IMG/VR virus record: IMGVR_UViG_3300015245_000041
Location: 1 to 59,035 of that record
Reading direction: 5' to 3' (one strand)
Source of the DNA: a virus
Taxonomy: Duplodnaviria; Caudoviricetes
Length of the DNA: 59,035 nt
In this document: positions 1 through 59,035 of the stretch, one piece after another
Layout of the letters: each line of letters opens with the position of its first letter
Position numbering within the stretch: the first letter of the stretch is position 1
Notes under the pieces: generated by a model
Databases searched by the model: none
What the model saw: only the letters and a program-made list of their open reading frames with translations
Told to the model about the DNA's origin: nothing
Position numbers and translations under genes: made by a program

Positions 1-77
1 ACTCGAACTATTACTGGTTATCCAACCGCTCAAGCTACTATACTTCTTTCTGGTCATGTACTATTAGCGGGTGTTCC
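1..77. repeat. 77-bp direct repeat of contig end (circular assembly overlap)
   Basis: 1-77 identical to 58959-59035; the reading frame of the 58080 gene continues through it. Confidence 0.95.
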
Positions 78-2253
78 AGTTTCTATAGCAAGTTTGATGA
101 ACCCCTGGAATCAAAGCTCCCCTTATTACCTAACTGACTGGACCGAATTTTCAATTGTTGTTCAGTCGAGGGTATATGTCAATGGGGTACCTGATGTAAC
201 TATACAGTTTACTGGTCGTATTTTTGAACCCTCTCAGGACCATGTCACCGGTGGAATAAAACTAACCTGTATCGATTCATCTGATGATAAACTTAGAAAT
301 GGTTTAGTTCTTCCCCCCGTAGCTAATCCTATGGATCAGCCCATTGGTGGTGGATTTGTTTCTAAGTTTAATCCGGGGTTGACTGGGTTATATATCCTTG
401 ATACATTACTTCGTAACAACCATATCTATAGTTCACCGGGACCCAGAGCAAACTGTGTATTTTACGCTAGTCTCGCTGGATCAGCATTTCCCCAGATATA
501 CAGGAAATCGGGTTTGCCGCCACAAGCATCATACGGTGCTGCCGGGGGATTTTGGCTTACTTCTGAAACAGATATGGTATTCGTGGATGGTCAATTTAAT
601 TCCCAGGTATGTCGAGATTTCAGTACTATCTGCAGTACTTATGCAGGTCCTTGGGATACACAGGATCAAGCTATCTGGCTGGGTGGTCTTAACAAAGGGA
701 TCACCGCAGAATGGTGGATGCTGTTTGACATCACTAATGTTCCATTTACCGGCGCCCAAGCTGGATTCCAATTCGGACATAATACTCCTGGTAGTGGATC
801 TTACTTTGTTGACTACTTTATAAATGTTGCTATTGCCAATTCCTCGGGAACAACTTGGTTTGTTGCAGTGAATGATGGAACTAATTTTGCAACTTCTGGA
901 TCATTCACTGTTACAGCCGCATGGCATCAGATAACAATGCAGATCACGTATCCGGGTGGTAGTGCTGTCCAGATGGATGCCTTTATTGACGGGGTACAAG
1001 TTGTAACTGCGCTAGTACTTACGACAGCAGCGCCGTTGCCAAATGCGGTAGCTGACGTGATGTTGGCTGGTTCCAGTTTACCCTGCGAGGCGATGCAGGT
1101 GACTTATGAGTTCCTAAGTACACCAACAGTGGTTGGATCATTTATCCCAGGAGCAGTATTAGATGCCTCCTTGAATAACTTAGTTGGTGTGGTAGAAACT
1201 CTAGGTCAGAATCCTTGGCAAATTGTGCAGCAAGTTGTAGAAGCTGAACTGGGTTTTGCTGGGTTTGATGAAAATGATGTGTTTAGATTTTACAACAGAA
1301 ACACCCTTAATAACTCTACTTCAGTAAGAACTATTTCTTCTAGAAGTTCTCTAAAGGCTGTAGAAACTACTTCGCAAAAGTCTGCTGTTGCCAATTGGGT
1401 CCAAGTTCCATATCTTCCCCTTGGTTTATCCAGTTATCAAGCAATTTGGTCTTGTGGTGATACAGAGTACTTTATTCCGCCTAGAGGGATATTTTTCTTA
1501 TTTGTAACTTTCGAGAATCCTGTTATAGGTTTATCCACACAAACTGGGGTAATCCCTTCCGGGGGAATCATTAATACATCCTCAATACATCAAGCTCTCT
1601 CTGGATTCCGAGCAGCTAAGAAAGCTGATGGATCTGGGGGGCAGGTTACTACGGGGATTAACATTGTTATACGTCAGTTGTCTCCTACAACTGCTCGACT
1701 AGATATTAGTTCCAATTTGAATTATCCCGTTTATTTGGTTACTCCCCCAGGATTTCCCACTGCTCAAGGAGTTCCTTGTTTATCCCTGGGAGGGGAATTT
1801 TTGACTGCAATAGCAACAGCCCCTGATACGGGAACTACTACTAACTCAGAAGCAATAGCTGAAGCTCAGTGGCCACCCATAGATCAGGGGGGTGCTGCTA
1901 GTAATCCTTCAGGACCCATTCAGGTATTACTAAGCTCTAACCCATGGCGACAGAAACTAGTAGAAGCTACGGCGCTGGCTGATGATGTTTTAGCAGATTT
2001 GTATCAGTCTAGACCTGTTCTACAAAATGTAGTAATTACTATGGATGCTTCACTTCAACTAGCTGATCGAGTAACTTTAGTTGATCCAGATAAATCTAAA
2101 CTTAACGATGATGCTCAGGTATTCTCCATTACTACCAACATGTCCAAAACTGATGCTACCCAGGCACTTAATCTTAAAACTATAGGAGGTCCTGGAGCAT
2201 GGGTGATGGGTATTGTGGGTCATTCTGAGATGGGGGTGAATACTAGAGTATGA
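1..2253 (+). CDS. Large minor tail protein, C-terminal part (gene starts at 58080 and crosses the junction, ~1043 aa)
   Basis: No stop in 1-93 and in frame with ORF 94..2253; follows the distal tail gene; LamG-like stretch (WHQITMQ...AFIDGVQV). Confidence 0.8.
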   Translation, partial: TRTITGYPTAQATILLSGHVLLAGVPVSIASLMNPWNQSSPYYLTDWTEFSIVVQSRVYVNGVPDVTIQFTGRIFEPSQDHVTGGIKLTCIDSSDDKLRNGLVLPPVANPMDQPIGGGFVSKFNPGLTGLYILDTLLRNNHIYSSPGPRANCVFYASLAGSAFPQIYRKSGLPPQASYGAAGGFWLTSETDMVFVDGQFNSQVCRDFSTICSTYAGPWDTQDQAIWLGGLNKGITAEWWMLFDITNVPFTGAQAGFQFGHNTPGSGSYFVDYFINVAIANSSGTTWFVAVNDGTNFATSGSFTVTAAWHQITMQITYPGGSAVQMDAFIDGVQVVTALVLTTAAPLPNAVADVMLAGSSLPCEAMQVTYEFLSTPTVVGSFIPGAVLDASLNNLVGVVETLGQNPWQIVQQVVEAELGFAGFDENDVFRFYNRNTLNNSTSVRTISSRSSLKAVETTSQKSAVANWVQVPYLPLGLSSYQAIWSCGDTEYFIPPRGIFFLFVTFENPVIGLSTQTGVIPSGGIINTSSIHQALSGFRAAKKADGSGGQVTTGINIVIRQLSPTTARLDISSNLNYPVYLVTPPGFPTAQGVPCLSLGGEFLTAIATAPDTGTTTNSEAIAEAQWPPIDQGGAASNPSGPIQVLLSSNPWRQKLVEATALADDVLADLYQSRPVLQNVVITMDASLQLADRVTLVDPDKSKLNDDAQVFSITTNMSKTDATQALNLKTIGGPGAWVMGIVGHSEMGVNTRV

Positions 2254-2816
2254 CTGGAACATTACCTCCAGACCTCCCCATAAGTACATTCGTTGACGGT
2301 GAAGTTGTCAATGAGGTTAAATGGTACAATCGATTTTTTAAACCGATAAATGCTCTACGTCAGGCGCTTAATCCATTAGAGATGGTTTGGGTAGCTTATG
2401 CGGGTGTTGCGACGAACATTCCAAACGCAGCTTGGACAATGGTTAATGTCAACACGGTCGTTGTTGATACTTTGAGTCTCGGAATCTTCTCCGGGGGGTT
2501 ATCGATACCTGAAGATGGTGTTTATGAATGTGTATCATATTGTACATTTGCAAGTAGCACTGGTGGTAATCGTCGAATGACAGAAGTTGCTGTCGATGGC
2601 GGTGTATCAGGTGACCCAAGCTTTCAAATTTCTACTCAGGGATCTCAAACTGGTAATGCTGGGGGAACAGCGGCTGTTCCGGGTGCGACACAACTATTGC
2701 CTTTGCAAAAGGGTCAGCGACTCCAGGTTGCTGCTTGGCAAGATAGTACGGCCACACTCGCGACTGGTACTACTTCAACAGCGAGACCAACACTAAGTGT
2801 TAGGCGGTGGGCGTAA
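2250..2816 (+). CDS. Minor tail/fibre protein with C1q/TNF-like domain, paralog 1
   Basis: PPDL..F.DG..V...WY.RFF N-terminus, DGVY motif, ends LSVRR; ATGA overlap. Confidence 0.7.
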   Translation: MTGTLPPDLPISTFVDGEVVNEVKWYNRFFKPINALRQALNPLEMVWVAYAGVATNIPNAAWTMVNVNTVVVDTLSLGIFSGGLSIPEDGVYECVSYCTFASSTGGNRRMTEVAVDGGVSGDPSFQISTQGSQTGNAGGTAAVPGATQLLPLQKGQRLQVAAWQDSTATLATGTTSTARPTLSVRRWA

Positions 2817-3373
2817 TGGCTTATCCGCCGGATCTTTCAACTTCTGTTTTTACTGATGGACCGACTGTTACTAGTAATGATTGGTATACACGCATCTTCT
2901 CATGGTTTAATTCGCTTCGAGATGCAATCAATCCATTGACATCCACCTGGCGAGCAGTTGGTGTTGCGACATCTTCTATACCTTCAGCCGCATGGACAAC
3001 GAACGTTTTAGACACCTTGTTAGTAGACACCGATGGTGTGGGAATTAGTGCAGGTGGAGGTTGGAAGTGTCCCGCTACTGGGACGTATTTGCTCAGTGGG
3101 GTGGCATCTGTACCGGGACCAAATGCTGCTACCGGATCGAGACGAATCGGTTCGTTAAACGTTAATGGCATTGTTGGGGGAGCTGAACCAGCAGGTCTTA
3201 GGCAAGGAATTTCTCATACTGCAGTAGCTACACAGTATTCTATTCCTCTTGGTCCTTCACTAGCGTTAATTACTGCGGGTTGGGAAGTGCTTGTTTCATC
3301 TTGGCAAGACGGGGGAACAACTCTTCCAACATTCGGTGGTTTATCATCACTCAGTGTTCGGAGACTCGCATGA
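2816..3373 (+). CDS. Minor tail/fibre protein with C1q/TNF-like domain, paralog 2
   Basis: Same N-terminal motif, TGTY, ends LSVRR; TAATG coupling gives ATG 2816. Confidence 0.7.
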   Translation: MAYPPDLSTSVFTDGPTVTSNDWYTRIFSWFNSLRDAINPLTSTWRAVGVATSSIPSAAWTTNVLDTLLVDTDGVGISAGGGWKCPATGTYLLSGVASVPGPNAATGSRRIGSLNVNGIVGGAEPAGLRQGISHTAVATQYSIPLGPSLALITAGWEVLVSSWQDGGTTLPTFGGLSSLSVRRLA

Positions 3374-3936
3374 CTACTCCGCTACCGATAACGGATATCC
3401 CTTGGAATATTTTTGGTAACAAAGAACTTACAAATTCTCAGACTTGGTTCTCTAGAATCTTTGCTTTTCTAAACGGTTTACGAGATACTGGTCTACCTTA
3501 TCAGTCATACTGGAAGGCAACAGCTACTGTTGCAACTTCTATGCCAACAGCTACTTGGACACGTATGGCTTTAAATCAAATTGAGGTGGATAGCGATAGC
3601 GTTGGCATTAGTAATGGGGGATATCTTACACATTCTGCTGGAATTTATATGTGCATCGGATCAGTTGGATGTACTGTAACAACCGGTTCTCGAAAAGGTG
3701 CGCAAGTTATGGTGAATCCTCCAGCAACGGGTGGTACAGGTACTATTGAAGGATCTCAGAAACTTATCACACCTCCAGCAGTAGGTGAAGGAATACTTAG
3801 TGGAATGACGTTTGTGACTCTTGCTACTAGTGATCGTCTGAATATCTGTGGGTATCAGGAGACAGGGGGTACAGTCAACTCGGTTGAGTCCACCGTATCA
3901 CTACGATCGAGTCTAACTGTTGTGCGAGTAGCGTAG
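3370..3936 (+). CDS. Minor tail/fibre protein with C1q/TNF-like domain, paralog 3
   Basis: WFSRIF..LNGLRD, AGIY, ends LTVVRV; ATGA overlap at 3370. Confidence 0.7.
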   Translation: MTTPLPITDIPWNIFGNKELTNSQTWFSRIFAFLNGLRDTGLPYQSYWKATATVATSMPTATWTRMALNQIEVDSDSVGISNGGYLTHSAGIYMCIGSVGCTVTTGSRKGAQVMVNPPATGGTGTIEGSQKLITPPAVGEGILSGMTFVTLATSDRLNICGYQETGGTVNSVESTVSLRSSLTVVRVA

Positions 3937-3939
3937 GGG

Positions 3940-4374
3940 ATGTTGATGCCCATAGCTGAAGGTGCTGTAGCTACTGGTAGTATTTGGGGAGTAATCGGTC
4001 TTATTGTTACGGGATTGATCGGATTAGGAACAACCCTGGTCCAAGATCGTCGAAGACGACGAGAGGAACTCGAAGATAAGGGTTCCATACAGCCCAAGCA
4101 TGCGGAACGAAGTTCTGAAAGGATTGCTGCAACAACTGCTAGTAATGAAATCTTGGGATACTTAACTGAGCATATCATAACTCCTTTACGTAATGACTTA
4201 GAAGAAGCTCGGAAGAAAATTGAAGAACTTCAGACTCAAAATGCCCGTAAAGATGAACAGCTTAACGAAGCTCATGCTCTGGTGAGAGATTTGAATGTTA
4301 AGATTATCTCGTTTCAGGCTCAGGTTGCTATCTTGTTAGAGCAACTAGGAGGTGTTAGAGATGACCGAGGATGA
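3940..4374 (+). CDS. Membrane-anchored coiled-coil protein (lysis cassette)
   Basis: N-terminal TM, Arg run, heptad C-terminus. Confidence 0.7.
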   Translation: MLMPIAEGAVATGSIWGVIGLIVTGLIGLGTTLVQDRRRRREELEDKGSIQPKHAERSSERIAATTASNEILGYLTEHIITPLRNDLEEARKKIEELQTQNARKDEQLNEAHALVRDLNVKIISFQAQVAILLEQLGGVRDDRG

Positions 4375-5152
4375 AGGCTTGGATTTGATTCAGGAAGTCC
4401 AGAGCCATGTTGATAAAGAAATTATTCCCAATGCAACTAGAACTGCTAGATTAGCGGTTATTCAACAAAGAAGACGTCGAAGAATTATGTGGGGTATTCT
4501 CTTCGGCATAGCCACTATAGCTCTCATTGTAATCTTTGAAGCTCAAGTTCTTCACGCTAGTAGTCTTCAAACAGGTAAAAATAAAGCCGAAAGTTCAGCT
4601 ACTTCTAATGGTGCTATAGTTAGTGCACAAGCTCCTGTAATCCAAAATGGTCAGGCAGTTGCGAGCTCTGTTACTAAAGTTTGTCAATCAGCCTCTGGCC
4701 GTGTTATATTACGGAAGATAGGTATTTCTTGTTCTCAGGCTTCGGTAGTAGCTACTGCTACACCCAGTATTCCTTCAGCGGGGCTCCCAGGAGCGAATGG
4801 GGCACAAGGACCTCAGGGACTTCAGGGTATCCCAGGAGCACCCGGAGCTCAAGGTATCCCTGGAGGACCAGGTAAACCCGGACCATCTGGACCTACAGGT
4901 GCATCCGGACAGACTATCACTGGTCCAGCAGGGGAGAATGGAGAGCAGGGTAGTACTGGACCTATGGGACTTTCTGGTGTTAACGGTAAAGATGGGGTTA
5001 ACGGAGTTGATGGCAAAGATGGTGTTAATGGAACAAATGCCCCCACAATCGTGGGAGTAAAAGAAGATATGGGGACATGTATGATTACTCTTACTCTATC
5101 TGATAATAGTGAAATCAGTGGACCTATTACTGGCACTTTGACGTGTCCCTAG
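4361..5152 (+). CDS. Membrane protein with collagen-like Gly-X-Y repeats
   Basis: GGAGG RBS before ATG 4361; RRRRR plus TM; long GXY run; Cys pairs. Confidence 0.8.
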   Translation: MTEDEGLDLIQEVQSHVDKEIIPNATRTARLAVIQQRRRRRIMWGILFGIATIALIVIFEAQVLHASSLQTGKNKAESSATSNGAIVSAQAPVIQNGQAVASSVTKVCQSASGRVILRKIGISCSQASVVATATPSIPSAGLPGANGAQGPQGLQGIPGAPGAQGIPGGPGKPGPSGPTGASGQTITGPAGENGEQGSTGPMGLSGVNGKDGVNGVDGKDGVNGTNAPTIVGVKEDMGTCMITLTLSDNSEISGPITGTLTCP

Positions 5153-5167
5153 ATGAAAGGAGGGTAG

Positions 5168-6424
5168 ATGACTAATACTCTTGAACCCGGAGCTAGAGAG
5201 CATTATCTCAGTCGACTTGATGCTGGCGAGATACTAGCTCATAGTCGAGAATGGTATGAAGCTGATGGTTCAGTGGAATTATCGGAAGAAGATAATAATC
5301 GACTTGCAAGTCGACTAGAACAAAAGGCAGTACCTGCTCTTGGGTATTGGTTGGATTGGTCAGGTGCTCGACCCAACCTTACTGTAGCTAAACAGACTGG
5401 GGCTAGAGGTGTATCTCGTTATATAGCACCTGACATTGCTTCGACTGCCTGGAAGCGACTGGGAACTGCTGAGCGTGATCAGATCTTGAAGGTACTCGGC
5501 GATCTTGAGCTTAACTGGGAATGGTATGCAGGTCGATGTCTAGAGGGTGCTGTCGCTGGTCATGCTGATGGTAAAATGATCCTTAAGGCCGCTCAAGCTC
5601 TTAGCTATCCCCATGGTCGAGTCATCCCAGTTAGTCATGATATCGGGACAAACAATGATGTAGCTGTAATTGCTTACTTTAAAGCAGTTAAAGCTGAGCA
5701 GAATGGTATCTATGGGATTACCCCTTATGGATCATTCCACACAGCAACCGTAATTACTCCTGCCGCAGGTCTAATCAATGTCCCCTGGCAAACAGCAGCT
5801 TGGTCTAGTCGTCAAAAAGCTACTAATGCTGCCAAGTATCAGAATACTAACCAGTGGTTTAATGGCACAGTGGATGAGAATGAGATCTGGAAGATGCCTT
5901 TCGGATCTTGGAATCACCCTCTCATTGTACCTAAGCCTCCTGCTCCTCCATCCTCAGGTCCAATTGATTTTGCGAAGGTGGTTGCTTTGTATAAAACCCA
6001 GGCTGAGTTCGAAGCCGCAGTAGAAAGTCAAGTTTTAAATGTTATTAGTTCTGCACTATGGGGTGATCCCCGAGGACTAACTCCTGCACAGATGTGGACA
6101 CTTACTCATGGTCGACCGTCATTAGGTGTTTATGATGGTATGAGCACCTTCTCGCGGGGTCGTTATGTTCGATTTCCTAAAGACCTTAAGTCGCCAACTG
6201 CTATCTATGAGAAGGTCGGAGATAAACTTCTCTGGCTATCAGCCACTGATTGGAAGGAACTCAACACTCCCTTCGCTCTGCTTCCCGTCGTGGATCATTC
6301 CATCACAGGAAATGTTTACAAGCTCTCGGTTGCAGATGGAACTACTGATCCTCGCCAAGCTGTTGTTGGTGTGGAACTACTCAATTATGATGAGGTGAAT
6401 GAAGATGAGGCTCCTACTACGTAG
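5168..6424 (+). CDS. Endolysin, DUF1906/Rv2525c-like (GH25-like) glycoside hydrolase
   Basis: LDWS..RP, GVSRY, NWE, YGS, WQT.AWS, VDEN pattern; Pro linker and C-terminal domain; next to holin. Confidence 0.8.
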   Translation: MTNTLEPGAREHYLSRLDAGEILAHSREWYEADGSVELSEEDNNRLASRLEQKAVPALGYWLDWSGARPNLTVAKQTGARGVSRYIAPDIASTAWKRLGTAERDQILKVLGDLELNWEWYAGRCLEGAVAGHADGKMILKAAQALSYPHGRVIPVSHDIGTNNDVAVIAYFKAVKAEQNGIYGITPYGSFHTATVITPAAGLINVPWQTAAWSSRQKATNAAKYQNTNQWFNGTVDENEIWKMPFGSWNHPLIVPKPPAPPSSGPIDFAKVVALYKTQAEFEAAVESQVLNVISSALWGDPRGLTPAQMWTLTHGRPSLGVYDGMSTFSRGRYVRFPKDLKSPTAIYEKVGDKLLWLSATDWKELNTPFALLPVVDHSITGNVYKLSVADGTTDPRQAVVGVELLNYDEVNEDEAPTT

Positions 6425-6836
6425 TTTAACTTACATTCTATTCATCTACACCTGTTTCATCCTAGCCCCTATCAGTTCGTTTGCTGATACAGTAGATACT
6501 CGAACTGGTCCTTTAGTAGTTTTTGGTATCGTAGTAGATACAGCCTTTATGCTTGCTTTGATTACTGGTACTATCATTCCTCTAGTGTCTTCTTTGCTTA
6601 GTAAAACCCATTGGTCATCGGGAGTTACTGGAGTTATCACTATGGCTTTAGCGGCGATTAGTGGATTCTTTACAGAGTGGGCTCAGTCTTCAAATGCCAG
6701 TCACTATGACTGGAAACATGCTGTACTTATTGCTATCGGTACTCTTCTTATGGCATTCTTAGGTCGTAACGTAGCTTGGAAGGGTTCCAAGACTGATGCC
6801 AAATTGTTGGCGATTGGGTCGGGTAAAGTAGCATGA
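6399..6836 (+). CDS. Holin-like membrane protein
   Basis: Several TM helices; immediately follows the endolysin. Confidence 0.7.
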   Translation: MKMRLLLRSLTYILFIYTCFILAPISSFADTVDTRTGPLVVFGIVVDTAFMLALITGTIIPLVSSLLSKTHWSSGVTGVITMALAAISGFFTEWAQSSNASHYDWKHAVLIAIGTLLMAFLGRNVAWKGSKTDAKLLAIGSGKVA

Positions 6837-7828
6837 CAGAATCTGCCTATGGCATTCATGATCATTCTCAACTCAAGCTAGGTAAACAACCACCGGATCC
6901 AACTCGAATGGCTCGAGCTATCAAGATGGCATCGTTCATCGATGTCAAGGCAGTAACTCAGCAAATCGAATATCACCCCCCCACCGATGATAACTATCTG
7001 CAGTACCTAGATGCCAACAAGTCATTTGGCTTGTATGGCAATAATAACTTCGGGGTCTGCGGCCCAACAATGATAGCTAATGGTCGACGACTTAGTAGTT
7101 TTCTCTCAGGTTCATATGATGAGCCCACACAAGACGATGTCTTTGATCTCTATCGTCGTTCTGGGAACCCCAATTTTGACCCTATTACTGGTGCCGATGA
7201 CAAGGGTGTCAACAACCAGACGATGCTTGAGCAAGCACTCAAAACTGGGTTTGGGAAAGATATTGAGGGCAATGAGCGAGAGCTTGTAGCTTTTGCTCAG
7301 GTCGATCACGGTAACCTAAATGAACTTCGAGTCGCAATCTATAAGTTCGATTACGTTTGTGTGGGGGTTGTACTTGATACTGCTCAACAGGATCAGTCTG
7401 ATGGCAGTAATCCCACGTGGAGTTATGTTGATTCATCCACTTGGGGTGGTCACGATATTCTTGTAGCTAAGTATGATTCAGATAGTGCAGTTTGTGTATC
7501 ATGGGCTTTGTTTATTGATATGCTAGATAGCTTTATGTCTCGACAAATGGATGAGGCTTGGGTTGTTATCTGGCGAGATCAGTATGACAAACTGACTGAT
7601 GGGGAGAAAGTAGCATTAGCTCGTGAGTTTGAAGTCGCTACCGGCAAACCCTTTCCCCTCATTCAACCCGATCCCGAGCCCAGTCCAACTCCCTTTACTA
7701 ATCTGGATTTGGAATTGGTTAAAAAAATTGCTGCATCTGGATTCTTAGGGCAGAGTCATCATAAGCCAGCTAATGATGTGGCTCATGCTCTCATGCAATG
7801 GATGATTGCTAAGGGATATGTAAGTTGA
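6833..7828 (+). CDS. Papain-like cysteine peptidase (possible second lysin)
   Basis: NNNFGVC Cys, DKG, WGGH His, VSW. Confidence 0.65.
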   Translation: MTESAYGIHDHSQLKLGKQPPDPTRMARAIKMASFIDVKAVTQQIEYHPPTDDNYLQYLDANKSFGLYGNNNFGVCGPTMIANGRRLSSFLSGSYDEPTQDDVFDLYRRSGNPNFDPITGADDKGVNNQTMLEQALKTGFGKDIEGNERELVAFAQVDHGNLNELRVAIYKFDYVCVGVVLDTAQQDQSDGSNPTWSYVDSSTWGGHDILVAKYDSDSAVCVSWALFIDMLDSFMSRQMDEAWVVIWRDQYDKLTDGEKVALAREFEVATGKPFPLIQPDPEPSPTPFTNLDLELVKKIAASGFLGQSHHKPANDVAHALMQWMIAKGYVS

Positions 7829-7853
7829 CATAGGTTGAGAGATGCTATAGAAT
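7825..7853 (+). promoter_or_regulatory. Sigma70-type promoter, leaderless start
   Basis: TTGACA-N17-TAGAAT, ATG at 7861. Confidence 0.75.
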
Positions 7854-7860
7854 GATGGGT

Positions 7861-8127
7861 ATGACCAAGCTCAGAGAAAAATTCAAAGAAACAATGCAGG
7901 CAGAAGCTAAGAAGCTTGATGCCAAACATACTAAGAAGGCACTGAGACGAGTACTGCCCCACGTTGAGTGGATCTACACCAAGGCCCGCGGACCTTTTGA
8001 AACTCGACTTTTGCTCAGTGCTGGTTGGGAACCAGTTAGTCAATCTGGTGGCGACCTCATGGATAAGATCCTGGGTAGTCAAACCACCGTCACAACTTTG
8101 CTAAGGAAACGAAATCCCAATCTTTAG
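7861..8127 (+). CDS. Hypothetical protein (GWEP.S.S family, like 31139..31510)
   Basis: Own promoter and terminator. Confidence 0.65.
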   Translation: MTKLREKFKETMQAEAKKLDAKHTKKALRRVLPHVEWIYTKARGPFETRLLLSAGWEPVSQSGGDLMDKILGSQTTVTTLLRKRNPNL

Positions 8128-8128
8128 C

Positions 8129-8175
8129 AAAAACAGCAAAGTCTCCTAGGCCACGAGCTTAGGAGGTTTTGTTGT
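8129..8175. terminator. Bidirectional intrinsic terminator
   Basis: CTCCTAGGC/GCTTAGGAG stem flanked by A-rich and T-rich tracts, between convergent arms. Confidence 0.75.
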
Positions 8176-8318
8176 GTGTGAGGGATTATCGATCGAGCGA
8201 TCGCGCCTTATGATGCAATCACGGGATGCCTCAAGAAGAGCTCTAATTTAATCCCTAAAAGGGTAAGATATCTGATTGCATGTGATTTTATGCAGGCGAT
8301 TAGCCATAACTTCAGAGA

Positions 8319-8615
8319 TTATTTGAGGAATTCTTCTATATACCAGAGAGCCTCAGCACTGGAGCAAATTACTACTGCTTTTCCCCCCGCGGCTCGAATC
8401 TGAGTATGCACCATTTGTTGCTTAGGAGTGACGTTATCCCGTTCGTCAGGCATCTTAGTTTCAAACCCTACAAAATAACCATCCACACAAGCTATGATGT
8501 CGGGGAGTCCAGCAGTCATAGTAGGACCACCATGAACTTTGAAACAAAAATAGCCCTGTGCTCTAAGGTCTTTCATGATTTTACGACTAAGTTTAGATTC
8601 AGGTTGATTACCCAT
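8319..8615 (-). CDS. VRR-NUC nuclease (resolvase-like)
   Basis: ESKL...KVHG..AGLPDI..GFETK...QQ motif. Confidence 0.9.
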   Translation of the reverse strand: MGNQPESKLSRKIMKDLRAQGYFCFKVHGGPTMTAGLPDIIACVDGYFVGFETKMPDERDNVTPKQQMVHTQIRAAGGKAVVICSSAEALWYIEEFLK

Positions 8616-8628
8616 GATAACTCCTATA

Positions 8629-8699
8629 CATGCCAGGGAGGCGATGCACCAAGCCGCCTTGACCGAGGAGAAGAATGATGCACCGCCTCAACCTGCATG
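8629..8699 (-). ncRNA. Candidate antisense hairpin RNA with anti-(GACCGAGGAG) loop
   Basis: 14-bp stem with two G-U pairs only on the minus strand, outer stem, 24-nt loop UUCUUCUCCUCGGUCAAGGCGGCU; begins at the predicted TSS. Confidence 0.65.
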
Positions 8700-8703
8700 G
8701 TAG

Positions 8704-8733
8704 ATGATATATCGTAAGATGAATGATTGTCAA
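8704..8733 (-). promoter_or_regulatory. Sigma70-type promoter for hairpin RNA/VRR-NUC
   Basis: TTGACA-N18-TATCAT. Confidence 0.75.
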
Positions 8734-8735
8734 TG

Positions 8736-8777
8736 AAACAAACCAAGAGACCCCCAGAGTTATCTGGGAGCCCTCGG
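8736..8777 (-). terminator. Intrinsic terminator of the recombination operon
   Basis: CCGAGGGCTCCCAGA-TAAC-TCTGGGGGTCTCTTGG followed by TTTGTTT. Confidence 0.75.
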
Positions 8778-8787
8778 CCGATATCAC

Positions 8788-9093
8788 TTAGAGATCGATG
8801 CGCGCCATCAAAGCCTGCATAGTGTGGATCAATCCCTGAGCTTGGTTCTTGAGCTCCTGAAGTCGACCTGCTAATGAAGACTCCATAGCTTCCTGAGGTT
8901 CTGTTGCTCTCTTGACCTCAGGCTGTACTCCTAGGATAGGAGCCAATCGACCCTCAAGCTCAAGGATAGTCTTATGTAGCCTCTCGTGGGTAAGGCCAAT
9001 CTCATCGAGACGACCATCGAGCTTGCGTGTGCCGGTACTAAGTCGGTCCGAGTCGTCATCATCGAAACGAACTGCTTGACCTTGAGCACTCAT
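8788..9093 (-). CDS. Hypothetical coiled-coil protein
   Basis: TAATG coupling to upstream gene. Confidence 0.75.
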   Translation of the reverse strand: MSAQGQAVRFDDDDSDRLSTGTRKLDGRLDEIGLTHERLHKTILELEGRLAPILGVQPEVKRATEPQEAMESSLAGRLQELKNQAQGLIHTMQALMARIDL

Positions 9094-9818
9094 TACAGAT
9101 CCTCTATGTCGAGTTCTTCGAGCTCTTCGTCGGTTACCTTGGCCTTGCGCTTCTTACGCTTCGGCGGAGCGGGCTCTTCGTCTTCTTCATCCTCATCTTC
9201 ATCAGGCTCGGGCTCAGGAGCCTTCTTCTTGCGTCGTTTCTTTGCTACCGGAGGCGGCTCCTCCTCGTCTTCGTCCTCATCATCTTCGTCTTCATCCTCC
9301 TCTGGCTCTGGGGCAGCTTTACGCTTTACTCGGCGAGCTGGTGGAGCCTCTTCTTCCTCGTCTTCATCCTCTTCGTCCTCATCGTCAGTTGACTCAGTAT
9401 CCTCCATATCGGAGGGGGGGAAGATGCTGGCGATGGTGGACTTCATCTTGCCTTCGTACTCATCATCTTGGAGACTGATGGCGACAAGCTTTCCTACTAC
9501 CTTCTCCGGGTCAAGCTTGATTCGTTTCTTCGGAACATTGATACCACAAGACTGAAGAAGGTTGCGGATCTTCCAGAGTTGATTGGCATCCAGCTTGCAG
9601 TAGTAAGGGTACTTGGCAAGAGGATGAAGTTCAGGAGAAAGAATGAAGAGCCATTGAAAATCGCCCTTATTATCTCCACCCTTAACTTCCGCATCCTGAA
9701 CCGAAACGATGCGGGCAAGGTAGTCACCCTCCGCAACTCGTTTGGGGTTGATGCCACTTCTGGTAGCATCTTTAACATTGGTCATGTCAAGAGTTTTGAC
9801 AGATGCCTTTGTTGCCAT
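9093..9818 (-). CDS. ssDNA-binding protein (DUF669-like) with charged tail
   Basis: EGDYLARIVSV...LWK...VGK.V...DEYEG; follows Sak4-like ATPase. Confidence 0.7.
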   Translation of the reverse strand: MATKASVKTLDMTNVKDATRSGINPKRVAEGDYLARIVSVQDAEVKGGDNKGDFQWLFILSPELHPLAKYPYYCKLDANQLWKIRNLLQSCGINVPKKRIKLDPEKVVGKLVAISLQDDEYEGKMKSTIASIFPPSDMEDTESTDDEDEEDEDEEEEAPPARRVKRKAAPEPEEDEDEDDEDEDEEEPPPVAKKRRKKKAPEPEPDEDEDEEDEEPAPPKRKKRKAKVTDEELEELDIEDL

Positions 9819-9821
9819 GCG

Positions 9822-10637
9822 TTACTCCTTTGTTGATTTACCGGTTTCCATCAAACGAATCAATTTGGGAATAGTAGGATACTTCAGGAAATCTGGTAAT
9901 ACATACTCAGATCTATACCCAGTATCATACTTAATTGATTCTCCGAGCCATAGCCGTCGTTGGGGCTTCTCCTCCCCCCTTACCAGGGTTCTTACTACGT
10001 AGAGTCGACCAATAACATCGACTAGTGAGTTAGTCATTCCCCGAATGCCTTTAGGCAAATCGGGTACATACATCGACTCAGAATCTTCTGATTCGTCATC
10101 TTCTTCTGAATCAAGAGCAGCTACCTGTCGCTCCTGAGCAGTATAGATTACTCCCATGTTAAGGTTATGGAAGTTAGTAAGCATCTCCTTAACGAGTTCC
10201 CCGGCCTTACCATAATCTTTAAGTTGTACCATCCCGGGAATACGAGTAAGATCTCTCTCTTCCTGCTGTTTCATCACGTGGCGTAATGCCATGTGTGAAA
10301 TTCGACTCATACCATCAATACCTGCCCAGGTAAAGCCGTGTTCAGGCTTGCAACGGGGGCATGGCAATCCAGCTCGACAGAACTGATAATAATCCTCCAT
10401 GTCAACCCAGCGACTAATGGGCCACACATGCGGGTCTTTGGTCTTCATACGAGCTGTACCATGCTCAGGGTCAGCAATCAGGGTTGTCATTCGTCCAGCT
10501 GAGGTGCTGAATGTTGTCTTCCCTTGCTTATTACGAGCATAGACTAGAATCTTGGGTAACACTACTTTCTCCGAAGGGAAGAAGATCTTCCGACTGGCTA
10601 TGGCGGCATAATCCTTCTCCTTAGCTCGAACTGCCAT
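9822..10637 (-). CDS. AAA_24/Sak4-like ATPase recombinase
   Basis: YARNKQGKTT, D.E.G, IDG, DYG, TAQE, VDVIGRL. Confidence 0.85.
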   Translation of the reverse strand: MAVRAKEKDYAAIASRKIFFPSEKVVLPKILVYARNKQGKTTFSTSAGRMTTLIADPEHGTARMKTKDPHVWPISRWVDMEDYYQFCRAGLPCPRCKPEHGFTWAGIDGMSRISHMALRHVMKQQEERDLTRIPGMVQLKDYGKAGELVKEMLTNFHNLNMGVIYTAQERQVAALDSEEDDESEDSESMYVPDLPKGIRGMTNSLVDVIGRLYVVRTLVRGEEKPQRRLWLGESIKYDTGYRSEYVLPDFLKYPTIPKLIRLMETGKSTKE

Positions 10638-11692
10638 TACTCATCTCCCTTCTGAGGGAACTCGCCTGCACGGTCTTCGTAATAATCCATCGGATCTCCG
10701 ATAGTATAGTTGTTTTTGCGGATGTATCGAGGATTACCACCCATCAACTCAACTGTGCAGAGATCAGTATAAGAACATGAGAATCCGCAACTTGTCTCAA
10801 CTACTCGCTCAACAGCATCTACATTCCCAAAATTATAGGTATGCATGCGTTTACTGGTGTGGTGATTCTCTAAAGCCACTCGCCTAAGCATTTGCCCCGA
10901 CTTCTCGAGTACATCTCTTCGGAAGAAGAGTGAAGTTTGGGGTTGACCCGGCTTGTATTGTTGAGACCGGAGACTTTCTGCTTTGGCAAGATGCTCACTT
11001 GTGATCTTGAGTTCTCCAGCTTTCTTGAGTCGCTGAAGTTCTCCAACGTAAGTTGGATAATCAGTATCAATTTTTGCTCTACTCAGTCTGCCTTGTAGAG
11101 TCATCTTCGGTACGGTCGGAGCTTTGGTACGTAGATAATTCCAGATAAACCCCTGTACTGGGATTTTATTACGAAGAGCAGCCCATAGATACAAAGCAGA
11201 CTGACCATCTCTCAACCTGAAGCCGTGATCGGGGAGTCTTCGGTTGTTCTTGTGATCTACCAACCACAGACCGGATTGGTTCTCTATGAGAGCATCTATC
11301 TTTCCTCGGTAGAGAGTACCATCGGGAAATTCAGTCTCGATAGTAAACTCAGTCTCTAATACTTTCCAGGGATCATTCTGATATTGCCATTCATAGGAAA
11401 CCATGAGGCGATAACATTCATTGGGAAGATCTCCGTAGAAATCTCTTTCTTCATCTAAAAGATCAGCAAACTTGATGCATAGCTTCTTATGAAGCTTGCG
11501 CCAATCGCCGCCTTTCATTTTCTCTTCTAGAAGGAGATGCATCCAGGAACCACGTTTGAGAGGAGTACCGATAAGTCGAGGTTTGAGCCGCTCGATGTAT
11601 TTATACTGAGCCTGCTTAGGGCAACGACGAAAGGTCTTCAACATGCTGTGTGTAGATACTGCTTGACCCTCGTCTGTTACGTATAGCGGCAT
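10637..11692 (-). CDS. Cas4-like PD-(D/E)XK exonuclease
   Basis: S..TFRRCP, GKID, VDHK, Q..LY, three C-terminal Cys; ATG 11692 after GAGGAG. Confidence 0.85.
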   Translation of the reverse strand: MPLYVTDEGQAVSTHSMLKTFRRCPKQAQYKYIERLKPRLIGTPLKRGSWMHLLLEEKMKGGDWRKLHKKLCIKFADLLDEERDFYGDLPNECYRLMVSYEWQYQNDPWKVLETEFTIETEFPDGTLYRGKIDALIENQSGLWLVDHKNNRRLPDHGFRLRDGQSALYLWAALRNKIPVQGFIWNYLRTKAPTVPKMTLQGRLSRAKIDTDYPTYVGELQRLKKAGELKITSEHLAKAESLRSQQYKPGQPQTSLFFRRDVLEKSGQMLRRVALENHHTSKRMHTYNFGNVDAVERVVETSCGFSCSYTDLCTVELMGGNPRYIRKNNYTIGDPMDYYEDRAGEFPQKGDE

Positions 11693-11713
11693 CAATTCTC
11701 CTCGGTCAAGATC

Positions 11714-11743
11714 ATCTTATATGCTAGGAAACTTTCTTGTCAA
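11714..11743 (-). promoter_or_regulatory. Sigma70-type promoter followed by GACCGAGGAG RBS motif
   Basis: TTGACA-N18-TAAGAT. Confidence 0.75.
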
Positions 11744-11918
11744 TACCAAGTGGAGCATTGCGCTCAGTTTTTTGGTCCTGTGAAGTCATATGGAACCCAG
11801 AACAAAGAGTACAAGCATAGTATCGTTTCTCACCCCTGTCCTGATTGATCCTTCTGGCTAACGCGATCTTAGCTGATAACTCATCAGGAAATCTGCGTTT
11901 ACCTGTTCTACATTTCAT
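11724..11918 (-). CDS. Small Zn-finger protein
   Basis: C.TGK.RF...YAC..C.GFHMTS; AAGGAGG RBS. Confidence 0.75.
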   Translation of the reverse strand: MKCRTGKRRFPDELSAKIALARRINQDRGEKRYYACTLCSGFHMTSQDQKTERNAPLGIDKKVS

Positions 11919-11948
11919 GGCTTACCTCCTTTTATACTAAGCATTATA

Positions 11949-14450
11949 TCAGAACGGAGGTTCTGCTATGGCATCGAGTCCTTGCCAATCATAAACGAAG
12001 TTTGGGTGTAGCTCCTGAGCATCTCCCCAGTGATGACCCGCTTTAAGGTCAGCAATGATGGGTATAGTCAGGTTAACTCCGAACTTTTGCCTGAGGATAC
12101 TAACATCTTCCATAGTATCTTTGATTATGGGGAGGGCTGCTCGAACGTAATCTTTTCGGATTTCATAGTTGATTGCGTCATGCACGAGTCCCAGACAATG
12201 ACCTCTGATCCCTTCTTCACGGAAACGCCTATTAATCTCAACCATAGAGATGACAGCCATATCGGAAGCAAAACCCTGAACTGGGCTATTGATTGCTTGC
12301 CGTTCTGCTTCAGCACGAACTCCGGGGTCAGGGGAATAGATATCCGGTAGGTGACGTACTCTACCGAGGGGTGACTGTACTCTACCGTGCTCTGTAACGA
12401 GACGTCGTTGTCGAGCGTGCCAAGTGAGTAACCCAGGGTAGAGGTCAAAGAATACCTTTCTAGCATTTCTAGCACCATCCTCATCGTAGATTACTCCATA
12501 CTTCACAAAGGCTGTGTGGATGAATTTTCTCCATCCCATGCCATAGACAAATCCAAAGTTAATTGCCTTGGCTTTCTTTCTCATATCTTTAGTTACTTTG
12601 GATATGGGGACTTGTGCGTCTCGAGCTGCGGTGGTTAAGTGGATATCTGCACCTTGTTGGTAAAGCGAGATCATATGTCTTTCTCTAGCAATGAAAGCTG
12701 CTATTCGGAGCTCGATCTGACTATAGTCAGCTTCAATGAACACCCATCCGGGTGGCGCTCCAAATAAGCCTCTAATAAAGGGATCTCTAGGTACCTGTTG
12801 GAGGTTGACCCCTCTAGCTCGCCCTCTAGTCCCAGAAATTTTATCTTCATCTGCTTTCCCGGAGGAAAGTCGTCCAGTAACTGTTCCTGCGAGCTTGAAG
12901 TTAGTGTGAATACGATGATTCTCGTCGTAGAGTTCTTCGTAGGCATTGAAAAAACTCGAGATAGCTTTCTGCCACTCAACTCGGTCGAGCATGAATTGGA
13001 CTGCTGGGTGGATTTCCTTGAGTTCAAGGAGAATATCTTCTGCCATAGAAGGTGCTCCAGGCGACCCATCTGCTTTCTCCTTACCTCTCGCGAGAATAGG
13101 TAATTTTAAGTGTTCGAAGAGGAACCATCGCGCGAAGTTGCTTGCGTTGAAATTGATTGTCGAGATTCGGTTCTTAGCATCAGTCGGCCAACTAGGGTCA
13201 TCTTCTGCTGGAAGGAATTGTTTAATCTTGGCTTCAATTTCTTCAAGCTTACTGATAGCTTTTGGTTTCCTGTCTTTAAGTCTTTTAACATCTAACCAAA
13301 TCCCTCGAAGTTCAGAATGTACGAGCTCAGCATTAGCTGGCATAATTTCCAGCATAAAGAGTCTAAGGAGTCTAGGTTGTTTAGTTAGTTCTTCCTTAAG
13401 CTGTTGCTTGATCAAGTACATATACCAGGTATCAAGTACATTGTAATCTAAGACCTCTTTGATGGGCATGTTGAGAAGATCTTTGGTATCTACTCCCCAG
13501 GGTTCCACACCAAGCCTAGCTTGACCTTGAGGTTTCAGACCCTTCTGGATATTCTCGTTGAGCAAGTGAATTGCTAGCAAAGTATCGAACGTGACGGTGG
13601 TTGGGCAGTCGAAAGTTCTCATCCATTTTTCGTCGTACTTGCCGTTATGTGCAACAACTTTCTTGATTTTGCCGATGACCGGCGCCAAGAATTTAAGTAC
13701 AGACCGCCAAGTCTTTCTGAAGGGTGACTCCGGATGATATAGCGGGAGCGCGAACACGAATAGCTTAATTCCACCTGTTGTTCGAATTTCGCAAGTAGCA
13801 CTAAGAGAGATGATTCGTCCATCCGGTTTCCATTCCTCACTATGCGTTTCCACATCGAAGTCAAACTCAACACAATCTTTGAGAATGGTTCTTAGTTTTT
13901 TGAGCTTGTCCGGGGTATCTATGGTATGATACTTAGGCTTTCTAATCTTAGCTTCCCTACCCTGTACCTTATTTGAGAAGAGTAGCAGTTCGGCCATATA
14001 GCCGGGGCGTTGCCCGGGATTGCGATTCACGGCGCTTGGGGATATCGTAGGGATTACGGAAATGCCCGATCGATCAATTACCCGCCCTCGATATTTAGTA
14101 ATCCCAGAATGTCCGGTGGTTGCAAGCAATGCCTCATTACCAAAGGCGAGAATGTAGTCAGGTTCCACCTCCTCGATCTCTTGCTCCAGATAGGGACGAC
14201 AGGCTTTAACGTCAATGGGACTTGAGCTCTGATCGAAGTTTCGGCATTTTAATGCTTGCGTGTAATATACACTATCAAGAGGAAGACCAGCGTCAAGAAG
14301 ATCAGCTTCAAGATTAGCCTGGAACTTATCGCTATTAGGCATACGGCCCACAACCATAACTTTAGCTTTCTTAGGCCCAAAGCCAGGGACACATACATCG
14401 ACTGCCTCTCTGTGAAGCTTGCAATTGGTACAGTTAGGATTTGAGATCAT
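11949..14450 (-). CDS. polA: Family A DNA polymerase with N-terminal degenerate family-4 UDG domain and 3'-5' exonuclease
   Basis: TVTGRLSS, NLQQVPR, ADYSQIELR, KAINFGFVYG, VHDA; Exo DVET, HNGKYD, YNVLD; N-terminal C..C.L, KCR, AC..YL. Confidence 0.95.
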   Translation of the reverse strand: MISNPNCTNCKLHREAVDVCVPGFGPKKAKVMVVGRMPNSDKFQANLEADLLDAGLPLDSVYYTQALKCRNFDQSSSPIDVKACRPYLEQEIEEVEPDYILAFGNEALLATTGHSGITKYRGRVIDRSGISVIPTISPSAVNRNPGQRPGYMAELLLFSNKVQGREAKIRKPKYHTIDTPDKLKKLRTILKDCVEFDFDVETHSEEWKPDGRIISLSATCEIRTTGGIKLFVFALPLYHPESPFRKTWRSVLKFLAPVIGKIKKVVAHNGKYDEKWMRTFDCPTTVTFDTLLAIHLLNENIQKGLKPQGQARLGVEPWGVDTKDLLNMPIKEVLDYNVLDTWYMYLIKQQLKEELTKQPRLLRLFMLEIMPANAELVHSELRGIWLDVKRLKDRKPKAISKLEEIEAKIKQFLPAEDDPSWPTDAKNRISTINFNASNFARWFLFEHLKLPILARGKEKADGSPGAPSMAEDILLELKEIHPAVQFMLDRVEWQKAISSFFNAYEELYDENHRIHTNFKLAGTVTGRLSSGKADEDKISGTRGRARGVNLQQVPRDPFIRGLFGAPPGWVFIEADYSQIELRIAAFIARERHMISLYQQGADIHLTTAARDAQVPISKVTKDMRKKAKAINFGFVYGMGWRKFIHTAFVKYGVIYDEDGARNARKVFFDLYPGLLTWHARQRRLVTEHGRVQSPLGRVRHLPDIYSPDPGVRAEAERQAINSPVQGFASDMAVISMVEINRRFREEGIRGHCLGLVHDAINYEIRKDYVRAALPIIKDTMEDVSILRQKFGVNLTIPIIADLKAGHHWGDAQELHPNFVYDWQGLDAIAEPPF

Positions 14451-14745
14451 CGTAGTCCTTGAAGGTCAAATTGATGAAATGCGGAAGTCGTTCGTCAAAA
14501 GAAGCTACTACGCAACCTTCACCCCCAATGAAGTTGGTGTGTAACATGTTAGCTAGTCGTCGCCATGTCATCATTTTGTCTTTGAGCTGTGAGCATTCAG
14601 GTCCAGGTGCTCCATGCTTAACTGCATCCTCCCATTGTACATGAGCATTGTTTTCCCAAGCACGGTATTGTTTAATATACTTTTCAATCTTAGCTCGAGC
14701 CCAAGCTAGAGCTTCGGGATCACTGTCGAACTTGGAATCAGTCAT
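14434..14745 (-). CDS. Hypothetical protein
   Basis: Overlap-coupled in operon. Confidence 0.7.
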   Translation of the reverse strand: MTDSKFDSDPEALAWARAKIEKYIKQYRAWENNAHVQWEDAVKHGAPGPECSQLKDKMMTWRRLANMLHTNFIGGEGCVVASFDERLPHFINLTFKDYDDLKS

Positions 14746-15212
14746 GGTGATACCTTATCATCCTTTGCTACTCTCATCAATACCTGTCGGAATAGGGTCA
14801 GACCACCCATGTCTCGATGATTCTCTCGATAGATTACCCGTCCAATACCCGCATTGATAATAAGCATGGCACAAGTTGTGCACGGTATGCGTGTTGTGTG
14901 GAGTTCAGTATCCTGGAGAGCTACACCATGTCGAGCGGCGAAAGCTATGGCGTTTGCTTCAGCATGTACTGATATGGTACAATACTGACCTGCTGGACAA
15001 TTAGTATCATGTTTAGGAGAACTTTGACCTATAGAACAATTGCAAGTATGGTCACAGTGATCAATGCCAGCAGGAGCTCCATTATAACCTTGTACCAGGA
15101 TTCTGCCGTCTCGGGATATGACACAACCTACATGAGCTCGTGAGCAGGTAGATCGTTCGGACCATATTCGAGCAGTCCTCATGAGAAGATCATCTCGTTG
15201 GGGTCTATCCAT
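14742..15212 (-). CDS. dCMP deaminase
   Basis: RSTC.R..VGC, GYNG, HAEANA, PC..C. Confidence 0.92.
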   Translation of the reverse strand: MDRPQRDDLLMRTARIWSERSTCSRAHVGCVISRDGRILVQGYNGAPAGIDHCDHTCNCSIGQSSPKHDTNCPAGQYCTISVHAEANAIAFAARHGVALQDTELHTTRIPCTTCAMLIINAGIGRVIYRENHRDMGGLTLFRQVLMRVAKDDKVSP

Positions 15213-16075
15213 TAGTACCACGAATCCTTATAGAGATTAGGATGAGTTGCTCCAATAGCATCTTCTGCTGAATGCCTAGCTTCAATAAGAGGTACATCCC
15301 CAACAAAGAGGTGAAGAGATGAGATATGCATGAGTAAAGTACCGGGTTCAGCTCCAATCTTGCCAGCGACCCATTGCCCCAATCTCATGGTCATATAGAT
15401 ATCATCTGAGAAATGGCGAACGAAGTCACAACTACGAATGAAATATGTAACATCAAGTATTCCATCTCGTTGTAAGAAATGATATCCTAGACTACAGGGA
15501 ATTCGTTGTCCGTCTCTAGCACCCGTGTCTTCTGGGAAGAAGACTGGTAAGTAAGCTTGACGAGTAAGAGGATGTTGTTGGAGTTGAACCACAACATCGT
15601 TAAGATCACCATATTCATAACGAATTCCCATGTGTGGTACCCAGATTTGTCGTCCATTTGGGGCTTTGTTTCCTACATTGGCGTATCGTGGCCAGTATCG
15701 TTCGGGGTACGTGTGAGAAAACTTCTCACCTTCTTTATGACGGGCATTGCTTTTGACTGCGTAAGGCCACCATGCCTCACTGGGGGGAGGATTCATAGGT
15801 TCCCCCACAACCCGCTCTTGGAATTGATCTTCCGCCCAAGGTAAATTAGCACCAAGAGGACCAGCTAAGTCCTCTTCAAGTTGGTGGTCTGGGGGAATAG
15901 GAATCTCCAGAATTACATGTGCGAGTTCTTTAGAAACTAAAGTGGGATTATCCGAAACATCCTGAGCATGCCATTGATCTACTGGAACAGGCGGGGCTTT
16001 GAGTAAACTTAGCTCTAGCTTATGCTTTATGGCATCGAATTGATGAATAGTAGCAGCCTCGTAGTGAGTTATCAT
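15212..16075 (-). CDS. Thymidylate-synthase-fold enzyme (dCMP-type Asp)
   Basis: TY.ER, TRQA, PC, RSCDFVRHFSDD, SLHLF. Confidence 0.85.
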   Translation of the reverse strand: MITHYEAATIHQFDAIKHKLELSLLKAPPVPVDQWHAQDVSDNPTLVSKELAHVILEIPIPPDHQLEEDLAGPLGANLPWAEDQFQERVVGEPMNPPPSEAWWPYAVKSNARHKEGEKFSHTYPERYWPRYANVGNKAPNGRQIWVPHMGIRYEYGDLNDVVVQLQQHPLTRQAYLPVFFPEDTGARDGQRIPCSLGYHFLQRDGILDVTYFIRSCDFVRHFSDDIYMTMRLGQWVAGKIGAEPGTLLMHISSLHLFVGDVPLIEARHSAEDAIGATHPNLYKDSWY

Positions 16076-17043
16076 TCAGTAATCTCCAAAGGGAGCCCAA
16101 GGCATCGGAAGTCTAGGGTATTGATCGGTATTGAAGGTAAAGGGTCATAGTGTTTGAAGAACTCCTTAGGTTCCCCCTCATTGTCATAACTCCAGCCAGC
16201 AAAACTTTTAGCTTTCTCCACACCAAGAACTTCAGCATGCCACCGTCGACGAATGCGGCGATAGGTGTTATAGGTCATGTCACCATAGGTGAGACCGTCT
16301 GCATCCTCCTGCATAACTTTGCGAAGCCATTTACGACTAAGTCTAAGTGCAGGAGAGTTACGGATGTGATCTTGCTCTGTATCACCAAGCTTGGACAAGG
16401 GCTTGATCAAAAGTCGTCGGTAGAAGGTACGCATTTCGACATTGGGATTACTGAGCAAGAATGCCAGTGATTTGAAGTTGTGCCACTGAATCGACTCGTT
16501 GTACCAGACAAACTTGAAAGTAGATACATCCACATCCATCTCGTTGGCAAGGTAACGAGCTACCATCCAGGCGACTGATAAATCCAGTGCACCGATGTAC
16601 CCTAAGTAAGAAGTGCGACTGTGCAAACTGATTGTCGGTGTGGGAAGTGCTTTGTAGCTGATCGTCAGCATGCACGAACCCCAGCGGCGCGATTCCCGAT
16701 TCGTATGGCCTGTAGCTGCACCACCACGGGGCTTCACTATCTTGGTTCTTATGACGGCTGTACCCCGGCCATCTAATCCAATCTTCGATGGTACTGCTTC
16801 GATCCATGCCTCCAACTCTCCTGGGTCCAGATACTGACGGCACATCATTGTCCATCGAGACTTAGTCAACCACATAGACTTTAAATCAAAATCCCAATCC
16901 ATGCTATTAGTTGAGGCTATGATGCCATGTCTCTGAACATCAACAGTAGTTACCATATCTACTTGATCTAGACTAGCAGTAACTAAAGACTCGCACATCT
17001 CTTCATGTAGTTTGGTTAGCGTAGGTGCTTGATAAGTATACAT
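16072..17043 (-). CDS. Second, highly divergent thymidylate-synthase-fold protein
   Basis: GSCMLTISY...HSRTSYLGYIGALD mirrors the TS PC...RSxD...N/D core; adjacent to the first. Confidence 0.6.
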   Translation of the reverse strand: MYTYQAPTLTKLHEEMCESLVTASLDQVDMVTTVDVQRHGIIASTNSMDWDFDLKSMWLTKSRWTMMCRQYLDPGELEAWIEAVPSKIGLDGRGTAVIRTKIVKPRGGAATGHTNRESRRWGSCMLTISYKALPTPTISLHSRTSYLGYIGALDLSVAWMVARYLANEMDVDVSTFKFVWYNESIQWHNFKSLAFLLSNPNVEMRTFYRRLLIKPLSKLGDTEQDHIRNSPALRLSRKWLRKVMQEDADGLTYGDMTYNTYRRIRRRWHAEVLGVEKAKSFAGWSYDNEGEPKEFFKHYDPLPSIPINTLDFRCLGLPLEITE

Positions 17044-17315
17044 TAGTCTGGGTAGTGTACCCTTTCTATGTTATCATCTCTCCAAGACTTCATAGCCTCA
17101 CGGATACTATGCAGTTCTTGAAGGAAGTCAGGACTACTAGGTCCATAGTTTTTAACTTGAGCAATGTAGTAATTCAGAGTCGGAAGGGCGAAGATATCTT
17201 TAGCTCGAATAACGAAGACGGGCTCATCCCGTTCATCAGCTTTGTTAAGGATATCTTGAGCAGACTTAGAAGTCTTGGCCTTACTATACGGAATTCTATA
17301 CGGTCGATTTGTCAT
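17043..17315 (-). CDS. Hypothetical protein
   Basis: GAGGAG RBS; DEPVFVIRAKD..A..L..Y...PD motif. Confidence 0.75.
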   Translation of the reverse strand: MTNRPYRIPYSKAKTSKSAQDILNKADERDEPVFVIRAKDIFALPTLNYYIAQVKNYGPSSPDFLQELHSIREAMKSWRDDNIERVHYPD

Positions 17316-17880
17316 CTCGCTCCTCATCTACCTCATCCATAATATAGTCTTCCAAACAATCCATAGTACAGAAAGTTTTGTCAGGGTAATTAGTGTTCTT
17401 GCACCATCGCCACATGTCTGTCTGCTTTAGTTCCTTATGACATTGAGGACATTGTCTAACAATTTCCTCTTGGAACCATCCATAGATTCTAAGTAATCCC
17501 TCAATGTTAGGAGCTACCCAATCTGGGGGTTTAATAACATCATAGCTTGATCCTCGCTTAGAATTCCCGCCATTAGCGTTAGCTCTCTTTTTCTCCATGT
17601 TAGCTGTTTGTACAAGATTCCATCCCTGGACCCAAGGGTAACCCTTTAGGTGGGCAGTTCCATAAGCGACATAAGATAAATCTAGCAGTGCATCAAACAT
17701 ACCTGCTTCATCACCGATGGCGTAAGCATCTTCAAACTCTTGTATCTCTTCCTTAAGAAATTTGATTCTAAACGCCATTAGTGCTGGATCAACATCTCGA
17801 GGTCCAGGAGCAGAGTCTATGGTAGTATTATCTAAACCAAACTTATGGTGAAATAAACCCACATCGTGAAAGTCAGACAT
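17296..17880 (-). CDS. MazG/PRA-PH-like dNTP pyrophosphohydrolase with C-terminal Zn finger
   Basis: EEIQE, DALLDL.YV..G, ANMEK, KPPDW..P; CPQC...C...C tail. Confidence 0.85.
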   Translation of the reverse strand: MSDFHDVGLFHHKFGLDNTTIDSAPGPRDVDPALMAFRIKFLKEEIQEFEDAYAIGDEAGMFDALLDLSYVAYGTAHLKGYPWVQGWNLVQTANMEKKRANANGGNSKRGSSYDVIKPPDWVAPNIEGLLRIYGWFQEEIVRQCPQCHKELKQTDMWRWCKNTNYPDKTFCTMDCLEDYIMDEVDEERDDKSTV

Positions 17881-18416
17881 TAGGTCCCCGTCTTTAAGAA
17901 GTAAATGATACTACTCAATATGTCATCACGAGTCTCAGGCTTAGTATAATCCCACACCGAGGTGGGTGTGTGGTAATGGTCGATGGCTGCTCGGACTCGG
18001 TAGTGGGCGTAGATTTGATCTATATCAGCTCTTACGGTCATATTAGTCTCATCTTGCCAGACATTTTTCTGTACTGTTTCAAGAGGAGGTAAGCAATAGA
18101 CGATATATGGCTGTCGACTGTAGAATATTCCTAGTTCCATAGCTAACCAGTCATAGCTATCAAATCCGGGAGAGGGAGTATTGGGTCTAAAAACTGCTCC
18201 ATAGATACATTCTGAAATTAATCTGTGCCGGTCATAAAGGACTCTCCCGTCATTACCTCGGTTATTATCATCTTCGACCCATTGTTTTAAGTCAACAGTA
18301 GTAGTCATATCTTCATTAACTACCTTAGGTTCTACTGTAAGACCTAGTTTCTGCTCAAAGACTCTGATAAGGCTGGTTTTGCCCGCACCATCCGGCCCTT
18401 CTACGATGATACTCAT
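17880..18416 (-). CDS. dNMP (thymidylate-like) kinase
   Basis: IIVEGPDGAGKT, DRH..SE.IYG, YCLPP. Confidence 0.85.
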   Translation of the reverse strand: MSIIVEGPDGAGKTSLIRVFEQKLGLTVEPKVVNEDMTTTVDLKQWVEDDNNRGNDGRVLYDRHRLISECIYGAVFRPNTPSPGFDSYDWLAMELGIFYSRQPYIVYCLPPLETVQKNVWQDETNMTVRADIDQIYAHYRVRAAIDHYHTPTSVWDYTKPETRDDILSSIIYFLKTGT

Positions 18417-18607
18417 ATTTTCTTCATCGCTTCCTTAACGGGATCAGGTTCAGTTGCAGTAATCTTCTGAATCTTACCTCCCCAGGTGTTTTGGATTCGG
18501 ATTTGGGCATGAGGACTAACACCCATATGTTCAAGAGTATCTATCAGTTCTTGCTTGGTATTGATCTGCTTCTTAATCACAACTTCCCGAGCGCCATACG
18601 TCATCAT
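18413..18607 (-). CDS. Hypothetical protein
   Basis: GAGGAGG RBS; ATGA overlap. Confidence 0.65.
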   Translation of the reverse strand: MMTYGAREVVIKKQINTKQELIDTLEHMGVSPHAQIRIQNTWGGKIQKITATEPDPVKEAMKKI

Positions 18608-18836
18608 CGTCCTCCTCTTCCTCGTCGTCGTCCGGGATTAGAGCTGGATTATCAAGAGAAGTTACTGACTCAACCTTGAGTTTCCTAATCTCCTCTAGTT
18701 CCTCCTTCATGATGTCTAGAATTACCTGTGTCACGAGAACATTCTTATGTAGATCCATGGTATTTAATAGGCGTTGACGGATAGCTAGCCTAGCCTTGTC
18801 AGATACTGCATCAGTTAACTTAGTAACATCACTCAT
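18573..18836 (-). CDS. Hypothetical protein, first gene of nucleotide/polymerase operon
   Basis: TGACCGAGGAGG RBS and upstream promoter. Confidence 0.75.
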   Translation of the reverse strand: MSDVTKLTDAVSDKARLAIRQRLLNTMDLHKNVLVTQVILDIMKEELEEIRKLKVESVTSLDNPALIPDDDEEEEDDDDVWRSGSCD

Positions 18837-18866
18837 ATTGTCCTCCTCGGTCAGGGTAATACATGG

Positions 18867-18896
18867 ATTTTATCATCAATTGCATCCAACGGTAAA
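18867..18896 (-). promoter_or_regulatory. Sigma70-type promoter
   Basis: TTTACC-N18-TAAAAT. Confidence 0.6.
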
Positions 18897-18913
18897 TTTC
18901 CTATTCCTAAACC

Positions 18914-20518
18914 CTATAAACCCCGCAATCTAAGTAGTCGTTCAGGACTAGTAATCATGGCTTTACCCACGTTACCATCCTCTAAGAGAGTTTCGTAGAG
19001 AAGCTCATCTGCAGTGCCTCGCGCTAGGAAAAACTCATGGAAGGTGGGTTTATCGCTCAGGGCGATGCGATCACTAAATTGCCGAAAATTGACCCAGGAA
19101 GGCGTGAGGCTATACCATTGCATGATAGACGCACATGATAGGTCGATTGCCTCACCTGCTGCAGCGGGTTGTCCAATGAAGACCGCCCCACCCGAAGTCT
19201 TGGGGAATTGTTTCCAGGCATACTCTCTAGCTTCGTGTCTCATACCCCCCTGAATAGTAAAGGTAGGTATCTTCATACTCTTAAGCATTTTCTGTAGCCT
19301 ATAGATATCACCCTTCCAGAGTGCTCCGATGACTACCTTTTCATCTAGTTCCATAAGATCTTCTAGACGGGATCTAATAGCTCTTAGTTTCTCCGATCCA
19401 ATAACCACCAAACGACCGTGCGGGTACTGGGGAGATGGAGTTGTTTTACTGAGCCCAGATGTGATCTGACGAAGCCTGAGTCCTTGTACGAGCTGAATGG
19501 AAGCCTCGGTGATCTCTCCAGTACGGATCTTAGCAACCATCTCCGCAGCCATCTGATCGTAGATAGTACCACTTTCATTGTCTTCTAGGTCTACATGAAT
19601 AACCTGGTTAGTTTGCTTGGGGAGATCATAGCATTCATCTCTGGTGATACTGAAGGAATCCAGATGTATCAACCTATGAAGTTCTTGTTCGTTAATATTA
19701 CGAAGCCACTTTTGATACCCTCCCATGTTCAACCAGCGACCGTACTGCTGCTTAAACTCAGTAAATGTAATACCCTCGAAGCGTTCGGGGTTGAGAAATT
19801 TCCACTGAGAATAGATATCAAACAAGCGTTTTTTCTTAGTGACTACTGTGCCCGTGAGAATGGTTCTATAGTCTGCGATCGGGCCCAGGGAATGCATCAT
19901 GGTTGATTTACGTGCACTGGGGCTCTTGATACGATGAGACTCATCTAGGGTGATAAGCTGGGGTTGCCAAGCAATGAGCTTCTTCTTGATTGTGAATCGA
20001 CCACCACGAGACCGAGATCGCTTGATAGCCTGGGTGAATGGATGTTTGTTAAACTGACGGACTTCTCCGGGTTTATAAGTATGTTTGACCTTAGCTGTGT
20101 GGAAATGCTGAATCTTACCGCACTTCTTGCATACTTCTAACTTCCAAGGTATGATAGCTCCGGCCGTAGATAGGGCATCATAGTTGACAATGAGAAAATC
20201 AACTAAGTCATCACCATATCTGGGGAGTTCATGATCAGTTTTCTTACGTGTTTTACGATCCCATATCGTAAGTCTGTAGGGGTAGGGGCAGTTTGCCTCG
20301 ATCTCATCTTTCCACACAGCCAAGCCTGAGACTGGGGTAAAGACTAAAACTCTATTCACTTTACCAGCAGCATGAAGAATACTGGCATAGTCAATATTAA
20401 CTTTAGTCTTCCCAGTCCTGGGCTCCATCAGCAAAGCGCCGCCAAAACCAGTCTCCAGTAATTTTTTCACTGCTAATACTTGGTGACGATATGGTCGTTT
20501 TTTCCATCGATACTTCAC
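18914..20518 (-). CDS. SNF2-like SF2 helicase
   Basis: PY.HQ, MEPRTGKT, DESH, LTGT, SGL/KL, AGEAIDL. Confidence 0.9.
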   Translation of the reverse strand: MKYRWKKRPYRHQVLAVKKLLETGFGGALLMEPRTGKTKVNIDYASILHAAGKVNRVLVFTPVSGLAVWKDEIEANCPYPYRLTIWDRKTRKKTDHELPRYGDDLVDFLIVNYDALSTAGAIIPWKLEVCKKCGKIQHFHTAKVKHTYKPGEVRQFNKHPFTQAIKRSRSRGGRFTIKKKLIAWQPQLITLDESHRIKSPSARKSTMMHSLGPIADYRTILTGTVVTKKKRLFDIYSQWKFLNPERFEGITFTEFKQQYGRWLNMGGYQKWLRNINEQELHRLIHLDSFSITRDECYDLPKQTNQVIHVDLEDNESGTIYDQMAAEMVAKIRTGEITEASIQLVQGLRLRQITSGLSKTTPSPQYPHGRLVVIGSEKLRAIRSRLEDLMELDEKVVIGALWKGDIYRLQKMLKSMKIPTFTIQGGMRHEAREYAWKQFPKTSGGAVFIGQPAAAGEAIDLSCASIMQWYSLTPSWVNFRQFSDRIALSDKPTFHEFFLARGTADELLYETLLEDGNVGKAMITSPERLLRLRGL

Positions 20519-20632
20519 CTGGTAACCGTCCTAGGATGCATTGAGTTGTATGTAGAAATTCAATATCCCCATAGTCATAACATCCACATTCTCTATAGCC
20601 CGGCATGACTCAACATGACCTCTCGTGTCTCG

Positions 20633-20863
20633 TTACGTGTAGCTTCGGGGGGGGTTAAGTAGTTCCTTGAGGTCTGGGAAAGCATCAACGGCGTGAGCGA
20701 GAAGATGAAGTCGACCTATCTGAGCTCTAGTTCGAGCGTCCTTGGATGATACTCCATGGTCTAGAGTGAGATGTATTCTCAGTATGATGATGTCAATATC
20801 CCTAGCGGGCTTCATCTCATGCATGTGGGATAGGTTATTGTAGTGATATTGACTAAGAGACAT
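20633..20863 (-). CDS. Hypothetical protein (start uncertain)
   Basis: Fills gap in leftward operon. Confidence 0.4.
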   Translation of the reverse strand: MSLSQYHYNNLSHMHEMKPARDIDIIILRIHLTLDHGVSSKDARTRAQIGRLHLLAHAVDAFPDLKELLNPPRSYT

Positions 20864-21179
20864 TGTGCACCATAATCGGGTAAGTTGAGAGATGCAGGAA
20901 TATATCATGACTGCTTTGAGGGCCCGCCTCAAGTAGATTTTTAGGAGCCTGAGGAGCTTTCCTGGCGCGTCGGCAAGCGCGATGCACCCTCCAACCAAAT
21001 AGATCACCCCTCGTGACCTCACGAGATTGCTGAAGATCGCTCATAGGGGGGCATTCGCAGAACTTGGTAGGCTTCTTAAACAATCCGACAGCTTTCATAC
21101 CAAGCTTACCTTCGAGGCGGGTGATGAGGGATCGAGCTTGGACATCATTATCAAACTCAATCAGAAGATACATCGACAT
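20853..21179 (-). CDS. Hypothetical protein with Cys/His motif
   Basis: AAGGGGG RBS; CEC...H..C. Confidence 0.7.
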   Translation of the reverse strand: MSMYLLIEFDNDVQARSLITRLEGKLGMKAVGLFKKPTKFCECPPMSDLQQSREVTRGDLFGWRVHRACRRARKAPQAPKNLLEAGPQSSHDIFLHLSTYPIMVHNVS

Positions 21180-21468
21180 GATAACCCCCTTTGGGTATCT
21201 CTATAGTGGGTAAATCTCGTTGATCCGATTGAGCTCGACTAAGAAGTTCTTTGTTGACTAGCTCTAGTCGATCCCTGAGTCTTGCGTATAACTTAAACAA
21301 CTTACTTTCTGGGTCCTTTGGATCCTGCTTAACTATACTCAGTCTTTGATCCAAGCTTTGCTTGGCTAGAGTCAACCACCAAGTAGACTTTAGTATGACC
21401 ACATGGTCAGGGGGCTTGAACAAATCTTCGATGGACATTGGAGGAATGTTGTTGTATTCGGTTGCCAT
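21157..21468 (-). CDS. Hypothetical protein
   Basis: TAATG coupling. Confidence 0.65.
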   Translation of the reverse strand: MATEYNNIPPMSIEDLFKPPDHVVILKSTWWLTLAKQSLDQRLSIVKQDPKDPESKLFKLYARLRDRLELVNKELLSRAQSDQRDLPTIEIPKGGYHVDVSSD

Positions 21469-21677
21469 TAGCAAGCCCCGCATTCTGGATGACCGCAATG
21501 GCAGGAGTCATGCCCTTCGTAGTCATCTTCGGTATCACCGGGACAACCCCCCTCATGGTTGAGTCCGCATATGTCGCAGTAGAAAGACTGGGCATCATCC
21601 ATCGGGTAATCCCAACTAGTTGGTTCTCCTGCCTCATTGTAGTCGATGGATGCACCCGCACCGGGAAACATGGTCAT
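21468..21677 (-). CDS. Small acidic Cys/His-rich protein
   Basis: AAGGAG RBS; ATGA overlap. Confidence 0.6.
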   Translation of the reverse strand: MTMFPGAGASIDYNEAGEPTSWDYPMDDAQSFYCDICGLNHEGGCPGDTEDDYEGHDSCHCGHPECGAC

Positions 21678-21829
21678 GACTTCAACTCCTTCTTGCGAAG
21701 TGGACGGTGGGCCCCACACCAAGGGCAATGACCGCACTCTCGAAGAAAAACATTGTGAGCGATGCGGTTAGCTCCCGGGATTATCTCATTGCCATCTAGT
21801 TCTGGGCATTTCTCCGTGTCGATGAGCAT
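21674..21829 (-). CDS. Small Cys-rich protein
   Basis: AAGGAG RBS just after promoter. Confidence 0.6.
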   Translation of the reverse strand: MLIDTEKCPELDGNEIIPGANRIAHNVFLRECGHCPWCGAHRPLRKKELKS

Positions 21830-21861
21830 GAAACTCTCCTTGGTGTGGAATTGATATACCA

Positions 21862-21890
21862 AGTATATCAGACCCTGTGAGAATTGTCAA
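21862..21890 (-). promoter_or_regulatory. Sigma70-type promoter
   Basis: TTGACA-N17-TATACT. Confidence 0.8.
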
Positions 21891-21899
21891 CCATGCAAA

Positions 21900-21960
21900 G
21901 ACCCCTGGCGGGTGTAGTCGTCGATGAAATCGGGTTCACCTGTGGGTCCCGCCAGGGGCC
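21900..21960 (-). ncRNA. Structured RNA element or terminator with 35-nt interior
   Basis: 13-bp stem GGCCCCTGGCGGG/CCCGCCAGGGGTC followed by TTT. Confidence 0.5.
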
Positions 21961-21974
21961 TGGTCTGCAAAGGG

Positions 21975-22577
21975 TTACTCGTCGTCGTCCAGCTCGAGCT
22001 CATCTTCGTCATCGTCATCTTCGACGACCGGAGCAGGCTTTGCCTTCTTCTTTTTGGTGGCCTTGACTCCCTGCTTGGCCTTCTCGGCTCGAATCTTCTC
22101 GTTGCGCTCCTTCAGCGCGTCGAGCTTCTCCTTCTTATCCTGGTCCAACTCCCCAGCGTTGAAAGCCTTGATGATGGCCTTGACCTCAGGATCCTTCGGT
22201 CCGCTCCAGTCATACCGAGCGCGGTTCCCGGCAACAATCTCCCGGTCGACTCGGCCCTTACCATCCCGGGCCATGCGACGAATCAGGTTGCGCAGTCCGC
22301 GGGCGTCAACCTTCTTGCCCGTGGTCTTGATCAGGTACTGCACCAGATCGCTGACTCCGAAGGTGACCTCCTGTTGAGCCCCGGTCTTCTTCTTGGTCTT
22401 CGACTTGGGAGCGACCTCTTCGACCTCGTCCTCTTCGAGCTCCTCGAGATCCTCGTCCTCGTCGTCCTCAACTTCGTCCTCTTCGACCTCGTCATCTACT
22501 TCGAGCTCTTCGACCTCAGCTTCGACCTTCTTGGCTGGAGCCTTCTTGGCTGGCCGGCGTTTCGTAGCAGTCGCCAC
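21975..22577 (-). CDS. Putative DNA-binding protein with basic/acidic tails
   Basis: LR.LIR...RARYDW core; GAAGGAG RBS; GC3-rich codons. Confidence 0.8.
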   Translation of the reverse strand: MATATKRRPAKKAPAKKVEAEVEELEVDDEVEEDEVEDDEDEDLEELEEDEVEEVAPKSKTKKKTGAQQEVTFGVSDLVQYLIKTTGKKVDARGLRNLIRRMARDGKGRVDREIVAGNRARYDWSGPKDPEVKAIIKAFNAGELDQDKKEKLDALKERNEKIRAEKAKQGVKATKKKKAKPAPVVEDDDDEDELELDDDE

Positions 22578-22659
22578 GATATCTCCTTCACTTCGAACCG
22601 GTCACTTAGTTCTTTTACTAAGATCCTCGGTCATGCCCCTTATTGGGCGGTGTACTACT

Positions 22660-22688
22660 AATCTATCAAATGCAGTGGGGGATGTCAA
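22660..22688 (-). promoter_or_regulatory. Sigma70-type promoter
   Basis: TTGACA-N17-TAGATT. Confidence 0.75.
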
Positions 22689-22715
22689 CTCCACGCGGAA
22701 TATTAGATTCCAGCG

Positions 22716-23564
22716 CTAGTGGCGATGACCCACCTTACGTCCCGCAAAAAGCAATCCACACCCCAGGACCAAAGCCAGCAAAGCTGATGCTAGAAAGCCT
22801 CCAACATTGCGAGGTCCAGTAGAAGCTAGAACAGGCTGGGCAGCAGGGGTTTCAGAGTTGGCTTGCACAACTACTGCATGATGTGTAGTCTTGGCATGAG
22901 TAGTTACGGGTGCACTATGAGTAGATGCGGAGGTACTGGGGTTAGATACTGGAGTACTGCTACTCGGAGTGGGGGTGGGAGTCTCAACGGGGCATTTCTT
23001 ACCCGTAATGTCTCCAGCACTGCCATCTTGACCGTCATTGTTATTAGAAGCATCTATCCATTTCTCAGAACAGGTTGTATATGTCCAAATATACTCATGG
23101 CCTTCACCATTACACCACTCGCCACCGGAGGCCTTAACCAATTCCTGAAGCCAGGTGCTAGTAGTAGTATCTGCCGAGGGTGAGACTAAAGCATCTAGAT
23201 TCAGATTTTTAGCAATGAAAGTCCAGTCATAAGTACCGTGAACTTCCCCAGTTGTTCCCGCGGTGAGAGAAACACCATCTCGAGGTGATAGGCTAGCAAG
23301 AGTAGTTAAAGTTCCGTCATCGGAGATGGTGGCAGTATAAGTATCTTCTGCTGTGCGGCAAACATGTGTCTTTCGAGTCAAGATCAATGTAGCCCAATCA
23401 CCATGATGACCACTATCAGGCCTAGTAGTCGGTGTGGAAGTATCACCGCACTGACCGACAGTCTGAGTAAGGGGGGGTGTAGCACTTGCAGAAGAGGCAA
23501 AAGTTACCCATCCCAATGCCAGCAAAGTTGCAGTCAATACCGCAGTAATGAACTTATTTCTCAT
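22716..23564 (-). CDS. Secreted, LAxTG sortase-anchored surface protein
   Basis: Signal peptide (ASA), P/T/S linker, LASTG + TM + basic tail. Confidence 0.8.
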   Translation of the reverse strand: MRNKFITAVLTATLLALGWVTFASSASATPPLTQTVGQCGDTSTPTTRPDSGHHGDWATLILTRKTHVCRTAEDTYTATISDDGTLTTLASLSPRDGVSLTAGTTGEVHGTYDWTFIAKNLNLDALVSPSADTTTSTWLQELVKASGGEWCNGEGHEYIWTYTTCSEKWIDASNNNDGQDGSAGDITGKKCPVETPTPTPSSSTPVSNPSTSASTHSAPVTTHAKTTHHAVVVQANSETPAAQPVLASTGPRNVGGFLASALLALVLGCGLLFAGRKVGHRH

Positions 23565-23749
23565 TTCTCCTCATTCATATCTATGGGGTTACCAAAACCA
23601 ATAGCCTTATCCATATACTTATATTCTTCTGGTACATCACCCCCTCTCAGGTATGCTCTAACTTCATTACGTTCTTTAGGACCAAAATCTCTACGGTATC
23701 GCCACCCTCTTACTACTCGCTTACGACGTTGAAGTTCTTCAGAAGTCAT
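23561..23749 (-). CDS. Hypothetical protein
   Basis: GAGGGA RBS; overlaps neighbours. Confidence 0.6.
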   Translation of the reverse strand: MTSEELQRRKRVVRGWRYRRDFGPKERNEVRAYLRGGDVPEEYKYMDKAIGFGNPIDMNEEK

Positions 23750-23927
23750 TGTTTTCCCTCCTCATTCTCTTGTAGTGCTCTATCCAACGGATTAAAGCCC
23801 TCGCCTCTTTAGGTTCCAAGGTTATCTTACCGAACTGAGAACCAAACTTTACTGCGAAGGGTTCATGTTTGTTGAGTAAAGCTGTTAACTCCTCGGTAGT
23901 TAGCTCAGTCAAGAATACCTTAGCCAT
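23739..23927 (-). CDS. Hypothetical protein
   Basis: GAGGGGAG RBS. Confidence 0.6.
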   Translation of the reverse strand: MAKVFLTELTTEELTALLNKHEPFAVKFGSQFGKITLEPKEARALIRWIEHYKRMRRENNDF

Positions 23928-24141
23928 CAGATCTCCCCTCAATCACGCAGTCAAAAACGGATGGGTAATATTCACTTCTATTGTACGGGCTCCCGGGAAC
24001 TTGAACTTCGATCCTTCCACCTGAGGGTGGTTCAGGATTTTTACTGATCTGAATAAATACATAGTCATTACCTCTGAAATCTATGATCTTCTCTCCAGAC
24101 TTGACTACAGTTCCATCAGCACGAATCAGAGCATAAATCAT
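23920..24141 (-). CDS. Hypothetical protein
   Basis: GAGG RBS; ATGA overlap; YYPSVF motif. Confidence 0.65.
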   Translation of the reverse strand: MIYALIRADGTVVKSGEKIIDFRGNDYVFIQISKNPEPPSGGRIEVQVPGSPYNRSEYYPSVFDCVIEGRSDG

Positions 24142-24314
24142 GTTAGATACCTCACTGTAGTTGAACTTACTCTGAGATAAAGGCCGGATTTAGTTTGATT
24201 TCCACACATGCAGCAAATTTCTTGAGTGGGGTTATCCATCTTAGTATCTACTGTGGGCTCTCCTCTTATGAGCTCTACCCAGCAGGGTCGACAGAAAGGC
24301 TGAGGCTTAATCAT
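24138..24314 (-). CDS. Small Cys-rich protein
   Basis: C..CW...CC.CG; overlap-coupled. Confidence 0.6.
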   Translation of the reverse strand: MIKPQPFCRPCWVELIRGEPTVDTKMDNPTQEICCMCGNQTKSGLYLRVSSTTVRYLT

Positions 24315-24531
24315 GGTGTTTACCATTCCCATTTTGGTTTCGTGCTGCTTGCCACTCGAGGAAGGCTCCACGAATCTCAGCGAGCTCTGAAACTGGAAAT
24401 TCATACCGTGCACCTTGACCTACTGCCTCATAGGGGCTACCTTCGGAGCGAAGCCACTTCCTAAACACTTTAGGATCAGTGCCTATACGATGTGCTACCT
24501 GTTTGGCTCCGTAGGTTTTTTCATGGGTCAT
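24307..24531 (-). CDS. Small HTH-like DNA-binding protein
   Basis: AKQVA..IGTDPK.FRKWLR...GQGARYEF; AAGGAGG RBS. Confidence 0.75.
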   Translation of the reverse strand: MTHEKTYGAKQVAHRIGTDPKVFRKWLRSEGSPYEAVGQGARYEFPVSELAEIRGAFLEWQAARNQNGNGKHHD

Positions 24532-24551
24532 GATATCGCCTCCTTACTACA

Positions 24552-24580
24552 ATGCTATAAGATTTTTGAGAGGTTGTCAA
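24552..24580 (-). promoter_or_regulatory. Sigma70-type promoter
   Basis: TTGACA-N17-TAGCAT. Confidence 0.75.
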
Positions 24581-24728
24581 TTTTATACTTCTGTATGACC
24601 GAGTTTATTTCATGAGGTTTACGAAAATGTTTTGGAGTGTAAGGAAGAGAAGGTTCAAAAAGAGACAACTGAGTTAATCCCGAGATAATCAAGATAATAA
24701 ATACTAGAAGTATACCAAGGGCAAGCAT

Positions 24729-24914
24729 TTATGCCTCACAGGGGGTGTTGAAGTGAGTTTCCAGAGGTTCGTTACATGCGAAGCACCCATAAGTGGCCTT
24801 ATCTTCGCATGCTAATTGCGTATCGGGGTCAACAATTACGATGGGCTGCCCCTGCGCGTCTCCCAGCACTTCCACGGGCGTAAAAGTTATCATGCACCAT
24901 TGATGCACCCTCAT
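24729..24914 (-). CDS. Small Cys/His protein
   Basis: H.W...GC..C; ATGA overlap. Confidence 0.6.
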   Translation of the reverse strand: MRVHQWCMITFTPVEVLGDAQGQPIVIVDPDTQLACEDKATYGCFACNEPLETHFNTPCEA

Positions 24915-25459
24915 CGTAATCCCGCCATTAACATCTCACTAGCCCCGCAGATGGGACACCGTCGTGAGGTGGGATCAAATGGAGCTTTGCTGAATGTATG
25001 ATGTTTGCTAAACCACCCAATAACTACTGGCCGCCTACAATACGGGCACCAATGATGAATAGTCTCATCAGCTGGTAAATGAGGAGTCCAGAATACTATC
25101 TTTGTTCTCTGAGTTAATTTGCCATTTGACCCCCTGATCATAATGGGCTTACCGCTCTTAGTTACCCTCACCAGTTTGTGTGGGGGTTTAAAGGCTGTAC
25201 CTCGAGACTGGATGGTAGCATCGTAAACATCGGGAAGGTATTTCTTCAACAACTTGAAGGCATCAACATATGTCCACATATCTCGACATGCCCAGCCCAG
25301 GTCTATGCGTTTTTGGACATATACCCGCCATGGCGGAGAAGTTCGAGGGATAACTGCAAGTTCCGGTTTACTAAGGAAGAACTTCTTATAAGTTGAATCT
25401 TCTAGAAGTTCTTTCAGGGTTATCATGCGTATTTCTGAGTAAGAAGCTGTACCAGCCAC
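24911..25459 (-). CDS. Hypothetical protein with C-terminal Zn finger
   Basis: WCPYCRRP...H...RCPICG. Confidence 0.75.
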   Translation of the reverse strand: MAGTASYSEIRMITLKELLEDSTYKKFFLSKPELAVIPRTSPPWRVYVQKRIDLGWACRDMWTYVDAFKLLKKYLPDVYDATIQSRGTAFKPPHKLVRVTKSGKPIMIRGSNGKLTQRTKIVFWTPHLPADETIHHWCPYCRRPVVIGWFSKHHTFSKAPFDPTSRRCPICGASEMLMAGLR

Positions 25460-25614
25460 TCGCTGGGCTGTGTACCATGCCAGTCAAGTTCCTTCTTGAC
25501 CTTTTCCTCCGGCGTCAAGGTATTCCACACAAACTGTCGTGCCTTGGCTTCTTTTCGCTTGGTTTCTTTAGTGTTTCGGGCGCTGAACGGGCCCGGACCA
25601 CTGTACCTGCTCAT
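25423..25614 (-). CDS. Hypothetical protein
   Basis: ACCGAGGAG RBS. Confidence 0.6.
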   Translation of the reverse strand: MSRYSGPGPFSARNTKETKRKEAKARQFVWNTLTPEEKVKKELDWHGTQPSEWLVQLLTQKYA

Positions 25615-25966
25615 ACCATCTCCTCGGTAGGATGGATAGTAAGGACCCCAGGGCCCATCAGCAGTATCGGGGGGACCTGCGTCAAGACCCTGGGGTCGTC
25701 ATGAAACCCTCTAACCTTCGAGTGTAAACCTCTCGCGGAAGAGATTTTACCGGTGCCCCAAGGTTGAGGGGATTAAATTGTATACCCTGAGTAGTCATTC
25801 GGGATCCGGGACCAGAACCCCCATCTATCATCAGCAAAGAAGTCACTACCCAATCTTCTTAGCTTGTGTGGGATAGGCGCGGGGTCTTAGTTCTTTATAA
25901 ACCGCCCTAGCCCTGCAATTGAGGAAGTGGGTTATCGGCAAGCCGCGTGACCCCCCTATATCCTCG

Positions 25967-26046
25967 TGTGCAGTCGGGGATTCGATCCCCTTCGGCGCTA
26001 ACCGAAATCCCTGGTTGAGTTGATCAGTCTCTACCCTGAACTGCAC
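25967..26046 (-). ncRNA. tRNA-like element 1 (8/4 acceptor/T stems, long variable arm)
   Basis: GTGCAGTT/GACTGCAC-A; GGGG-ATCGAAT-CCCC; TTCGG/CCGAA arm; anticodon loop non-canonical. Confidence 0.6.
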
Positions 26047-26049
26047 CCG

Positions 26050-26125
26050 TGCGCTGGCCCGACTCGAACGGGACTGTCATGCCTACTCCCTATGGACAGG
26101 ACCAAGAAGCGTGACTAAGCAGCGC
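26050..26125 (-). ncRNA. tRNA-like element 2
   Basis: GCGCTG/CAGCGC-A; CCCG-TTCGAGT-CGGG T-arm; no clear D arm. Confidence 0.6.
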
Positions 26126-26314
26126 GTCTGCCGGGGTTTCACCTTTAGCCCTAACTCTTCAACATTACTGGCTATCAAGGGAATTATTCCCCGCAGAAGT
26201 TCCTCTGTGTAGTTAAAGCCCTCCCAGCTAGATATCTAGCGGCTAAATCTAGTGAGCATGCTGGGAGGGTGGGGTGCCGACCCCTAAAATGTCTCTTTGT
26301 CCCCGGGGGGCGGG

Positions 26315-26461
26315 TCAGTAGGTCAGGGTCTTGTCCTGGATGCCCTGCTTCAGCTCGGCCTTGTCCTTATCGGACAACTTCTTCCACTGGGCCATGAACT
26401 CACCCGTCTTCATTTCGAAGAAATCGCGGATATCTTTGACTCCGGTGCTGGCCTCAGCCAT
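26315..26461 (-). CDS. 48-aa protein MAEASTGVKDIRDFF...DKTLTY (absent from ORF track)
   Basis: ACCGAGGAGG RBS, upstream promoter, GC3-rich codons. Confidence 0.75.
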   Translation of the reverse strand: MAEASTGVKDIRDFFEMKTGEFMAQWKKLSDKDKAELKQGIQDKTLTY

Positions 26462-26499
26462 AATTGCCTCCTCGGTAGCGGCGATTGATCGATGCAGTT

Positions 26500-26528
26500 A
26501 CTCTATCAAACCAAAAATTGAGAGTCAA
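26500..26528 (-). promoter_or_regulatory. Sigma70-type promoter (leftward)
   Basis: TTGACT-N17-TAGAGT. Confidence 0.7.
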
Positions 26529-26582
26529 TAGGTGGTTCTAACGACTTTATTCCACTCCGCTATGTCCCAAAGGGCAAATGTC

Positions 26583-26614
26583 TGATATGATCATTACTCC
26601 AACGACCGAGGAGG
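26583..26614 (+). promoter_or_regulatory. Extended -10 promoter plus GACCGAGGAGG RBS motif (rightward)
   Basis: TGA-TATGAT at 26583-26591; motif at 26604-26614. Confidence 0.5.
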
Positions 26615-26621
26615 TAGTCTG

Positions 26622-26813
26622 ATGGCATCCGAATTCGAACGAGGCTTAGTTCAGGGTAGAAAGGAGGGCCGTACTCAAGAACGTAAGGAAATACTAGATT
26701 GGCTGGAAGAGCAATACCTGAAGAAGACTGTCTTACGGGGGTCAGAGAAAGGGAAAGCTATTCTGAAGCTTGCTGGCGAACTCTCGAAGGTGATGAAGTC
26801 TAGTGGACTATGA
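26622..26813 (+). CDS. Hypothetical protein, first gene of primase operon
   Basis: Strong RBS; overlaps primase start. Confidence 0.7.
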   Translation: MASEFERGLVQGRKEGRTQERKEILDWLEEQYLKKTVLRGSEKGKAILKLAGELSKVMKSSGL

Positions 26814-28818
26814 GAAGCAGCTCAGTATAATTAAGCGCGCATGGGGGCGTACACAGAAAGGTTATTGCTTCTTCCCCTGGATTGATCGAGAAGAGCAGGC
26901 AGCAGCAGGAATTCGACGCGCAGGATTCTACGAAGGACCAGCCTTTAAGTGGCCTCAGGACAAAGATAAGATCTTGTCTCACATGGCTCAGCACGAGGAG
27001 CATGATCTATATTGGTGCCCCTCTCTTTTTGAGTATGAACAACGACGTACTGATGTTGCGATGGATGAGTGCGCTCTTTGGGCAGATTTAGATGAGATTA
27101 ACCCCAAGGAAATACCCGAGGAATATCCTCCGACTGTTGCCTGGCAGACATCCCCAGGACGCTATCAGGCTCTCTGGATTCTATCGATGGGTGATATCCA
27201 GGGTGCGAGTTGGCCCGGTAACGAGAATCAAAGACTGACATACTTTCTCGGCGCTGACCTCGGCGGGTGGGATACCACACAGCTGTTGAGGATACCGGGT
27301 TGGACCAATCATAAGCTGGAGTATCGTGATAAAGTATCTGGTGCATCGCCTCAAGGTAAGGTTCTATGGACTAATGGGCGCACATACCTGTCTGATGACT
27401 TCGAGGACTTGCCGGAGGTGCGCGGTGCCGGTGCAGCCAACGATCTCACCGACGCAGTTATCCAAGAGATCGAGGCAATCGAGCATAACACGGTATTGGC
27501 CCGAGTAAAGCTTAAGCTTACTCAACGTATTCGAGATTACATCAGGGCTCGACAGACTTCTGGTGATCGCAGCAATGTACTCTGGGAGATTGAACGATCC
27601 TTGGCTGATGCTGGTTGTAGTCTCGCAGAGATCGTTTCAATCGTGAAGAGCACGGTATGGAATAAGTATGCTGGCCGTTCGGATGAAGATAAACGACTTA
27701 TCATAGAGGCTAATAAAGCTATCGCACAACGATCCACACAGAAAGTAGAAGAAGATGAAGTTCTTAGAGAACATGCTCAACAGTCAGTTCCTCAACAAGC
27801 TGATCTTATGTTGAAATTAGTTAAACCTCCTCGATGGTTGGTTAAAAATATCCTTACTCAAGGTGGAGTTGGGTTTATAGCTGGAGAACCTAAGTCTTAT
27901 AAATCATGGTTCGGTCTTGATTTAGCCATCAGTGTTGCTACGGGTACCCGCTTTCTTAACCACTTTGACATTGAGAAGCCCGGACCAGTACTATATCTAC
28001 AAGAAGAAGATAGCCCAGTAACTATCAAGTCTCGATGGGGAACCATCAAGCGGGGTAAGAAACAAATGCCCCTCTCGGTACAGGATGGCTATCTTTACCT
28101 GGAACCTACACAACCTCTGGATGATGAAACACTTATTAAGGTCGACATGAATCTTCAGGGCGGTCTTGTTTTATCCGAAGATGTCTGGCAAGAATGGCTT
28201 GATGAACAATTACGGCGGGGTTTTACCATGGCTTCCGACGAACCCTATAGACTGATTATTGTAGACACTCTTATGATGACCGCGGGTCTTGTACAGGAGA
28301 ATCAGTCTCAGGAGATGACTACTAAGTATTTTAAACCTCTCAAAGAACTTGCTCGTAAGCATGAGGTAGCACTTATCTTAGTACATCATATGAATAAAAA
28401 TGGCGAAGCTAAACGCGCTGGTCAACGTATGTTAGGCAGTGTTGCTAATCATGCCTGGGCTGAGGATTCTATGTATCTTACACCTCGATCTGACGGGGTA
28501 GATATGGAGACAGAAAGTAAGACATGGAAAAAAGCTAAGTATACTGTCAATATTCATGAGAAGGGCTGGTATCCGGTAGTTAGTCCGGAGAATAGTACCA
28601 GGACCAGTAAATCTAGCCTCGGTAGTGACGGGATCCTCGAGGCTTTACAGGTGCTAGGTGATCGCGCGCACACCCGCGCGCTCGCTGAACAACTAGGTAT
28701 GCAGTGGCCCAAGATGCGCCGTTCTCTCACTAATAAGCTCGAGCACCGAGTCGCCCAGGGTCAGCTTGTGAAACAGCAAAACACCCCACAAAGCCAGATA
28801 CTATGGGTTCTCGCATGA
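26803..28818 (+). CDS. Primase-helicase (RepB-like primase + AAA_25/RepA helicase)
   Basis: LWADLD, TSPGRYQALW, LLRIPG..NHK; GEPKSYKS, EED, IVDT, VHH, GS. Confidence 0.9.
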   Translation: MDYEKQLSIIKRAWGRTQKGYCFFPWIDREEQAAAGIRRAGFYEGPAFKWPQDKDKILSHMAQHEEHDLYWCPSLFEYEQRRTDVAMDECALWADLDEINPKEIPEEYPPTVAWQTSPGRYQALWILSMGDIQGASWPGNENQRLTYFLGADLGGWDTTQLLRIPGWTNHKLEYRDKVSGASPQGKVLWTNGRTYLSDDFEDLPEVRGAGAANDLTDAVIQEIEAIEHNTVLARVKLKLTQRIRDYIRARQTSGDRSNVLWEIERSLADAGCSLAEIVSIVKSTVWNKYAGRSDEDKRLIIEANKAIAQRSTQKVEEDEVLREHAQQSVPQQADLMLKLVKPPRWLVKNILTQGGVGFIAGEPKSYKSWFGLDLAISVATGTRFLNHFDIEKPGPVLYLQEEDSPVTIKSRWGTIKRGKKQMPLSVQDGYLYLEPTQPLDDETLIKVDMNLQGGLVLSEDVWQEWLDEQLRRGFTMASDEPYRLIIVDTLMMTAGLVQENQSQEMTTKYFKPLKELARKHEVALILVHHMNKNGEAKRAGQRMLGSVANHAWAEDSMYLTPRSDGVDMETESKTWKKAKYTVNIHEKGWYPVVSPENSTRTSKSSLGSDGILEALQVLGDRAHTRALAEQLGMQWPKMRRSLTNKLEHRVAQGQLVKQQNTPQSQILWVLA

Positions 28819-29017
28819 CGGGAGATGCGCTCGGGCGCATACGACCGGGGCTTCCAACAGGGTCGCGCGCGTGCTTAGATATCAATAATCAATCATCATT
28901 ATTCATTCTCTCAAACGCAATGCCCTACGGTGGGCACAGGTCGTCGAATACGTACACTCGCCGGGGGCTAGTATCCGCCGCCATGAGCTCCTTGGGCTTG
29001 CTACCGAAAGGAATCCA

Positions 29018-29200
29018 ATGCAACACAAAAATTGCTTAGAATACCCCTGTCCGGAATGTGAACATGACATGAACCTCGCTTCTGCTCAAACAGAACATAC
29101 ACCTACTTCTAAGTATAACCCCACAATTCGGGTTAGTTGGTTTGAAGCAGCTCGTCAGGAAGCTATCGCAAATGGAGAAATCCCTGATGGCCACCTGTAG
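29018..29200 (+). CDS. Small Zn-binding protein
   Basis: GAAAGGA RBS; H..C...C..C. Confidence 0.55.
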   Translation: MQHKNCLEYPCPECEHDMNLASAQTEHTPTSKYNPTIRVSWFEAARQEAIANGEIPDGHL

Positions 29201-29402
29201 TTACTGCACCCTCGAATCCGCCAAAACTAGGTTCAACACTCTCAAGCAACCTGACGGCTCACGGGTATACTTAAGGGTTGAATCTGCCCACGAAGGCTGG
29301 CTGTCAGTCTACAAAATAACGGAGGATCAATATGGGACCCCGACCCACGAAACCGCTATCGGGATGAGCTTCAAAGCTTACCCAACAACATGTGTTTGTT
29401 AA
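29187..29402 (+). CDS. Small Cys-containing protein
   Basis: GGAG RBS; C.YC...C.C. Confidence 0.55.
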   Translation: MATCSYCTLESAKTRFNTLKQPDGSRVYLRVESAHEGWLSVYKITEDQYGTPTHETAIGMSFKAYPTTCVC

Positions 29403-29437
29403 CTGAAGTTACCCTCTAACTAAGGATACTATTACAC

Positions 29438-30058
29438 ATGACAGAGGACCCTCGACACAGGCTCGCTGAAATACTCTCATCGGGTGGTGTGGGATATGGT
29501 CAAGTCTCGCAGGAAGTGTTGTACATGCTGCCTAGGGAATTCTTAGATAAATACGTGCAGTTATGGTATATGGCTTTAGGTCCACTGATTCAGGGACAAG
29601 GTCAGCAGATGACGCGGGATGGGGAATTGGGTAGAGCTAAGACAAGAACAACTGAGAAAGGGAGAAAGATAGGGGCTGGTGCGGGAGGAGAGGCTAAACG
29701 GTATAGAAAAAGCGGATACAGCATACGAAATGAGCTCGCTTTCCAACTCAAGGACCGCATCGACAAAAGGCTTAGAGGCATAGCGCGAGAGCTTAGACTG
29801 ACACTGTCGGACCTTGAGGCTCGGCAGAATACGGCATATGGGTCTGTTAAGGCTGGAGGGGGGGCTGAGAGGAGAATGGGGGAAGAGACTGGGGCTAATG
29901 GTAACACTACTGAGAGTACAGGCAACGCTTTAAAGAGCACTAGAGGGATGAGAAGATGTATCAAATGTGGCAGATATGGTGTGGATGGATGGGCTTTCTG
30001 TCCCTATGATGGGAAGGCTTTGATCAGAGAAAAGGAAAAAGAAAATCCTGAGGATTAA
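29438..30058 (+). CDS. Hypothetical protein with C-terminal zinc ribbon
   Basis: CIKCG...WAFCPYDG; AAGGA RBS. Confidence 0.75.
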   Translation: MTEDPRHRLAEILSSGGVGYGQVSQEVLYMLPREFLDKYVQLWYMALGPLIQGQGQQMTRDGELGRAKTRTTEKGRKIGAGAGGEAKRYRKSGYSIRNELAFQLKDRIDKRLRGIARELRLTLSDLEARQNTAYGSVKAGGGAERRMGEETGANGNTTESTGNALKSTRGMRRCIKCGRYGVDGWAFCPYDGKALIREKEKENPED

Positions 30059-30727
30059 TTTAGGAATCAAGAGAATGCTGATCATAATGATAGAAATAAG
30101 CGATCATCTTTGGGTATGAGGGATTATTTTAGGTATCGGGAAGGTATATGCTTGATGCGACGATTGATTGATGATTACGCGATGATGACTCACACTTGAG
30201 GGAATGCGAAGGAGGTGGATAAATTGATGGGTGAGGTAGTAAACGTTGGATCGCAAAATTGTTATGGGACGAAATGGAGAGGTGGAGAGCGTGGCGTTTA
30301 TTTTCGTGGTGGGATAAGATCTATAGTGCACAGTGGAGCTAGATTGATGCTCTGTCAATCCCACGTAAATTCTGCAGGCGGTACATGAGGCTCACATGCC
30401 GCGTAAAGTTGCGTGCTACATGTTGTAAACAGCTGCTAACGATTGCAAAGTTGGCTTTTGGTCCGTCAAAAAGCTCGGAGATCCCAAAACAACGATACTT
30501 CCTAAACATAGTAGAAACAGAAATCTCTCCTTTAAAGGATACTACGTCTCAACACCACGAAAAGGGACAATGGGGAAGGCTTGAGACTCATCCTAAGGGC
30601 GGCATTAGTTCAGGGGATAGCCAGCATAAAGGTACAGGGGGTGATGGCTCACGACGTCGTTGAGGACGGTGGAAGGACTGGCACTTAGGTGCCATCCAAC
30701 GTACGGGGGGCATGGTAGGATAGGGGC

Positions 30728-30886
30728 ATGACAACGACCGATCCCATCCGTGAGGCAATGGATCGACGCATGCAGGATGAGAAATCACCTGATGAAATCC
30801 GTGAACTCATGCGCGGGATTCCGATCCGTCGGATTCCTCCGAAGAGTCATAACCATTCTGTGCGGCATAAGTCATCCCAACGATAG
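30728..30886 (+). CDS. 52-aa leaderless protein MTTTDPIREAMD...
   Basis: TGG-TAGGAT -10 six nt before ATG. Confidence 0.5.
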   Translation: MTTTDPIREAMDRRMQDEKSPDEIRELMRGIPIRRIPPKSHNHSVRHKSSQR

Positions 30887-30896
30887 GAGATCGGAC

Positions 30897-31139
30897 ATGA
30901 CATCGACACCTTCCCACGAGGAAATCATCCAACGGGCGAAAAATATCCTGACTGAGCACTTGGGAGATATGCAGGACGCAATGGATGAACTTGCTGATTT
31001 GCTAGAATCCGCCAATTACATCGTAACAGACAATGATGAGGATTGGGCTCAATTGGATGAGTTCTTCGGGTTTATTGCCAAAAAGGTTGTTGAGGGATGG
31101 GGTCCTGCAAAGGATCCATTCGTTGGGGAAGGGGAGTAA
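30897..31139 (+). CDS. Acidic hypothetical protein
   Basis: AGGAG RBS before ATG 30897. Confidence 0.7.
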   Translation: MTSTPSHEEIIQRAKNILTEHLGDMQDAMDELADLLESANYIVTDNDEDWAQLDEFFGFIAKKVVEGWGPAKDPFVGEGE

Positions 31140-31510
31140 TGAGACATAAGATCTTGATAGGGAGGATCGTTCTTCGCATCCTGAAGGATCCAATGGGAGC
31201 GGATCAGGGGGTAAAGGGACCGAAAAGGACAACGCCACCGCCTCTAGTTAAGAAGGTAGAAAGGGACAATCGGATGACTCGAGCATTTATTCAGGGAAGA
31301 GTTAAAAAGGCGAAAAAACGGACCAAAAAGATGATTGCTGAGGCAATCCGCAATGGGCACACATACATCCAACACGAGGTATATGGTGACATAGCCGCTA
31401 AGGCATGGATGGAGATAGGATGGGAGCCATTGTCCGAATCATGGGATAGGGATATCGGTGGGATGAAAGTCACGATCAGGATGCGCGTCCCTTCCGTTCC
31501 TTGGGAGTAA
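31139..31510 (+). CDS. Hypothetical protein (GWEP.S.S family)
   Basis: TAATG coupling; AAGGGGAG RBS. Confidence 0.65.
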   Translation: MRHKILIGRIVLRILKDPMGADQGVKGPKRTTPPPLVKKVERDNRMTRAFIQGRVKKAKKRTKKMIAEAIRNGHTYIQHEVYGDIAAKAWMEIGWEPLSESWDRDIGGMKVTIRMRVPSVPWE

Positions 31511-31818
31511 AGGGTCCGGTTTGGAGATAAGGGCCTGAGAGCGATTTTAAGGGGGTAAGGGTGACGCTCAATGCCAGCATAATCAAAGGGGATCGCTTGC
31601 CGTGGCGTCGATGCTAGACGCTTTAAAGGGGCGATTGACCGTAGCATGATCCTTTGGATGGGGTGGGGTGATCGCATGCGCGTAATCCGATCTTGCTCCT
31701 ACGGGCATCTCAGAGCCGCCAAGGAGCATCCCCTCGCGCGGGCGCGTGCTTGATGCAGGGGTGATGATGGCATTGTAATAGCAGTTTAGGAGGTGGCGCT
31801 AGGGTGCCGGTATTTGCC

Positions 31819-31847
31819 TTGACGGGATGGGCAGGGGGGGATAAGGT
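31819..31847 (+). promoter_or_regulatory. Sigma70-type promoter
   Basis: TTGACG-N17-TAAGGT. Confidence 0.7.
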
Positions 31848-31905
31848 TATGGCATTGATCGATCGCACACCGCGACCGACGATCACATCCAAAGGGGATG
31901 ACGAC

Positions 31906-32238
31906 ATGACCGCAACGATGACGACCGCCCAGCTCGCCGAGGCGCTCGACACCACCCCACGCGAACTGCGCAAGTTCCTCCGCGCCGACGCGAAGACGAA
32001 GGGGACGACCGACACCCTTCCGGGCAAGGGTTCGCGATACGCCCTTCCGGGTACGAAGTCCGCGATCGCCTCCGCGAAGAAGCGATTCATCGCATGGTCC
32101 GCACAGCAGGACGAGGCCCGCAAGGCTCGCAACGAGGCCAAGGTGCTCGAGGACACCGTTCCCGACGTCGAGGACGAGACCGACACCGAGCCCACCGATG
32201 CCGAACTCGACGAGGTCGACGAAGAGGTCGAGGACTGA
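31906..32238 (+). CDS. HTH-like DNA-binding protein with acidic tail
   Basis: TTAQLAEALDTTPRELRKFLR...PGKGSRYAL; AAGGGG RBS; strongly GC3-rich. Confidence 0.8.
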   Translation: MTATMTTAQLAEALDTTPRELRKFLRADAKTKGTTDTLPGKGSRYALPGTKSAIASAKKRFIAWSAQQDEARKARNEAKVLEDTVPDVEDETDTEPTDAELDEVDEEVED

Positions 32239-32247
32239 CATACCCAT

Positions 32248-32276
32248 CCAGGATCCCCCTTCGGGGGGATTTCTGG
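32248..32276 (+). terminator. Terminator-like hairpin
   Basis: ATCCCCC-TTCG-GGGGGAT just after stop. Confidence 0.7.
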
Positions 32277-32401
32277 TGTGTCTGTGACATATTGGTGTAA
32301 ACGGACATGCGCCTGAGAAGTGTTGTGTGGAAGATCATTTATGAGGGCGAATGCTAGCATAAGGAGAGGGCACGATCGGTCGCAAACTCGTGCTCAGCGC
32401 C

Positions 32402-32431
32402 TTGACTCTGAGGGGGTTGGTCTGATAGCAT
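32402..32431 (+). promoter_or_regulatory. Sigma70-type promoter, leaderless
   Basis: TTGACT-N18-TAGCAT-N6-ATG. Confidence 0.75.
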
Positions 32432-32437
32432 AGATGC

Positions 32438-32677
32438 ATGACAACGACGATGATTGATGCTGACGCCCTACTCGCGACTCTGCTTGACTGCGACGACGAA
32501 CTTGACATCGATCAACTTGATCTTACCATCTTGATCTCGCACCATCTTGCTGAAACGATCAATGACGATGCCGCCAAAAACTTCTTGCTCTCATATGACT
32601 GCTGCCCAATCCATCACTGCGACATCGAAATCTGCCGCGACGACAACGATCTCGAATGCATCCAATTTCGCAACTAA
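32438..32677 (+). CDS. Very acidic small protein with CCPIHHC motif
   Basis: Leaderless start behind promoter. Confidence 0.7.
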   Translation: MTTTMIDADALLATLLDCDDELDIDQLDLTILISHHLAETINDDAAKNFLLSYDCCPIHHCDIEICRDDNDLECIQFRN

Positions 32678-32697
32678 TCCCGAAAGGGGGGGGAATC

Positions 32698-32793
32698 ATG
32701 ACAACCATCCGCAACTACATGCTGCATCGCAAGATGAGATTGATCATCCGTCGCCATGCATGGATCCTTGACACGGAGTTGCAGACGCGGTAG
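32698..32793 (+). CDS. 31-aa basic peptide
   Basis: GAAAGGGGG RBS before ATG. Confidence 0.4.
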   Translation: MTTIRNYMLHRKMRLIIRRHAWILDTELQTR

Positions 32794-32796
32794 CAT
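32768..32796 (+). promoter_or_regulatory. Sigma70-type promoter
   Basis: TTGACA-N17-TAGCAT-N6-ATG. Confidence 0.75.
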
Positions 32797-32802
32797 TAAT
32801 GC

Positions 32803-33126
32803 ATGCTCAATCACTCGACACCCCAAGGAGGGGACATCATGACCCGCTTTCTGCTCATCATCACCGCATTGATTCTCGCGGGGGTCACTGCGATCACTCT
32901 GACTGCTGACTCGCCGCATCACCACACCATCACTCCCATGCCTGCACCCTCACCATCGACCTCGACAATCACTCACGGGGATTATACTCCGGGCAAGGCG
33001 GGGGACCCTGGGGTGGACTTGCCGGGGATTGCGACTGCTACTCCTGGTCAGGTCTGGATATCTGCTGGCCCCGGGGATAATGTATGCCGCGCTCCTGGGG
33101 ACTGCGGATATGGGGATAACAACTGA
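32803..33126 (+). CDS. Small secreted/membrane protein
   Basis: Signal/TM segment, P/T linker; alternative ATG 32839 with AAGGAGG. Confidence 0.7.
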   Translation: MLNHSTPQGGDIMTRFLLIITALILAGVTAITLTADSPHHHTITPMPAPSPSTSTITHGDYTPGKAGDPGVDLPGIATATPGQVWISAGPGDNVCRAPGDCGYGDNN

Positions 33127-33131
33127 CTGAC

Positions 33132-33164
33132 CTTCTATCCCCATCTTATGGTGGGGATAAGAAG
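33132..33164 (+). terminator. Terminator-like hairpin
   Basis: TATCCCCATC/GGTGGGGATA stem after stop. Confidence 0.6.
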
Positions 33165-33598
33165 TGTGTATATGCCGGGGGTATATAGGCGGGGGGTATA
33201 TACCTATGCCTATGCAGGCAGGATGCATCCTAATGATGGATGGATATGCGCGGGGCAATGATGCATTGATCATATCCTAATCGATGAGGGAATGATCTGG
33301 ATATGATAGGTGCATATCCCCGCGTCAATCAAGAGGCGCATATGCATGGGGATATAACAATAAGACAATGCATAGGGGGAGGGGATAGTGGAGGATAGAT
33401 CTGTAGATGTTCTATCTTAAATTTAAATCGGTTACTATCTTGTTCTTTCTTTGTTAATTCTTGGTTACTTTGTGTGATGAAGGAAGGAAGTAATGTGTCC
33501 GATATGAACCCCCCCGGGTGGTTTAAGGAGGGGAGAAAGTCACCGTGCGTAACAGACCATTCCACGCGCTTACTGTAGCAACTTTTTGAAAACATTAA

Positions 33599-33880
33599 CT
33601 ACGATACTACCTCAAACGCATGAAATACTAGATCATGCTCCGGATTGAAGAAAGTATTAATAAACTTAAGTTCATCTATTCCATAATTCCACTCATACCC
33701 AGTACCTGTTACAAGGAACTGCCTAGATTCTGCTTTCCCGCCATTCATTCCTTTCACCATTACCCACAATTTAAGACCTCTTCCCTGAGTATCTACGCGT
33801 AATGCTTGAGAACCCATGGGCAACTTAACTATATTGAGTGTGAATGAAGCTGGCTGCAGGTCATACTTGAGAACTATCAT
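33599..33880 (-). CDS. Hypothetical phage protein (all-beta)
   Basis: KY.L...LP.G...Q...LW...F..GTG...VFH.FE pattern. Confidence 0.75.
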   Translation of the reverse strand: MIVLKYDLQPASFTLNIVKLPMGSQALRVDTQGRGLKLWVMVKGMNGGKAESRQFLVTGTGYEWNYGIDELKFINTFFNPEHDLVFHAFEVVS

Positions 33881-33881
33881 G

Positions 33882-34109
33882 TTACTTTAACAACCTCTTT
33901 CGTTTCTTGGGGCTTTTGATTTCTACTCGCTCTGCCACCGTTACCCAGTACTTTAACTTATTGCGCAGGATAGGGGCACATAGTATTACGACCCCGTCTT
34001 CTACTACAAAACCCGCACATAAGTAGTTGGTCTTTACTTGGTACAGACCGTCCGTCAACTTCATAGTTGACTTTGCGGTATCGGGCTTTGTTCTTATATT
34101 CCGACTCAT
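33882..34109 (-). CDS. Hypothetical protein
   Basis: DGLYQV...CAGFVV..G....APIL. Confidence 0.55.
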   Translation of the reverse strand: MSRNIRTKPDTAKSTMKLTDGLYQVKTNYLCAGFVVEDGVVILCAPILRNKLKYWVTVAERVEIKSPKKRKRLLK

Positions 34110-34335
34110 TGATCCTCACCAGGAGACCATGATACACTAACTCGGAGATTATCGACGATACGAAACCGGGTGATGTCCACCATTGTTCTCTAGTAAATCT
34201 TCCCCATACTTCACCGGGGCTGAATTCCTCTCCCTCTCCGATGCTTTCTATAATTTCGATGACGCCCTCGAGAGTATCCCAGTGTCTTTTAGATGTGTGT
34301 GGGCAGATAGTGATTACGTTCTTGGTCTTAACCAT
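33958..34335 (-). CDS. Possible winged-helix protein
   Basis: FS..EV...VS..ISELV..GLL. Confidence 0.5.
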   Translation of the reverse strand: MVKTKNVITICPHTSKRHWDTLEGVIEIIESIGEGEEFSPGEVWGRFTREQWWTSPGFVSSIISELVYHGLLVRINESEYKNKARYRKVNYEVDGRSVPSKDQLLMCGFCSRRRGRNTMCPYPAQ

Positions 34336-34475
34336 CTGTTGTCTCTATATTAATCCATCGAGCAAAAACTTTGGCGTCTCTGATAATCTTGTCTGAGGCT
34401 ATTACATTAGCTCCTACTGGCCGTTGGCTGTTGTTAAATGCTATACTCTGAGCTAATGCCTCGAGGCGTATGCGT

Positions 34476-34706
34476 TCACTGCGATCGAGCTTGTCTTCTA
34501 TCATCTACTTGCTCCTCTGTGAATGTTGCTTTTGTCGTGTACAGATGCTTGGCTTTGCTGATATCGTTCAGGGGTGTCATTATTACGTGTGAGTATCCTT
34601 CCTGCTTGGCTTTACGGCACGCATCGCAGAGAAAGTCTTCTTGGGTGGGTTCACGATCACAGGGTATATTTCCATCGAAGGCTTGAACATCGCACTGGCA
34701 CTTCAT
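34476..34706 (-). CDS. Small Zn-finger protein
   Basis: C.C...C...TQED.LCD.CR; GAAGGTGG RBS. Confidence 0.6.
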   Translation of the reverse strand: MKCQCDVQAFDGNIPCDREPTQEDFLCDACRKAKQEGYSHVIMTPLNDISKAKHLYTTKATFTEEQVDDRRQARSQ

Positions 34707-35062
34707 ACTGATATCCACCTTCCGTGGGTAATAAAGCCATGATCACCGCAGTCGCAGAGTATTGATGGCTGTAGTGTCAGAGGGTCTCTGCTGAGTAATT
34801 GCCAGACGGCTGTGAGTGAACCATCGGCTTTGGTGTGGCGGTGTTTTTGGGCGGCTTCGATGTCGTATAAAACACTGCCGGCATGCCACAGGTCTGTGTG
34901 TGGGGCCTTGTGAAATATGTTAAGACCGATCTCTGTGCCTTTGCGACTAATGCCGTTAGTATATTTTCTGATAAAGTGATCGAGGCCTATATCTGTCCCT
35001 CCGTGGGCTAGGCGTGATAGCCATTGCTGGTATGATGGCGAGGTGTCTAGGACATTAGCCAC
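34703..35062 (-). CDS. DUF6527-like protein
   Basis: W......PLTL.PSI.C.C..HGFI..G.W. Confidence 0.65.
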   Translation of the reverse strand: MANVLDTSPSYQQWLSRLAHGGTDIGLDHFIRKYTNGISRKGTEIGLNIFHKAPHTDLWHAGSVLYDIEAAQKHRHTKADGSLTAVWQLLSRDPLTLQPSILCDCGDHGFITHGRWISV

Positions 35063-35336
35063 TAGTATTCCTGAACTTTAGCTGATACGGGAGCTGTAGC
35101 CAGTAGTCAATCTTATGCAAAACTGCTTCCAGATCTTCTAGATCTGGATCTTCTAGAACTAGACTAATTGCCATACTCTCATATTCTGCTGTGAGTCTGA
35201 GCTCTGGCTTGAGTTCTCCTACCTGATGATTCTGCTGATCTCTAAGTCGGAGCTCTGAGATTAACTGATCCTTCATCCAGTCATCGTAGCTTTTCATGGT
35301 ACCATCTGGGTTGAGAGTTCCGTCATTCTCTTGCAT
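35055..35336 (-). CDS. Hypothetical protein
   Basis: Operon-packed. Confidence 0.6.
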   Translation of the reverse strand: MQENDGTLNPDGTMKSYDDWMKDQLISELRLRDQQNHQVGELKPELRLTAEYESMAISLVLEDPDLEDLEAVLHKIDYWLQLPYQLKFRNTSG

Positions 35337-35337
35337 G

Positions 35338-35580
35338 CTACTTATCCAATCTATGGTTTTCCATCCAGGCTTTTACCTGGGGGTCTTCGGTCCAGTCGGT
35401 ACTCCAGCGGGGGGTGTCAAAGCCTCGCTCGAGGGCATGATCTACTTCTATGGGGTGTCCTCGACGTAGTTCACATCGGCCCCAGATATTGCTGTCTTGT
35501 CTCGGTTCACGGACAGCCCGGCATTGTTGCCAGGGCCATCTAGCCCACCCCAGTTCTTGCTCTTTCATCGAGCCATCCAT
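35338..35580 (-). CDS. Hypothetical protein
   Basis: C...RCEL..GH...H motif. Confidence 0.55.
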   Translation of the reverse strand: MDGSMKEQELGWARWPWQQCRAVREPRQDSNIWGRCELRRGHPIEVDHALERGFDTPRWSTDWTEDPQVKAWMENHRLDK

Positions 35581-35855
35581 TCCATGAGGTTACGGGCCCT
35601 ATCTTGCCACAGGTAAAACTCTGCTCGGCTTTCTTGAGCATGACGACCCGGCTCGTTGGTGAAGAGACTATCCAGCGTTAATCCTCGGCGGGGGTCACAC
35701 AGGGCGAACAGCTTACGGGCTAGATCAATCTCTGTGATGGGTCTATCCCACGAGATCTTTAGGTTAGAGGCTCCTCTGTCAGAGGTTGATCGAGACTGGT
35801 CTCTGAGGGGCTCGGTCCTCTCGAACTCCGCGCCAACATCCGCTCGTTCTCCCAT
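35565..35855 (-). CDS. Hypothetical protein
   Basis: Operon-packed. Confidence 0.5.
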   Translation of the reverse strand: MGERADVGAEFERTEPLRDQSRSTSDRGASNLKISWDRPITEIDLARKLFALCDPRRGLTLDSLFTNEPGRHAQESRAEFYLWQDRARNLMEWMAR

Positions 35856-36031
35856 TTCTCTTGCAGCTCCTTAGCTTCTGCTAGATGAACATATAATCTA
35901 TAGACATTCATGGTAGCGACGTAAAGTTGGGCATCTAAGTGATTCTCAAAACTAGCTACTCTAATGTCTGAGTGCTTGGGTAGGCGGTCTGGCTGTAAGA
36001 AGACTGTGCGGCCTATGGCTCTGAGCTTCAT
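35759..36031 (-). CDS. Hypothetical protein
   Basis: ATGA overlap. Confidence 0.55.
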   Translation of the reverse strand: MKLRAIGRTVFLQPDRLPKHSDIRVASFENHLDAQLYVATMNVYRLYVHLAEAKELQEKWENERMLARSSRGPSPSETSLDQPLTEEPLT

Positions 36032-36354
36032 GACCAGCTTCTTGTCAAGTTGCGGATGCGGTTGGCAGAATCTTCATAACCAGCCATACGTCCTCGAGCA
36101 TTGCTGTTATTGCTACCGTAGGTTGTTTCTCTGATCCTATCTCTGACCGCTAGGAGATGATCCGGTAGCTCCACTATCACTGACTCTCTATCCTTGATGA
36201 ATGCTAGCAAAGCCTGGGCAACATCGCGGGCTTTACCCTCTTGGAAAACTCCGGTGTTTTCCATGGATTCCCAGCAAACTGAGGCCGCTCCGACAGCCTG
36301 ATACACAGCAGACTCTAGACTAAGGCTGCCATCATCTTCTTTATGAAACTCCAC
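36028..36354 (-). CDS. Hypothetical actinophage-type protein
   Basis: AVYQAVGAASVCWE...GVF...A motif; AGGAGG RBS. Confidence 0.7.
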   Translation of the reverse strand: MEFHKEDDGSLSLESAVYQAVGAASVCWESMENTGVFQEGKARDVAQALLAFIKDRESVIVELPDHLLAVRDRIRETTYGSNNSNARGRMAGYEDSANRIRNLTRSWS

Positions 36355-36619
36355 CTTGGACCTCCTGTTGGACTAGCGTCGGGTTCGATTCGTTGGTGTG
36401 GGCGGTGATTTCCCACGTGATGCCGAGCTCTTGAGAGAGCTTTTGGATAGCCCAGAATGTGAGGATAGTGTGCCCGCGCAGCAATAATTGTGCGCCCCTG
36501 CCTGACAATCCTAGGGTCTTCCCCAGGTCTTCCGTTGACTTGCCTTGCAGTGATGCGTGACGCCTAATGGCTTCTAGGAAAACTGCCTTGACGTCGTCGG
36601 CTACAAACTGACTATTCAT
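36341..36619 (-). CDS. XRE-type HTH protein
   Basis: STEDLGKTLGLS...LLRG...LT...I.KL...LG; AAGGAG RBS. Confidence 0.7.
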   Translation of the reverse strand: MNSQFVADDVKAVFLEAIRRHASLQGKSTEDLGKTLGLSGRGAQLLLRGHTILTFWAIQKLSQELGITWEITAHTNESNPTLVQQEVQGGVS

Positions 36620-36800
36620 TGCTCTCCTTAAGGGAGAAAATAAGGGTTTGGATGAAGATAGGTACTTCCTTGACGAGAAACTCGCGGTCATCCACACCGA
36701 GGTGGGCTAGCTTGGAGGTCACGTCCTTGGGGGTTACGTGAGATTTCTTGGCGATTTGGCTGCAGTTCATTTTTTGTCTCCCCAGCCCATCATCCACCAT
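36612..36800 (-). CDS. Hypothetical protein
   Basis: Overlap-coupled to the HTH gene. Confidence 0.45.
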   Translation of the reverse strand: MVDDGLGRQKMNCSQIAKKSHVTPKDVTSKLAHLGVDDREFLVKEVPIFIQTLIFSLKESNE

Positions 36801-36924
36801 AGGATGTTAATCCCCAGTAGGAGGAATAGGACTATTAGACCGTAGGTTAGGTCGATGAAAAGTAATAGGAGTTCTCCTAGCAATACTAAGAGACCTCCAC
36901 TGGCTTTGGCCGGCGGTTTTTTAC

Positions 36925-37296
36925 TCATAACTCTACTCTGTAGATCGGGATGTGCATACGGGTGGCTTTTTCGATGCAGTCTTTGGTTCCTTTGCCTCCG
37001 GGGAAAGCAATCACTAGGTCAGGATGAAAAAGTCTTAGCATGACTCGGTTGCGGATGGGGCCGGCGGGGTCTCCATATTTATACCAGAGAGCTGGGTAGG
37101 GGGTAACAGGAATATTGTTGGCGTCTGCCCAGTAGCCGGCGAGACGGTCGGCTCCACCGTCCTCACAGTCGCCGTGAGCGAGTTGGGTTATGCTTGGTTC
37201 TAGATGTTTATAGCCTTCGGTGTGGATCTTGTCGAGCTCCTTTGAGAGGGTGGCATAGTCTTCGTAGAATCTACCGCCCGTCACCACTACCCTCAC
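36925..37296 (-). CDS. SLOG/YspA-like (DUF2493) protein
   Basis: VVTGGR, HG...GAD, AGPIRN..M, IAFPGGKGT. Confidence 0.88.
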   Translation of the reverse strand: MRVVVTGGRFYEDYATLSKELDKIHTEGYKHLEPSITQLAHGDCEDGGADRLAGYWADANNIPVTPYPALWYKYGDPAGPIRNRVMLRLFHPDLVIAFPGGKGTKDCIEKATRMHIPIYRVEL

Positions 37297-37556
37297 GGAT
37301 AGCCCTCCGATCTATAGATACAGTTGTTTGGATGATGTCCAGGGGCATGAGGGGCTTGTCGCATCGGTTGATGGGGCAATAATTCACTAGGCGACCGCTG
37401 TCGGGCTGGACCCCATGTACGAGGCAATAAAGCTTGGTAACTATCATACTCTTATTTTACCACAACGGCGGCACAGCGTAAAGGCATGTTCATGATGAGG
37501 AGCAACTAGTACATACTTATGATGATGAGTGATTACACACCATACCCAGCCCCACA

Positions 37557-37889
37557 TTATGAGTCTTCATAGGATCGGTTACGAGCTCGGCGTAGGGCTT
37601 GCTCACGACGAACTGTCTGAACACTGTCGATATTTTCGGGGCTACCGGGCATGTCATGTAACTCGCAGGGTCTAGCACCATCCCAGCCGTGATTGCGACA
37701 GTATACATCCATGTTACCTACGTATCCATTTTCATTCTCGTAACAAGAACAGCAATAACAATTATCTCGATGCTCGATGGTAACTACGGGTATGTAAATA
37801 GTTGTAGTAGTTACTCCCGGGATCTCGTGAGTATGTACTAGATTACCATTCTTATCTTTACGGTAGTTTTCATTGGCATAAATACCCAT
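37557..37889 (-). CDS. Cys/His-rich hypothetical protein
   Basis: TGACCGAGGAGGAG RBS and promoter. Confidence 0.7.
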   Translation of the reverse strand: MGIYANENYRKDKNGNLVHTHEIPGVTTTTIYIPVVTIEHRDNCYCCSCYENENGYVGNMDVYCRNHGWDGARPCELHDMPGSPENIDSVQTVRREQALRRARNRSYEDS

Positions 37890-37919
37890 GTAACTCCTCC
37901 TCGGTCAGTGATTGGGTTA

Positions 37920-37949
37920 ATCTTATATGCTAGATGAGTGCGGTGTCAA
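37920..37949 (-). promoter_or_regulatory. Sigma70-type promoter
   Basis: TTGACA-N18-TAAGAT; shares CTAGCATATAAGAT with the 11714 promoter. Confidence 0.8.
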
Positions 37950-38390
37950 TTACTGATATTCCGCAGCTAACTGTAAATGATCTTCTAAGTATTGAACTGC
38001 AAACTTTAAAAGTTCAAGATTATCCGAAAAATTTCCCAATCCAGCGTTACATTTGTAACAGAGCATCCCCCTGACTAGGTGTGTTAGGTGATCATGGTCT
38101 ACAACCAAACGTACTTGTCTGCTACAGATCATGCATTTGCCATCAGACATTTGTTTAAGTGTTAGATAGGTATCTAGTGTTAATCCATATTTTTTACTTC
38201 TTAGTTGATCTTTTCTGCGTTCTGCCCATACCTTATCCTCTTTGTAGCGTCTATTTCGAGAGATATTAGTAAGCTTATTAGCACATAGTTTACAACGTCT
38301 TTGATATCCATCTAGGTTTTTCTTTTGCTTATAGAACTCATCGAGAGGTTTGGTTTTTTCGCAGATATTACATTGTTTTGTTGTTTTCAT
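37950..38390 (-). CDS. Endonuclease VII-type HNH endonuclease
   Basis: KYGLT...C.IC...VDHDH...VRG.LC..CN.GLG. Confidence 0.9.
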   Translation of the reverse strand: MKTTKQCNICEKTKPLDEFYKQKKNLDGYQRRCKLCANKLTNISRNRRYKEDKVWAERRKDQLRSKKYGLTLDTYLTLKQMSDGKCMICSRQVRLVVDHDHLTHLVRGMLCYKCNAGLGNFSDNLELLKFAVQYLEDHLQLAAEYQ

Positions 38391-38396
38391 ATGTTA

Positions 38397-38425
38397 ATTA
38401 TCTCATTAGTCAACACTTTAGTCAA
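38397..38425 (-). promoter_or_regulatory. Promoter for leaderless HNH gene
   Basis: TTGACT-N17-GATAAT-N6-ATG. Confidence 0.6.
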
Positions 38426-38526
38426 GGCAAACTCCATAGATTTATTCCAGACCCTGTTGGATCCCTCCGGTACGGTGTAAGTTGCGGGATTTTTTCGAGT
38501 ATGAGAATATGTGATCATGCGTTAAG

Positions 38527-38582
38527 AGCCCGTTGACGGGCTAGCCCCTAACCGGGGCCCGTTCTCCTCTCTTCGGAGAGGA
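38527..38582 (+). promoter_or_regulatory. Three tandem hairpins in the virion-operon leader
   Basis: AGCCCG/CGGGCT, GCCCC/GGGGC, TCCTCTC-TTCG-GAGAGGA. Confidence 0.55.
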
Positions 38583-38589
38583 TACTCTC

Positions 38590-38835
38590 ATGTTAGGGGC
38601 ACTTATGCGGTATCAGACTACATGTGACCACTGCGGTCAGCATGACGATCATCCGAAACTCCATTATGGGGAGAAAACGTATCACCATGATTGTACACCT
38701 GCACCAGTGAAGGAAGAGATTTTGAGTGGTGTTCACAGTGAGAGTGCTGAGATCACTGCGGCGATTTTTCAGGCAGCGGAGGATGGGGTTCATGGAGATA
38801 TGCTTCTGGCGAAGATTGAGGAGCTGCACTCATGA
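38590..38835 (+). CDS. Small Zn-binding protein
   Basis: C..CGQ.DDHP.....H.DC; ATGA overlap. Confidence 0.65.
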   Translation: MLGALMRYQTTCDHCGQHDDHPKLHYGEKTYHHDCTPAPVKEEILSGVHSESAEITAAIFQAAEDGVHGDMLLAKIEELHS

Positions 38836-39281
38836 CCAAATTCACGACCTTTGCTAATGATGTCCTTGATATGGAGTACGGTGGTTGGGCTGCTGCCGGG
38901 TATACGGCAGGTACAACTTCGATTGTTCAGCTAGGTGGAACTCCGTATACGTATCCTGTTAAGATGGAGTTTACTACCACGGTCTCTGTTGCTGCTACAC
39001 CGGGTACTGTATTTTCGGGTGGCTCTTATCCCGCTGGTGGTATTACACTTGTCGGTGCGGTTCCAACGACTGGTGCCGCATCTGGATCTAAGACAAACTC
39101 TTCGGGTGCCATTACCGCGACAAACATGCCTGCGGGTACATGGGCAGACGCGTATACGCATGATAGTACGGGGACGCCTAAACCAATGAACTTCCGGGGT
39201 GGCGCTTCTCTCGCTAAGACAGTCAACTCGGGTGATACTTGCTCTGTACCGATCAGCTCGTTTACCGGGACCGAGACGTGA
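38832..39281 (+). CDS. Putative virion fibre-associated protein
   Basis: GGSY...N..AIT...W...KTVNSGDT pattern. Confidence 0.65.
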   Translation: MTKFTTFANDVLDMEYGGWAAAGYTAGTTSIVQLGGTPYTYPVKMEFTTTVSVAATPGTVFSGGSYPAGGITLVGAVPTTGAASGSKTNSSGAITATNMPAGTWADAYTHDSTGTPKPMNFRGGASLAKTVNSGDTCSVPISSFTGTET

Positions 39282-39817
39282 GCACGCTTGGGTTCGTTGA
39301 CGTTCTCGCGAAGTCTGAGAGCGACGGCACCGCGCTCAACACCAGCACCACCCGAACATCGCTCACGCCTGCGAGCGCCCGCTACCTCACCCCGCCGACC
39401 GAGTTCTGGCGGGTCGGCAAGCTGTTACGGCTCAAGGCTATCGGCCGGATCTCGACGTTCACGTCGGGCACGTTGACGCTCTCGTTCGGTGTCGGTGCGG
39501 TGGACGCCTGGGCGTCGCAAGCGTTGACGATGGTCGCGTCACAGACGAACCAAACATGGTGGCTGGATCTGATGATGACGGTTCGCGCGGTCGGTGCCGG
39601 CGGCTCAGCAACCGCGAACCTGCTCGGTGTGGGCTCTATCCAGGCCGGGGCGGCGATCACGGCATCCGCCACGCAGCTGCCAGCTACAGCGCCAGCAGTT
39701 GGAACCAGCTTCGATCCCGGCGCGGCCTCGATACTTGATCTGTTCGCTACGTGGTCAGTGTCGAACGCGGCCAACTCGATTCAGACGCACCAGTACATCC
39801 TCGAGGCCCTGAACTAG
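39278..39817 (+). CDS. Putative virion structural protein
   Basis: GTGA overlap; beta-rich in T/S/A/G; GC-rich. Confidence 0.65.
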   Translation: MSTLGFVDVLAKSESDGTALNTSTTRTSLTPASARYLTPPTEFWRVGKLLRLKAIGRISTFTSGTLTLSFGVGAVDAWASQALTMVASQTNQTWWLDLMMTVRAVGAGGSATANLLGVGSIQAGAAITASATQLPATAPAVGTSFDPGAASILDLFATWSVSNAANSIQTHQYILEALN

Positions 39818-39847
39818 CCCCTCTTATCTAAAGGAGGGTTCAGTCGC

Positions 39848-42364
39848 GTGGCGATTAGCTTCATTCGAGGTAACTTTCAGGACGATGGGGCTACTAGCGA
39901 GTCTTCTATCGTTTCTACGTTCGCCTCGAACAACGCCGGCAACCTGCTGATCGTCACTGTGGGGTTCCTAGACGCGGCTGGCACCGGGTTGGCCACGTCG
40001 ATCGTCGATACCGCAGGTAATACCTGGTTCCAGGCTGGGACGAAGGTTCGCAACGCAACTCAGCAATACGCACTTCAGACGTTCTATGCGTGGGGCTGTC
40101 GAGCTTCCGCTAGCACGAACACTGTCACAGCGACGTTGAGTACAGCGGAGACGTTCGTTCACCTACACCTGCAAGAATACCATTCTACAATTAGTTCATG
40201 GTTAACCGACCCGTTAGATAAGATATCATCGGGTACAGGTAGCGGTACTGCGATGACTGCTACTTCCGTAACCCCATTGAATAGTAACGAGCTAATATAT
40301 TCAGTAGGAGCATCGGGGTCAGGTAACGTCTCCGCTAGTGCGGGTATGACAATTCGTGAACCAGCTGCTGCAAATGCGTCGACTGGTTCAGCCGATTCAA
40401 TTCAGACAACTCCTACCGCTACATCTGGTCCTTTAACTGCGTCCGCATCTGGACAATGGGCACTTCAGCTGTCGACGTTTAGAGATGCTTCCCTTGCGCC
40501 GGTAGTCGTTAGTAGCGGGGCAATCGTTGATACCACTAGCCTCACGTACTCAGTCCCGGTGCCGACTGGCGTCGTAGCCGGATCGTTAATCGTCGCTTAC
40601 ATCTACGGAGCGTGGTTCAGCTCCACCACCCCGACAACGGCTGCGTTTACCCCCCCGGCTGGGCAAGGCTGGGTGATAAAAGACATCGTTAGCCATCTGC
40701 TCAACGGCCCTAACCAGCACGCGATGATCGTGGCCTACAAGTACGCCACAGGCGCAGATAGCGGTAGCTATTCATGGACTACCAACGCTCTTGGTGCCGT
40801 CGATCCGTCATTCTCCTCGGGTGTTGCGCTTCGGGTGACGGGCGGTGCGACTTCGGGTGACCCGTTCGCCGATGCAATCCAGAAAGGGTCCTCGGCTGAC
40901 GGGTCAAGCTCGGTTGTGGTGGCTTCGTTCACGCCCGGCGGCGACAGCACTTTGCTCGTAGGGTTCGCGGAAGACGCGAACGGCGCGACGGTTAGCCTGC
41001 CCGGTGGCTGGACATCACTGGCGACCAGCACGGGCGGCGGTGCGTCGGGCGGTTCGGTCCTGGGTGATCTCACCCAGAGCACTGCCGCAGCTACAGGCAC
41101 GTTGACCTTCACCAGTACCGACAGCACGTTCAGCAAGCTTGCCCTGGTCGGCACCTTCCGGGCGCCGGGCATCCCAAGCGGGCTACGTCCACCTCCATTC
41201 TTCCCGCCGCTACGTGCGCCCAAGTTCTACTTCCGCCGATCAGTTCAAGGTATTATCACAGTTGCTACTCAAACTGTTTCTTTTGCTATGACTGGAGCAG
41301 GTACTTTAGCTATTACTCCGGTAGATACGATATTACCAGTAATTTCTATGAGTGGTTCTAGTAGTTTAAGTATTTCGACAGTTGATACTATCACCTCGAC
41401 TGTTACTATGTCTAGTAGCGGATCTCTCGCTATAGTTGCTTTGGATATAGTCACTGGGGTAATTAGTTTTACCGGTAGTGGATCATTAAGTATTACTCCA
41501 TTGGTAACTAAGATTACTACTTTAACTATGAGTGGTATTGGAACCTTTAGTATTACTTCATTAGTAACTGAGATTACTGCTATAACTTTTAATGGCTCAA
41601 GTACATTAGCTATTGCTGGCATAGATACAGTTCTTAGTTTAGTTACTTTTACGAGTAGTGGAACCCTATCAATAACTCCATTGATTACTCACCTGACTAC
41701 AGTCGCGATGACTGGGTTGGGTAGTATGAGTATCACGGCGACAGATACCATCTTCTCAACAGTAACTATGTCTGGAATTGGATCTCTAGCAATAGCTATA
41801 TCTGGGATTCAAACTGCAGCAATAGCAATGAGCAGTTCAGGGTCACTAAGCATTACTACACTTATAACTGATATTGCTACAATTGCTATGACCGGTGGTG
41901 GCATCTTAACCATAGCTACGGTGGATGTGATATTCGCTATAGTTAGTATGGTCGGTAATGGTAGTCTAGTGATTACTCCCCTGGTTACTAAAATTGCTGT
42001 GATAGCAATGACTGGGTCTAGTAGTCTCTCGGTAACGGGCATTGTCCTCAAAACAACGACGATCGCGATGGTTGGTTCGGGTTCACTAGCGGTGATTGCG
42101 GTGGTTACTCGGATAGCTCTCATATCAATGACGGGTTCAACTAGCCTATCACTTGTTGGTGTGGATATTGTTATTGGGCTGATTACGATGTCTGGGTTTG
42201 GTGTCTTAGCTGTTGTTTTAACTCCAGGTTCTACAACTCCTATAGTTATTGTAGTAACGTTGGGGGCATTTGGATGGTTGGGTTCACTTGTATCACAACC
42301 AGTAAGAGACCTAGTTATGGGAGATAATCTATGGTCTGGACAGTTAGGGGCTCAGAATGGCTGA
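39848..42364 (+). CDS. Large fibre-like protein: two beta-rich N-terminal domains + 16x20-aa repeats
   Basis: AAGGAGG RBS; Pro linker; periodic M/F-x-G-x-G-S-L. Confidence 0.8.
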   Translation: MAISFIRGNFQDDGATSESSIVSTFASNNAGNLLIVTVGFLDAAGTGLATSIVDTAGNTWFQAGTKVRNATQQYALQTFYAWGCRASASTNTVTATLSTAETFVHLHLQEYHSTISSWLTDPLDKISSGTGSGTAMTATSVTPLNSNELIYSVGASGSGNVSASAGMTIREPAAANASTGSADSIQTTPTATSGPLTASASGQWALQLSTFRDASLAPVVVSSGAIVDTTSLTYSVPVPTGVVAGSLIVAYIYGAWFSSTTPTTAAFTPPAGQGWVIKDIVSHLLNGPNQHAMIVAYKYATGADSGSYSWTTNALGAVDPSFSSGVALRVTGGATSGDPFADAIQKGSSADGSSSVVVASFTPGGDSTLLVGFAEDANGATVSLPGGWTSLATSTGGGASGGSVLGDLTQSTAAATGTLTFTSTDSTFSKLALVGTFRAPGIPSGLRPPPFFPPLRAPKFYFRRSVQGIITVATQTVSFAMTGAGTLAITPVDTILPVISMSGSSSLSISTVDTITSTVTMSSSGSLAIVALDIVTGVISFTGSGSLSITPLVTKITTLTMSGIGTFSITSLVTEITAITFNGSSTLAIAGIDTVLSLVTFTSSGTLSITPLITHLTTVAMTGLGSMSITATDTIFSTVTMSGIGSLAIAISGIQTAAIAMSSSGSLSITTLITDIATIAMTGGGILTIATVDVIFAIVSMVGNGSLVITPLVTKIAVIAMTGSSSLSVTGIVLKTTTIAMVGSGSLAVIAVVTRIALISMTGSTSLSLVGVDIVIGLITMSGFGVLAVVLTPGSTTPIVIVVTLGAFGWLGSLVSQPVRDLVMGDNLWSGQLGAQNG
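41281..42240 (+). repeat. 16 degenerate 60-bp (20-aa) coding repeats
   Basis: ATG or TTT codon recurs at the same offset every 60 nt. Confidence 0.85.
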
Positions 42365-42668
42365 ACAAATATGGCGAGTAGCTGTTGAAGCTAAACTCTG
42401 GATGGGTCCCGTTTCTGTAACTTTTAATGGTATAGAAACTACATATCCCTGGAAATTACAACTTGTTCTACAGGGTGAGTACCCTGATGACGGTCTTTGG
42501 CAAGACCCCATTACAGATCCTCTTAATCTTGTTGTAGGTAAGGGTATGCAGTTGAATAAGGTAACCCCGGAAGATGCGGGAACCTATAAAGTCTGTGTAC
42601 AAATTAATCCCCCCGCTTCTTCTCAGCAACCAGTACTGAAAGAAGTCGCTACCCTAGTGAGATACTAA
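42357..42668 (+). CDS. Ig-like fibre adaptor candidate
   Basis: DAGTYKV.V motif; follows the fibre gene. Confidence 0.55.
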   Translation: MAEQIWRVAVEAKLWMGPVSVTFNGIETTYPWKLQLVLQGEYPDDGLWQDPITDPLNLVVGKGMQLNKVTPEDAGTYKVCVQINPPASSQQPVLKEVATLVRY

Positions 42669-42676
42669 GGAGTGAT

Positions 42677-43528
42677 ATGACCAGACCAATAATTTCCCCG
42701 GTTAGACCTCTACTTAGACCGCCTAAAGGTTTCATCTTTGTTGAACCAGCTACTCCGAGGTTAATTGATTTCTTTCATGATGAGATGTTCCTTCGTCCAG
42801 CCACACCTCGAGTGGTGAACTTTACGGAAGCAAAGGATGTCTATCATGAGCGGGATGAGAACGGGGTGATGGGTGAGTTCATCATAGATGATCGTCCTGC
42901 TAGTCAGGCGGACTTCAGTGGTAGGGGTAATCCCAATCTCCTCATGACGCATGCTCAGGTAAATCGACGGGCGAACCGACGAGCTGCTAAAGGTAAACGA
43001 ATTACTAAGGAAGCTTGGAATGCCACCATGAAGCCCATTGAAGAATGGGATGAAGAAGAGTTGGCTAGAGGTCGACCTCGGAATGCCGGGGGTACTTTTA
43101 CTGGACCTAAGCCCAAGTTCTTGCCTCGTGAAGTACATGAGCGAGCAGTAGAACGATTCAAAGGCATTGTTCGCTCGGAAATGAACTATCAAACCCTCTC
43201 GGCTCTAAAGACTGTTGAGACAGTACTTAAGAGTGAGGAAGTAGATCACAGAGGCAAGCCTATTGTCTCAGCTGGAGTAAAAATTCAAGCAGCTACGTTT
43301 CTGATCGAACATGTTATTGGTAAGCCCACACAACCTATCAATACCGATGTTTCAGTGAAGTTGCAGGGGATCTTGGGTACAGTAATGGTCAATCCCGTGG
43401 AAATGCAGGGAAATGATCAATATACGGCGGCGCATATGGGCGCACGTGCAATAGCTGGAGCTCCCCAGGTTGATTCTGGAATCATTGAGGCAGAAGTCAT
43501 CGATGATGAGGATAACGATGACGACTAA
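42677..43528 (+). CDS. Terminase small subunit candidate
   Basis: WD.EELARGRPR..G.F; helical core; upstream of TerL. Confidence 0.6.
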   Translation: MTRPIISPVRPLLRPPKGFIFVEPATPRLIDFFHDEMFLRPATPRVVNFTEAKDVYHERDENGVMGEFIIDDRPASQADFSGRGNPNLLMTHAQVNRRANRRAAKGKRITKEAWNATMKPIEEWDEEELARGRPRNAGGTFTGPKPKFLPREVHERAVERFKGIVRSEMNYQTLSALKTVETVLKSEEVDHRGKPIVSAGVKIQAATFLIEHVIGKPTQPINTDVSVKLQGILGTVMVNPVEMQGNDQYTAAHMGARAIAGAPQVDSGIIEAEVIDDEDNDDD

Positions 43529-43793
43529 CGATGGTGAACGGTGTGGTCTATGTGGTAAATATCGAAGGGAACATAGTTCACTTAATCATGAGTTTTCAGT
43601 TACAGGGCAACTAATAACCAAACCACCACCAGAACCTACTAAAATAGTGGTTAGTTCCCCTGATCACGTTCTTAGAGCTTTACTCATAGATCTTGGGGTA
43701 ATCTCAGGTCATCAACTAGTAGAAAAGGAGGCTGAATTTCGTGACAAGTTCTCTCGGAATTCATCTAACTCCAACCCTGCTAGCGGAAATTGA
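43518..43793 (+). CDS. Small Zn-finger protein
   Basis: C..C....H...H.F; GAGGA RBS. Confidence 0.6.
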   Translation: MTTNDGERCGLCGKYRREHSSLNHEFSVTGQLITKPPPEPTKIVVSSPDHVLRALLIDLGVISGHQLVEKEAEFRDKFSRNSSNSNPASGN

Positions 43794-44127
43794 TCGGATA
43801 GGTAAAGAGAGAGCACCTTCAGAAGCATGTGGGGTCTTATTAATGAGGCCTCGGTACCATACACCGGAATCTCAGGTGGTTGAATTGCCCAATCGTAGTA
43901 TGAGGGCTCATGATACCTACGAGATTTATACTGGGGATATGAGAATAGAACTGGGTAGTTGGATTCATGATACTTCCGAAGAAGAAATATCTCATATGGC
44001 TATCTGGCATACTCATCCTCAGGGTAATATTGGACCATCTGGACGAGACATGAAAACTCGTAATAAAGAACTCAATTACTTGGTAGTAGCTCTTACTGAT
44101 ACTGGACCAATTCCCACTTGGTTCTAG
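43741..44127 (+). CDS. JAB/MPN+ (JAMM) metalloprotease
   Basis: P.EACG...WHTHPQGNIGPSGRD = E...HxH-x7-S-x2-D. Confidence 0.9.
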   Translation: MTSSLGIHLTPTLLAEIDRIGKERAPSEACGVLLMRPRYHTPESQVVELPNRSMRAHDTYEIYTGDMRIELGSWIHDTSEEEISHMAIWHTHPQGNIGPSGRDMKTRNKELNYLVVALTDTGPIPTWF

Positions 44128-44135
44128 GAGGTTAT

Positions 44136-44315
44136 ATGCCCACTCCTCGAGGCACAGAAGATCCTATTTTCTTCGTGATTACTCGCGGGGATAGTGCTGC
44201 GCCAACAAGCTTCGATGTGATGGATACACGGACTCAGGCTATTGTTGCAACATGGCCTGATAGGCAATCTGCGGTGAATGATCAGGTAGCAAGAAACGTA
44301 GTTGTTAGGGGTTAG
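44136..44315 (+). CDS. Hypothetical protein
   Basis: AGGAGG RBS. Confidence 0.65.
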   Translation: MPTPRGTEDPIFFVITRGDSAAPTSFDVMDTRTQAIVATWPDRQSAVNDQVARNVVVRG

Positions 44316-44317
44316 TT

Positions 44318-44497
44318 ATGGCGACTCGAAGACGTCGACAAACTAGTTTCAGCAAACTTTCTAACAAGCTAAAACGACAGGGTGTTAAAAACCCCAAGGC
44401 TTTGGCTGCCTCGATAGGTCGTAAGAAAATGGGTAAAGTTAAGTTTCAAGCTAAGGCTGCTGCGGGACGCAGGGCTGCTGCGAGACGGAGAAAATGA
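44318..44497 (+). CDS. 59-aa highly basic protein (absent from ORF track)
   Basis: MATRRRRQ...NPKALAASIGRKKMG...RRRK; ATGA overlap with next gene. Confidence 0.75.
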   Translation: MATRRRRQTSFSKLSNKLKRQGVKNPKALAASIGRKKMGKVKFQAKAAAGRRAAARRRK

Positions 44498-44805
44498 TGA
44501 CTGGATATCAGGATCAGCCCTTTGAGGCTTTGCTCGGTACAGAATTCGGTGGTGTGGGAGCAGAAAACAAGTATAACACCATTCAGCCCAAGCCTGCTGA
44601 AGCTTTGACTACGGCAGAAAAACTTCGTCTGGGTTATACCACCGGAGACGAAACTGATTTTCGATCACTGGAAGATCGACGTCAAATGTTGGGGCTTAGA
44701 CCGGCAAATGGTAGGCATCCAGAATGGCTTATTCACGTTAGTCCCCAAAATCGTCCAGAGCTTCTTAGTGAGTCTCAGATTCAGGGGTATGGTGGGGATG
44801 AATGA
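44494..44805 (+). CDS. Hypothetical protein
   Basis: Coupled to terminase. Confidence 0.7.
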   Translation: MMTGYQDQPFEALLGTEFGGVGAENKYNTIQPKPAEALTTAEKLRLGYTTGDETDFRSLEDRRQMLGLRPANGRHPEWLIHVSPQNRPELLSESQIQGYGGDE

Positions 44806-46184
44806 CTTCTGCGCTGGCTGAAGGGAAAGTACTCCGTAAGGATGTTTACTTTGCCGAGACGGGGTATTATCCACACCCAGGGCAGCAGCTTGTTCATTAC
44901 AATAACTCTCGTCACAGAGTTCTTTGCTGTGGTCGACGGTGGGGTAAAACTCTCGTTGGTGGTAAAGAATCTGAGACTATGGCCTTTCTCAAGAATTTTC
45001 TAGGGTTACCTATGCAAGGTTGGATTGTTGGGCCTGAGTATAGTGATGCTGAGAAAGAGTTCAGAGTTATTTATGATACTTTCATGAAACTGGGTATCGA
45101 TAAAATCTCTGAGAAGTTTCTCAACAACACCGAGAATGGCAATATGAGAATTAAGACTCGATGGGGTTTTGATATCCAGTGTCGTTCTGCTCGACATCCA
45201 GAAAGTCTTGTTGGTGAAGGTCTTGATTTTGTACTTCTAGCTGAGGGTGGAAGGCATAAAAGAAGGGTTTGGGGTGATTATATTCGCCCTGCTCTCTCAG
45301 ATAAACGAGGTTGGTCTTTTACCTCTGGGGTACCTGAGGGGGCATCTGAGAATTCCTTGCTTTATTCTCTATATCAACGAGGACAGAACCCAGAGAAGAA
45401 ACCATGGTGGTCTATCAAAGCACCAAGCTGGACTAATCCCATTGTATTTCCGGGAGGCAGGAAGGATCCTGAAATCCTGGATGCTGAGGATGATCTCACT
45501 GAGGATGAGTTTAGACGGCAATATGGTGCTGAATTTGTAGAGCGCGTCGGTCGTGTTATGGCTGAGTGGGATGATGATATCCACCTAGTTGATTTAGAGT
45601 ATAATCGACGTTGGCCTCTATATGCCGCGGTTGACTTTGGATACACCAATGACTGGGTTTGGCTTTGGATTCAGGTGGATGTTTTCAATACTGTCTATGT
45701 AATTGGGGAAGAACGGTATACTCTGCGTGATACAGAGGATATTGCTAGGAGAGAATTTCTAACACACCCACTTCTCCCTAAGTTGCTAGATATCTATATT
45801 GATCCGGCATCTCCAGATGATGCTAATGTTCTTCGTCGTATTCTCAAGGTTAATACTAAGGGTAATACTGGTGGAGAACTTAAGACTCGGCTTGCTTTGA
45901 TCCGATCCGCTCTTAAGCAAAGACCAGAACACCTGCCGGATGGTCATGTCGATAAGAAGCCTCAGATCTTCGTAGACAGGTCTTGCCAGAAACTCGCTTG
46001 GGAAATGCGAGAGGGTTACCGCTGGCCAGAAAACAGGACTGAACTTCGTAATGACAGTGAAATGCCGCTAGACAAAAACAATCATGGGCCAGAAGCACTG
46101 GGACGGTTCTTCAAGGGTCACATGGAAAGATTCTCTGAAACGAGGCGAGCTCGACAGAGTCAGGTAAAGATGGGTCGGCGATGA
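44802..46184 (+). CDS. terL: Terminase large subunit
   Basis: PH.GQ, CGRRWGKT, GEGLD, PSW.NP, QY.AEF, AVDFG, NH..EA. Confidence 0.93.
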   Translation: MTSALAEGKVLRKDVYFAETGYYPHPGQQLVHYNNSRHRVLCCGRRWGKTLVGGKESETMAFLKNFLGLPMQGWIVGPEYSDAEKEFRVIYDTFMKLGIDKISEKFLNNTENGNMRIKTRWGFDIQCRSARHPESLVGEGLDFVLLAEGGRHKRRVWGDYIRPALSDKRGWSFTSGVPEGASENSLLYSLYQRGQNPEKKPWWSIKAPSWTNPIVFPGGRKDPEILDAEDDLTEDEFRRQYGAEFVERVGRVMAEWDDDIHLVDLEYNRRWPLYAAVDFGYTNDWVWLWIQVDVFNTVYVIGEERYTLRDTEDIARREFLTHPLLPKLLDIYIDPASPDDANVLRRILKVNTKGNTGGELKTRLALIRSALKQRPEHLPDGHVDKKPQIFVDRSCQKLAWEMREGYRWPENRTELRNDSEMPLDKNNHGPEALGRFFKGHMERFSETRRARQSQVKMGRR

Positions 46185-47800
46185 CAACTCCTGCTACGGC
46201 ATTCGGTCCTTATTCTTCAGTAAAACCCTATATGAATGAGATGCCTCAATGGTATCCCGAAGAGGATCGAGAGCGTGTTGGGTCTTATCTGAAGTATGAT
46301 GAGTTATATTGGAATGATGATCTACAGTTCCGTTTGAGGATTCTGGTTGGTGAGCAACCGCTATATATCCCAAATGCTAGGACTATTGTAGATACTACTT
46401 CTCACTATTTACTCAAAGGACTTCAGATTACGGTAGAAGATCCGGAGAAACATGCAAACCTTAAAAATGCTTTAGATAAATTACTGAAGCGGGAGATGTT
46501 CTATAGCAGATTCCACATCGCCAAACACTCTGGTGTGGCTAGAGGTGATTTTGTCTTCCATATGACAGCTGATCCGAGTAAGCCTGCGGGTAAACGAATT
46601 TCTCTCAACTCCATTGATCCCTGTCTAGTTATTCCTGTTTACGATGATGATGACTTAGATAAATTGCTCAAGGTTCATTTAGTAGATATCTACTTAGATG
46701 CCAATGACCCAAATACTCAGAAGATCAAGAAACTCACCTATGAGTATACTATGGTTGGTAAAGAAAAACGGGTTCAGCGATCTGAGGGTATTTACAGGTT
46801 AGATGAGAAGTGGTGGGGACAGAAACCTACATTGGATAAGATAACTATTCCAGTAGGTCTTCTACCTGCAGCTATCACCACCATTCCCATTTACTGGTTT
46901 AAGAACCTCGAGTGGCAGGGACAACAGTATGGATCATCGGAGCTACGAGGGATTGAAAAGCTTCTCCAAGGAGTATCGCAGGCAGCTACTGACCAGGAGA
47001 TCTCTTTAGCGCTCGAGGGTCTAGGAGTATATGCCACAGATGGTGGTGCTCCGATCAATAACTCAGGTGAGGAAGTTGAGTGGGAGATTGCACCCGGCAA
47101 GGTAATGATGGTACCTTCCGGATCATACTTCAGACGTGTAGAGGGTGTAGGTAGTGTTAAACCTTCTATGGATCATATCAACTATGTAGAGAGTAAACTT
47201 CGTGAAGCCACGGGTCTTAGCGATGTTGCTCTTGGTCGAGTTGATGTACAGACTGCTCAGAGTGGAATTGCTCTAGCTATCAAGTTTATGCCCACACTAG
47301 CTAAGATCGAGGAAAGGGATCAAGCTGGTGTGGAGAAGACTCGTCAGTTATTTTTTGACTGGCAAATTTGGCATACTGTCTATGAGGGTGATTCTTTGGA
47401 TGGTAATGTTGAACCCGTCATCGGTCAAAAACTCCCTGATGATCGTGTTGCTGCGGTCAACGAGCTGAATAACATGCTCGACCGAGGAGTCATCTCTAAA
47501 AAGTATTATAGGGATGAGATGCAGAAGTTGGGGTATTCTTTCCCGGATGACATCGAGGCTGAAATTGATGCTGAGAATAAAAAGGAAGCTGAGATCAAAG
47601 CTTCGGCAGCTCCTTCTGGTCTTCAGCAAAATGCCGTAGATGCTGCTAATGGTAACATACCTCCCCCTCCCGGTCAGGGTGGTAACGGGACATTGCCCCC
47701 TAATGGAAACCGTAGTAACAATAAAAATAAGACCAACGAGAGCAAGGGTACTGAGACAGGTCAGTCTCTCTCTCGTCAATCGCGGGGCGGGAAGCCCTAG
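46181..47800 (+). CDS. Portal protein
   Basis: Follows TerL; YGSSEL, SG.AL motifs. Confidence 0.88.
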   Translation: MTTPATAFGPYSSVKPYMNEMPQWYPEEDRERVGSYLKYDELYWNDDLQFRLRILVGEQPLYIPNARTIVDTTSHYLLKGLQITVEDPEKHANLKNALDKLLKREMFYSRFHIAKHSGVARGDFVFHMTADPSKPAGKRISLNSIDPCLVIPVYDDDDLDKLLKVHLVDIYLDANDPNTQKIKKLTYEYTMVGKEKRVQRSEGIYRLDEKWWGQKPTLDKITIPVGLLPAAITTIPIYWFKNLEWQGQQYGSSELRGIEKLLQGVSQAATDQEISLALEGLGVYATDGGAPINNSGEEVEWEIAPGKVMMVPSGSYFRRVEGVGSVKPSMDHINYVESKLREATGLSDVALGRVDVQTAQSGIALAIKFMPTLAKIEERDQAGVEKTRQLFFDWQIWHTVYEGDSLDGNVEPVIGQKLPDDRVAAVNELNNMLDRGVISKKYYRDEMQKLGYSFPDDIEAEIDAENKKEAEIKASAAPSGLQQNAVDAANGNIPPPPGQGGNGTLPPNGNRSNNKNKTNESKGTETGQSLSRQSRGGKP

Positions 47801-47814
47801 AAAGAGAGCGCGAG

Positions 47815-48474
47815 ATGCGTCACGTTCCATGGTGGCTCCACGATATGATCCTTCGCGGATATGAGGGCGAGGGGGATGATGGTGAAGGTTCCACTGAGTC
47901 TCAAGAGGGTTCAGAATCCCAGGAGGAGACTGGGGAGACCGGGGAAACTGAGGAAAAGCCCCCTGAGGATTTGAGTGGCTTGAAAGGAGCTTTGGACAAA
48001 GAGCGAAAGCTCAACAAGAATAACACAAAGCTTCTTAAGCAACTCCAAAAGGAAAAGGCAGATCGAGAAACTGCTGAACTGGGTGAAACTGCCGCGGCGA
48101 AGAAGCAAGCTGAGGATGCAGCTGGACGAGTTACTGCTCTTGCTGCCAAGCTCAAGACTTCCGCAGTAGATTCTGCTATTGTTAAATTAGCTACTAAGTA
48201 TAAGTTTCGGGACGTGGATGATGCTCTCTCTCAGGTTAATCGTACAGGCATTGAAATTGAACAGGACGAGGATAGTCCTGAGGATGTCGAGGTTGATCTA
48301 ACTACGGTTGAGGCTGCGGTTAAGGCTTTGGCTGAAAAGAAGAAGTATCTGATTCAGTCTGAGGGCGAAACTGATCCTAGTGGCTCCCAGTTCGCTGGTG
48401 AAAGAAAGGACAAGAAGACCTTGGATAAGGAAGCCCTCATGAAGAAGTATCCAGCCCTGAGAGGAGTTAACTAA
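47815..48474 (+). CDS. Capsid scaffolding protein
   Basis: Acidic N-terminus, LK.AL.KER coiled coil, ends YPAL. Confidence 0.8.
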   Translation: MRHVPWWLHDMILRGYEGEGDDGEGSTESQEGSESQEETGETGETEEKPPEDLSGLKGALDKERKLNKNNTKLLKQLQKEKADRETAELGETAAAKKQAEDAAGRVTALAAKLKTSAVDSAIVKLATKYKFRDVDDALSQVNRTGIEIEQDEDSPEDVEVDLTTVEAAVKALAEKKKYLIQSEGETDPSGSQFAGERKDKKTLDKEALMKKYPALRGVN

Positions 48475-48923
48475 TGGGTGCAAGGTATGATAAGTATGAT
48501 GGGGTTACTGGAGGATTCCGAGGAGTCCTTGCAGCTGACCTCACATTCAGTGCTGCAGGTGAGTTCGGTCCAAAGGCTGTCTCACTTGATGCTACTGGTA
48601 AGGTTGTAGTTGGTACGGCAGCTGCCTCTGGTTTTGTTGGACTTCTGGTCAAGAACGTTCCTCTATACCCAAACCTTGGTAGTGTTCTTGGTGCAGTAGC
48701 TACTGGCATCCCCGTCGGAGGTCGTGCTGGTGAGGTTGTAGATATTATGACCGACGGGGAGATTGTCGATGTCCCCGGCCTTGCAGCTGGTACTAAATAC
48801 TATGCCAACGCTGATGGAACCCTTGGCACAACTAACACCCTGGGATTCATTGGTTGGACTGCTGAAGTTCAGGGCAATGGGTTGTTCCGCCTAGTCGTCC
48901 GCTGCGGCGGCCGGTATCTTTAA
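48474..48923 (+). CDS. Capsid cement/decoration protein
   Basis: Between scaffold and capsid; Gly-rich beta protein. Confidence 0.7.
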   Translation: MGARYDKYDGVTGGFRGVLAADLTFSAAGEFGPKAVSLDATGKVVVGTAAASGFVGLLVKNVPLYPNLGSVLGAVATGIPVGGRAGEVVDIMTDGEIVDVPGLAAGTKYYANADGTLGTTNTLGFIGWTAEVQGNGLFRLVVRCGGRYL

Positions 48924-48955
48924 CAATTAGTATAGAATAAGGAGGAAGACCCAAT

Positions 48956-50125
48956 ATGGGAAACCAGAGCATTTATGAACTGCTTGCTGACCCCGGTGCT
49001 GTAGATCAGCTTTACGATGACATCTTGTTCAGTGGTTATGAGCAGGGTTTCAATGAGCGCGCCGATGTTATGGTGCAAGCTGCTGATGGTACAGATCTCA
49101 ATGAGATCTTTCGGGAGATTCAGCAGATTCTGGCTTTGCGGCAGTCTCTTCGTAATCAGCTTGTTGACCAGTTCACCTACCAGGTAACTGATGTTATTGA
49201 GCAGGTTGCAGTTCCGAGCGATGTTGACTTTGAGGTTGCTACGGAATATGGTCAGCCTAAGGGTATTCGCGGTGGCAAGCGATTTAACCGCGGTTACGAT
49301 TTTCAGTTCTATGACCTAGCGGTTCGTTACACCTGGATGTTCTTGGCTGAAGCTGATCGTGCTCAGATTGAGAACTTGAATAACCAGGCTCTTGATGCAG
49401 ATAACCGTCTTATTTTCAACAAGGTCTTGAAGACTATCTACAACCCGACTAACCAGTTGGGTACTGCGGATAACAATATCCCAGTGACTGTCAATAAGTT
49501 CTTCAACGGAGATGGTGAAATTCCTCCGATCTGGAAGACTAATACCTTCCTCGGTTCTCATACTCACTATGTGGGTAGCAATGGGGCCTCGCTTGTTCCT
49601 GCTAACATCCAGCTTATTGAGGATGATCTTTATTCTCATGGTTATGGTGTGCAGAATGGTACCAAACTGGTGCTATATGTTAGTCGACAAGAGGGTAAGA
49701 TCATTCGTGGCTTTAAGGTTGCAACTGGTGCTACGTATGACTTCATCCCAACTGAGGGTTATGGTGGTGGGGTTATTCTTCCCGCTAGCATGGGCATTGT
49801 TGCTCAGCCCGGTCAGGCGGTTGCAGGCCAGATTGGTACTTATGGTCCGTGGCATATTGTGGAAGATATCTATTTTCAGCCGGGATACATCATTGGTCTC
49901 GCTTCGGGTGGACCTGATGACTTGATGAATCCCATTGGTATCCGACAGCACAAGAACCCGGCCTACCAGGGTTTGAAGCACATTCCGGGTGGAAATGCAG
50001 CTTACCCCCTTATTGACTCATTTTATCGACATGGGTTTGGTACGGGTGTTAGGCAGCGTGGTGGTGGTTTCGTCATGCAGATTGTGGCGAGTACAACTTA
50101 CACTACTCCGGCTGCATACGTTTAA
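48956..50125 (+). CDS. Major capsid protein
   Basis: Size, position, strong RBS, ATEYGQP motif. Confidence 0.88.
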   Translation: MGNQSIYELLADPGAVDQLYDDILFSGYEQGFNERADVMVQAADGTDLNEIFREIQQILALRQSLRNQLVDQFTYQVTDVIEQVAVPSDVDFEVATEYGQPKGIRGGKRFNRGYDFQFYDLAVRYTWMFLAEADRAQIENLNNQALDADNRLIFNKVLKTIYNPTNQLGTADNNIPVTVNKFFNGDGEIPPIWKTNTFLGSHTHYVGSNGASLVPANIQLIEDDLYSHGYGVQNGTKLVLYVSRQEGKIIRGFKVATGATYDFIPTEGYGGGVILPASMGIVAQPGQAVAGQIGTYGPWHIVEDIYFQPGYIIGLASGGPDDLMNPIGIRQHKNPAYQGLKHIPGGNAAYPLIDSFYRHGFGTGVRQRGGGFVMQIVASTTYTTPAAYV

Positions 50126-50142
50126 TAGGGAAGGAGTAGATA

Positions 50143-50499
50143 ATGCCAGTGGTTGATGACCCTCGGGTCGAAGGTTCTGTGTACTATCATGGGGGTCGTT
50201 GGGTGGATGCTAACGGCAACGAAGTCGACAATGAGACTGCTCGACGAGTTCGTCTTCAGGTCAAGAAGGCTAAGACTAATGCCCCAGTGACCCATGAGGC
50301 TCCACCAGATGAGCCTGAAGAAGATGAAGAGTATGATGATGACGAGGATGTCGTTGATTACTCGGGTATGAGTAAAGATCGCCTGATCCAGGAGATTAAT
50401 GCTCGTAACGTCGATCGAGCAGAAGAAGACCTGATCCCCGTTACAGGTAACAAGGGAGATCTGGTTGCAGCTCTTGAAGAGGATGACGAAGCGGAGTAA
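50143..50499 (+). CDS. SAP/HeH-domain protein
   Basis: YS.M.K..L.......G.K.DLV..LE. Confidence 0.7.
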   Translation: MPVVDDPRVEGSVYYHGGRWVDANGNEVDNETARRVRLQVKKAKTNAPVTHEAPPDEPEEDEEYDDDEDVVDYSGMSKDRLIQEINARNVDRAEEDLIPVTGNKGDLVAALEEDDEAE

Positions 50500-50502
50500 G
50501 CC

Positions 50503-50838
50503 ATGGCAGTTTCCGATGTGGATCGTCTCAGAGCTTTGATTGGTGAGAAGATCCCAGATGGTGGCGAAGAAACAGATACCCAGTTCAGTAATGTGGAGAT
50601 GGAAAATCTACTTCTAGATTCCGGATACCATCTAGAGCGAGCGGCATTTGAGGGATGGAGACTCAAGGCGGCTATCTATGCTGACTTGGTCAACGTCACC
50701 GAAGGAAATGCCTCTCGACAGATGTCAGACTTGCATAAGCATGCTCTGGATATGGTCAAGGCTTACTCAGTAACTAGTTCTGTTCTAACTCAGGGTAGAA
50801 CTAGGATAGGTAGGATTCGGAGGCGCTACAGTGGATAG
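50503..50838 (+). CDS. Head-tail adaptor
   Basis: LR.LIG...FS..E...AA..W..KA. Confidence 0.75.
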   Translation: MAVSDVDRLRALIGEKIPDGGEETDTQFSNVEMENLLLDSGYHLERAAFEGWRLKAAIYADLVNVTEGNASRQMSDLHKHALDMVKAYSVTSSVLTQGRTRIGRIRRRYSG

Positions 50839-51214
50839 AAAAGGCCTCATGGTAATGCGTCGCAACCTAGACGCATTTATCAGATCGGATCCTACTATGA
50901 TCACCTTAGTACGAACAGCAAAGGTACAAACTAGTGCGGGGGGATGGGTCAAGGGGACTTCCACACCCATTCCCGCACAGCAGATGAGATTTGTGCCTTT
51001 TAAGCGTCGTATGAGTGATGCTGTTAATAATACTCAGGATGGTCCTCTATCACTAGCAGAATATATTCTAGTAGGCAGATATAATGTTGATGTCCAAAAG
51101 GGTGATGAGTTCGATTATAATGGGCTTCACCACTCTGTGACCCAGATTGAACCCAAAACCCAAGATCGAGCTCAGACCGATAGAGTAACTATTGCTCTAG
51201 AGATACGAGATTAG
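50831..51214 (+). CDS. Head closure/stopper
   Basis: Position; DVQKGD.F. Confidence 0.65.
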   Translation: MDRKGLMVMRRNLDAFIRSDPTMITLVRTAKVQTSAGGWVKGTSTPIPAQQMRFVPFKRRMSDAVNNTQDGPLSLAEYILVGRYNVDVQKGDEFDYNGLHHSVTQIEPKTQDRAQTDRVTIALEIRD

Positions 51215-51215
51215 C

Positions 51216-51575
51216 ATGGCTGGCGGATTCTTTCTTCTCGAGAATACTCTTGGTGCTGTCTTTCAGAGTGAACGAGCTCTGGAGCAAGCCAAGAAAGAAC
51301 TTGAGGATATGGCTCCGAAGATACTACAGTATGCTAAGACTAATGCCCCTTGGTCAGATCGAACGGGTTCAGCTCGCGCAGGACTTGGTGTGGAAGTCGA
51401 TATCGAGGGTTCAGAGGTAATCCTTACTTTATCTCATGGGGTCAACTACGGTCTTTTTCTTGAGACTATCCAAAGTGGTGAGTTTGCCATCATCATGCCT
51501 ACACTCGAGGCTTACGCAGCTGAAGTAATGAATGCTACAAATGCTATACAAACTGGAGAGGACTTGAATGGATGA
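51216..51575 (+). CDS. Neck protein (HK97 gp10-like)
   Basis: NAPW.DRTG.AR.GL...H.V.YG.FLE. Confidence 0.8.
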   Translation: MAGGFFLLENTLGAVFQSERALEQAKKELEDMAPKILQYAKTNAPWSDRTGSARAGLGVEVDIEGSEVILTLSHGVNYGLFLETIQSGEFAIIMPTLEAYAAEVMNATNAIQTGEDLNG

Positions 51576-51967
51576 GTACTCGACGGTTTGTCTATGAGAC
51601 CCTGGGGAATTATGTTCCCTTACAGGCTTTGGTGGCAGATAGAATCTACCAGGGTGAGTCCCTCGATAAATCAACACAAGTTAAACCGTTCATAGTATAT
51701 CGCATGGGCAATGATACGGATATGAATTTTGCTGAGGCAGATAAGTTTCCCCATCAGCAGTTCTTTTTAATCTATGCCCATGATGAGCCCGCGGATTACA
51801 GTAAAGTTGACGATATTTTGAATGCCTGTATACAGGCTTTTAGGTTAGCTAACTCTGTACCTTATGGGATCACGGCAACAAGATATCTTGAGACTAGTCG
51901 GGATTTAGATGATGCAATCTTAGCTACAATCATGAGATATTCTCGATTTCAGTTCATCATGAGTTAG
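51572..51967 (+). CDS. Tail terminator
   Basis: L..LV.DRIY...PFIVY; position. Confidence 0.75.
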   Translation: MSTRRFVYETLGNYVPLQALVADRIYQGESLDKSTQVKPFIVYRMGNDTDMNFAEADKFPHQQFFLIYAHDEPADYSKVDDILNACIQAFRLANSVPYGITATRYLETSRDLDDAILATIMRYSRFQFIMS

Positions 51968-51975
51968 GAGACCTC

Positions 51976-52245
51976 ATGAAGTCGATTGTATATGTCGGAC
52001 TTGCAGATACTCGGGTTCTGGAGTCCTCTGACATTGAACGAATGGGGCTTGAACAGAAGAAGTCCTTCAGTTTTAACAAGAATGAACCTCAGGAGGTAAG
52101 TAAGCAAGTTTTTGATGTGCTTTTGAATAGTGGGGAATTCACAGAACATACAACTTCGGAAGAAGTTGAAGATTCATTGCTCGATGATTCATCGGGTAAT
52201 GCAGGATCTATCGATAAGATACCTGAGGATAAGGCTGACGCTTAA
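51976..52245 (+). CDS. Hypothetical virion-associated protein
   Basis: AGGAG RBS. Confidence 0.65.
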   Translation: MKSIVYVGLADTRVLESSDIERMGLEQKKSFSFNKNEPQEVSKQVFDVLLNSGEFTEHTTSEEVEDSLLDDSSGNAGSIDKIPEDKADA

Positions 52246-52314
52246 AGATATGGCCTAATGACGCATTATATCAAGCGTGATTGCCATTGCCCTAGGGATT
52301 ATTTGGGAGTGATC

Positions 52315-52545
52315 ATGCATGAATTAAGATGCGGTAATACAATGCACGGTCGTATGCTTGATGAAACAAGGCTTGAGGTCAAGTGTCATCGTCGTGCATG
52401 TGGTCATGTTTCGGGTGTTGTTGTATTACATGTGTTTGATACTATGACTGGTAAACTTCTTGAGACAAAGAAGTATGCCGATCCACAGAAGGGACAGGTA
52501 AGCTATGGTTCAAGCGAATCCGGCCTTGCCGTTCGGTCTGCGTGA
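52315..52545 (+). CDS. Com-like zinc-ribbon protein
   Basis: ELRC....H...LEVKC....C; GGAG RBS. Confidence 0.65.
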   Translation: MHELRCGNTMHGRMLDETRLEVKCHRRACGHVSGVVVLHVFDTMTGKLLETKKYADPQKGQVSYGSSESGLAVRSA

Positions 52546-53053
52546 TGTTCGACTTTATCCACTGAACCCCGATTGGTCTGTGGGGACAGGAGTCGATCTT
52601 CCCGCTGCTCGTACTTTTACTTTCAGTGATACGGAAACTTTTGTAGATCTTGAAGGTGATGATACGACTATCGCATCTCACGGTGCAGGGCCGACCGTCG
52701 ATTGGGACTTGGAAGCGGGGGGTATTTCCCTAGCAGCTTATGTTGTTTTAGCTGGAGGTGCCATCGTTCGTACAGGTACTACGCCAAACATCAAAGACAC
52801 ATTTACTAAACTTACTACAAATGCTCGACCTTATTTTCAGGTAGAGGGGCAGGCTATCTCGGACAGTGGGGGGGATCTCCACTGCGTAGTTTATCGTTGT
52901 AAGGCTACTGATACTCTTGATGGCAATTTTGAGAACGGTGCCTTCTACCTTACTAAGGGTAAAGGTAAGGGGTACGGAGATACTCAGGGTCTAGCTCCTA
53001 CGATGAAACTTTACCAGTATATCCAAAACGAGACGGCGGTCTCGATCCCATGA
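52505..53053 (+). CDS. Major tail protein
   Basis: PFGLRDV...L.GDD...YF..EG; upstream of chaperones. Confidence 0.85.
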   Translation: MVQANPALPFGLRDVRLYPLNPDWSVGTGVDLPAARTFTFSDTETFVDLEGDDTTIASHGAGPTVDWDLEAGGISLAAYVVLAGGAIVRTGTTPNIKDTFTKLTTNARPYFQVEGQAISDSGGDLHCVVYRCKATDTLDGNFENGAFYLTKGKGKGYGDTQGLAPTMKLYQYIQNETAVSIP

Positions 53054-53448
53054 CCGACATGACTGCGTTCATCCAGGATCCAACTGCAAGTAACGTAGTA
53101 ACACCTACATATACAGCTTGTACTGCTACGGATAAGTTCTTGGCAGGTCAGGGTAGTAGATATATGCTTCACTACAAAAATGGAGCTACACCTACTGCTG
53201 GTGCTATCTATGTAAGTGAAAAGCAAGCTCAAGCTCCAGCTGGGGCTCTTCCCCTAGTCAATGGGGTTCCATCTACTAAGTGGTCTGATCTTCAGGTTAT
53301 CCCGATCGGAGGTATTGCAGCAACTACCGAGAAAGTTGTGGTAATTGACAATATTACACCCTATATCGATTCTTTGGGGTTTGTCAATTTGCTACATGGT
53401 GGTACTCTCACTACTTTGACAGTGGCTATTCTCGGTCCATTGTCATAG
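53050..53448 (+). CDS. Hypothetical virion protein
   Basis: ATGA overlap; beta-rich. Confidence 0.65.
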   Translation: MTDMTAFIQDPTASNVVTPTYTACTATDKFLAGQGSRYMLHYKNGATPTAGAIYVSEKQAQAPAGALPLVNGVPSTKWSDLQVIPIGGIAATTEKVVVIDNITPYIDSLGFVNLLHGGTLTTLTVAILGPLS

Positions 53449-53482
53449 TATTATCTAACAGGATCCCCAGGAGGACCTAGTC

Positions 53483-53959
53483 ATGGTAACAGCTAAGAAA
53501 AGTGTAGATAGTAAAAAAACTACTACGGTTGCAGCTTGGAAGTCTGGATTTGATCCCTTCTTAGAGCTCCCCAGTGGTAAAGTTCTTAAGGTTAGAGCGG
53601 CAGTTGGTTTTCAGTCTTTGCTGAAAGCCGGGGTTATCCCCAATTCCCTTATGGGTATTGTCCAGTCAGCTATGGATAATGGCAAAGAACCTGATCTTTC
53701 CAGCTTTACTGGTGATACTAGTAAGATTAATCAGATGCTCGTCATGATCGATAGCATTGTTATGTTCATGGCTGTTGAGCCTGAAATCCATGAAATCCCC
53801 CCTGATGATGAAGAACGAAACTCGGACTTGTTGTATGTGGATGAGGTCGAGGATACTGATAAGATGTTCATCATGCAATGGGCCACGGGGGGTACCCGCG
53901 ACTTGGAGCAGTTTCGTCTCGAGGCTGGATCAGTGTTGGATATTGTACACCGAAGCTAA
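53483..53959 (+). CDS. Tail assembly chaperone (G)
   Basis: LPSG..G.IPN.L...LY.D.V...DK.FI; between tail tube and TMP. Confidence 0.8.
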   Translation: MVTAKKSVDSKKTTTVAAWKSGFDPFLELPSGKVLKVRAAVGFQSLLKAGVIPNSLMGIVQSAMDNGKEPDLSSFTGDTSKINQMLVMIDSIVMFMAVEPEIHEIPPDDEERNSDLLYVDEVEDTDKMFIMQWATGGTRDLEQFRLEAGSVLDIVHRS

Positions 53960-54194
53960 AACATGGTCAGTAAGGCCATCAAGCCTAGTCGGTTTAGCGG
54001 GCGATGAGTATGTAGCTTACTGTTTTGATCAGGCAGTAGGTTATGTTGGTCGTCGAATTGAGAATGAGCTCGAATCTGTAGAGGGTAAAAATGATGCTGA
54101 GATAAAACATAAACGAGAGATAGTTTTATCGCGGTATTTTAGTGATAATAAAGTATCTGGATTTGCTGATCCCGCAGCTATGTTCAGTAAATAA
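53912..54194 (+). CDS. Tail assembly chaperone extension (GT) via predicted +1 frameshift
   Basis: +1 frame open across CAG TTT CGT (53909-53917) to 54194. Confidence 0.65.
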
Positions 54195-54211
54195 TCGATG
54201 AGGGGGTACGA

Positions 54212-57187
54212 ATGACGGCATTCGGTCAGATTCGTGGCCAAATTCGTATCGACGCAGCACAGGCGTTGGCTCAATATGCTGCACTCCGTACTGCGAATGC
54301 AGCAACTGTATCTAACCTGCGTGCAGCTAGTTCTACTCTTATCGGTGTGGGAATAGCATCTGTTGCTGCAGGTGCTGGATTACTTGCCATGTTTGGCAAG
54401 GCCGTGACAGCCGCTGCTAACTTTCAAAAGAAGATTGATTTCTTCGGGGCTGTTACTGATGCCACACAAGCTGATATGCAGGCTGTGGCAGATAAAGCTC
54501 TGGAGATGGGTAAGACTACTATCTTCTCTGCTGGACAGATGGCGGATGCCTTTGTAGAATTCGGTAAAGCGGGTGTCTCTACTAAAGACATTCTTGGTGG
54601 TGTGGCTGATGCGGTTGTTGCGCTAGCTTCTGCAGCGGATATTAATTTGACCCAAGCATCTGACATCATCATCTCGACGATGCAGACATTTAAACTGGGT
54701 GCTGCTGCAACCGGTCATATTGCGGACTTACTTGCTGGTGCAGCTAACTCGTCCATTGTTGATGTTACTGATCTGGGAGTTTCACTTAAATACGTTGGTG
54801 GTATTGCTGCTGCAACTGGAGTTCCACTCGAGTCAGTGGTTACCGCCTTATCGCTCCTGGGACAAGCAGGGATCAAGGGATCAACGGCGGGCACATCATT
54901 ACGTCAGATTTTAGTCTCCTTAAATGCCACTTCAGGTAAAGCTCAGAAAACCCTAAAAGATCTTGGTATTATTACCAAAGATAATACTAACCTATTCATT
55001 GATGCTCAAGGACACCTTAAGCCATTAGATCAAATCTTCCAAATCCTCAAAACTCATACTGAGAATCTTACTGATGCACAACGTCTATCTGCTCTAAAGA
55101 TCATCTTCAATAACCGAGCTCTTGCCGCAGCTAACATCCTGTTAAAGGATGGTGCTCAGGGCTTCGATCAGATGGCCGGGGCCATCAACAAGGTCACAGC
55201 TACTGATGTTGCTCATAAGCGATTGGATAATCTTGCTGGTGATTGGCTTCGTCTGAAAAATACTATCCAGACTATGCTGATCCAAGCAGGTACTCCATTT
55301 CAAAACTTTATGAGAAACCTAATACAGTTTCTTACAAGTGCGGTCAAATGGTTTGGTAACCTTAATCCACACATACAGACTGCGATATTTGCTTTTATTG
55401 GTATTGTTGGGGTCTTGTTGGTCTTACTTGGAAGCTTGCTCTTAATCATTGGTGTAGTTACAAGAGTAATCTTTGTCTTCAAGACCTTGAGAGCAGCTTT
55501 AATTCTGGTTAGATCCGCGGCTTTGATTACTTCAGAAACCTTTGTTGCTATGTGGGTTGCTCTATTTGGACCTTTTGCCCTTATTGCTGCTATAGTTCTT
55601 GCTGTTGTTGCTATCCTTGTTATCTTGTACTTAAAGGTCAAGGTTGTTAGGGACATCATCAATGCTGCTGGTCGAGCAATTGTTACCGCCTTTAAGGCCG
55701 TAGTTGATTTCTTTAGAGGTCTTCCTTCATTCTTCTCGAATATATGGAGTAGTATCGTAGGAGGAGTAACCACGGCATGGAATGCAATAACTGGCGCAAT
55801 CAAAACTGCAGTTAATGCTGTTAGAGATGCTATTCAGTCTGTTTGGGAAGGTATTCAAACAATCATTGTTCGGCCTATTGAGGCTGCGGCTAATGGCATT
55901 GTTTCTGCTTGGGATACTATAGTCAATGCTTTTGCCGGACCTATTAAAGCTATTATTAACTTTGTTGGACGAAACTGGCGAGCTTTGGTTTTGATCTTTG
56001 GTATCTTCGGGGCTGTCGTCGATATCATTACTGCACACTGGAAAGTTATTGTTGGTATCTTCCAGTCTGCAGTGAATCTGATCTTACTCCCAGTTAGATT
56101 CTTGTTTAACACTCTAGTAACATTCATAACAGTGCAAGTTAATGCAATTGTCTCCGTAGTTAGAGCTGTCTGGGGTGTCCTAGTAACTGTTGCTACTGCT
56201 ATTTGGACTGCGGTAAGTACGGCAGTTATGGCAGTCGTTAATGCTTTAGTTACTGTATTTAGAGTACAGTTTAATGTTATGAAAACAATAGTAACTACAG
56301 TCTGGAATGCCCAACTTGCAGTAACTCGAGCTGTATGGGCTATTATTATGGCAGTAGTTAGGGCTGCAGTGAATACCGTTCTTACGATTGTTCGAGGTAT
56401 TGTAGTAATAGCTACGGTAGTGGGTAATGCTTTTAGAGCTGCGTATAATGCTATAGCTTCGGTAGTATCAACTATACTTGGATTTATGCGGGGATTCATC
56501 GGGAGAATTCTTGGAGCTATTGGTAATGTAACTGGACCAATGGCTCGGGTAGGTACTAATATTATCAGAGCTATTTATAATGCCATAGTTGATGCTGCCT
56601 TTATTATCTACAACTTCTTCCGAGGGTTTTTAGGTAATATTCTTCGTAATATCGGTGACGCCGGATCTTGGTTGTTTGATGTTGGTAGAGCGATTATTCA
56701 AGGTATGATTAACGGTATCCAATCCTTGGCGGGTGCGGCTGTAGATGCAGTCAAAAATGTGGGTAAAAGTGTTATTAATGGAGCTAAGAGTTTATTTGGT
56801 ATTCATTCTCCATCCACCATATTCCACACGATGGGTCAGCAAGTTGTTCAAGGGTTAGCTAATGGTATTAACCAGAATAAGCACCTAGCTCAGAGTGCCT
56901 TTGATAGTCTAGATAGTTTAGTCAATTCTCATAACTCAGCATTTAATGCTACGTTTGGAGCTAGAGCTACTATTGGTAATGGCATCAATAGTGGTAGTAG
57001 TAATGCTAGTAACAGTGTAGCTATTGACAATCTTACTAAAGCTGTAGGGGTTTTGGCTGCGGCAGCTATGCAGCAAAATGAAACTCCAACCAAAGCGAAT
57101 CTTTACTTGGATCCTTTGGGGACTCAATTACTTGCTACCGTTCTTCAGGATTCTAACACTAAAACCCAAGCGAGGAGGGGAGTATGA
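54212..57187 (+). CDS. Tape measure protein
   Basis: TP901-type core (GIKGS.AGTSLR), W/F-periodic repeats, GIHSPS. Confidence 0.95.
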   Translation: MTAFGQIRGQIRIDAAQALAQYAALRTANAATVSNLRAASSTLIGVGIASVAAGAGLLAMFGKAVTAAANFQKKIDFFGAVTDATQADMQAVADKALEMGKTTIFSAGQMADAFVEFGKAGVSTKDILGGVADAVVALASAADINLTQASDIIISTMQTFKLGAAATGHIADLLAGAANSSIVDVTDLGVSLKYVGGIAAATGVPLESVVTALSLLGQAGIKGSTAGTSLRQILVSLNATSGKAQKTLKDLGIITKDNTNLFIDAQGHLKPLDQIFQILKTHTENLTDAQRLSALKIIFNNRALAAANILLKDGAQGFDQMAGAINKVTATDVAHKRLDNLAGDWLRLKNTIQTMLIQAGTPFQNFMRNLIQFLTSAVKWFGNLNPHIQTAIFAFIGIVGVLLVLLGSLLLIIGVVTRVIFVFKTLRAALILVRSAALITSETFVAMWVALFGPFALIAAIVLAVVAILVILYLKVKVVRDIINAAGRAIVTAFKAVVDFFRGLPSFFSNIWSSIVGGVTTAWNAITGAIKTAVNAVRDAIQSVWEGIQTIIVRPIEAAANGIVSAWDTIVNAFAGPIKAIINFVGRNWRALVLIFGIFGAVVDIITAHWKVIVGIFQSAVNLILLPVRFLFNTLVTFITVQVNAIVSVVRAVWGVLVTVATAIWTAVSTAVMAVVNALVTVFRVQFNVMKTIVTTVWNAQLAVTRAVWAIIMAVVRAAVNTVLTIVRGIVVIATVVGNAFRAAYNAIASVVSTILGFMRGFIGRILGAIGNVTGPMARVGTNIIRAIYNAIVDAAFIIYNFFRGFLGNILRNIGDAGSWLFDVGRAIIQGMINGIQSLAGAAVDAVKNVGKSVINGAKSLFGIHSPSTIFHTMGQQVVQGLANGINQNKHLAQSAFDSLDSLVNSHNSAFNATFGARATIGNGINSGSSNASNSVAIDNLTKAVGVLAAAAMQQNETPTKANLYLDPLGTQLLATVLQDSNTKTQARRGV

Positions 57188-58080
57188 CAAACTTCGCTTC
57201 ATATTACTGGTTAGGTAAACCCGGGGGTCGGGTGGGAATGGTACAGGGTCCTTTAGTTAACGTAGGTACAACAATTCCTATGAATCGTGGCGAACAAAGT
57301 CATGATCTTATTAGTGGAGGCATTACTACATTTAAAGCCCCATTGACCAAAAGAGCATGGCAATTCCAGAGGGATTGGCTTTCTTCAGATGAGCAAGAAG
57401 TACTTAGAGGATTTTACTCAGGTCTATTCGATGTGGGTCCATTTCGGTTCTATGACCCAAGTGAAGTAAATCTACTAGATGAAGATGCTTCAACCTTTGG
57501 GCGAGCAACCAGTGACTTATCCTTTTGGAAACCCACAACTGCTACTTATGTAGCTGATACTGATACGTCCACACGAGACGTCGCTAATCTCTCAACTCGA
57601 GCTAGCGCGATGGTTCAACTATCAGCTATTACTGCGGCTGGAGGACTTGGTAGTAATAGTGCTTTGTTGCCTTTTAATGCTGTACCAGTTCTTACTGGCG
57701 CGGGCATGCCGTTCTCCTTTAGCATTTATGCTATTAAGACAGCAGGTACCGGTTCTCCAACTATTCAACTCTATGTTAAGGGTGCTAACACGGTTAGTGC
57801 GACGGCTGTTGCAGTAAGTACTTCTCTAACTCGATATACTTTAACTGCAACTGCTGCAGCACTGGGAGTATCTAATTACATCGATTGTGGTGTAGTTTTT
57901 CCCGTAGTTGGTACCGGATTAATAGTTAAACTATGTGCTCCCCAGCTTGAGATGGGAAGTATAGCTTCTCCCTATCGAATCGGGTATGGTGTGGCTTCAG
58001 TTTCATTTAATTCCGGAATAACTCAAACTGTACCAAGAACTAGATCTCATTCTGCTAGTTGGACATTGGCGGAAATCTGA
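57184..58080 (+). CDS. Distal/minor tail protein
   Basis: Directly after TMP; GPF.F.DP; carbohydrate-binding-like insertion. Confidence 0.75.
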   Translation: MTNFASYYWLGKPGGRVGMVQGPLVNVGTTIPMNRGEQSHDLISGGITTFKAPLTKRAWQFQRDWLSSDEQEVLRGFYSGLFDVGPFRFYDPSEVNLLDEDASTFGRATSDLSFWKPTTATYVADTDTSTRDVANLSTRASAMVQLSAITAAGGLGSNSALLPFNAVPVLTGAGMPFSFSIYAIKTAGTGSPTIQLYVKGANTVSATAVAVSTSLTRYTLTATAAALGVSNYIDCGVVFPVVGTGLIVKLCAPQLEMGSIASPYRIGYGVASVSFNSGITQTVPRTRSHSASWTLAEI

Positions 58081-59035
58081 TGCAGATCAAATCTAGTAAC
58101 TGGCATAAGGTAGTAGAAGGTAATGAAATTCCCTATGATTGCTTAGTGGAAATTACGGCATTAGGTCGTAATGCGGCTATAGCTGGTTTAGGGGGATATG
58201 TTAGTACTCCCGATAGCTCAAGTATTAGTATAGTTGGGGATATTGATATTCGGGTGGAATTTGCTTTGGATCAGAGTGCTGTTGGTCAAACAGTTATGCT
58301 AGCATCTAAAGGTACATTTGGTGGTTCTGCTACAGATACAGAGTGGGTTTTATACTTAGTATGTACACAGGGTACTGGAGCATTTGCTAACCTGATTCTT
58401 GCTCAGGTATGGTTTCAGTGGTATGCCAATGGTACAACAGTTGTGGAGGTTGTAAATCCCGTAGGGTTGTACGTTGCCCCCGGTCAATCTACCGCAGTAA
58501 GAGTTACTCTTGATGTGGATAATGGTTCTGCACAACATGTGACTCAGATGTATATAGCTAATCACCTTGGGAACTTTATTACTGGGGGATATTCTGGTCC
58601 ATTTACTGTTACCACTGCCGGAGTTACTTCTATATTTAATGGGGCTGGAGATCTTCTTCTATGTAATACTAAATATGGTACTGGAGCTGCAATACCTACT
58701 TTAGGATCACCTCTATTCGGGGGGATTTTTAAGGTAGAACTAAGAAACGGAATAGCGGGAACTCTAGTTGCTAATCCCGATTTTACTGCTCAAACTAGAG
58801 ACTTACCTTTTACCGATTCAACTGGTACTGTGTGGACATTCGTCGGAGCTTACCTAGGTAGACGAGGTATTGATGAGGCTCTTGTAATAGATTTCTCAAG
58901 TATGGCTTTAGAGGCTGTGCAGATTCAACGTGATATGACAACGGATGTACCTGCCAACACTCGAACTATTACTGGTTATCCAACCGCTCAAGCTACTATA
59001 CTTCTTTCTGGTCATGTACTATTAGCGGGTGTTCC
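58080..59035 (+). CDS. Large minor tail protein, N-terminal part (continues at position 1)
   Basis: TGATG coupling; open frame MQIKSSNW... to contig end; YVSTPDS..I.GDIDIRV. Confidence 0.8.
   Translation, partial: MQIKSSNWHKVVEGNEIPYDCLVEITALGRNAAIAGLGGYVSTPDSSSISIVGDIDIRVEFALDQSAVGQTVMLASKGTFGGSATDTEWVLYLVCTQGTGAFANLILAQVWFQWYANGTTVVEVVNPVGLYVAPGQSTAVRVTLDVDNGSAQHVTQMYIANHLGNFITGGYSGPFTVTTAGVTSIFNGAGDLLLCNTKYGTGAAIPTLGSPLFGGIFKVELRNGIAGTLVANPDFTAQTRDLPFTDSTGTVWTFVGAYLGRRGIDEALVIDFSSMALEAVQIQRDMTTDVPANTRTITGYPTAQATILLSGHVLLAGV
58959..59035. repeat. 77-bp direct repeat of contig start
   Basis: Identical to 1-77. Confidence 0.95.

What the first reader, a model, noticed from the sequence alone, without database searches (positions are those of the whole stretch)
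8629..8733. Candidate phage sRNA master switch: a promoted hairpin whose loop is antisense to the shared RBS motif of early operons
Seen: after an intrinsic terminator, TTGACA-N18-TATCAT restarts leftward transcription right at the base of a long hairpin. Its 14-bp stem GAGGCGGUGCAUCA/UGGUGCAUCGCCUC has two G-U pairs that would be A-C mismatches on the other strand. The 24-nt loop UUCUUCUCCUCGGUCAAGGCGGCU is complementary to the leaders of Cas4 (15 nt, 11696-11710; about 12 nt if the mRNA starts at the local promoter), gene 37889 (14 nt, one G-U), gene 18836 (13 nt), gene 26622 (11 nt), gene 25614 (10 nt), gene 26461 (10 nt plus GCCGC matching the loop's GCGGC) and the 22577 leader (10 nt). 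Known analogies: P1 C4 and P4 CI antisense RNAs use single-stranded regions against several targets. Inference: one RNA, co-transcribed with the VRR-NUC resolvase, occludes the first RBS of the recombination, nucleotide/polymerase, primase and accessory operons and shuts them down at the early-to-late transition in a lytic phage.
Basis: partly seen in the sequence, partly recalled or inferred. Interest (0 to 1): 0.92.

Follow-up and report, generated by a model that had tools for sequence, protein, structure and literature searches.

The report
Phage hairpin RNA mirroring early-gene leaders
An uncultured soil phage and about 35 relatives carry one conserved RNA hairpin whose tip is the mirror image of a private ribosome-binding leader shared by their early operons, so it probably switches those genes' translation down, though no experiment has tested this.

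Summary

**In the window.** A terminator-like hairpin is followed by a near-consensus promoter. Then come a 71-nt hairpin (8699..8629, minus strand) and the gene of a 98-aa VRR-NUC/Hjc-like resolvase. The hairpin tip is the exact complement of the leader motif UGACCGAGGAG, which lies before seven genes, most of them first behind a promoter-like site.

**In relatives.**
- I found 36 distinct instances, always on the resolvase strand. Each of the 15 whole or partial genome records scanned has one strong copy.
- Stems differ completely but stay paired: 12 of 12 pairs show compensatory changes.
- The loop core CCUCGGUC is nearly invariant.
- The hairpin and the leader motif occur together. Eleven related phage records with no hairpin before the resolvase gene also lack the motif.
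- Loop and leaders change together in three lineages: GAGGG/CCCUC, CUGAGG/CCUCAG, and an unrelated CUGGGAAGG/CCUUCCCAG.
- The motif keeps a fixed distance to start codons, not to promoters.
- G-U pairs favour the transcribed strand.

**Reading.** This is probably an antisense RNA that base-pairs with the early leaders through its loop and blocks their ribosome-binding sites (confidence about 0.55).

**Not shown.** The RNA itself, repression, timing, and whether the hairpin is processed from the resolvase mRNA are all untested.

Rfam has no match. Two full-text searches found no description of such an element. The scan has noted analogous hairpins in other phages before.

The parts
8748..8773 (-). 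Terminator-like hairpin ending the upstream (Cas4-like to 101-aa ORF) operon
   Evidence: 11 pairs, 6 G-C, tail CTTGGTTTGT. Consensus scan only.
8704..8733 (-). Sigma-70-type promoter TTGACA-N18-TATCAT. The predicted start lies about 8697, at the base of the extended hairpin.
   Evidence: 11 of 12 consensus positions. TTGAC lies within 130 nt upstream of the hairpin in 34 of 36 instances. The start site is inferred.
8629..8699 (-). Extended hairpin: outer 8-bp helix plus 14-bp main stem (8689..8676 with 8651..8638)
   Evidence: -38.2 kcal/mol, z -3.0. Covariance model R1 scores 45.5 bits. 12 of 12 pairs show compensatory changes over 24 sequences.
8652..8675 (-). Loop UUCUUCUCCUCGGUCAAGGCGGCU, which holds the anti-leader. 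CGGUC is predicted unpaired (P 0.99). CCUC is partly paired with AGG.
   Evidence: The core CCUCGGUC is conserved in 31 of 36 instances, with single-base variants in the rest.
8319..8625 (-). SD AGGAG (8625..8621) and the gene of a 98-aa VRR-NUC/Hjc-like resolvase (ATG 8615). Its own leader lacks the GACCGAGG motif.
   Evidence: Hjc E 0.0021, below the Pfam cut-off; phrog_93 endonuclease 1.2e-19; phrog_5702 Holliday junction resolvase 6.9e-07.
11696..11711 (-). Leader motif UCUUGACCGAGGAGAA before the Cas4-like PD-(D/E)XK nuclease operon. 16 nt complementary to the loop (1 G-U).
   Evidence: (promoter at 11743).
18841..18853 (-). Leader motif UGACCGAGGAGGA before the 87-aa ORF that heads the nucleotide-metabolism/PolA block
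22624..22633 (-). Leader motif UGACCGAGGA, 45 nt upstream of the GTG of gene 21975-22577. In relatives the same motif is the SD of the homologous gene.
25619..25628 (-). Leader motif ACCGAGGAGA before a 63-aa ORF
26467..26476 (-). Leader motif ACCGAGGAGG before a 48-aa ORF. The upstream GCCGC can pair with GCGGC in the loop.
   Evidence: duplex -29.6 kcal/mol.
26604..26614 (+). Leader motif GACCGAGGAGG before the 63-aa ORF that heads the primase/helicase operon
37894..37907 (-). Leader motif UGACCGAGGAGGAG before the 110-aa ORF 37557-37889
   Evidence: promoter at 37949.
23933..23945 (-). Variant leader UGAUUGAGGGGAG before the gene that starts about 23927. It pairs with the loop only through G-U pairs (13 nt, 4 G-U). 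Membership is uncertain.

Best explanation
The hairpin is a conserved regulatory RNA made by host RNA polymerase as the 5' part of the resolvase transcript. A long stem of variable sequence holds up a small open tip, CGGUCA. Next to the tip lies a weakly paired pyrimidine stretch, CUCCUC.

Most genes that lie first behind an early promoter carry a private leader, UGACCGAGGAG. That is an ordinary Shine-Dalgarno GAGGAG with a 5' extension UGACC.

Proposed mechanism (inferred, not shown):
1. The tip pairs first with UGACCG in the leader.
2. Pairing spreads over the Shine-Dalgarno sequence, giving about 10-16 bp.
3. The ribosome is shut out, and the mRNA may be exposed to decay.

One RNA would thus damp the recombination, nucleotide/polymerase, primase and small accessory operons together as it builds up.

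What the sequences show: the structure, the complementarity, their co-occurrence and their joint change across relatives.
For: 1. Structure.
- 36 distinct instances, all on the resolvase-gene strand.
- 12 of 12 stem pairs show changes on both sides.
- 95.1% of cells are paired, against 72.3% in 500 shuffles (0 of 500 reach the observed value) and 40-46% when the partners are slid. That alignment was fitted to the model.
- On the independent MAFFT alignment, 11 of 12 pairs show compensatory changes.

2. One strong copy in each of the 15 whole or partial genome records scanned.

3. Loop and motif.
- The loop core CCUCGGUC is the complement of the leader core GACCGAGG.
- GACCGAGGA occurs 107 times in 14 hairpin-bearing records. 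The backwards-read control occurs 3 times.

4. Co-occurrence. Eleven related records with no hairpin before the resolvase gene hold 11 copies in 489 kb, against 107 in 682 kb (Mann-Whitney p = 3e-4).

5. Joint change of loop and leaders.
- G002: loop CCCCUCGG. Seven of 8 leaders read GAGGG, against 66 of 71 GAGGA in the other genomes.
- G015: loop CCUCAGUUGAC. Four promoter-proximal leaders read CUGAGGAGG and one reads CCGAGGAGG.
- G016: an unrelated loop with a 13-nt match to one leader, AAAACUGGGAAGG, 7 nt before an ATG.
- Loop flanks match their own genome's leaders better than other genomes' leaders: 4.03 against 3.24 nt beyond the core, permutation p < 1e-4.
- The base before GACC tracks between loop and leaders (Fisher p = 0.016).

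6. The motif acts at the RNA level.
- Its distance to the start codon is fixed, with 7-10 nt between the ACCGAGG core and the ATG in five of the seven window leaders. The Cas4-like leader has 4 nt to its TTG (7 to the ATG that follows). The 22633 site lies 45 nt upstream.
- Its distance to the -10 box ranges from 3 to 27 nt.
- All leader copies are sense to their gene.

7. Strand.
- The sense strand folds better than the antisense strand in 22 instances and worse in 13 (Wilcoxon p = 0.024). That set of 37 counted one hairpin twice.
- G-U pairs number 58 on the sense strand and 43 on the antisense strand.
- G016's 17-bp stem has 4 G-U pairs (read).

8. CGGUC is predicted unpaired with P > 0.8 in 25 of 36 instances (mean 0.83). 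CCUC has a mean of 0.58.

9. TTGAC lies within 130 nt upstream in 34 of 36 instances.
Against: - There are no RNA data. Neither the transcript nor its ends have been seen.
- No terminator follows the hairpin, so a free small RNA would need processing.
- Its promoter belongs to the same class as the target promoters. A timed early-to-late switch therefore does not follow from the sequence.
- A shared double-stranded DNA site would give the same co-occurrence and the same joint change. Allowing G-U pairs lengthens matches to other genomes' leaders as much as to a genome's own, so wobble gives no extra support.
- The strand asymmetry is modest.
- Joint change in the core rests on single lineages (G002, G015, G016).
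- In the energy scan, G-rich non-leader sites score as well as the leaders.
- At least four strong promoter-like sites in the window lack the motif in their leaders.
- The analogous test in Cluster K mycobacteriophages did not show loop and motif tracking each other.
Confidence: 0.55

Rival explanations
1. The pairing is real but runs the other way, or is not repressive. The abundant early leaders pair with the hairpin in the resolvase mRNA and control resolvase expression, for example by co-degradation. That would keep the junction-cutting nuclease low while early mRNAs are plentiful. Alternatively, pairing might stabilise or activate the leaders.
For: - The hairpin always lies at the 5' end of an mRNA that encodes the resolvase. 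The gene follows within 42 nt or less in 29 of 36 instances and after one inserted ORF in 7.
- No terminator follows the hairpin.
- There is one hairpin for many leaders.
- All the complementarity and joint-change evidence fits this reading equally well.
Against: - The hairpin does not cover the resolvase's own SD.
- In 7 of 36 instances another ORF separates the two.
- The paired region covers the SD of the leaders, which is the classic geometry of repression.
- Regulation of one gene would not need a leader motif kept on 4-14 genes per genome.
Confidence: 0.15
2. The motif is a double-stranded DNA operator bound by a phage or host protein. It would resemble the asymmetric stoperators of Cluster A mycobacteriophages, or a protein-bound start-associated sequence. 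The copy inside the hairpin is just one more site, in the opposite orientation.
For: - The core is invariant over wide divergence: 47-62% G+C and 45-74% resolvase identity.
- Co-occurrence and joint change are also what a protein with its sites would give.
- Asymmetric sites in one orientation plus a single reversed copy are described for start-associated sequences in Cluster K phages (PMC3203893, passages read).
Against: - The reversed copy always sits at the tip of a long covarying stem. A DNA site does not need that.
- G-U pairs would be A-C mismatches on the other strand (G016).
- Spacing is fixed to start codons, not to promoters.
- All other copies are sense to their gene and double as Shine-Dalgarno sequences.
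- No integrase was found, so an immunity repressor is not expected.
Confidence: 0.12
3. The hairpin acts only in cis on the resolvase mRNA. It could be a 5' stabiliser, an RNase III site or a translational tuner. Its pyrimidine-rich loop would resemble an anti-Shine-Dalgarno sequence for local reasons.
For: - It sits at or near the predicted 5' end.
- Its stems are long (12-20 bp).
- CUCCU in the loop can pair with the resolvase's own AGGAG (read).
Against: - This does not explain the conserved GGUCA part of the loop, which matches the non-SD part (UGACC) of other genes' leaders.
- It does not explain the co-occurrence with the motif.
- It does not explain the joint changes in G002, G015 and G016.
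- The resolvase's own leader never carries GACCGAGG.
- By eye I saw no loop-to-downstream covariation in the sequences. This was not formally tested.
Confidence: 0.1

Closest known systems
c4 antisense RNA of phages P1/P7 (Rfam family C4). I saw only the title of Citron and Schuster 1992 in the reference list of PMC8546580. The details here are recalled.
   Same: A phage-encoded structured RNA is made at the head of an operon. Its exposed loops pair with complementary sites, including a ribosome-binding region, on phage mRNA and block expression.
   Different: - c4 acts on its own downstream transcript (icd/ant) in an immunity circuit of a temperate phage, and it is processed to 77 nt.
- Here there is one loop, 4-14 dispersed targets per genome, no integrase, and no sequence or model match. 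Rfam gave no hit at E <= 10 on the window or at E <= 1 on five relatives.
6C small RNA of high-G+C Gram-positive bacteria (PMC6486639; title and start of abstract seen)
   Same: Hairpin loops rich in C bind several mRNA targets without a chaperone, in the same host phylum that the cultured relatives point to (actinobacteria).
   Different: 6C is a cellular RNA with two C-rich loops and generic G-rich targets. This element is phage-encoded, and its loop matches a private extension (UGACC) beside the Shine-Dalgarno sequence. It did not match any Rfam family.
Start-associated sequences (SAS) of Cluster K mycobacteriophages (PMC3203893; passages read)
   Same: - A 13-bp asymmetric motif containing AGGAG lies 3-7 bp before start codons of a subset of non-structural genes, in 11-19 copies.
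- It occurs in one orientation, plus a single reversed copy in the K1 phages.
- Its function is unknown. The authors leave open an RNA or a protein partner.
   Different: - The sequence is different (GGGATAGGAGCCC).
- In Anaya the reversed copy does lie at the tip of a hairpin in a 385-nt non-coding gap.
- In five other Cluster K phages the loop differs while the SAS stays the same. A loop-SAS link is therefore not supported there, whereas it is supported here.
T4 RegB endoribonuclease (PMC1702504; start of abstract seen)
   Same: A phage-made factor inactivates a class of early mRNAs through their Shine-Dalgarno sequence (GGAG).
   Different: RegB is a protein that cleaves. Here the proposed agent is an RNA that pairs. 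The similarity is in function only.

Membership tests
Rfam C4 antisense RNA (P1/P7 c4) or any other Rfam 15 family | A match to the family's covariance model | tested here: not met
   cmscan of window 8000-9400 at E <= 10 gave no hit on the hairpin. Five relatives' loci at E <= 1 gave 0 hits.
Trans-acting base-pairing regulatory RNA (antisense, loop-mediated) | A conserved secondary structure supported by covariation | tested here: met
   11 of 12 pairs and 12 of 12 pairs, 0 of 500 shuffles.
Trans-acting base-pairing regulatory RNA (antisense, loop-mediated) | An exposed seed complementary to its targets, conserved and changing together with them | tested here: met
   A shared DNA site would give the same joint change.
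Trans-acting base-pairing regulatory RNA (antisense, loop-mediated) | The RNA is expressed and has defined ends | not testable with these tools
   No RNA holder was listed. The promoter is only a consensus match. No terminator follows the hairpin.
Trans-acting base-pairing regulatory RNA (antisense, loop-mediated) | Target expression changes with the RNA and is restored by compensatory mutations | not testable with these tools
   This needs a bench experiment.
Stoperator-like dsDNA operator system (Cluster A mycobacteriophages; PMC9283540, start of abstract seen) | An immunity repressor in a temperate phage, with sites bound as duplex DNA | tested here: inconclusive
   No tyrosine or serine integrase in the complete genome. 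The hairpin context and G-U pairs argue against it. Protein binding cannot be tested here.
Start-associated sequences (Cluster K mycobacteriophages) | The 13-bp consensus GGGATAGGAGCCC 3-7 bp before start codons | tested here: not met
   The window's motif is TGACCGAGGAG. The layout is the same but the sequence and the phage group differ.

The most novel reading that the evidence does not exclude
A whole lineage of lytic actinobacteriophage-like viruses runs a private translation code. Operon-first early genes carry an extended Shine-Dalgarno 'address' (UGACCGAGGAG), and a single phage RNA hairpin reads that address by loop-to-leader pairing to shut the set down together. Address and reader have co-evolved into at least three specificities. 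If the same logic holds for the start-associated sequences of mycobacteriophages and for the analogous hairpins this scan noted in T4-like phages, then RNA-based shut-off of early translation is a general phage strategy that has not been recognised.
Probability: 0.3. Interest if true: 0.9.

Novelty: new variant of a known kind. Interest (0 to 1): 0.78.

Why it matters
Temporal control in phages is usually ascribed to proteins: sigma factors, anti-sigma factors, repressors and nucleases such as T4 RegB. Here one small RNA would address a whole class of early genes through a leader that only the phage uses.

If that holds, three things follow:
- It is an RNA-only regulon switch that can be read from sequence alone.
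- It offers an explanation for 'start-associated' motifs that have had no assigned function since 2011.
- It provides a compact, orthogonal translation-control pair (address plus reader) with natural variants of changed specificity, useful for synthetic biology in actinobacteria.

The closest cultured relatives are actinobacteriophages, so the model can be tested with reporters in standard laboratory hosts.

Tried and rejected
**RNA evidence.** The look-up of sequencing runs listed no RNA holder, only one DNA soil-metagenome holder.

**Near relatives.**
- One search found no near relative in the 'phages' collection by DNA.
- (single protein, viral contigs) gave one weak locus.
- An exact 27-nt pattern gave 0 hits.
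Of the 80 listed loci scanned with the model, 1 held the hairpin (L190, the same contig as L007).

**Cultured phages.**
- The nearest by resolvase protein are Curtobacterium phage Shrew (58%) and Microbacterium phage Huwbert (52%). Both have only a terminator and a promoter before the gene.
- In Gordonia phages Lauer and Pons the genes abut.
- Muddy has no model hit in the 7.6 kb examined.
- The element was therefore not found in any cultured phage examined. The whole collection cannot be searched with the model.

**Cluster K SAS side test.**
- The reversed SAS of Anaya lies at a hairpin tip. The 121-nt fold has z = -0.68.
- In Amgine, Amohnition, Krueger, Unicorn and TClif the loop differs, while GGGATAGGAG stays at 14-16 forward copies in the four of them that were searched (Krueger was not).
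- I rejected this as support.

**Energy scan.** The leaders rank high, but so do G-rich non-leader sites. It does not decide anything.

**Wobble test.** Allowing G-U lengthens own and foreign matches alike, so it does not separate RNA pairing from a DNA site.

**Ideas considered and dropped.**
- A cruciform substrate for the neighbouring resolvase. Against it: the 20-30-nt spacer, the G-U pairs, and an ORF inserted in 7 of 36 instances.
- An intrinsic terminator or attenuator. There is no U tract after the hairpin.
- An extended pairing of the leader with 16S rRNA. This rests only on my recall of the rRNA 3' end and was not tested.
- A pseudoknot between the loop and the resolvase SD. I saw no covariation by eye and did not test it formally.

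**Limits.**
- The records I call hairpin-less were scanned with the model only over their ~5-kb loci, except G017, which was scanned whole (46,206 bases held, estimated 70% complete). A hairpin elsewhere in those genomes is not excluded.
- Literature searches for a description of such an element found none.
- Supplements of PMC3203893 (SAS tables for three phages) were closed and may bear on the reversed-site claim.
Full report
**What the window is.** The window is a complete IMG/VR virus record of 59,035 bp with direct terminal repeats. No tyrosine or serine integrase was found. The nearest cultured relatives, judged by the resolvase protein and by neighbouring genes, are actinobacteriophages of Curtobacterium, Microbacterium, Gordonia and Mycobacterium. 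The host is therefore probably an actinobacterium. I did not test that note.

**Check of the observation.** The minus strand reads as follows:
- the stop of ORF 8788-9093;
- a terminator-like hairpin at 8773..8748;
- TTGACA-N18-TATCAT at 8733..8704, matching 11 of 12 consensus positions;
- a hairpin;
- AGGAG at 8625..8621;
- the ATG at 8615 of a 98-aa protein.

That protein matches Hjc weakly in Pfam (E 0.0021, below the cut-off). It matches PHROG endonuclease and Holliday-junction-resolvase families well.

The hairpin has these parts:
- a main stem of 14 bp with two G-U pairs;
- a nominal loop of 24 nt at 8675..8652;
- an outer helix that extends it to 8699..8629.

It folds at -38.2 kcal/mol with z = -3.0. 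The Cas4-like leader pairs over 16 nt with one G-U, not 15. ACCGAGGAG occurs 9 times against 0.48 expected.

**The leaders.** Seven leader copies are sense to their gene. In five of them 7-10 nt separate the ACCGAGG core from the ATG. The Cas4-like leader has 4 nt to its TTG, or 7 to the ATG that follows. The copy at 22633 lies 45 nt upstream of its start. The distance from the -10 box ranges from 3 to 27 nt. The motif is therefore tied to translation starts, not to promoters.

The genes behind these leaders are:
- the Cas4-like nuclease operon, which ends just before the hairpin;
- the block that runs into the UDG-PolA gene;
- gene 21975-22577;
- two small ORFs;
- the primase/helicase operon;
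- ORF 37557-37889.

At least four strong promoter-like sites (21890, 24580, 32768, 38425) lead into leaders without the motif. The set is therefore a class of early genes, not all of them.

**Relatives.** The resolvase has hundreds of homologues on ~55-62-kb contigs. I fetched 80 viral loci and 79 metagenome loci.

Upstream of the gene many relatives show the same layout. A CTTGAC promoter comes first. Then comes a long hairpin with a completely different stem but the same loop core YCCUCGGUC(A/G). Counting distinct sequences gives 36 instances, all on the strand of the resolvase gene. They include closer kin of the window:
- L243 (66% protein identity), with compensatory stem changes;
- L242 (71%);
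- L241 (99%), whose hairpin is identical.

Covariation of the stem:
- A MAFFT alignment of 15 sequences gives 11 of 12 pairs with compensatory changes.
- A model-fitted alignment of 24 sequences gives 12 of 12. In it 95.1% of cells are paired, against 72.3% in shuffles (0 of 500 reach it) and 40-46% when the partners are slid.

Copy number and position:
- Model R1 finds one strong hit in each of the 15 whole or partial genome records scanned. The antisense strand scores far lower.
- TTGAC lies within 130 nt upstream in 34 of 36 instances.
- The resolvase start follows within 42 nt or less in 29 of 36. In 7, one more ORF lies between.

Rfam 15 has no match on the window or on five relatives.

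**The link between hairpin and leaders.** The same leader motif is found in the relatives, just after -10 boxes and just before start codons. GACCGAGGA occurs 107 times in the 14 other hairpin-bearing records. The backwards-read control occurs 3 times.

Eleven related records show no hairpin before the resolvase gene. Only G017 among them was model-scanned over all the sequence held. These eleven records hold 11 copies in 489 kb, near the control level (Mann-Whitney p = 3e-4).

Loop and leaders also change together:
- **G002.** The loop reads CCCCUCGG and 7 of 8 leaders read GAGGG. In the other genomes 66 of 71 read GAGGA.
- **G015.** The loop reads CCUCAGUUGAC. Four promoter-proximal leaders read CUGAGGAGG, two of them matching the loop over 14 nt, and one keeps CCGAGGAGG (read by eye).
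- **G016.** This is the most distant carrier (45% resolvase identity). Its 17-bp stem has four G-U pairs and holds an unrelated loop, UUUUCCUUCCCAGUUUUUC. One leader matches that loop over 13 nt, 7 nt before an ATG.

Over 15 genomes the loop flanks match their own leaders better than other genomes' leaders. The figures are 4.03 against 3.24 nt beyond the 7-nt core, with permutation p < 1e-4. The base before GACC tracks as well (Fisher p = 0.016 on a broader and noisier site list). Related genomes share history, so these are few independent events.

**RNA or DNA?** Three things point to RNA of the sense strand:
- The reversed copy always sits at the tip of a covarying stem.
- The stems hold G-U pairs that would be A-C on the other strand. 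Over 37 sequences, one of them a duplicate, the sense strand folds better in 22 and worse in 13 (Wilcoxon p = 0.024). G-U pairs number 58 against 43.
- The motif is spaced from start codons, not from promoters.

None of these is proof. Co-occurrence and joint change would also follow from a protein with a duplex site. Allowing wobble does not favour a genome's own leaders over foreign ones.

**Proposed mechanism (inference).** In predicted ensembles CGGUC is unpaired with P > 0.8 in 25 of 36 instances (mean 0.83). The adjacent CCUC is partly paired with a downstream AGG/GGG (mean unpaired 0.58).

So the nominal 24-nt loop is better seen as two parts: a weak inner helix, and a 5-7-nt tip CGGUCA. 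The tip is complementary to UGACCG, the part of the leader that is not Shine-Dalgarno. This gives that conserved extension a role as the first contact. From there pairing can spread over GAGGAG, giving about 10-16 bp in the window. The median over the broad site list is 10.

The predicted start of the Cas4-like mRNA would put the motif at its very 5' end (inferred). Because the paired region covers the Shine-Dalgarno sequence, repression is the most likely outcome.

The hairpin's promoter is of the same host type as those of the targets. Any delay would therefore have to come from accumulation or stability, not from a later promoter class.

**Comparison with what is known.** In how it works, the element resembles three things:
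- the c4 RNA of P1/P7 (recalled; I saw only the paper's title);
- the C-rich-loop 6C RNA of actinobacteria (start of abstract);
- in purpose, T4 RegB, which inactivates early mRNAs at GGAG (start of abstract).

It is not a member of any Rfam family.

The leader motif resembles in layout the start-associated sequences of Cluster K mycobacteriophages. Their function is open, and K1 members have one reversed copy (PMC3203893, passages read). I tested whether that reversed copy behaves like this hairpin:
- In Anaya it does lie at the tip of a hairpin in a conserved non-coding gap.
- In five other Cluster K phages the loop differs while the SAS stays unchanged.

That case stays open and gives no support.

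Two full-text searches found no description of an element like the present one.

Earlier notes of this scan describe analogous anti-leader hairpins in unrelated phages. They are leads, not evidence.

**Verdict.** The element is real, conserved and not previously catalogued. Its reading as an anti-leader regulatory RNA is well supported by comparative sequence evidence but has not been tested at the bench. I rate it a new variant of a known kind (loop-mediated antisense control). Confidence in the trans-repressor mechanism is about 0.55. Confidence that the hairpin and the leader motif are functionally linked is about 0.9.

Noticed in passing
L321:555-600 (Mycobacterium phage Anaya, record 59854-59899): The single reversed start-associated sequence of Anaya lies in the apical loop of a hairpin, inside a 385-nt gap between gp96 and gp97. 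The gap has no annotated gene and is conserved in 182 Cluster K records. In other subclusters the loop differs while the SAS is unchanged.
   Followed up: partly
window 22577-22688 (-): In the leader of gene 21975-22577 the motif lies 45 nt upstream of the GTG. A small hairpin (CUUAGU...ACUAAG) and a separate SD follow it. In relatives the same motif is the SD of the homologous gene, whose product begins MATAT.
   Followed up: partly
L018:2312-2500 and L023:2206-2500; also L266, L274, L284, L309: In 7 of 36 carriers an extra small ORF lies between the hairpin and the resolvase gene. The hairpin thus stays with the promoter rather than with the resolvase start.
   Followed up: no
L012, L020, L025 (about 60-100 nt upstream of the hairpin): One sub-lineage has a second strong hairpin between the promoter and the anti-leader hairpin. 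There the element is not at the 5' end of the transcript.
   Followed up: no
G016 (L030 record) 36530-36560 (+) and the hairpin near 53790-53840 (-): A distant relative has a hairpin in the same position with an unrelated loop. The loop matches a different leader (AAAACUGGGAAGG) over 13 nt, which suggests a changed specificity.
   Followed up: partly
window 7825-7853 (+): A strong promoter-like site (TTGACA-17-TAGAAT) ends at the ATG of ORF 7852-8127, which suggests a leaderless mRNA convergent with the resolvase gene.
   Followed up: no
all carriers, 3-10 nt after the hairpin: A short word YGUAG / YGUGU / UGUAU recurs between the hairpin and the resolvase SD. Its role is unknown. It might be a processing site.
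   Followed up: no
window 23889-23897 (-) and 47481-47489 (+), 4362-4371 (+): Copies of ACCGAGGAG or TGACCGAGGA also lie inside coding sequence. They are probably chance or codon-driven (T-E-E) and are not leaders.
   Followed up: partly

Follow-up and report, generated by a model that had tools for sequence, protein, structure and literature searches.

Gene content and organization of the locus

The window, meaning the whole 59,035-nt stretch of DNA that was analysed, is an IMG/VR record with direct terminal repeats that is rated 100% complete, and an exact repeat of 77 nt at the genome ends agrees with the initial annotation of a complete genome. The phage is uncultured, and the only assembled contigs that contain its genome come from one soil metagenome. 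Genome composition (46.8% G+C, 27.8% T) carries no signal for or against base modification. The genes considered here are as follows:

18914..20518, minus strand: SNF2-family helicase, conserved upstream neighbour of the cassette
17880..18416, minus strand: P-loop kinase, 178 aa, phage thymidylate/dNMP kinase family annotation
17296..17880, minus strand: MazG/PRA-PH-type all-alpha NTP pyrophosphatase, 194 aa, with a Cys-rich C-terminal extension (PF01503)
17043..17327, minus strand: 94-aa ORF without a family, overlapping the 3' end of the MazG gene by 32 nt
16072..17043, minus strand: TS1, divergent thymidylate-synthase-fold protein, 323 aa (phrog_13667 and AlphaFold fold)
15212..16075, minus strand: TS2, Asp-type thymidylate synthase (TS) homologue, 287 aa (PF00303)
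14742..15221, minus strand: dCMP-family zinc deaminase, 159 aa (PF00383)
14434..14745, minus strand: 103-aa ORF without a family, overlapping both neighbours and linking deaminase to PolA
11949..14450, minus strand: PolA, family A DNA polymerase with 3'-5' exonuclease and N-terminal family-4 UDG-like domain, last in the run (PF00476, PF01612, PF03167)

From kinase to PolA, successive genes overlap by 1, 32, 1, 4, 10, 4 and 17 nt, and the cassette bounds (14742-18416) match ORF boundaries on the minus strand. The earlier description of a coupled run into polA is therefore correct, since all neighbours overlap (by 1-32 nt), and its calls of a kinase, a MazG-like enzyme, a small protein, two TS-fold proteins and a deaminase are upheld by Pfam and PHROG profiles and an AlphaFold model.

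The kinase matched phrog_761 ('thymidylate kinase', E 9.4e-17, residues 1-171) and gave only a P-loop match in Pfam, NCBIfam and the PDB; we propose that it phosphorylates a modified dNMP and/or dTMP, a specificity taken solely from the PHROG label. The MazG-like protein (PF01503, E 6.4e-10; phrog_671, E 1.2e-20) has a core of 86 residues that is 42% identical to the PaMx74 pyrophosphohydrolase (E 8e-14), and its nearest solved relative is DR2231 (E 0.22), which we take to be a dUTPase. In the relatives Muddy, Shrew and Serbin the pyrophosphatase slot is filled by a PF08761 dUTPase_2 protein, a point of likeness to T4, whose gp56 dCTPase also matches PF08761. The proposed activity of the MazG/PRA-PH enzyme is that of a dCTP (and dUTP) pyrophosphatase. 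The deaminase (PF00383, E 7.8e-21; phrog_174, E 2e-46) is 30% identical to that of PaMx74 (E 5e-10), and its proposed role is to deaminate dCMP, or a modified dC nucleotide, for the thymine branch. Neither the 94-aa nor the 103-aa ORF has a family in Pfam, PHROG or NCBIfam. PolA was recognized by PF00476 (E 4.2e-76), PF01612 and the N-terminal PF03167 UDG domain, and the upstream helicase by PF00176 (E 8.4e-15) and PF00271.

TS2 resembles enzymes that act on dCMP

TS2 scores above the Pfam threshold for PF00303 (28.8 bits, cut-off 24.3) and far under the cut-offs of the NCBIfam TS equivalogs (43.7 against 174.55; 15.8 against 325). Alignment to E. coli ThyA showed that C146 and D169 are kept (as C194 and D217), whereas five other positions are substituted (N177 to D225, L143 to R191, H147 to S195, G173 to H221 and Y209 to F257), the second Arg of the SRR motif is also lost and the ThyA C-terminus is absent. 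The top PDB sequence matches were the N229D mutant of L. casei TS and, second, MilA (E 1.7e-7), and the structures closest to TS2, HY126 dCMP hydroxylase and MilA, act on cytosine. Among the best 80 of 300 confirmed IMG/VR relatives, to which all counts per 80 loci refer, C194, D225 and R191 are kept in 80/80 loci and the Asp169 equivalent in 78/80. The dCMP-type Asp noted initially is thus confirmed for TS2, as D225 aligned to E. coli N177. Asp at position 177 together with a non-His residue at 147 best separates modified from unmodified metavirome contigs (PMC8670742), and the Asn-to-Asp change turns ThyA toward dCMP (cited in PMC13326640; also PMC8670742). TS2 is proposed to be no bona fide thymidylate synthase and to modify dCMP at C5.

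TS1 belongs to an uncharacterised phage family

TS1 matched phrog_13667 ('unknown function', E 5.6e-106) and had no sequence match in Pfam, NCBIfam or the PDB. Its AlphaFold model (pLDDT 95.8) retrieved only TS-family structures with Foldseek, the best being 9iqu, a phage dCMP hydroxylase (E 7.8e-8), to which VIA gave a Z of 15.8 (rmsd 3.6 Å, 185 residues), compared with 15.2 to MilA and about 12 to ThyA structures. The claim of two TS-fold proteins therefore holds, for TS1 by model, Foldseek and VIA and for TS2 by PF00303. Across 75 diverse TS1 sequences Y71, G122, C124, R143 and W180 are invariant and R63, S142, D154 and R263 nearly so, and C124, R143, D154 and Y71 are each found in 68/69 ORFs from the IMG/VR loci. 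Residue equivalences rest on spacing and fold, because the hhalign match of TS1 to the TS2 profile was not significant (probability 1.2%). This applies to D154, whose assignment as a second dCMP-type Asp is a likely reading, and to a Tyr three residues past R143, which by spacing would occupy the place where the folate-contacting Asp169 of ThyA follows Arg166. TS1 had been treated as a duplicate TS; it is instead an uncharacterised family that keeps the catalytic Cys and is carried by 85 phage records. From its model, we regard it as a candidate second pyrimidine-modifying enzyme, and as the best candidate for the 'missing' or hidden modifier because it appears to be a second Asp-type TS-fold enzyme keeping Cys124, Arg143, Asp154 and Tyr71.

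These residues bear on a conventional explanation, an ordinary dTTP module in which TS2, though divergent, would truly convert dUMP to dTMP, with deaminase and dUTPase providing its substrate, and TS1 would be a degenerate structural or regulatory paralogue. Its support comes from the PF00303 score of TS2 and from the annotation of cultured relatives, which describes the cassette parts as ordinary dTTP supply ('thymidylate synthase' for TS2 in all those inspected, with neighbours annotated dUTPase and thymidylate kinase). We consider it very improbable, given the Asp at 177 in 80/80 loci and the effect of the Asn-to-Asp change on ThyA, the lack in TS2 of His147, Tyr209, the second SRR Arg and the C-terminus, the low equivalog scores, and the retention of the TS1 Cys, Arg, Asp and Tyr in 68/69 ORFs, which fits poorly with a degenerate protein. 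In one relative (locus L088) a ThyX adjoins TS2, so that there, at least, dTMP synthesis is not the task of TS2.

Conservation of the cassette and a possible route to canonical DNA

PolA lies downstream of TS2 in 76/80 loci and the deaminase adjoins TS2 in 74/80, being absent beside it in 6/80. TS1 was found in 67/80 loci (69/80 after a second-round HMM), the upstream SNF2 helicase homologue in 62/80 and the kinase homologue in 61/80, while a homologue of the 94-aa ORF occupies the same slot in 5/80 and one of the 103-aa ORF was found in 0/80. The cassette is also present in Muddy, in phages of Gordonia, Streptomyces and Curtobacterium and in most of the 80 metavirome loci, and its gene order is identical in Muddy, Shrew, Zuko and Serbin.

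The main rival to a modified genome, which we hold to be unlikely, is canonical DNA made by an unusual thymidylate route, in which TS2 would methylate dCMP and the deaminase would turn all 5-methyl-dCMP/dCTP into dTMP/dTTP; the kinase would be a thymidylate kinase, the pyrophosphatase would serve dUTP hygiene, and host C would become T for an A+T-richer phage. The genome is indeed lower in G+C (46.8%, with 27.8% T) than the cassette regions of its relatives (51-58% G+C), the cultured relatives are phages of actinobacteria, the phage encodes neither ThyA nor ThyX, and the kinase family carries a thymidylate kinase label. In-cis deaminases have also been proposed to yield dTTP from 5-methyl-dC nucleotides (bioRxiv 10.1101/2024.12.05.627091, accessible part), and the literature searched on cultured phages with TS1, a scope exclusive of restriction gels and phage-database pages, yielded no report of modified DNA. 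However, 5mC does enter the DNA of Xp12 and PaMx74 (same preprint, accessible part), the route leaves the conserved, catalytic-type TS1 without a role, and reductive methylation by TS2 is hard to square with the absence of DHFR and with the loss from TS2 of a C-terminal segment found in both ThyA and the PaMx74 TS. The relative with both ThyX and TS2 also speaks against it.

Search for other modifying enzymes

A Pfam scan of 60 window ORFs, covering the genome outside 48474-57187 (structural) and ORFs of at least 90 aa with few exceptions (among them the 64-aa ORF at 18413-18607), recognized no glycosyltransferase, DNA kinase or methyltransferase; many of these ORFs match no family, and for DNA 5-hmU kinases the scan was a general one, not aimed at that family. 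Six-frame scans with PF00145, PF01555, PF00535 and PF00534 returned nothing with their positive controls detected, whereas the controls for PF09198 and PF12851 stayed silent. ThyA, ThyX and DHFR were not found in the genome, where TS2 is the sole PF00303 match. As far as these scans reach, the absence of a visible hypermodifier stands; it would be no puzzle for a 5mC or 5hmC product, as in Xp12 and PaMx74, which need none, and TS1 is a candidate modifier.

The scans also bear on a reading in which thymine is replaced, alone or with cytosine: TS2 would make 5-hydroxymethyl-dCMP, the deaminase would convert it to 5-hydroxymethyl-dUMP, and the virion would carry hmU or a derivative, the 'deaminated product' left open by the initial annotation. 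The adjacency of Asp-type TS and deaminase in 74/80 loci is compatible with this, as are the short C-terminus of TS2, like that of hydroxymethylases such as T4 gp42, and the 5hmdU that seven metavirome deaminases of the same neighbourhood type yielded from a 5hmdC pool in vivo (bioRxiv 10.1101/2024.12.05.627091, accessible part). PolAs of T-modified phages, SPO1 among them, likewise carry a UDG-like domain (PMC13697223). The domain here matches T. thermophilus UDG 1ui0 (E 4.3e-14) but has lost the motif-A Glu and motif-B His, and thus appears nearer a group described as inactive in that work than the SPO1/SP15 groups. Moreover, no dTTP-excluding enzyme, 5-hmU DNA kinase or aGPT-Pplase-type gene was recognized among the scanned ORFs, and 6/80 loci have no deaminase beside TS2; we regard replacement of thymine as improbable.

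A proposed pathway to C5-modified deoxycytidine

We favour, with a probability of about 0.55 and on sequence grounds, the reading that the operon replaces phage dC before replication with a C5-substituted dC (5mC, 5hmC or a new base). The MazG/PRA-PH enzyme would hydrolyse dCTP (and dUTP) to the monophosphate, both removing the canonical triphosphate and supplying the substrate. Cys194 of TS2 would attack C6 of dCMP while Asp225 reads the cytosine face, and the one-carbon unit of methylene-tetrahydrofolate would be transferred to C5, giving 5-hydroxymethyl-dCMP or 5-methyl-dCMP. We lean to non-reductive, hydroxymethyl-type chemistry because TS2 has no ThyA C-terminus and an Arg in the place of Leu143, and the phage has no DHFR. 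TS1 may perform a further or parallel step on the cytosine nucleotide via Cys124, Arg143, Asp154 and Tyr71; the kinase would phosphorylate the modified dNMP, presumably a poor substrate for the kinases of the host; the deaminase would channel some of the dC or modified dC nucleotides into thymine synthesis, the genome encoding neither ThyA nor ThyX; and PolA would build the modified nucleotide into DNA. The modify-phosphorylate-deplete logic suggested earlier fits the gene set and the Asp-type active site, which also admit canonical DNA by the unusual dTTP route.

Several points weigh against the favoured reading. A module for ordinary dTTP supply would likewise consist of a kinase, a pyrophosphatase, a TS and a deaminase. 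TS2 shares no more than 25% identity with its PaMx74 counterpart, DR2231 is the nearest solved MazG relative, and the literature searched on phages with TS1 gave no report of modified DNA. Opposing the lean to hydroxymethylation, tested metavirome TSs of the same neighbourhood mostly gave 5-methyl-dCMP (5/7; bioRxiv 10.1101/2024.12.05.627091, accessible part).

Comparison with known systems

T4 and SPO1 had been named as models. SPO1 shares pre-replicative modification by a TS homologue, deaminase and pyrophosphatase, and it makes hmU by a dUMP-type enzyme; given that TS1 and TS2 are both of the Asp type, it is less apt as a model. The T4 hmC pathway (gp56 dCTPase/dUTPase, gp42 dCMP hydroxymethylase, gp1 dNMP kinase, cd dCMP deaminase, glucosyltransferases) stands as a model for its deplete-modify-phosphorylate logic and for a TS homologue with Asp at 177 and a short C-terminus. 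Unlike T4, the phage has a PRA-PH rather than a PF08761 pyrophosphatase, Arg rather than Asp at position 143 and no glucosyltransferase found (PF00535 and PF00534 scans; PF09198 control silent); T4 in turn encodes DHFR and a genuine thymidylate synthase, both absent here, and has nothing equivalent to TS1.

The closest systems are Xp12 and PaMx74, which replace C by 5mC (bioRxiv 10.1101/2024.12.05.627091, accessible part). A PRA-PH pyrophosphatase, an Asp-type TS and a deaminase occur here in the PaMx74 gene order, no hypermodifying enzyme is needed, and thymine can be provided through the deaminase where the genome has neither ThyA nor ThyX. The differences from PaMx74 are the low TS identity given above, the ThyA-like C-terminus kept there, Asn there at position 143, the extra TS1 gene between pyrophosphatase and TS2, and the place of PolA, which directly follows the cassette here but lies over 5 kb away in PaMx74; the kinase belongs to the operon only here, and PaMx74 and DLP4 both encode DHFR. 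In the accessible part of the preprint, a TS lies near 104/149 deaminases on modified contigs and 17/277 on unmodified ones, and the five top domains co-localised with the deaminase are Thymidylat_synt, MafB19-deam, PRA-PH, DNA_pol_A and DNA_pol_A_exo1 (bioRxiv 10.1101/2024.12.05.627091). Each of these five occurs within 3 kb of the deaminase in the present phage. Modified-cytosine contigs are tied there to a dCMP-family deaminase, Asp177 TS, PRA-PH and PolA (also PMC8670742).

The flavin-dependent 5-hydroxy-dCMP synthases (RB69 gp48, DLP3 gp80, HY126 AfhB; 9iqu, 9iqc) are top structural matches of TS1 and TS2, and are likewise short Asp177-type TS homologues with dCMP as substrate. They are marked by D169N (PMC13326640), so that the Asp217 retained in TS2 counts against this type; TS1 has a Tyr at the Asp169 place, as judged by spacing, and no arabinosyl- or glycosyltransferase genes accompany the cassette. 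MilA, the CMP 5-hydroxymethylase of mildiomycin biosynthesis (5b6d, 5jnh), is also Asp-type and a top-tier structural match of both proteins, but it belongs to an antibiotic pathway of bacteria, acts preferentially on the ribonucleotide and shares about 18% identity or less. A looser analogue is AXL3, with a PRA-PH protein, an Asp-type TS (by alignment) and a deaminase, whose DNA was cut by 2/37 enzymes, both with A/T-only sites (PMC7504290, accessible part).

Organization of the cassette

The genome is rated 100% complete in IMG/VR (59,035 bases, direct terminal repeats) and an exact 77-nt repeat is common to both of its ends, which bears out its initial annotation as a complete genome. That annotation had also placed a run of coupled genes at 14742-18416, coordinates that agree with the minus-strand ORF boundaries, and because each gene overlaps its neighbour (by 1 to 32 nt between successive genes), we treat the cassette as one translationally coupled run, as had been claimed. 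Its members and the adjoining genes are as follows.

Genes of the cassette and of the region leading into the polymerase
17880-18416, minus strand: P-loop kinase, 178 aa
17296-17880, minus strand: MazG-like protein, 194 aa
17043-17327, minus strand: small ORF between the MazG-like protein and TS1, 94 aa
16072-17043, minus strand: TS1, divergent thymidylate-synthase-fold protein, 323 aa
15212-16075, minus strand: TS2, Asp-type thymidylate synthase (TS) homologue, 287 aa
14742-15221, minus strand: deaminase, 159 aa
14434-14745, minus strand: small ORF between the deaminase and PolA, 103 aa
11949-14450, minus strand: polymerase (PolA), 833 aa

In Pfam, the MazG-like protein matches PRA-PH (E 6.4e-10) and the deaminase matches dCMP_cyt_deam_1 (E 7.8e-21), while PolA combines DNA_pol_A and 3'-5' exonuclease domains with a UDG domain at its N-terminus. 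The kinase matches PHROG 761, 'thymidylate kinase' (E 9.4e-17), and its P-loop is the sole part with a match in Pfam, NCBIfam and the PDB.

Two of these proteins have further structural features. The C-terminal third of the MazG-like protein (17296-17880, minus strand) is a Cys-rich extension (CxxC ... C ... C) that follows the PRA-PH core, and in the relative Shrew the dUTPase_2 protein of this slot weakly matches a zinc ribbon (PF13248, E 0.0057). The family-4 UDG-like domain of PolA (13941-14450, minus strand) aligns with the T. thermophilus UDG 1ui0 (E 4.3e-14), and the two share aligned Cys residues. Its motif A reads VVGRMPN against IVGEGPG in the glycosylase, and its motif B carries Ser against the glycosylase His. 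The domain may be inactive, or re-purposed for reading bases, as described for the N4-like group in PMC13697223.

The active site of TS2

TS2 is the only match to PF00303 (Thymidylat_synt) in the window. Its score of 28.8 bits barely clears the cut-off of 24.3, with a match confined to profile positions 108-219 of 266, and it lies far below all NCBIfam TS equivalog cut-offs (43.7 vs 174.55, 15.8 vs 325 and 15.8 vs 327). In the PDB, TS2 is closest by sequence to the L. casei thymidylate synthase mutant N229D, with the CMP hydroxymethylase MilA next. To assign residue equivalences, TS2 was aligned with E. coli ThyA, T4 gp42 and the PaMx74 TS.

Active-site positions of E. coli ThyA and their equivalents in TS2
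Cys146 (catalytic): Cys194, kept
Arg166-Ser167: kept
Asp169: Asp217, kept
Asn177 (reads the uracil face): Asp225
Leu143: Arg191
His147: Ser195
Gly173: His221
Tyr209: Phe257
SRR motif: TRQ

After the conserved His (ThyA His207, TS2 His255) there follow 32 residues in TS2, compared with 57 in E. coli ThyA, ~63 in PaMx74 and ~30 in T4 gp42; over the window protein and 80 locus ORFs together, the median length of this C-terminal tail is 20 residues. Of the hallmarks of a bona fide ThyA, TS2 thus has Cys146 and lacks Asn177, a score above the family cut-offs, the C-terminal segment, His147 and Tyr209; its aligned residues are instead those expected of cytosine-acting TS homologues, i.e., Cys146 plus Asp at position 177. 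In a survey of the best 80 of 300 confirmed IMG/VR relatives, found with the TS2 alignment, Cys194, Asp225 and Arg191 were each conserved in 80/80 loci, and the Asp217 position was Asp in 78 and Glu in two. The alignment and this invariance substantiate the Asp-type active site noted in the initial annotation. The alternative that the cassette is simply a dTTP module, in which TS2 is a true if divergent thymidylate synthase, is contradicted by the invariance of Asp225 and by the several ThyA hallmarks that have been lost, and we consider it very improbable.

The substitutions in TS2 can be set against published diagnostic positions. According to PMC13326640 (a 2026 NAR paper on 5-hydroxycytosine), N177D marks dCMP as the substrate, L143D/E correlates with hydroxymethylation and D169N marks flavin-dependent 5-hydroxy-dCMP synthases; TS2 has N177D, Arg at 143 and a retained D169 (Asp217), and thus does not carry the flavin-dependent mark. 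In the eLife MetaGPA paper (PMC8670742), no Pfam family is tied more strongly to modified-cytosine contigs than the TS domain, and positions 177 and 147 best separate modified from unmodified contigs; TS2 departs from the ThyA residue at each of these two positions. Since the C-terminus is missing, position 143 is charged and the window has no DHFR, we lean towards non-reductive, hydroxymethyl-type chemistry for the putative TS2 product, although 5mC was what most of the metavirome enzymes assayed so far produced. The window likewise has no ThyX.

Comparison with known cytosine-modifying neighbourhoods

The gene neighbourhood resembles one described in a 2024 NEB preprint (10.1101/2024.12.05.627091), the available text of which reports TS genes within 3 kb of dCMP-family deaminases in 104/149 cases on modified contigs vs 17/277 on unmodified contigs, with Thymidylat_synt, MafB19-deam, PRA-PH, DNA_pol_A and DNA_pol_A_exo1 as the top co-localised domains. 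The same text states that 5/7 TSs of that neighbourhood made 5-methyl-dCMP, that in-cis deaminases are able to turn 5-methyl-dC nucleotides into thymidine nucleotides, and that C is fully replaced by 5mC in Xp12 and PaMx74. All five of the top domains lie within 3 kb of the deaminase in the window, whereas the polymerase of PaMx74 is >5 kb away, and for this reason it is plausible that the co-localisation statistic draws in part on cassettes of the present type.

Like 5mC replacement systems of the Xp12/PaMx74 type, the window has a PRA-PH pyrophosphatase, an Asp-type TS and a dCMP-family deaminase in cis, and the PaMx74 trio is homologous to that of the window (pyrophosphatase 42% identity over the core, deaminase 30%, TS2 25%). 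Stenotrophomonas phage AXL3, which combines PRA-PH with an Asp-type TS and a deaminase, is a looser analogue; its DNA was cut by only 2/37 restriction enzymes, both with A/T-only sites (PMC7504290).

Conservation in related phages

Megablast found no nucleotide similarity to the cassette in phage records, while tblastn placed TS1 in 85 of them (Gordonia 68, Mycobacterium 9, Streptomyces 4, Microbacterium 2, Curtobacterium 1 and Mycobacteroides 1), and TS1 proteins form 877 clusters at 90% identity and 186 at 50% identity. The order helicase, kinase, pyrophosphatase, TS1, TS2, deaminase, PolA is common to Shrew, Muddy and Zuko. Muddy gp45 (7667-8209, plus strand, in the Muddy locus L002) is annotated as 'hypothetical protein' and proved to be a dCMP-family deaminase (PF00383, E 2.5e-18; MafB19-deam, E 1.3e-10); Muddy therefore has the full cassette, from gp49 to gp44. 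Serratia phage Serbin and Brevundimonas phage Polewnik share the layout and have a TS2 homologue. The ORFs in their TS1 slots gave weak probabilities against the TS1 profile (Serbin gp51 9%, the 279-aa ORF of Polewnik 36%) with an aligned GxC motif, and are possible TS1 homologues on this sequence comparison. AXL3 gp29, a 327-aa protein in the TS1 position, was not recognisable as TS1 (hhalign probability 0.4%).

Among the 80 surveyed loci, TS2 was accompanied by PolA in 76, the deaminase in 74, TS1 in 67 (69 with a second-round HMM), an SNF2 helicase in 62 and the kinase in 61. TS1 is frequent and not obligatory, given that 11 loci carry TS2 without detectable TS1, four of which retain both deaminase and PolA. 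The pyrophosphatase slot was of the PRA-PH type in 10/80 loci and held a single ORF cluster in 34/80, the tested representative of which is a dUTPase_2 (PF08761), a family also matched by the T4 gp56 dCTPase/dUTPase. No hypermodifier was found among ten representative ORFs, one per cluster, from the kinase-PolA gaps of relatives, all of which were dUTPase_2, DPBB_1, ThyX, TSCPD or had no match. The ThyX gene (PF02511, E 6.2e-40) lies directly upstream of the TS2 homologue at 5216-5932 (plus strand) of locus L088, and the phage at this locus therefore has a thymidylate synthase separate from TS2.

TS1 as a predicted thymidylate-synthase-fold enzyme

TS1 has no match in Pfam or NCBIfam and none in the PDB, whether by sequence or as a 75-sequence profile, and its PHROG (phrog_13667) is listed as 'unknown function'. 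Its AlphaFold model (pLDDT 95.8, pTM 0.92) retrieved the phage HY126 dCMP hydroxylase (9iqu) in Foldseek with E 7.8e-8, among 51 matches at E <= 0.001. VIA-align gave Z 15.8 to 9iqu (rmsd 3.6 A, 185 residues), 15.2 to MilA and ~12 to ThyA structures, with Z >= 8 for 396/1000 aligned chains and the TS family making up all 50 entries listed. The predicted fold thus matches TS-family structures over the catalytic core, in support of the earlier description of two TS-fold proteins. The nearest named ESM Atlas clusters, with PF00303 in 30% and 89% of their members (scores 0.93 and 0.90), offer a lead consistent with the TS fold.

Across 75 diverse members of the TS1 family, Tyr71, Gly122, Cys124, Arg143 and Trp180 are invariant and Arg63, Ser142, Asp154 and Arg263 near-invariant, and in ORFs from the metavirome loci Cys124, Arg143, Asp154 and Tyr71 are each conserved in 68/69. 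The residue spacing is close to that of ThyA (Cys-Arg 19 vs 20, Arg-Asp 11 vs 11). An hhalign comparison of the TS1 and TS2 profiles has a probability of 1.2%, not significant alone, and its sole alignment pairs C124, R143 and D154 with C194, R214 and D225. From the modelled fold, the conserved residues and the ThyA-like spacing, we infer that TS1 is probably an active, cytosine-type enzyme. The residue three after Arg143 is Tyr in 52/69 ORFs, where ThyA has the folate-contacting Asp169, and because of this replacement, at a position assigned by spacing, TS1 may use folate in other than the usual way. A complex prediction for TS2 and TS1, both entered as alignments, scored 0.10 (mark 0.32) and is neutral with regard to a heterodimer.

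A speculative and rather unlikely scenario is that the two enzymes act sequentially on cytosine nucleotides, TS2 adding a one-carbon group and TS1, with its Cys kept and its folate Asp lost, re-activating C6 to yield a C5 group new to DNA. If true, a new DNA base would be made wholly at the nucleotide level with no post-replicative hypermodifier, and its carriers would be a large group comprising the 877 TS1 clusters and the 85 phage records, with the therapeutic mycobacteriophage Muddy among them. Our literature searches yielded nothing on the TS1 family and no report of DNA modification in Muddy-like phages, and the available text of PMC12908700 and PMC13314858 holds nothing relevant to either. 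Although the TS fold is among the best understood in enzymology, its TS1 branch is unstudied and may carry out new pyrimidine chemistry.

Likely function of the cassette

The best-supported reading, to which we assign a probability of roughly 0.55, is that the cassette would constitute a pre-replicative cytosine-replacement pathway, by analogy with Xp12/PaMx74 and T4. The pyrophosphatase would clear dCTP and supply dCMP, TS2 would modify C5, the kinase would phosphorylate the TS2 product and PolA would incorporate it in its modified form; the deaminase would feed the thymine branch in a genome lacking its own thymidylate synthase. Deamination might otherwise act on 5-hydroxymethyl-dC nucleotides, with hmU replacing thymine, which we judge improbable.

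The initial annotation saw no hypermodifier, and this stands for the families scanned. Pfam scans of 60 ORFs, many of them without any family and so a possible place for a hidden modifier, found no glycosyltransferase, methyltransferase or nucleotide-sugar enzyme, and six-frame scans of the window found none of two DNA methyltransferase families or of the GT1 and GT2 glycosyltransferase families, with positive controls detected in each case; the scans for T4 beta-glucosyltransferase and Tet/JBP families had silent controls and carry no information. The absence takes on a different meaning on two counts: 5mC or 5hmC as the product would require no hypermodifier, and TS1, which is conserved and uncharacterised, is a candidate for a further step at the level of the nucleotide.

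Genome composition gives no usable signal for or against modification. Under a Markov model, 4-mer palindromes with G/C were observed 2439 times (2587.5 expected) and A/T-only ones 846 times (915.5 expected), and even the ten 6-mer palindromes most depleted by observed/expected ratio each occur at least once. Over the whole window, the observed/expected ratio is 0.76 for CpG and 1.05 for TpG/CpA. At 46.8%, the G+C content of the window is below that of the Shrew, Muddy, Serbin and Polewnik cassette regions (51-58%). Both this value and the absence of ThyA and ThyX would fit canonical DNA whose dTTP is supplied in an unusual way, from dCMP via 5-methyl-dCMP to dTMP; such a route leaves no role for TS1, and it appears unlikely to us.

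If the cytosine-replacement reading is true, a large, mostly soil-dwelling phage group replaces cytosine in its DNA, and this group takes in cultured Gordonia, Streptomyces, Microbacterium and Curtobacterium phages as well as the therapeutic phage Muddy. The restriction and CRISPR sensitivity, sequencing, engineering and host-range prediction of these phages would all be affected. Several carriers of the full cassette are held in culture collections, so that the question is directly testable.

Additional genes in the window

In a search of sequencing runs, the phage turned up only in assembled Logan contigs of one soil metagenome (3 entries). Its genome encodes a 671-aa protein (26803-28818, plus strand) in which a RepB-type primase domain (PF16793) is fused to an AAA_25/DnaB-like helicase domain, likely the replicative primase-helicase. 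A 200-aa protein with long Asp/Glu and Lys runs (21975-22577, minus strand; phrog_16498, unknown function) is overlapped on the opposite strand by a 245-aa Leu-rich shadow ORF. The nucleotide-binding YAcAr/SLOG domain (PF10686, E 3.1e-14) is found in a 123-aa protein at 36925-37296 (minus strand), and a 128-aa prokaryotic JAB-domain protein (43741-44127, plus strand; PF14464, E 3.3e-10) is encoded just upstream of the large ORFs at 44802-47800, themselves ahead of the scaffold gene. A 266-aa protein encoded in the tail-fibre region (4352-5152, plus strand) contains collagen triple-helix repeats (PF01391, E 1.9e-12).

What the first reader, a model, noticed from the sequence alone, without database searches (positions are those of the whole stretch)
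25644..26310. ~670-nt cassette of back-to-back structured RNAs inside an early operon
Seen: between a 48-aa gene and gene 25614 lie consecutive stems: 25644-25697, 25707-25770, 25855-25927, 25929-25953, two tRNA-like units, 26143-26218, 26219-26269 (CCCTCCCAGC/GCTGGGAGGG) and GGGGT/ACCCC. Both flanking genes carry the ACCGAGGAG motif. Some stems have G-T pairs favouring the plus strand, so strand is not certain for every module. Inference: a polycistronic ncRNA array, released by RNase P/Z/III at the tRNA-like units, acting as decoys or antitoxin mimics; alternatively one large RNA.
Basis: partly seen in the sequence, partly recalled or inferred. Interest (0 to 1): 0.75.

Follow-up and report, generated by a model that had tools for sequence, protein, structure and literature searches.

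The report
tRNA-like RNA cassette in phage operon
A 700-base non-coding insert in a phage's early operon carries a compact mimic of the top half of a transfer RNA; the same mimic recurs in many other phages and in conjugative elements of soil actinobacteria and is in no RNA catalogue searched here.

Summary
The gap 25615-26314 is real, non-coding and lineage-specific. It lies on the minus strand of the leftward early operon of a complete 59-kb actinophage-like genome. It is not a uniform array of strong stems: five local elements fold better than shuffles (z about -2.9 to -3.3) and the rest does not. A near-identical phage lacks 155 nt of it (25770-25924). ARAGORN, the Rfam tRNA model and all of Rfam 15 find nothing.

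The first tRNA-like unit (26047-26130, minus strand) belongs to a recurrent element that Rfam does not hold. It has a freely covarying 6-bp closing stem, a variable hairpin, an invariant T arm and an R-C tail. I found it in dozens of unrelated viral contigs and in 24 of 151 Pseudonocardiaceae genomes, there always just downstream of one conserved gene in conjugative-element-like loci. The second unit (25968-26046) is a well-folded cloverleaf-like mimic with no relatives found.

Best reading: a horizontally acquired, co-transcribed cassette whose tRNA top-half mimics are handled by host tRNA-processing enzymes. These would cut the operon RNA and release stable small RNAs. The identity is well supported. 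The mechanism is inferred. No expression data exist.

The parts
25615..26314 (-). Whole non-coding gap between the 48-aa and 63-aa genes. It is an insert relative to related phages and is richer in G+C (0.51-0.59) than its flanks (0.44-0.50).
26500..26528 (-). Candidate leftward early promoter (TTGACT-17-TAGAGT with TG). Consensus match only.
26315..26461 (-). 48-aa gene (phrog_9674, weak DUF7026) with RBS ACCGAGGAG at 26468-26476. Relatives occur in only 3 of 138 related loci and in Mycobacterium phages such as Faith1.
26219..26284 (-). Stable hairpin CCCTCCCAGC/GCTGGGAGGG (26219-26269) plus small hairpin GGGGT/ACCCC (26271-26284), just downstream of the 48-aa gene. Possible attenuator or end-protecting hairpin. 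Strand ambiguous.
26047..26130 (-). tRNA-like element (TLE), unit A; core 26051-26125. It has a 6-bp closing stem GCGCUG/CAGCGC, a long central hairpin, a T arm CCCG-UUCGAGU-CGGG and an A-C tail. It is a member of the recurrent family.
   Evidence: 66.2 bits; 46.5 bits, E 4.8e-7, general model, filters off
25968..26046 (-). Unit B: a cloverleaf-like tRNA mimic starting 4 nt after the closing stem of unit A. It has an 8-bp closing stem, two internal arms, a T-like arm GGGG-AUCGAAU-CCCC and an A-C tail. No relatives found.
   Evidence: (z -3.31)
25770..25924 (.). 155-nt segment flanked by the 6-nt direct repeat TTGAGG. It is absent from a near-identical phage contig and from contigs of a soil DNA run. 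It is the least structured part.
25707..25770 (-). Long imperfect hairpin, retained in the deletion variant because the repeat forms part of its stem.
   Evidence: z -2.92
25644..25697 (-). 10-13-bp G+C-rich hairpin that ends 15 nt before the RBS of the 63-aa gene. Favoured on the minus strand. Candidate 5'-end-protecting or RNase III-type element.
   Evidence: z -3.02
25423..25614 (-). 63-aa basic gene with RBS ACCGAGGAG (25620-25628). Its stop overlaps (ATGA) the likely true start of the conserved 171-182-aa gene.

Best explanation
The interval is a horizontally acquired, non-coding cassette. It is transcribed on the minus strand as part of the leftward early operon: promoter, 48-aa gene, cassette, 63-aa gene, conserved 182-aa gene.

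Its functional core is two tandem mimics of the tRNA 'top half', that is, an acceptor-like stem stacked on a T arm. Unit A belongs to a widespread element, uncatalogued in Rfam, of actinobacterial phages and conjugative elements. Unit B is a unique cloverleaf-like relative.

Proposed mechanism (inferred). Host tRNA-processing enzymes recognise the acceptor/T-arm shape: RNase P at the 5' side, RNase Z or exonucleases plus the CCA-adding enzyme at the 3' side. They cut the polycistronic RNA between the first gene and the rest, releasing one or two stable ~75-80-nt tRNA-like RNAs. The flanking G+C-rich hairpins (26219-26284 and 25644-25697) protect the new mRNA ends. Expression of the 48-aa gene is thereby uncoupled from that of the downstream genes.

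Shown: non-coding nature, insert status, family membership, covariation, and the dispensable 155 nt. Inferred: transcription, cleavage, and any effect on expression. I put the identity at about 0.85 and the mechanism at about 0.35-0.45.
For: 1. Non-coding.
- No frame has gene-like codon bias.
- No ORF in the gap hits a family.
- The 155-nt natural deletion removes the start of the only ORF with a good codon score.

2. Insert.
- In 70 of 87 related loci the 182-aa homologue starts less than 1,000 nt from the primase gene; in the window the distance is 1,377 nt.
- The 48-aa gene occurs in only 3 of 138 loci.
- The gap sequence is found only in the near-identical L060.
- G+C in the gap is above that of the flanks.

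3. Unit A is a family member.
- Its 22-nt 3' part is exact in 2 unrelated viral contigs and 4 actinobacterial genomes.
- A covariance model built from 6 seeds hits 24 of 151 genomes of that family at E<=0.01.
- A general model searched with filters off finds only this site in the window: 46.5 bits, E 4.8e-7.

4. The closing stem is real.
- 98.6% of cells are paired, all 6 pairs show double changes, and 0 of 500 shuffles reach this; slid controls give 27-52% paired.
- Among 86 distinct non-tRNA viral sites with the T arm, 39 have a perfect Watson-Crick closing stem against 1-4 for shifted controls, with 43 distinct stem sequences.

5. RNA-level and co-transcribed.
- The T-loop reads correctly only on the operon strand.
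- In 26 of 26 bacterial loci that have the upstream gene, the element is co-oriented with it and 20-120 nt downstream.
- In L141 it ends a six-tRNA array on the same strand.

6. Unit B folds far better than shuffles: z -3.31, 0 of 200.

7. Precedent. The tRNA-like module of M. smegmatis YrlA is cut by RNase P in vitro and receives CCA in vivo (PMC4201824, passages).
Against: - No RNA data. No RNA run holds the sequence.
- The closing stem is 6 bp, which with a 5-bp T stem gives 11 bp, not the 12 bp of tRNA. [quoted passage not shown]
- No CCA is encoded; only an R-C tail is present.
- Unit A alone is not more stable than shuffles (z +0.60), and its first T-stem pair is U-C in the window.
- The near-invariance of the T arm could instead mean sequence-specific recognition by a protein, or a DNA-level role.
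- Wobble pairs do not clearly favour one strand in the larger alignment: 7 G-U cells against 8 unpaired cells.
- Unit B has no relatives, so it carries no comparative support.
- A related phage (L064) has a structured gap in the same place but with no detectable T-arm element.
Confidence: 0.45

Rival explanations
1. tRNA-mimic decoy or sponge. The released or embedded tRNA-like modules titrate a host factor that recognises the tRNA elbow or acceptor. Candidates are a tRNA-targeting defence nuclease, a modification enzyme such as TruB/TrmA, EF-Tu, or a toxin. The benefit to the mobile element would come from this titration, not from mRNA processing.
For: - The T arm is invariant at the sequence level while the stem covaries. 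This is what binding to a sequence-reading host factor would predict.
- The element occurs on two kinds of mobile element, phages and conjugative-element-like loci.
- It has no conserved neighbour gene among viral sites; the largest cluster covers 9 of 90 sites. It therefore acts without a dedicated partner.
Against: - There is no anticodon-like loop in the family; the middle is a variable hairpin of 14-58 nt. Anticodon nucleases would have no target.
- No defence or counter-defence gene was identified beside it.
- No binding or expression data exist.
Confidence: 0.15
2. Decayed tRNA genes: relics of a former two-gene tRNA array, now functionless, within a junk spacer left by recombination.
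For: - The units are 75 and 79 nt long and lie in tandem with a spacer of only a few nt.
- Unit A has a 7-nt loop with U at the second position.
- Some relatives carry true tRNAs in the same leftward arm: L002, L023 and L028.
- Both units fail ARAGORN and RF00005.
- 155 nt of the gap is dispensable.
- The same T arm occurs in 29 bona fide viral tRNAs.
Against: - Unit A matches a family whose members keep the stem by compensatory change in many unrelated genomes and keep specific unpaired bases. A decaying pseudogene would not do this.
- Acceptor and T stems are intact in both units while only the lower half differs.
- For unit B alone this rival cannot be excluded.
Confidence: 0.15
3. DNA-level element. 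The hairpins and T-arm palindrome act in single-stranded or cruciform DNA, as a priming or initiation site for the adjacent RepB-type primase-helicase, or as a recombination or transfer site.
For: - The cassette lies 490 nt from a gene with RepB_primase and AAA_25 domains.
- The family also sits in conjugative-element-like loci beside an FtsK/SpoIIIE gene.
- Sequence invariance of 17 nt is typical of protein-binding DNA sites.
Against: - About 80 phages with the same primase lack the cassette.
- No integrase or resolvase is present in the genome.
- The element is always co-oriented with the upstream gene (26 of 26) and ends a tRNA operon in L141.
- The loop is a canonical T-loop on one strand only.
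Confidence: 0.1
4. Unannotated small protein genes. Candidates are the 54-codon ORF 25682-25846 (minus), which abuts a 66-codon ORF by a 1-nt overlap.
For: The codon score of the 54-codon ORF is 6.1, within the top 1.5% of 198 spurious small ORFs.
Against: - No RBS precedes it.
- It has no family hits.
- Its start and first 26 codons are deleted in the near-identical variant.
- The 66- and 31-codon ORFs score 0.0 and -1.6 and overlie the tRNA-like units.
Confidence: 0.05
5. One large structured RNA of 545-700 nt, of the GOLLD/ROOL type.
For: - Such RNAs occur in phages, often near tRNAs (recalled, no call).
- The whole-gap z is -2.29.
- A related phage has a strongly structured gap in the same position: L064, z -4.93.
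Against: - No Rfam match at gathering score or at E<=10.
- A 155-nt internal deletion is tolerated.
- Long stretches are no more structured than shuffles.
- Only 84 nt have relatives.
- There is no similarity to the L064 gap; 149 of 200 shuffles score as high.
Confidence: 0.03

Closest known systems
tRNA-like module of bacterial Y RNAs (YrlA, Rfam RF02553)
   Same: Both are non-coding RNAs that mimic the tRNA acceptor/T-arm. YrlA-like RNAs are found in actinobacteria and in some mycobacteriophages. The M. smegmatis module is cut by RNase P and gets CCA (PMC4201824, passages read).
   Different: - There is no RF02553 match at E<=10 and no Ro60/TROVE gene.
- The element here has no Ro-binding stem and no D arm.
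- It has a 6-bp stem and a different, invariant T arm.
- It is embedded in an operon or sits behind a gene.
Abundant early non-coding RNA of Cluster A mycobacteriophages (L5, D29, StarStuff)
   Same: That RNA comes from a ~500-bp non-coding region just downstream of the early lytic promoter in actinobacteriophages. It is processed into several stable 100-400-nt species and its function is unknown (PMC5712189, abstract, passages and section 11 read).
   Different: - There is no sequence similarity to any GenBank phage.
- Here a 48-aa gene precedes the region.
- tRNA-like units are not described in the passages I read.
- Expression is not known here.
Phage tRNA genes and tRNA arrays (RF00005)
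   Same: The units have similar lengths (75 and 79 nt), tandem spacing, T-loop sequence and acceptor-like stems. The same T arm occurs in 29 real viral tRNAs, and one family member ends a tRNA array.
   Different: - They fail ARAGORN and the tRNA covariance model.
- They have no D arm and no anticodon arm.
- C replaces U8, and the stem is 6 bp.
tRNA-like processing signals and viral tRNA-like structures (mascRNA of MALAT1, plant-virus TLS, tmRNA tRNA-like domain)
   Same: The principle is the same: an acceptor/T-arm mimic inside a longer RNA that recruits tRNA enzymes. This is recalled knowledge plus the search listing.
   Different: Those belong to eukaryotic or RNA-virus systems, or to tmRNA. 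Rfam models of these families gave no match, and ARAGORN found no tmRNA.

Membership tests
tRNA (RF00005 / ARAGORN) | Cloverleaf with D arm, a 7-nt anticodon loop on a 5-bp stem, and a model score of at least 29 bits | tested here: not met
   ARAGORN finds 0 genes in the window. Only relaxed thresholds (ps90/ps80) give overlapping, inconsistent calls. RF00005 gives no match at E<=10 in the genome while ringing in 14 of 14 control genomes.
tRNA (RF00005 / ARAGORN) | T arm with G53-C61 and a UUCRANY loop, stacked on a closing acceptor stem | tested here: met
   Unit A has CCCG-UUCGAGU-CGGG with GCGCUG/CAGCGC. Unit B has GGGG-AUCGAAU-CCCC (A at position 54) with an 8-bp stem.
Recurrent tRNA-like element defined here (models R1, R3) | 6-bp closing stem directly abutting a 5-bp T stem with loop UUCGAGU | tested here: met
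   Window 26047-26130 (minus) scores 66.2 bits with R1 and 46.5 bits, E 4.8e-7, with R3 and filters off. One deviation: the first T-stem pair is U-C instead of G-C.
Recurrent tRNA-like element defined here (models R1, R3) | Conserved unpaired bases: C after the 5' strand (52 of 53), and R then C after the 3' strand (50 of 51, 49 of 51) | tested here: met
   The window has C after GCGCUG and A-C after CAGCGC. The GGC linker before the T arm is not conserved in the window, which reads GACAG.
Recurrent tRNA-like element defined here (models R1, R3) | Structure supported by compensatory change across members | tested here: met
   In A5, 6 of 6 closing-stem pairs show double changes, 73 cells in all, and 0 of 500 shuffles reach this. 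A3 gives the same trend. Caveat: both alignments were fitted to the model. The independent count (39 against 1-4) does not depend on it.
Y RNA / YrlA | Match to RF02553 and an adjacent Ro60 (TROVE) gene | tested here: not met
tmRNA | tRNA-like domain plus tag reading frame | tested here: not met
   ARAGORN in tmRNA mode finds none. Rfam finds none.
Large phage-associated RNAs (GOLLD, ROOL) and self-cleaving ribozymes | Match to the Rfam covariance models | tested here: not met
   There are no matches at gathering score in the window and none at E<=10 in 25400-26500. The scan itself works: a Pistol ribozyme was found in a relative (L028).
CRISPR repeat mimic (RNA anti-CRISPR) | Match to a CRISPR repeat family | tested here: not met
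   The only hit is an 18.1-bit match to CRISPR-DR32 (gathering score 48, E 4.6) on the plus strand at 25743-25779. The hairpin is broken in the deletion variant.
Cluster A mycobacteriophage early non-coding RNA | High abundance and stability of processed RNAs made from the early promoter | not testable with these tools
   No RNA run holds the sequence.

The most novel reading that the evidence does not exclude
The element behind unit A is a new, widespread class of mobile-element RNA. It is a minimal mimic of the tRNA elbow and acceptor: closing stem, variable hairpin, a conserved GGC linker that may dock on the loop, an invariant T arm and an R-C tail. Phages and actinomycete conjugative elements would exchange it horizontally and use it to hijack or jam a host tRNA-recognising machine. 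Candidates are RNase P, the CCA-adding enzyme, T-loop modification enzymes or a tRNA-directed defence. In this reading the window's cassette is a two-unit version, captured by a low-G+C phage from a high-G+C donor.
Probability: 0.2. Interest if true: 0.85.

Novelty: new variant of a known kind. Interest (0 to 1): 0.62.

Why it matters
tRNA mimicry is a known strategy. A compact, covarying, sequence-invariant T-arm element shared by unrelated phages and by conjugative elements of one actinobacterial family, and missing from Rfam 15, would be a new RNA motif with a clear biochemical handle: RNase P, CCA-adding and T-loop enzymes can all be assayed in vitro.

It would also explain some of the unannotated non-coding gaps in actinophage genomes. 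It offers a concrete candidate for how mobile elements punctuate or stabilise their early transcripts, or interfere with host tRNA biology. For annotation, it shows that tRNA finders miss this class entirely.

Tried and rejected
- Rfam at gathering score (window; related and family loci) and at E<=10: nothing relevant. The three or two sub-threshold hits are chance-level.
- BLAST of the gap against GenBank phages: no match. A 76-nt family member against the same collection: no match. The exact shared part is only about 24 nt, so this cannot show absence.
- Close-relative scans with the 182-aa protein and the primase: none found.
- Search for homologues of the 48-aa protein: only itself, on 3 contigs.
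- Search with the 63-aa protein against phages: no match.
- Ro60/YrlA, and integrase or resolvase for an attP reading: absent.
- Sequencing runs: no RNA holder is listed. The one DNA run was laid and shows only the deleted form. The part without cover there is not evidence of anything else.
- The window gap and the L064 gap are not alignable beyond chance.
- Unit B has no family. Its model finds nothing in 88 phage loci. It finds only E 0.015-0.09 hits in 5 of 151 genomes, within chance for that many genomes and not tRNAs by ARAGORN. Its T-arm 16-mer occurs 8 times in IMG/VR without a similar architecture.
- The broad pattern scan was too loose: 52 of 121 hits were real tRNAs, and most of the rest lacked a T stem.
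- The 155-nt segment has no terminal inverted repeats by eye and no other copy in the genome or in the loci. I read it as a microhomology deletion, not a mobile insertion.
- The upstream gene of the bacterial loci: no Pfam family, only a sub-threshold NCBIfam hit to 'SCO3933 family regulatory protein' (20.5 bits against a cut-off of 80), and no plasmid match.
- Literature. No paper holds 'DUF7026'. None holds 'actinomycete integrative and conjugative' together with 'tRNA-like'. For 'tRNA-like' with 'actinobacteriophage', 3 papers hold both terms and the 2 listed looked irrelevant from their titles and abstract starts. I found no description of this element in those searches. Supplements were not consulted and could hold relevant motif lists.
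- Earlier findings of this scan: nothing by place or by sequence.
Full report
**Context**

The window is a complete viral genome of 59,035 bp with direct terminal repeats. Its 671-aa RepB-primase/AAA_25 protein (26803-28818) is 47-53% identical to proteins of Microbacterium and Curtobacterium phages and about 39% identical to those of Gordonia phages. Hundreds of metagenomic relatives lie on 52-64-kb contigs. The genome also has a family A DNA polymerase with an N-terminal UDG domain, an SNF2 helicase, a portal and a major head protein.

The finding lies on the minus strand of the leftward arm, which is transcribed divergently from the primase gene. A promoter-like site for that arm is at 26528-26500. 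The order on the minus strand is:
- a 48-aa gene (26315-26461);
- the 700-nt gap (26314-25615);
- a 63-aa basic gene (25423-25614), whose stop overlaps as ATGA the probable true start of a conserved 171-182-aa gene.

The gap is non-coding by every test I could run.
- A codon model trained on 34 long ORFs gives positive scores in the flanking genes and nothing gene-like in any frame of the gap.
- The three ORFs of 31-66 codons in it have no Pfam or PHROGs hits.
- One 54-codon ORF (25682-25846) has a codon score in the top 1.5% of 198 spurious ORFs. It has no ribosome-binding site, and its start is missing in a near-identical genome.

Structure is uneven.
- The whole gap has z -2.29 on the minus strand and -1.56 on the plus strand.
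- In 45 sliding 100-nt windows, only three places reach z of about -3 on the minus strand: 25600-25724, 25950-26049 and 26175-26299. Several windows are positive.
- Folded alone, the hairpins 25644-25697 and 25707-25770 and the second tRNA-like unit are significant (z -3.0, -2.9, -3.3). The region 26205-26314 is borderline (-2.0).

So this is a modular region with several real elements, not a continuous run of strong stems.

The ACCGAGGAG motif is a genome-wide extended ribosome-binding site: 9 copies against 0.48 expected, and 7 of 9 lie before an ATG. Two are preceded by the same -10-like sequence.

**The gap is an insert, and part of it is dispensable**

Using an alignment of primase homologues I fetched 56 IMG/VR loci and 80 metagenome loci.
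- In 70 of 87 loci where both genes are seen, the 182-aa homologue starts less than 1,000 nt from the primase gene. The window has 1,377 nt. Where I listed ORFs (11 of the 17 longer cases), the extra length was mostly plus-strand genes.
- A homologue of the 48-aa gene exists in only three loci.
- The gap sequence matches only L060.

L060 is about 99% identical on the left flank and 94% on the right. It is 100% identical within the gap except that 155 nt (window 25770-25924) are missing, between two copies of TTGAGG. Contigs of a soil DNA run carry the same deleted junction. The missing piece is the least structured part, and the hairpin 25707-25770 survives because the repeat is part of its stem.

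A third phage, L064, has the same architecture: a 48-aa-like gene, a 396-nt gap, a 64-aa basic gene and the 182-aa homologue. Its gap is very structured (z -4.93, 0 of 100 shuffles), but it shares no detectable sequence with the window.

The gap is richer in G+C (0.51-0.59) than its surroundings.

**What the tRNA-like units are not**

- ARAGORN finds no tRNA or tmRNA. Only at relaxed thresholds does it give mutually overlapping calls.
- The Rfam tRNA model gives nothing at E<=10.
- No Rfam family matches at gathering score, or meaningfully at E<=10.
- There is no YrlA match and no Ro60 gene.
- There is no integrase or resolvase that would make the T-arm fragments an attachment site.

**What unit A is**

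On the minus strand, 26125-26051 reads as follows:
- a 6-nt strand GCGCUG;
- a C;
- a long hairpin;
- a T arm, CCCG-UUCGAGU-CGGG;
- a C, which in other members closes the T stem as a fifth (G-C) pair;
- the complementary strand CAGCGC;
- an A-C tail.

Its 22-nt 3' part occurs exactly in two viral contigs that share no protein with the window and have 64-67% G+C. In one (L141) it follows a six-tRNA array on the same strand and precedes a hairpin I read by eye as terminator-like. In the other (L142) it precedes a ribosome-binding site. The same 22 nt occur in four actinobacterial genomes. Three of these (Saccharomonospora, Prauserella, Amycolatopsis, all Pseudonocardiaceae) show the same 5' strand, and only the middle differs.

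A covariance model of six seeds (R1) finds one copy in each of those three genomes. It finds matches at E<=0.01 in 24 of 151 genomes sampled from the same family. It finds none at E<=0.001 in 150 other genomes sampled across the class, with the stricter filters and a limited number of scored candidates.

In 26 of 30 bacterial loci, the element lies 20-120 nt downstream of a conserved 127-142-aa gene and on the same strand. The neighbourhood has a GntR/UTRA regulator and an FtsK/SpoIIIE protein. From general knowledge, that gene set is the signature of actinomycete integrative and conjugative elements. I did not verify integration sites.

Of 122 sites, 29 lie in ARAGORN tRNAs and 93 do not. Among 86 distinct non-tRNA sites with complete flanks:
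- 39 have a perfect six-pair Watson-Crick partner for the six bases right after the T arm (56 if G-U is allowed);
- control hexamers shifted 7-19 nt downstream give 1-4 (11-16 with G-U);
- the 56 stems have 43 different sequences.

Several of the sites without a partner look to me like one recurring protein-coding sequence. That is by eye and not tested.

On model-based alignments of 35 and 58 members:
- 98.6% of cells pair;
- all six closing-stem pairs show double changes in the larger set;
- no shuffle of 500 reaches the observed values;
- sliding the partner drops pairing to 27-52%.

Those alignments lean towards the model, but the count does not. Conserved unpaired bases are a C after the 5' strand, a GGC-like linker before the T arm, and a purine then C after the 3' strand. 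The base before the stem and the purine after it almost never form a pair.

A general model built from 58 members (R3), run over the whole window with filters off, finds exactly one site: unit A, at 46.5 bits and E 4.8e-7. A bacterial member has no Rfam match even at E<=10. No single neighbour gene accompanies the viral copies; the largest cluster covers 9 of 90 sites, a count that did not exclude sites inside tRNAs.

**Unit B**

Unit B spans 26046-25968 on the minus strand and starts 4 nt after the closing stem of unit A. It folds as:
- an 8-bp closing stem;
- a weak arm with a 9-nt loop;
- a 6-bp arm with a tetraloop that abuts a T-like arm, GGGG-AUCGAAU-CCCC.

The fold has z -3.31. It shares with the family the C after the 5' strand and the A-C tail, which is only a hint. 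Its own model finds no relative in 88 phage loci. In 151 genomes it finds nothing beyond chance-level hits. Its T arm occurs eight times in IMG/VR in unrelated contexts. It may be a divergent private copy of the same kind of element or a decayed tRNA. I cannot tell which.

**Mechanism**

What is shown:
- The cassette is non-coding, acquired and partly dispensable.
- It holds a member of a conserved RNA-type element with the geometry of the tRNA acceptor/T-arm stack.
- It lies co-oriented inside an operon. Its relatives likewise lie behind genes or at the end of a tRNA operon.

What I infer: the elements are recognised by enzymes that read that geometry. The closest documented case is the tRNA-like module of M. 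smegmatis YrlA, which RNase P cuts in vitro and which receives CCA in vivo (PMC4201824). Cleavage would separate the mRNA of the 48-aa gene from the downstream mRNA and release small stable RNAs. The hairpins at 26219-26284 and 25644-25697 are in the right places to protect the resulting ends.

Points against:
- The stack is 11 bp rather than 12.
- No CCA is encoded.
- No RNA evidence exists.

The invariance of the T arm fits a decoy for a sequence-reading host factor, or a DNA site, about as well. I keep these as rivals. In Cluster A mycobacteriophages a ~500-bp non-coding region behind the early promoter gives the most abundant, processed, stable RNAs of infection, of unknown function (PMC5712189). 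That is a positional analogue, not a relative.

**Novelty and verdict**

tRNA mimicry is a known kind of system. This particular element, its spread over phages and conjugative-element-like loci, and its absence from Rfam 15 and from the literature searches I ran make it a new variant.

Noticed in passing
window 8662, 11698, 18843, 23889, 25620, 26468, 26605, 37897, 47481: ACCGAGGAG occurs 9 times against 0.48 expected. Seven copies sit 4-7 nt before an ATG. Two (11698, 37897) are preceded by the same TAGCATATAAGAT -10-like sequence. It looks like a start-associated motif marking first genes of transcription units, comparable in kind to the start-associated sequences of Cluster K mycobacteriophages (recalled, no call).
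   Followed up: partly
window 26030-26042 and 26648-26660: There is a 13-nt exact inverted repeat between the D-arm-like part of unit B and the coding sequence of the 63-aa plus-strand gene upstream of the primase. The minus-strand RNA is identical, not complementary, to the plus-strand mRNA there. Its meaning is unknown.
   Followed up: no
L060 (whole locus) against window 22648-32847: The relationship to the closest relative is mosaic. The left flank is about 99% identical and the next 2.1 kb 94% identical. Identity then drops to 70-88%, and the primase protein is only 72% identical. This points to recent recombination within the replication module.
   Followed up: partly
L064 708-1103 (minus strand): A related phage has, at the same position between a 48-aa-like gene and a 64-aa basic gene, a 396-nt gap made of about nine consecutive hairpins (z -4.93). 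It has no sequence similarity to the window and no T-arm motif.
   Followed up: partly
L028 2628-2675 (minus strand): There is a Pistol ribozyme match above the gathering score (38.9 bits against 34.5), next to tRNA-Leu and tRNA-Asn in the leftward arm of a related phage.
   Followed up: no
L041 about 334-425 and L053 about 205-296 (minus strand): This is a different tRNA-like element that ARAGORN does not call. It has a 5-bp closing stem GGGCC/GGCCC, a conserved hairpin, a canonical T arm and, in L041, an encoded GCCA end. In L053 it lies next to a tRNA-Met.
   Followed up: no
L105 about 690-1290 and L138 about 190-800: At the same hot spot, between the 182-aa gene and the divergent promoter, two relatives carry about 600 nt. 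By eye, this encodes a Cys-rich HNH/endonuclease-VII-like protein. That was not tested with any tool.
   Followed up: no
L140 (Mycobacterium phage Faith1) 564-658: An unannotated 470-nt gap between genes 45 and 46 holds a canonical T arm. ARAGORN calls it tRNA-Arg(ccg), 95 nt, in a run at a relaxed threshold; the default threshold was not run on this locus.
   Followed up: no
window 11949-14450 (minus strand): The family A DNA polymerase carries an N-terminal uracil-DNA-glycosylase-superfamily domain (PF03167, E 2.5e-15) fused to the exonuclease and polymerase domains.
   Followed up: no
window 25682-25846 and 25846-26046 (minus strand); L060 3038-3244: The 155-nt deletion in L060 fuses the 66-codon ORF in frame to the end of the 54-codon ORF. 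I worked the frames out by hand from the coordinates, and a one-in-three coincidence is possible. Neither ORF has a ribosome-binding site.
   Followed up: partly
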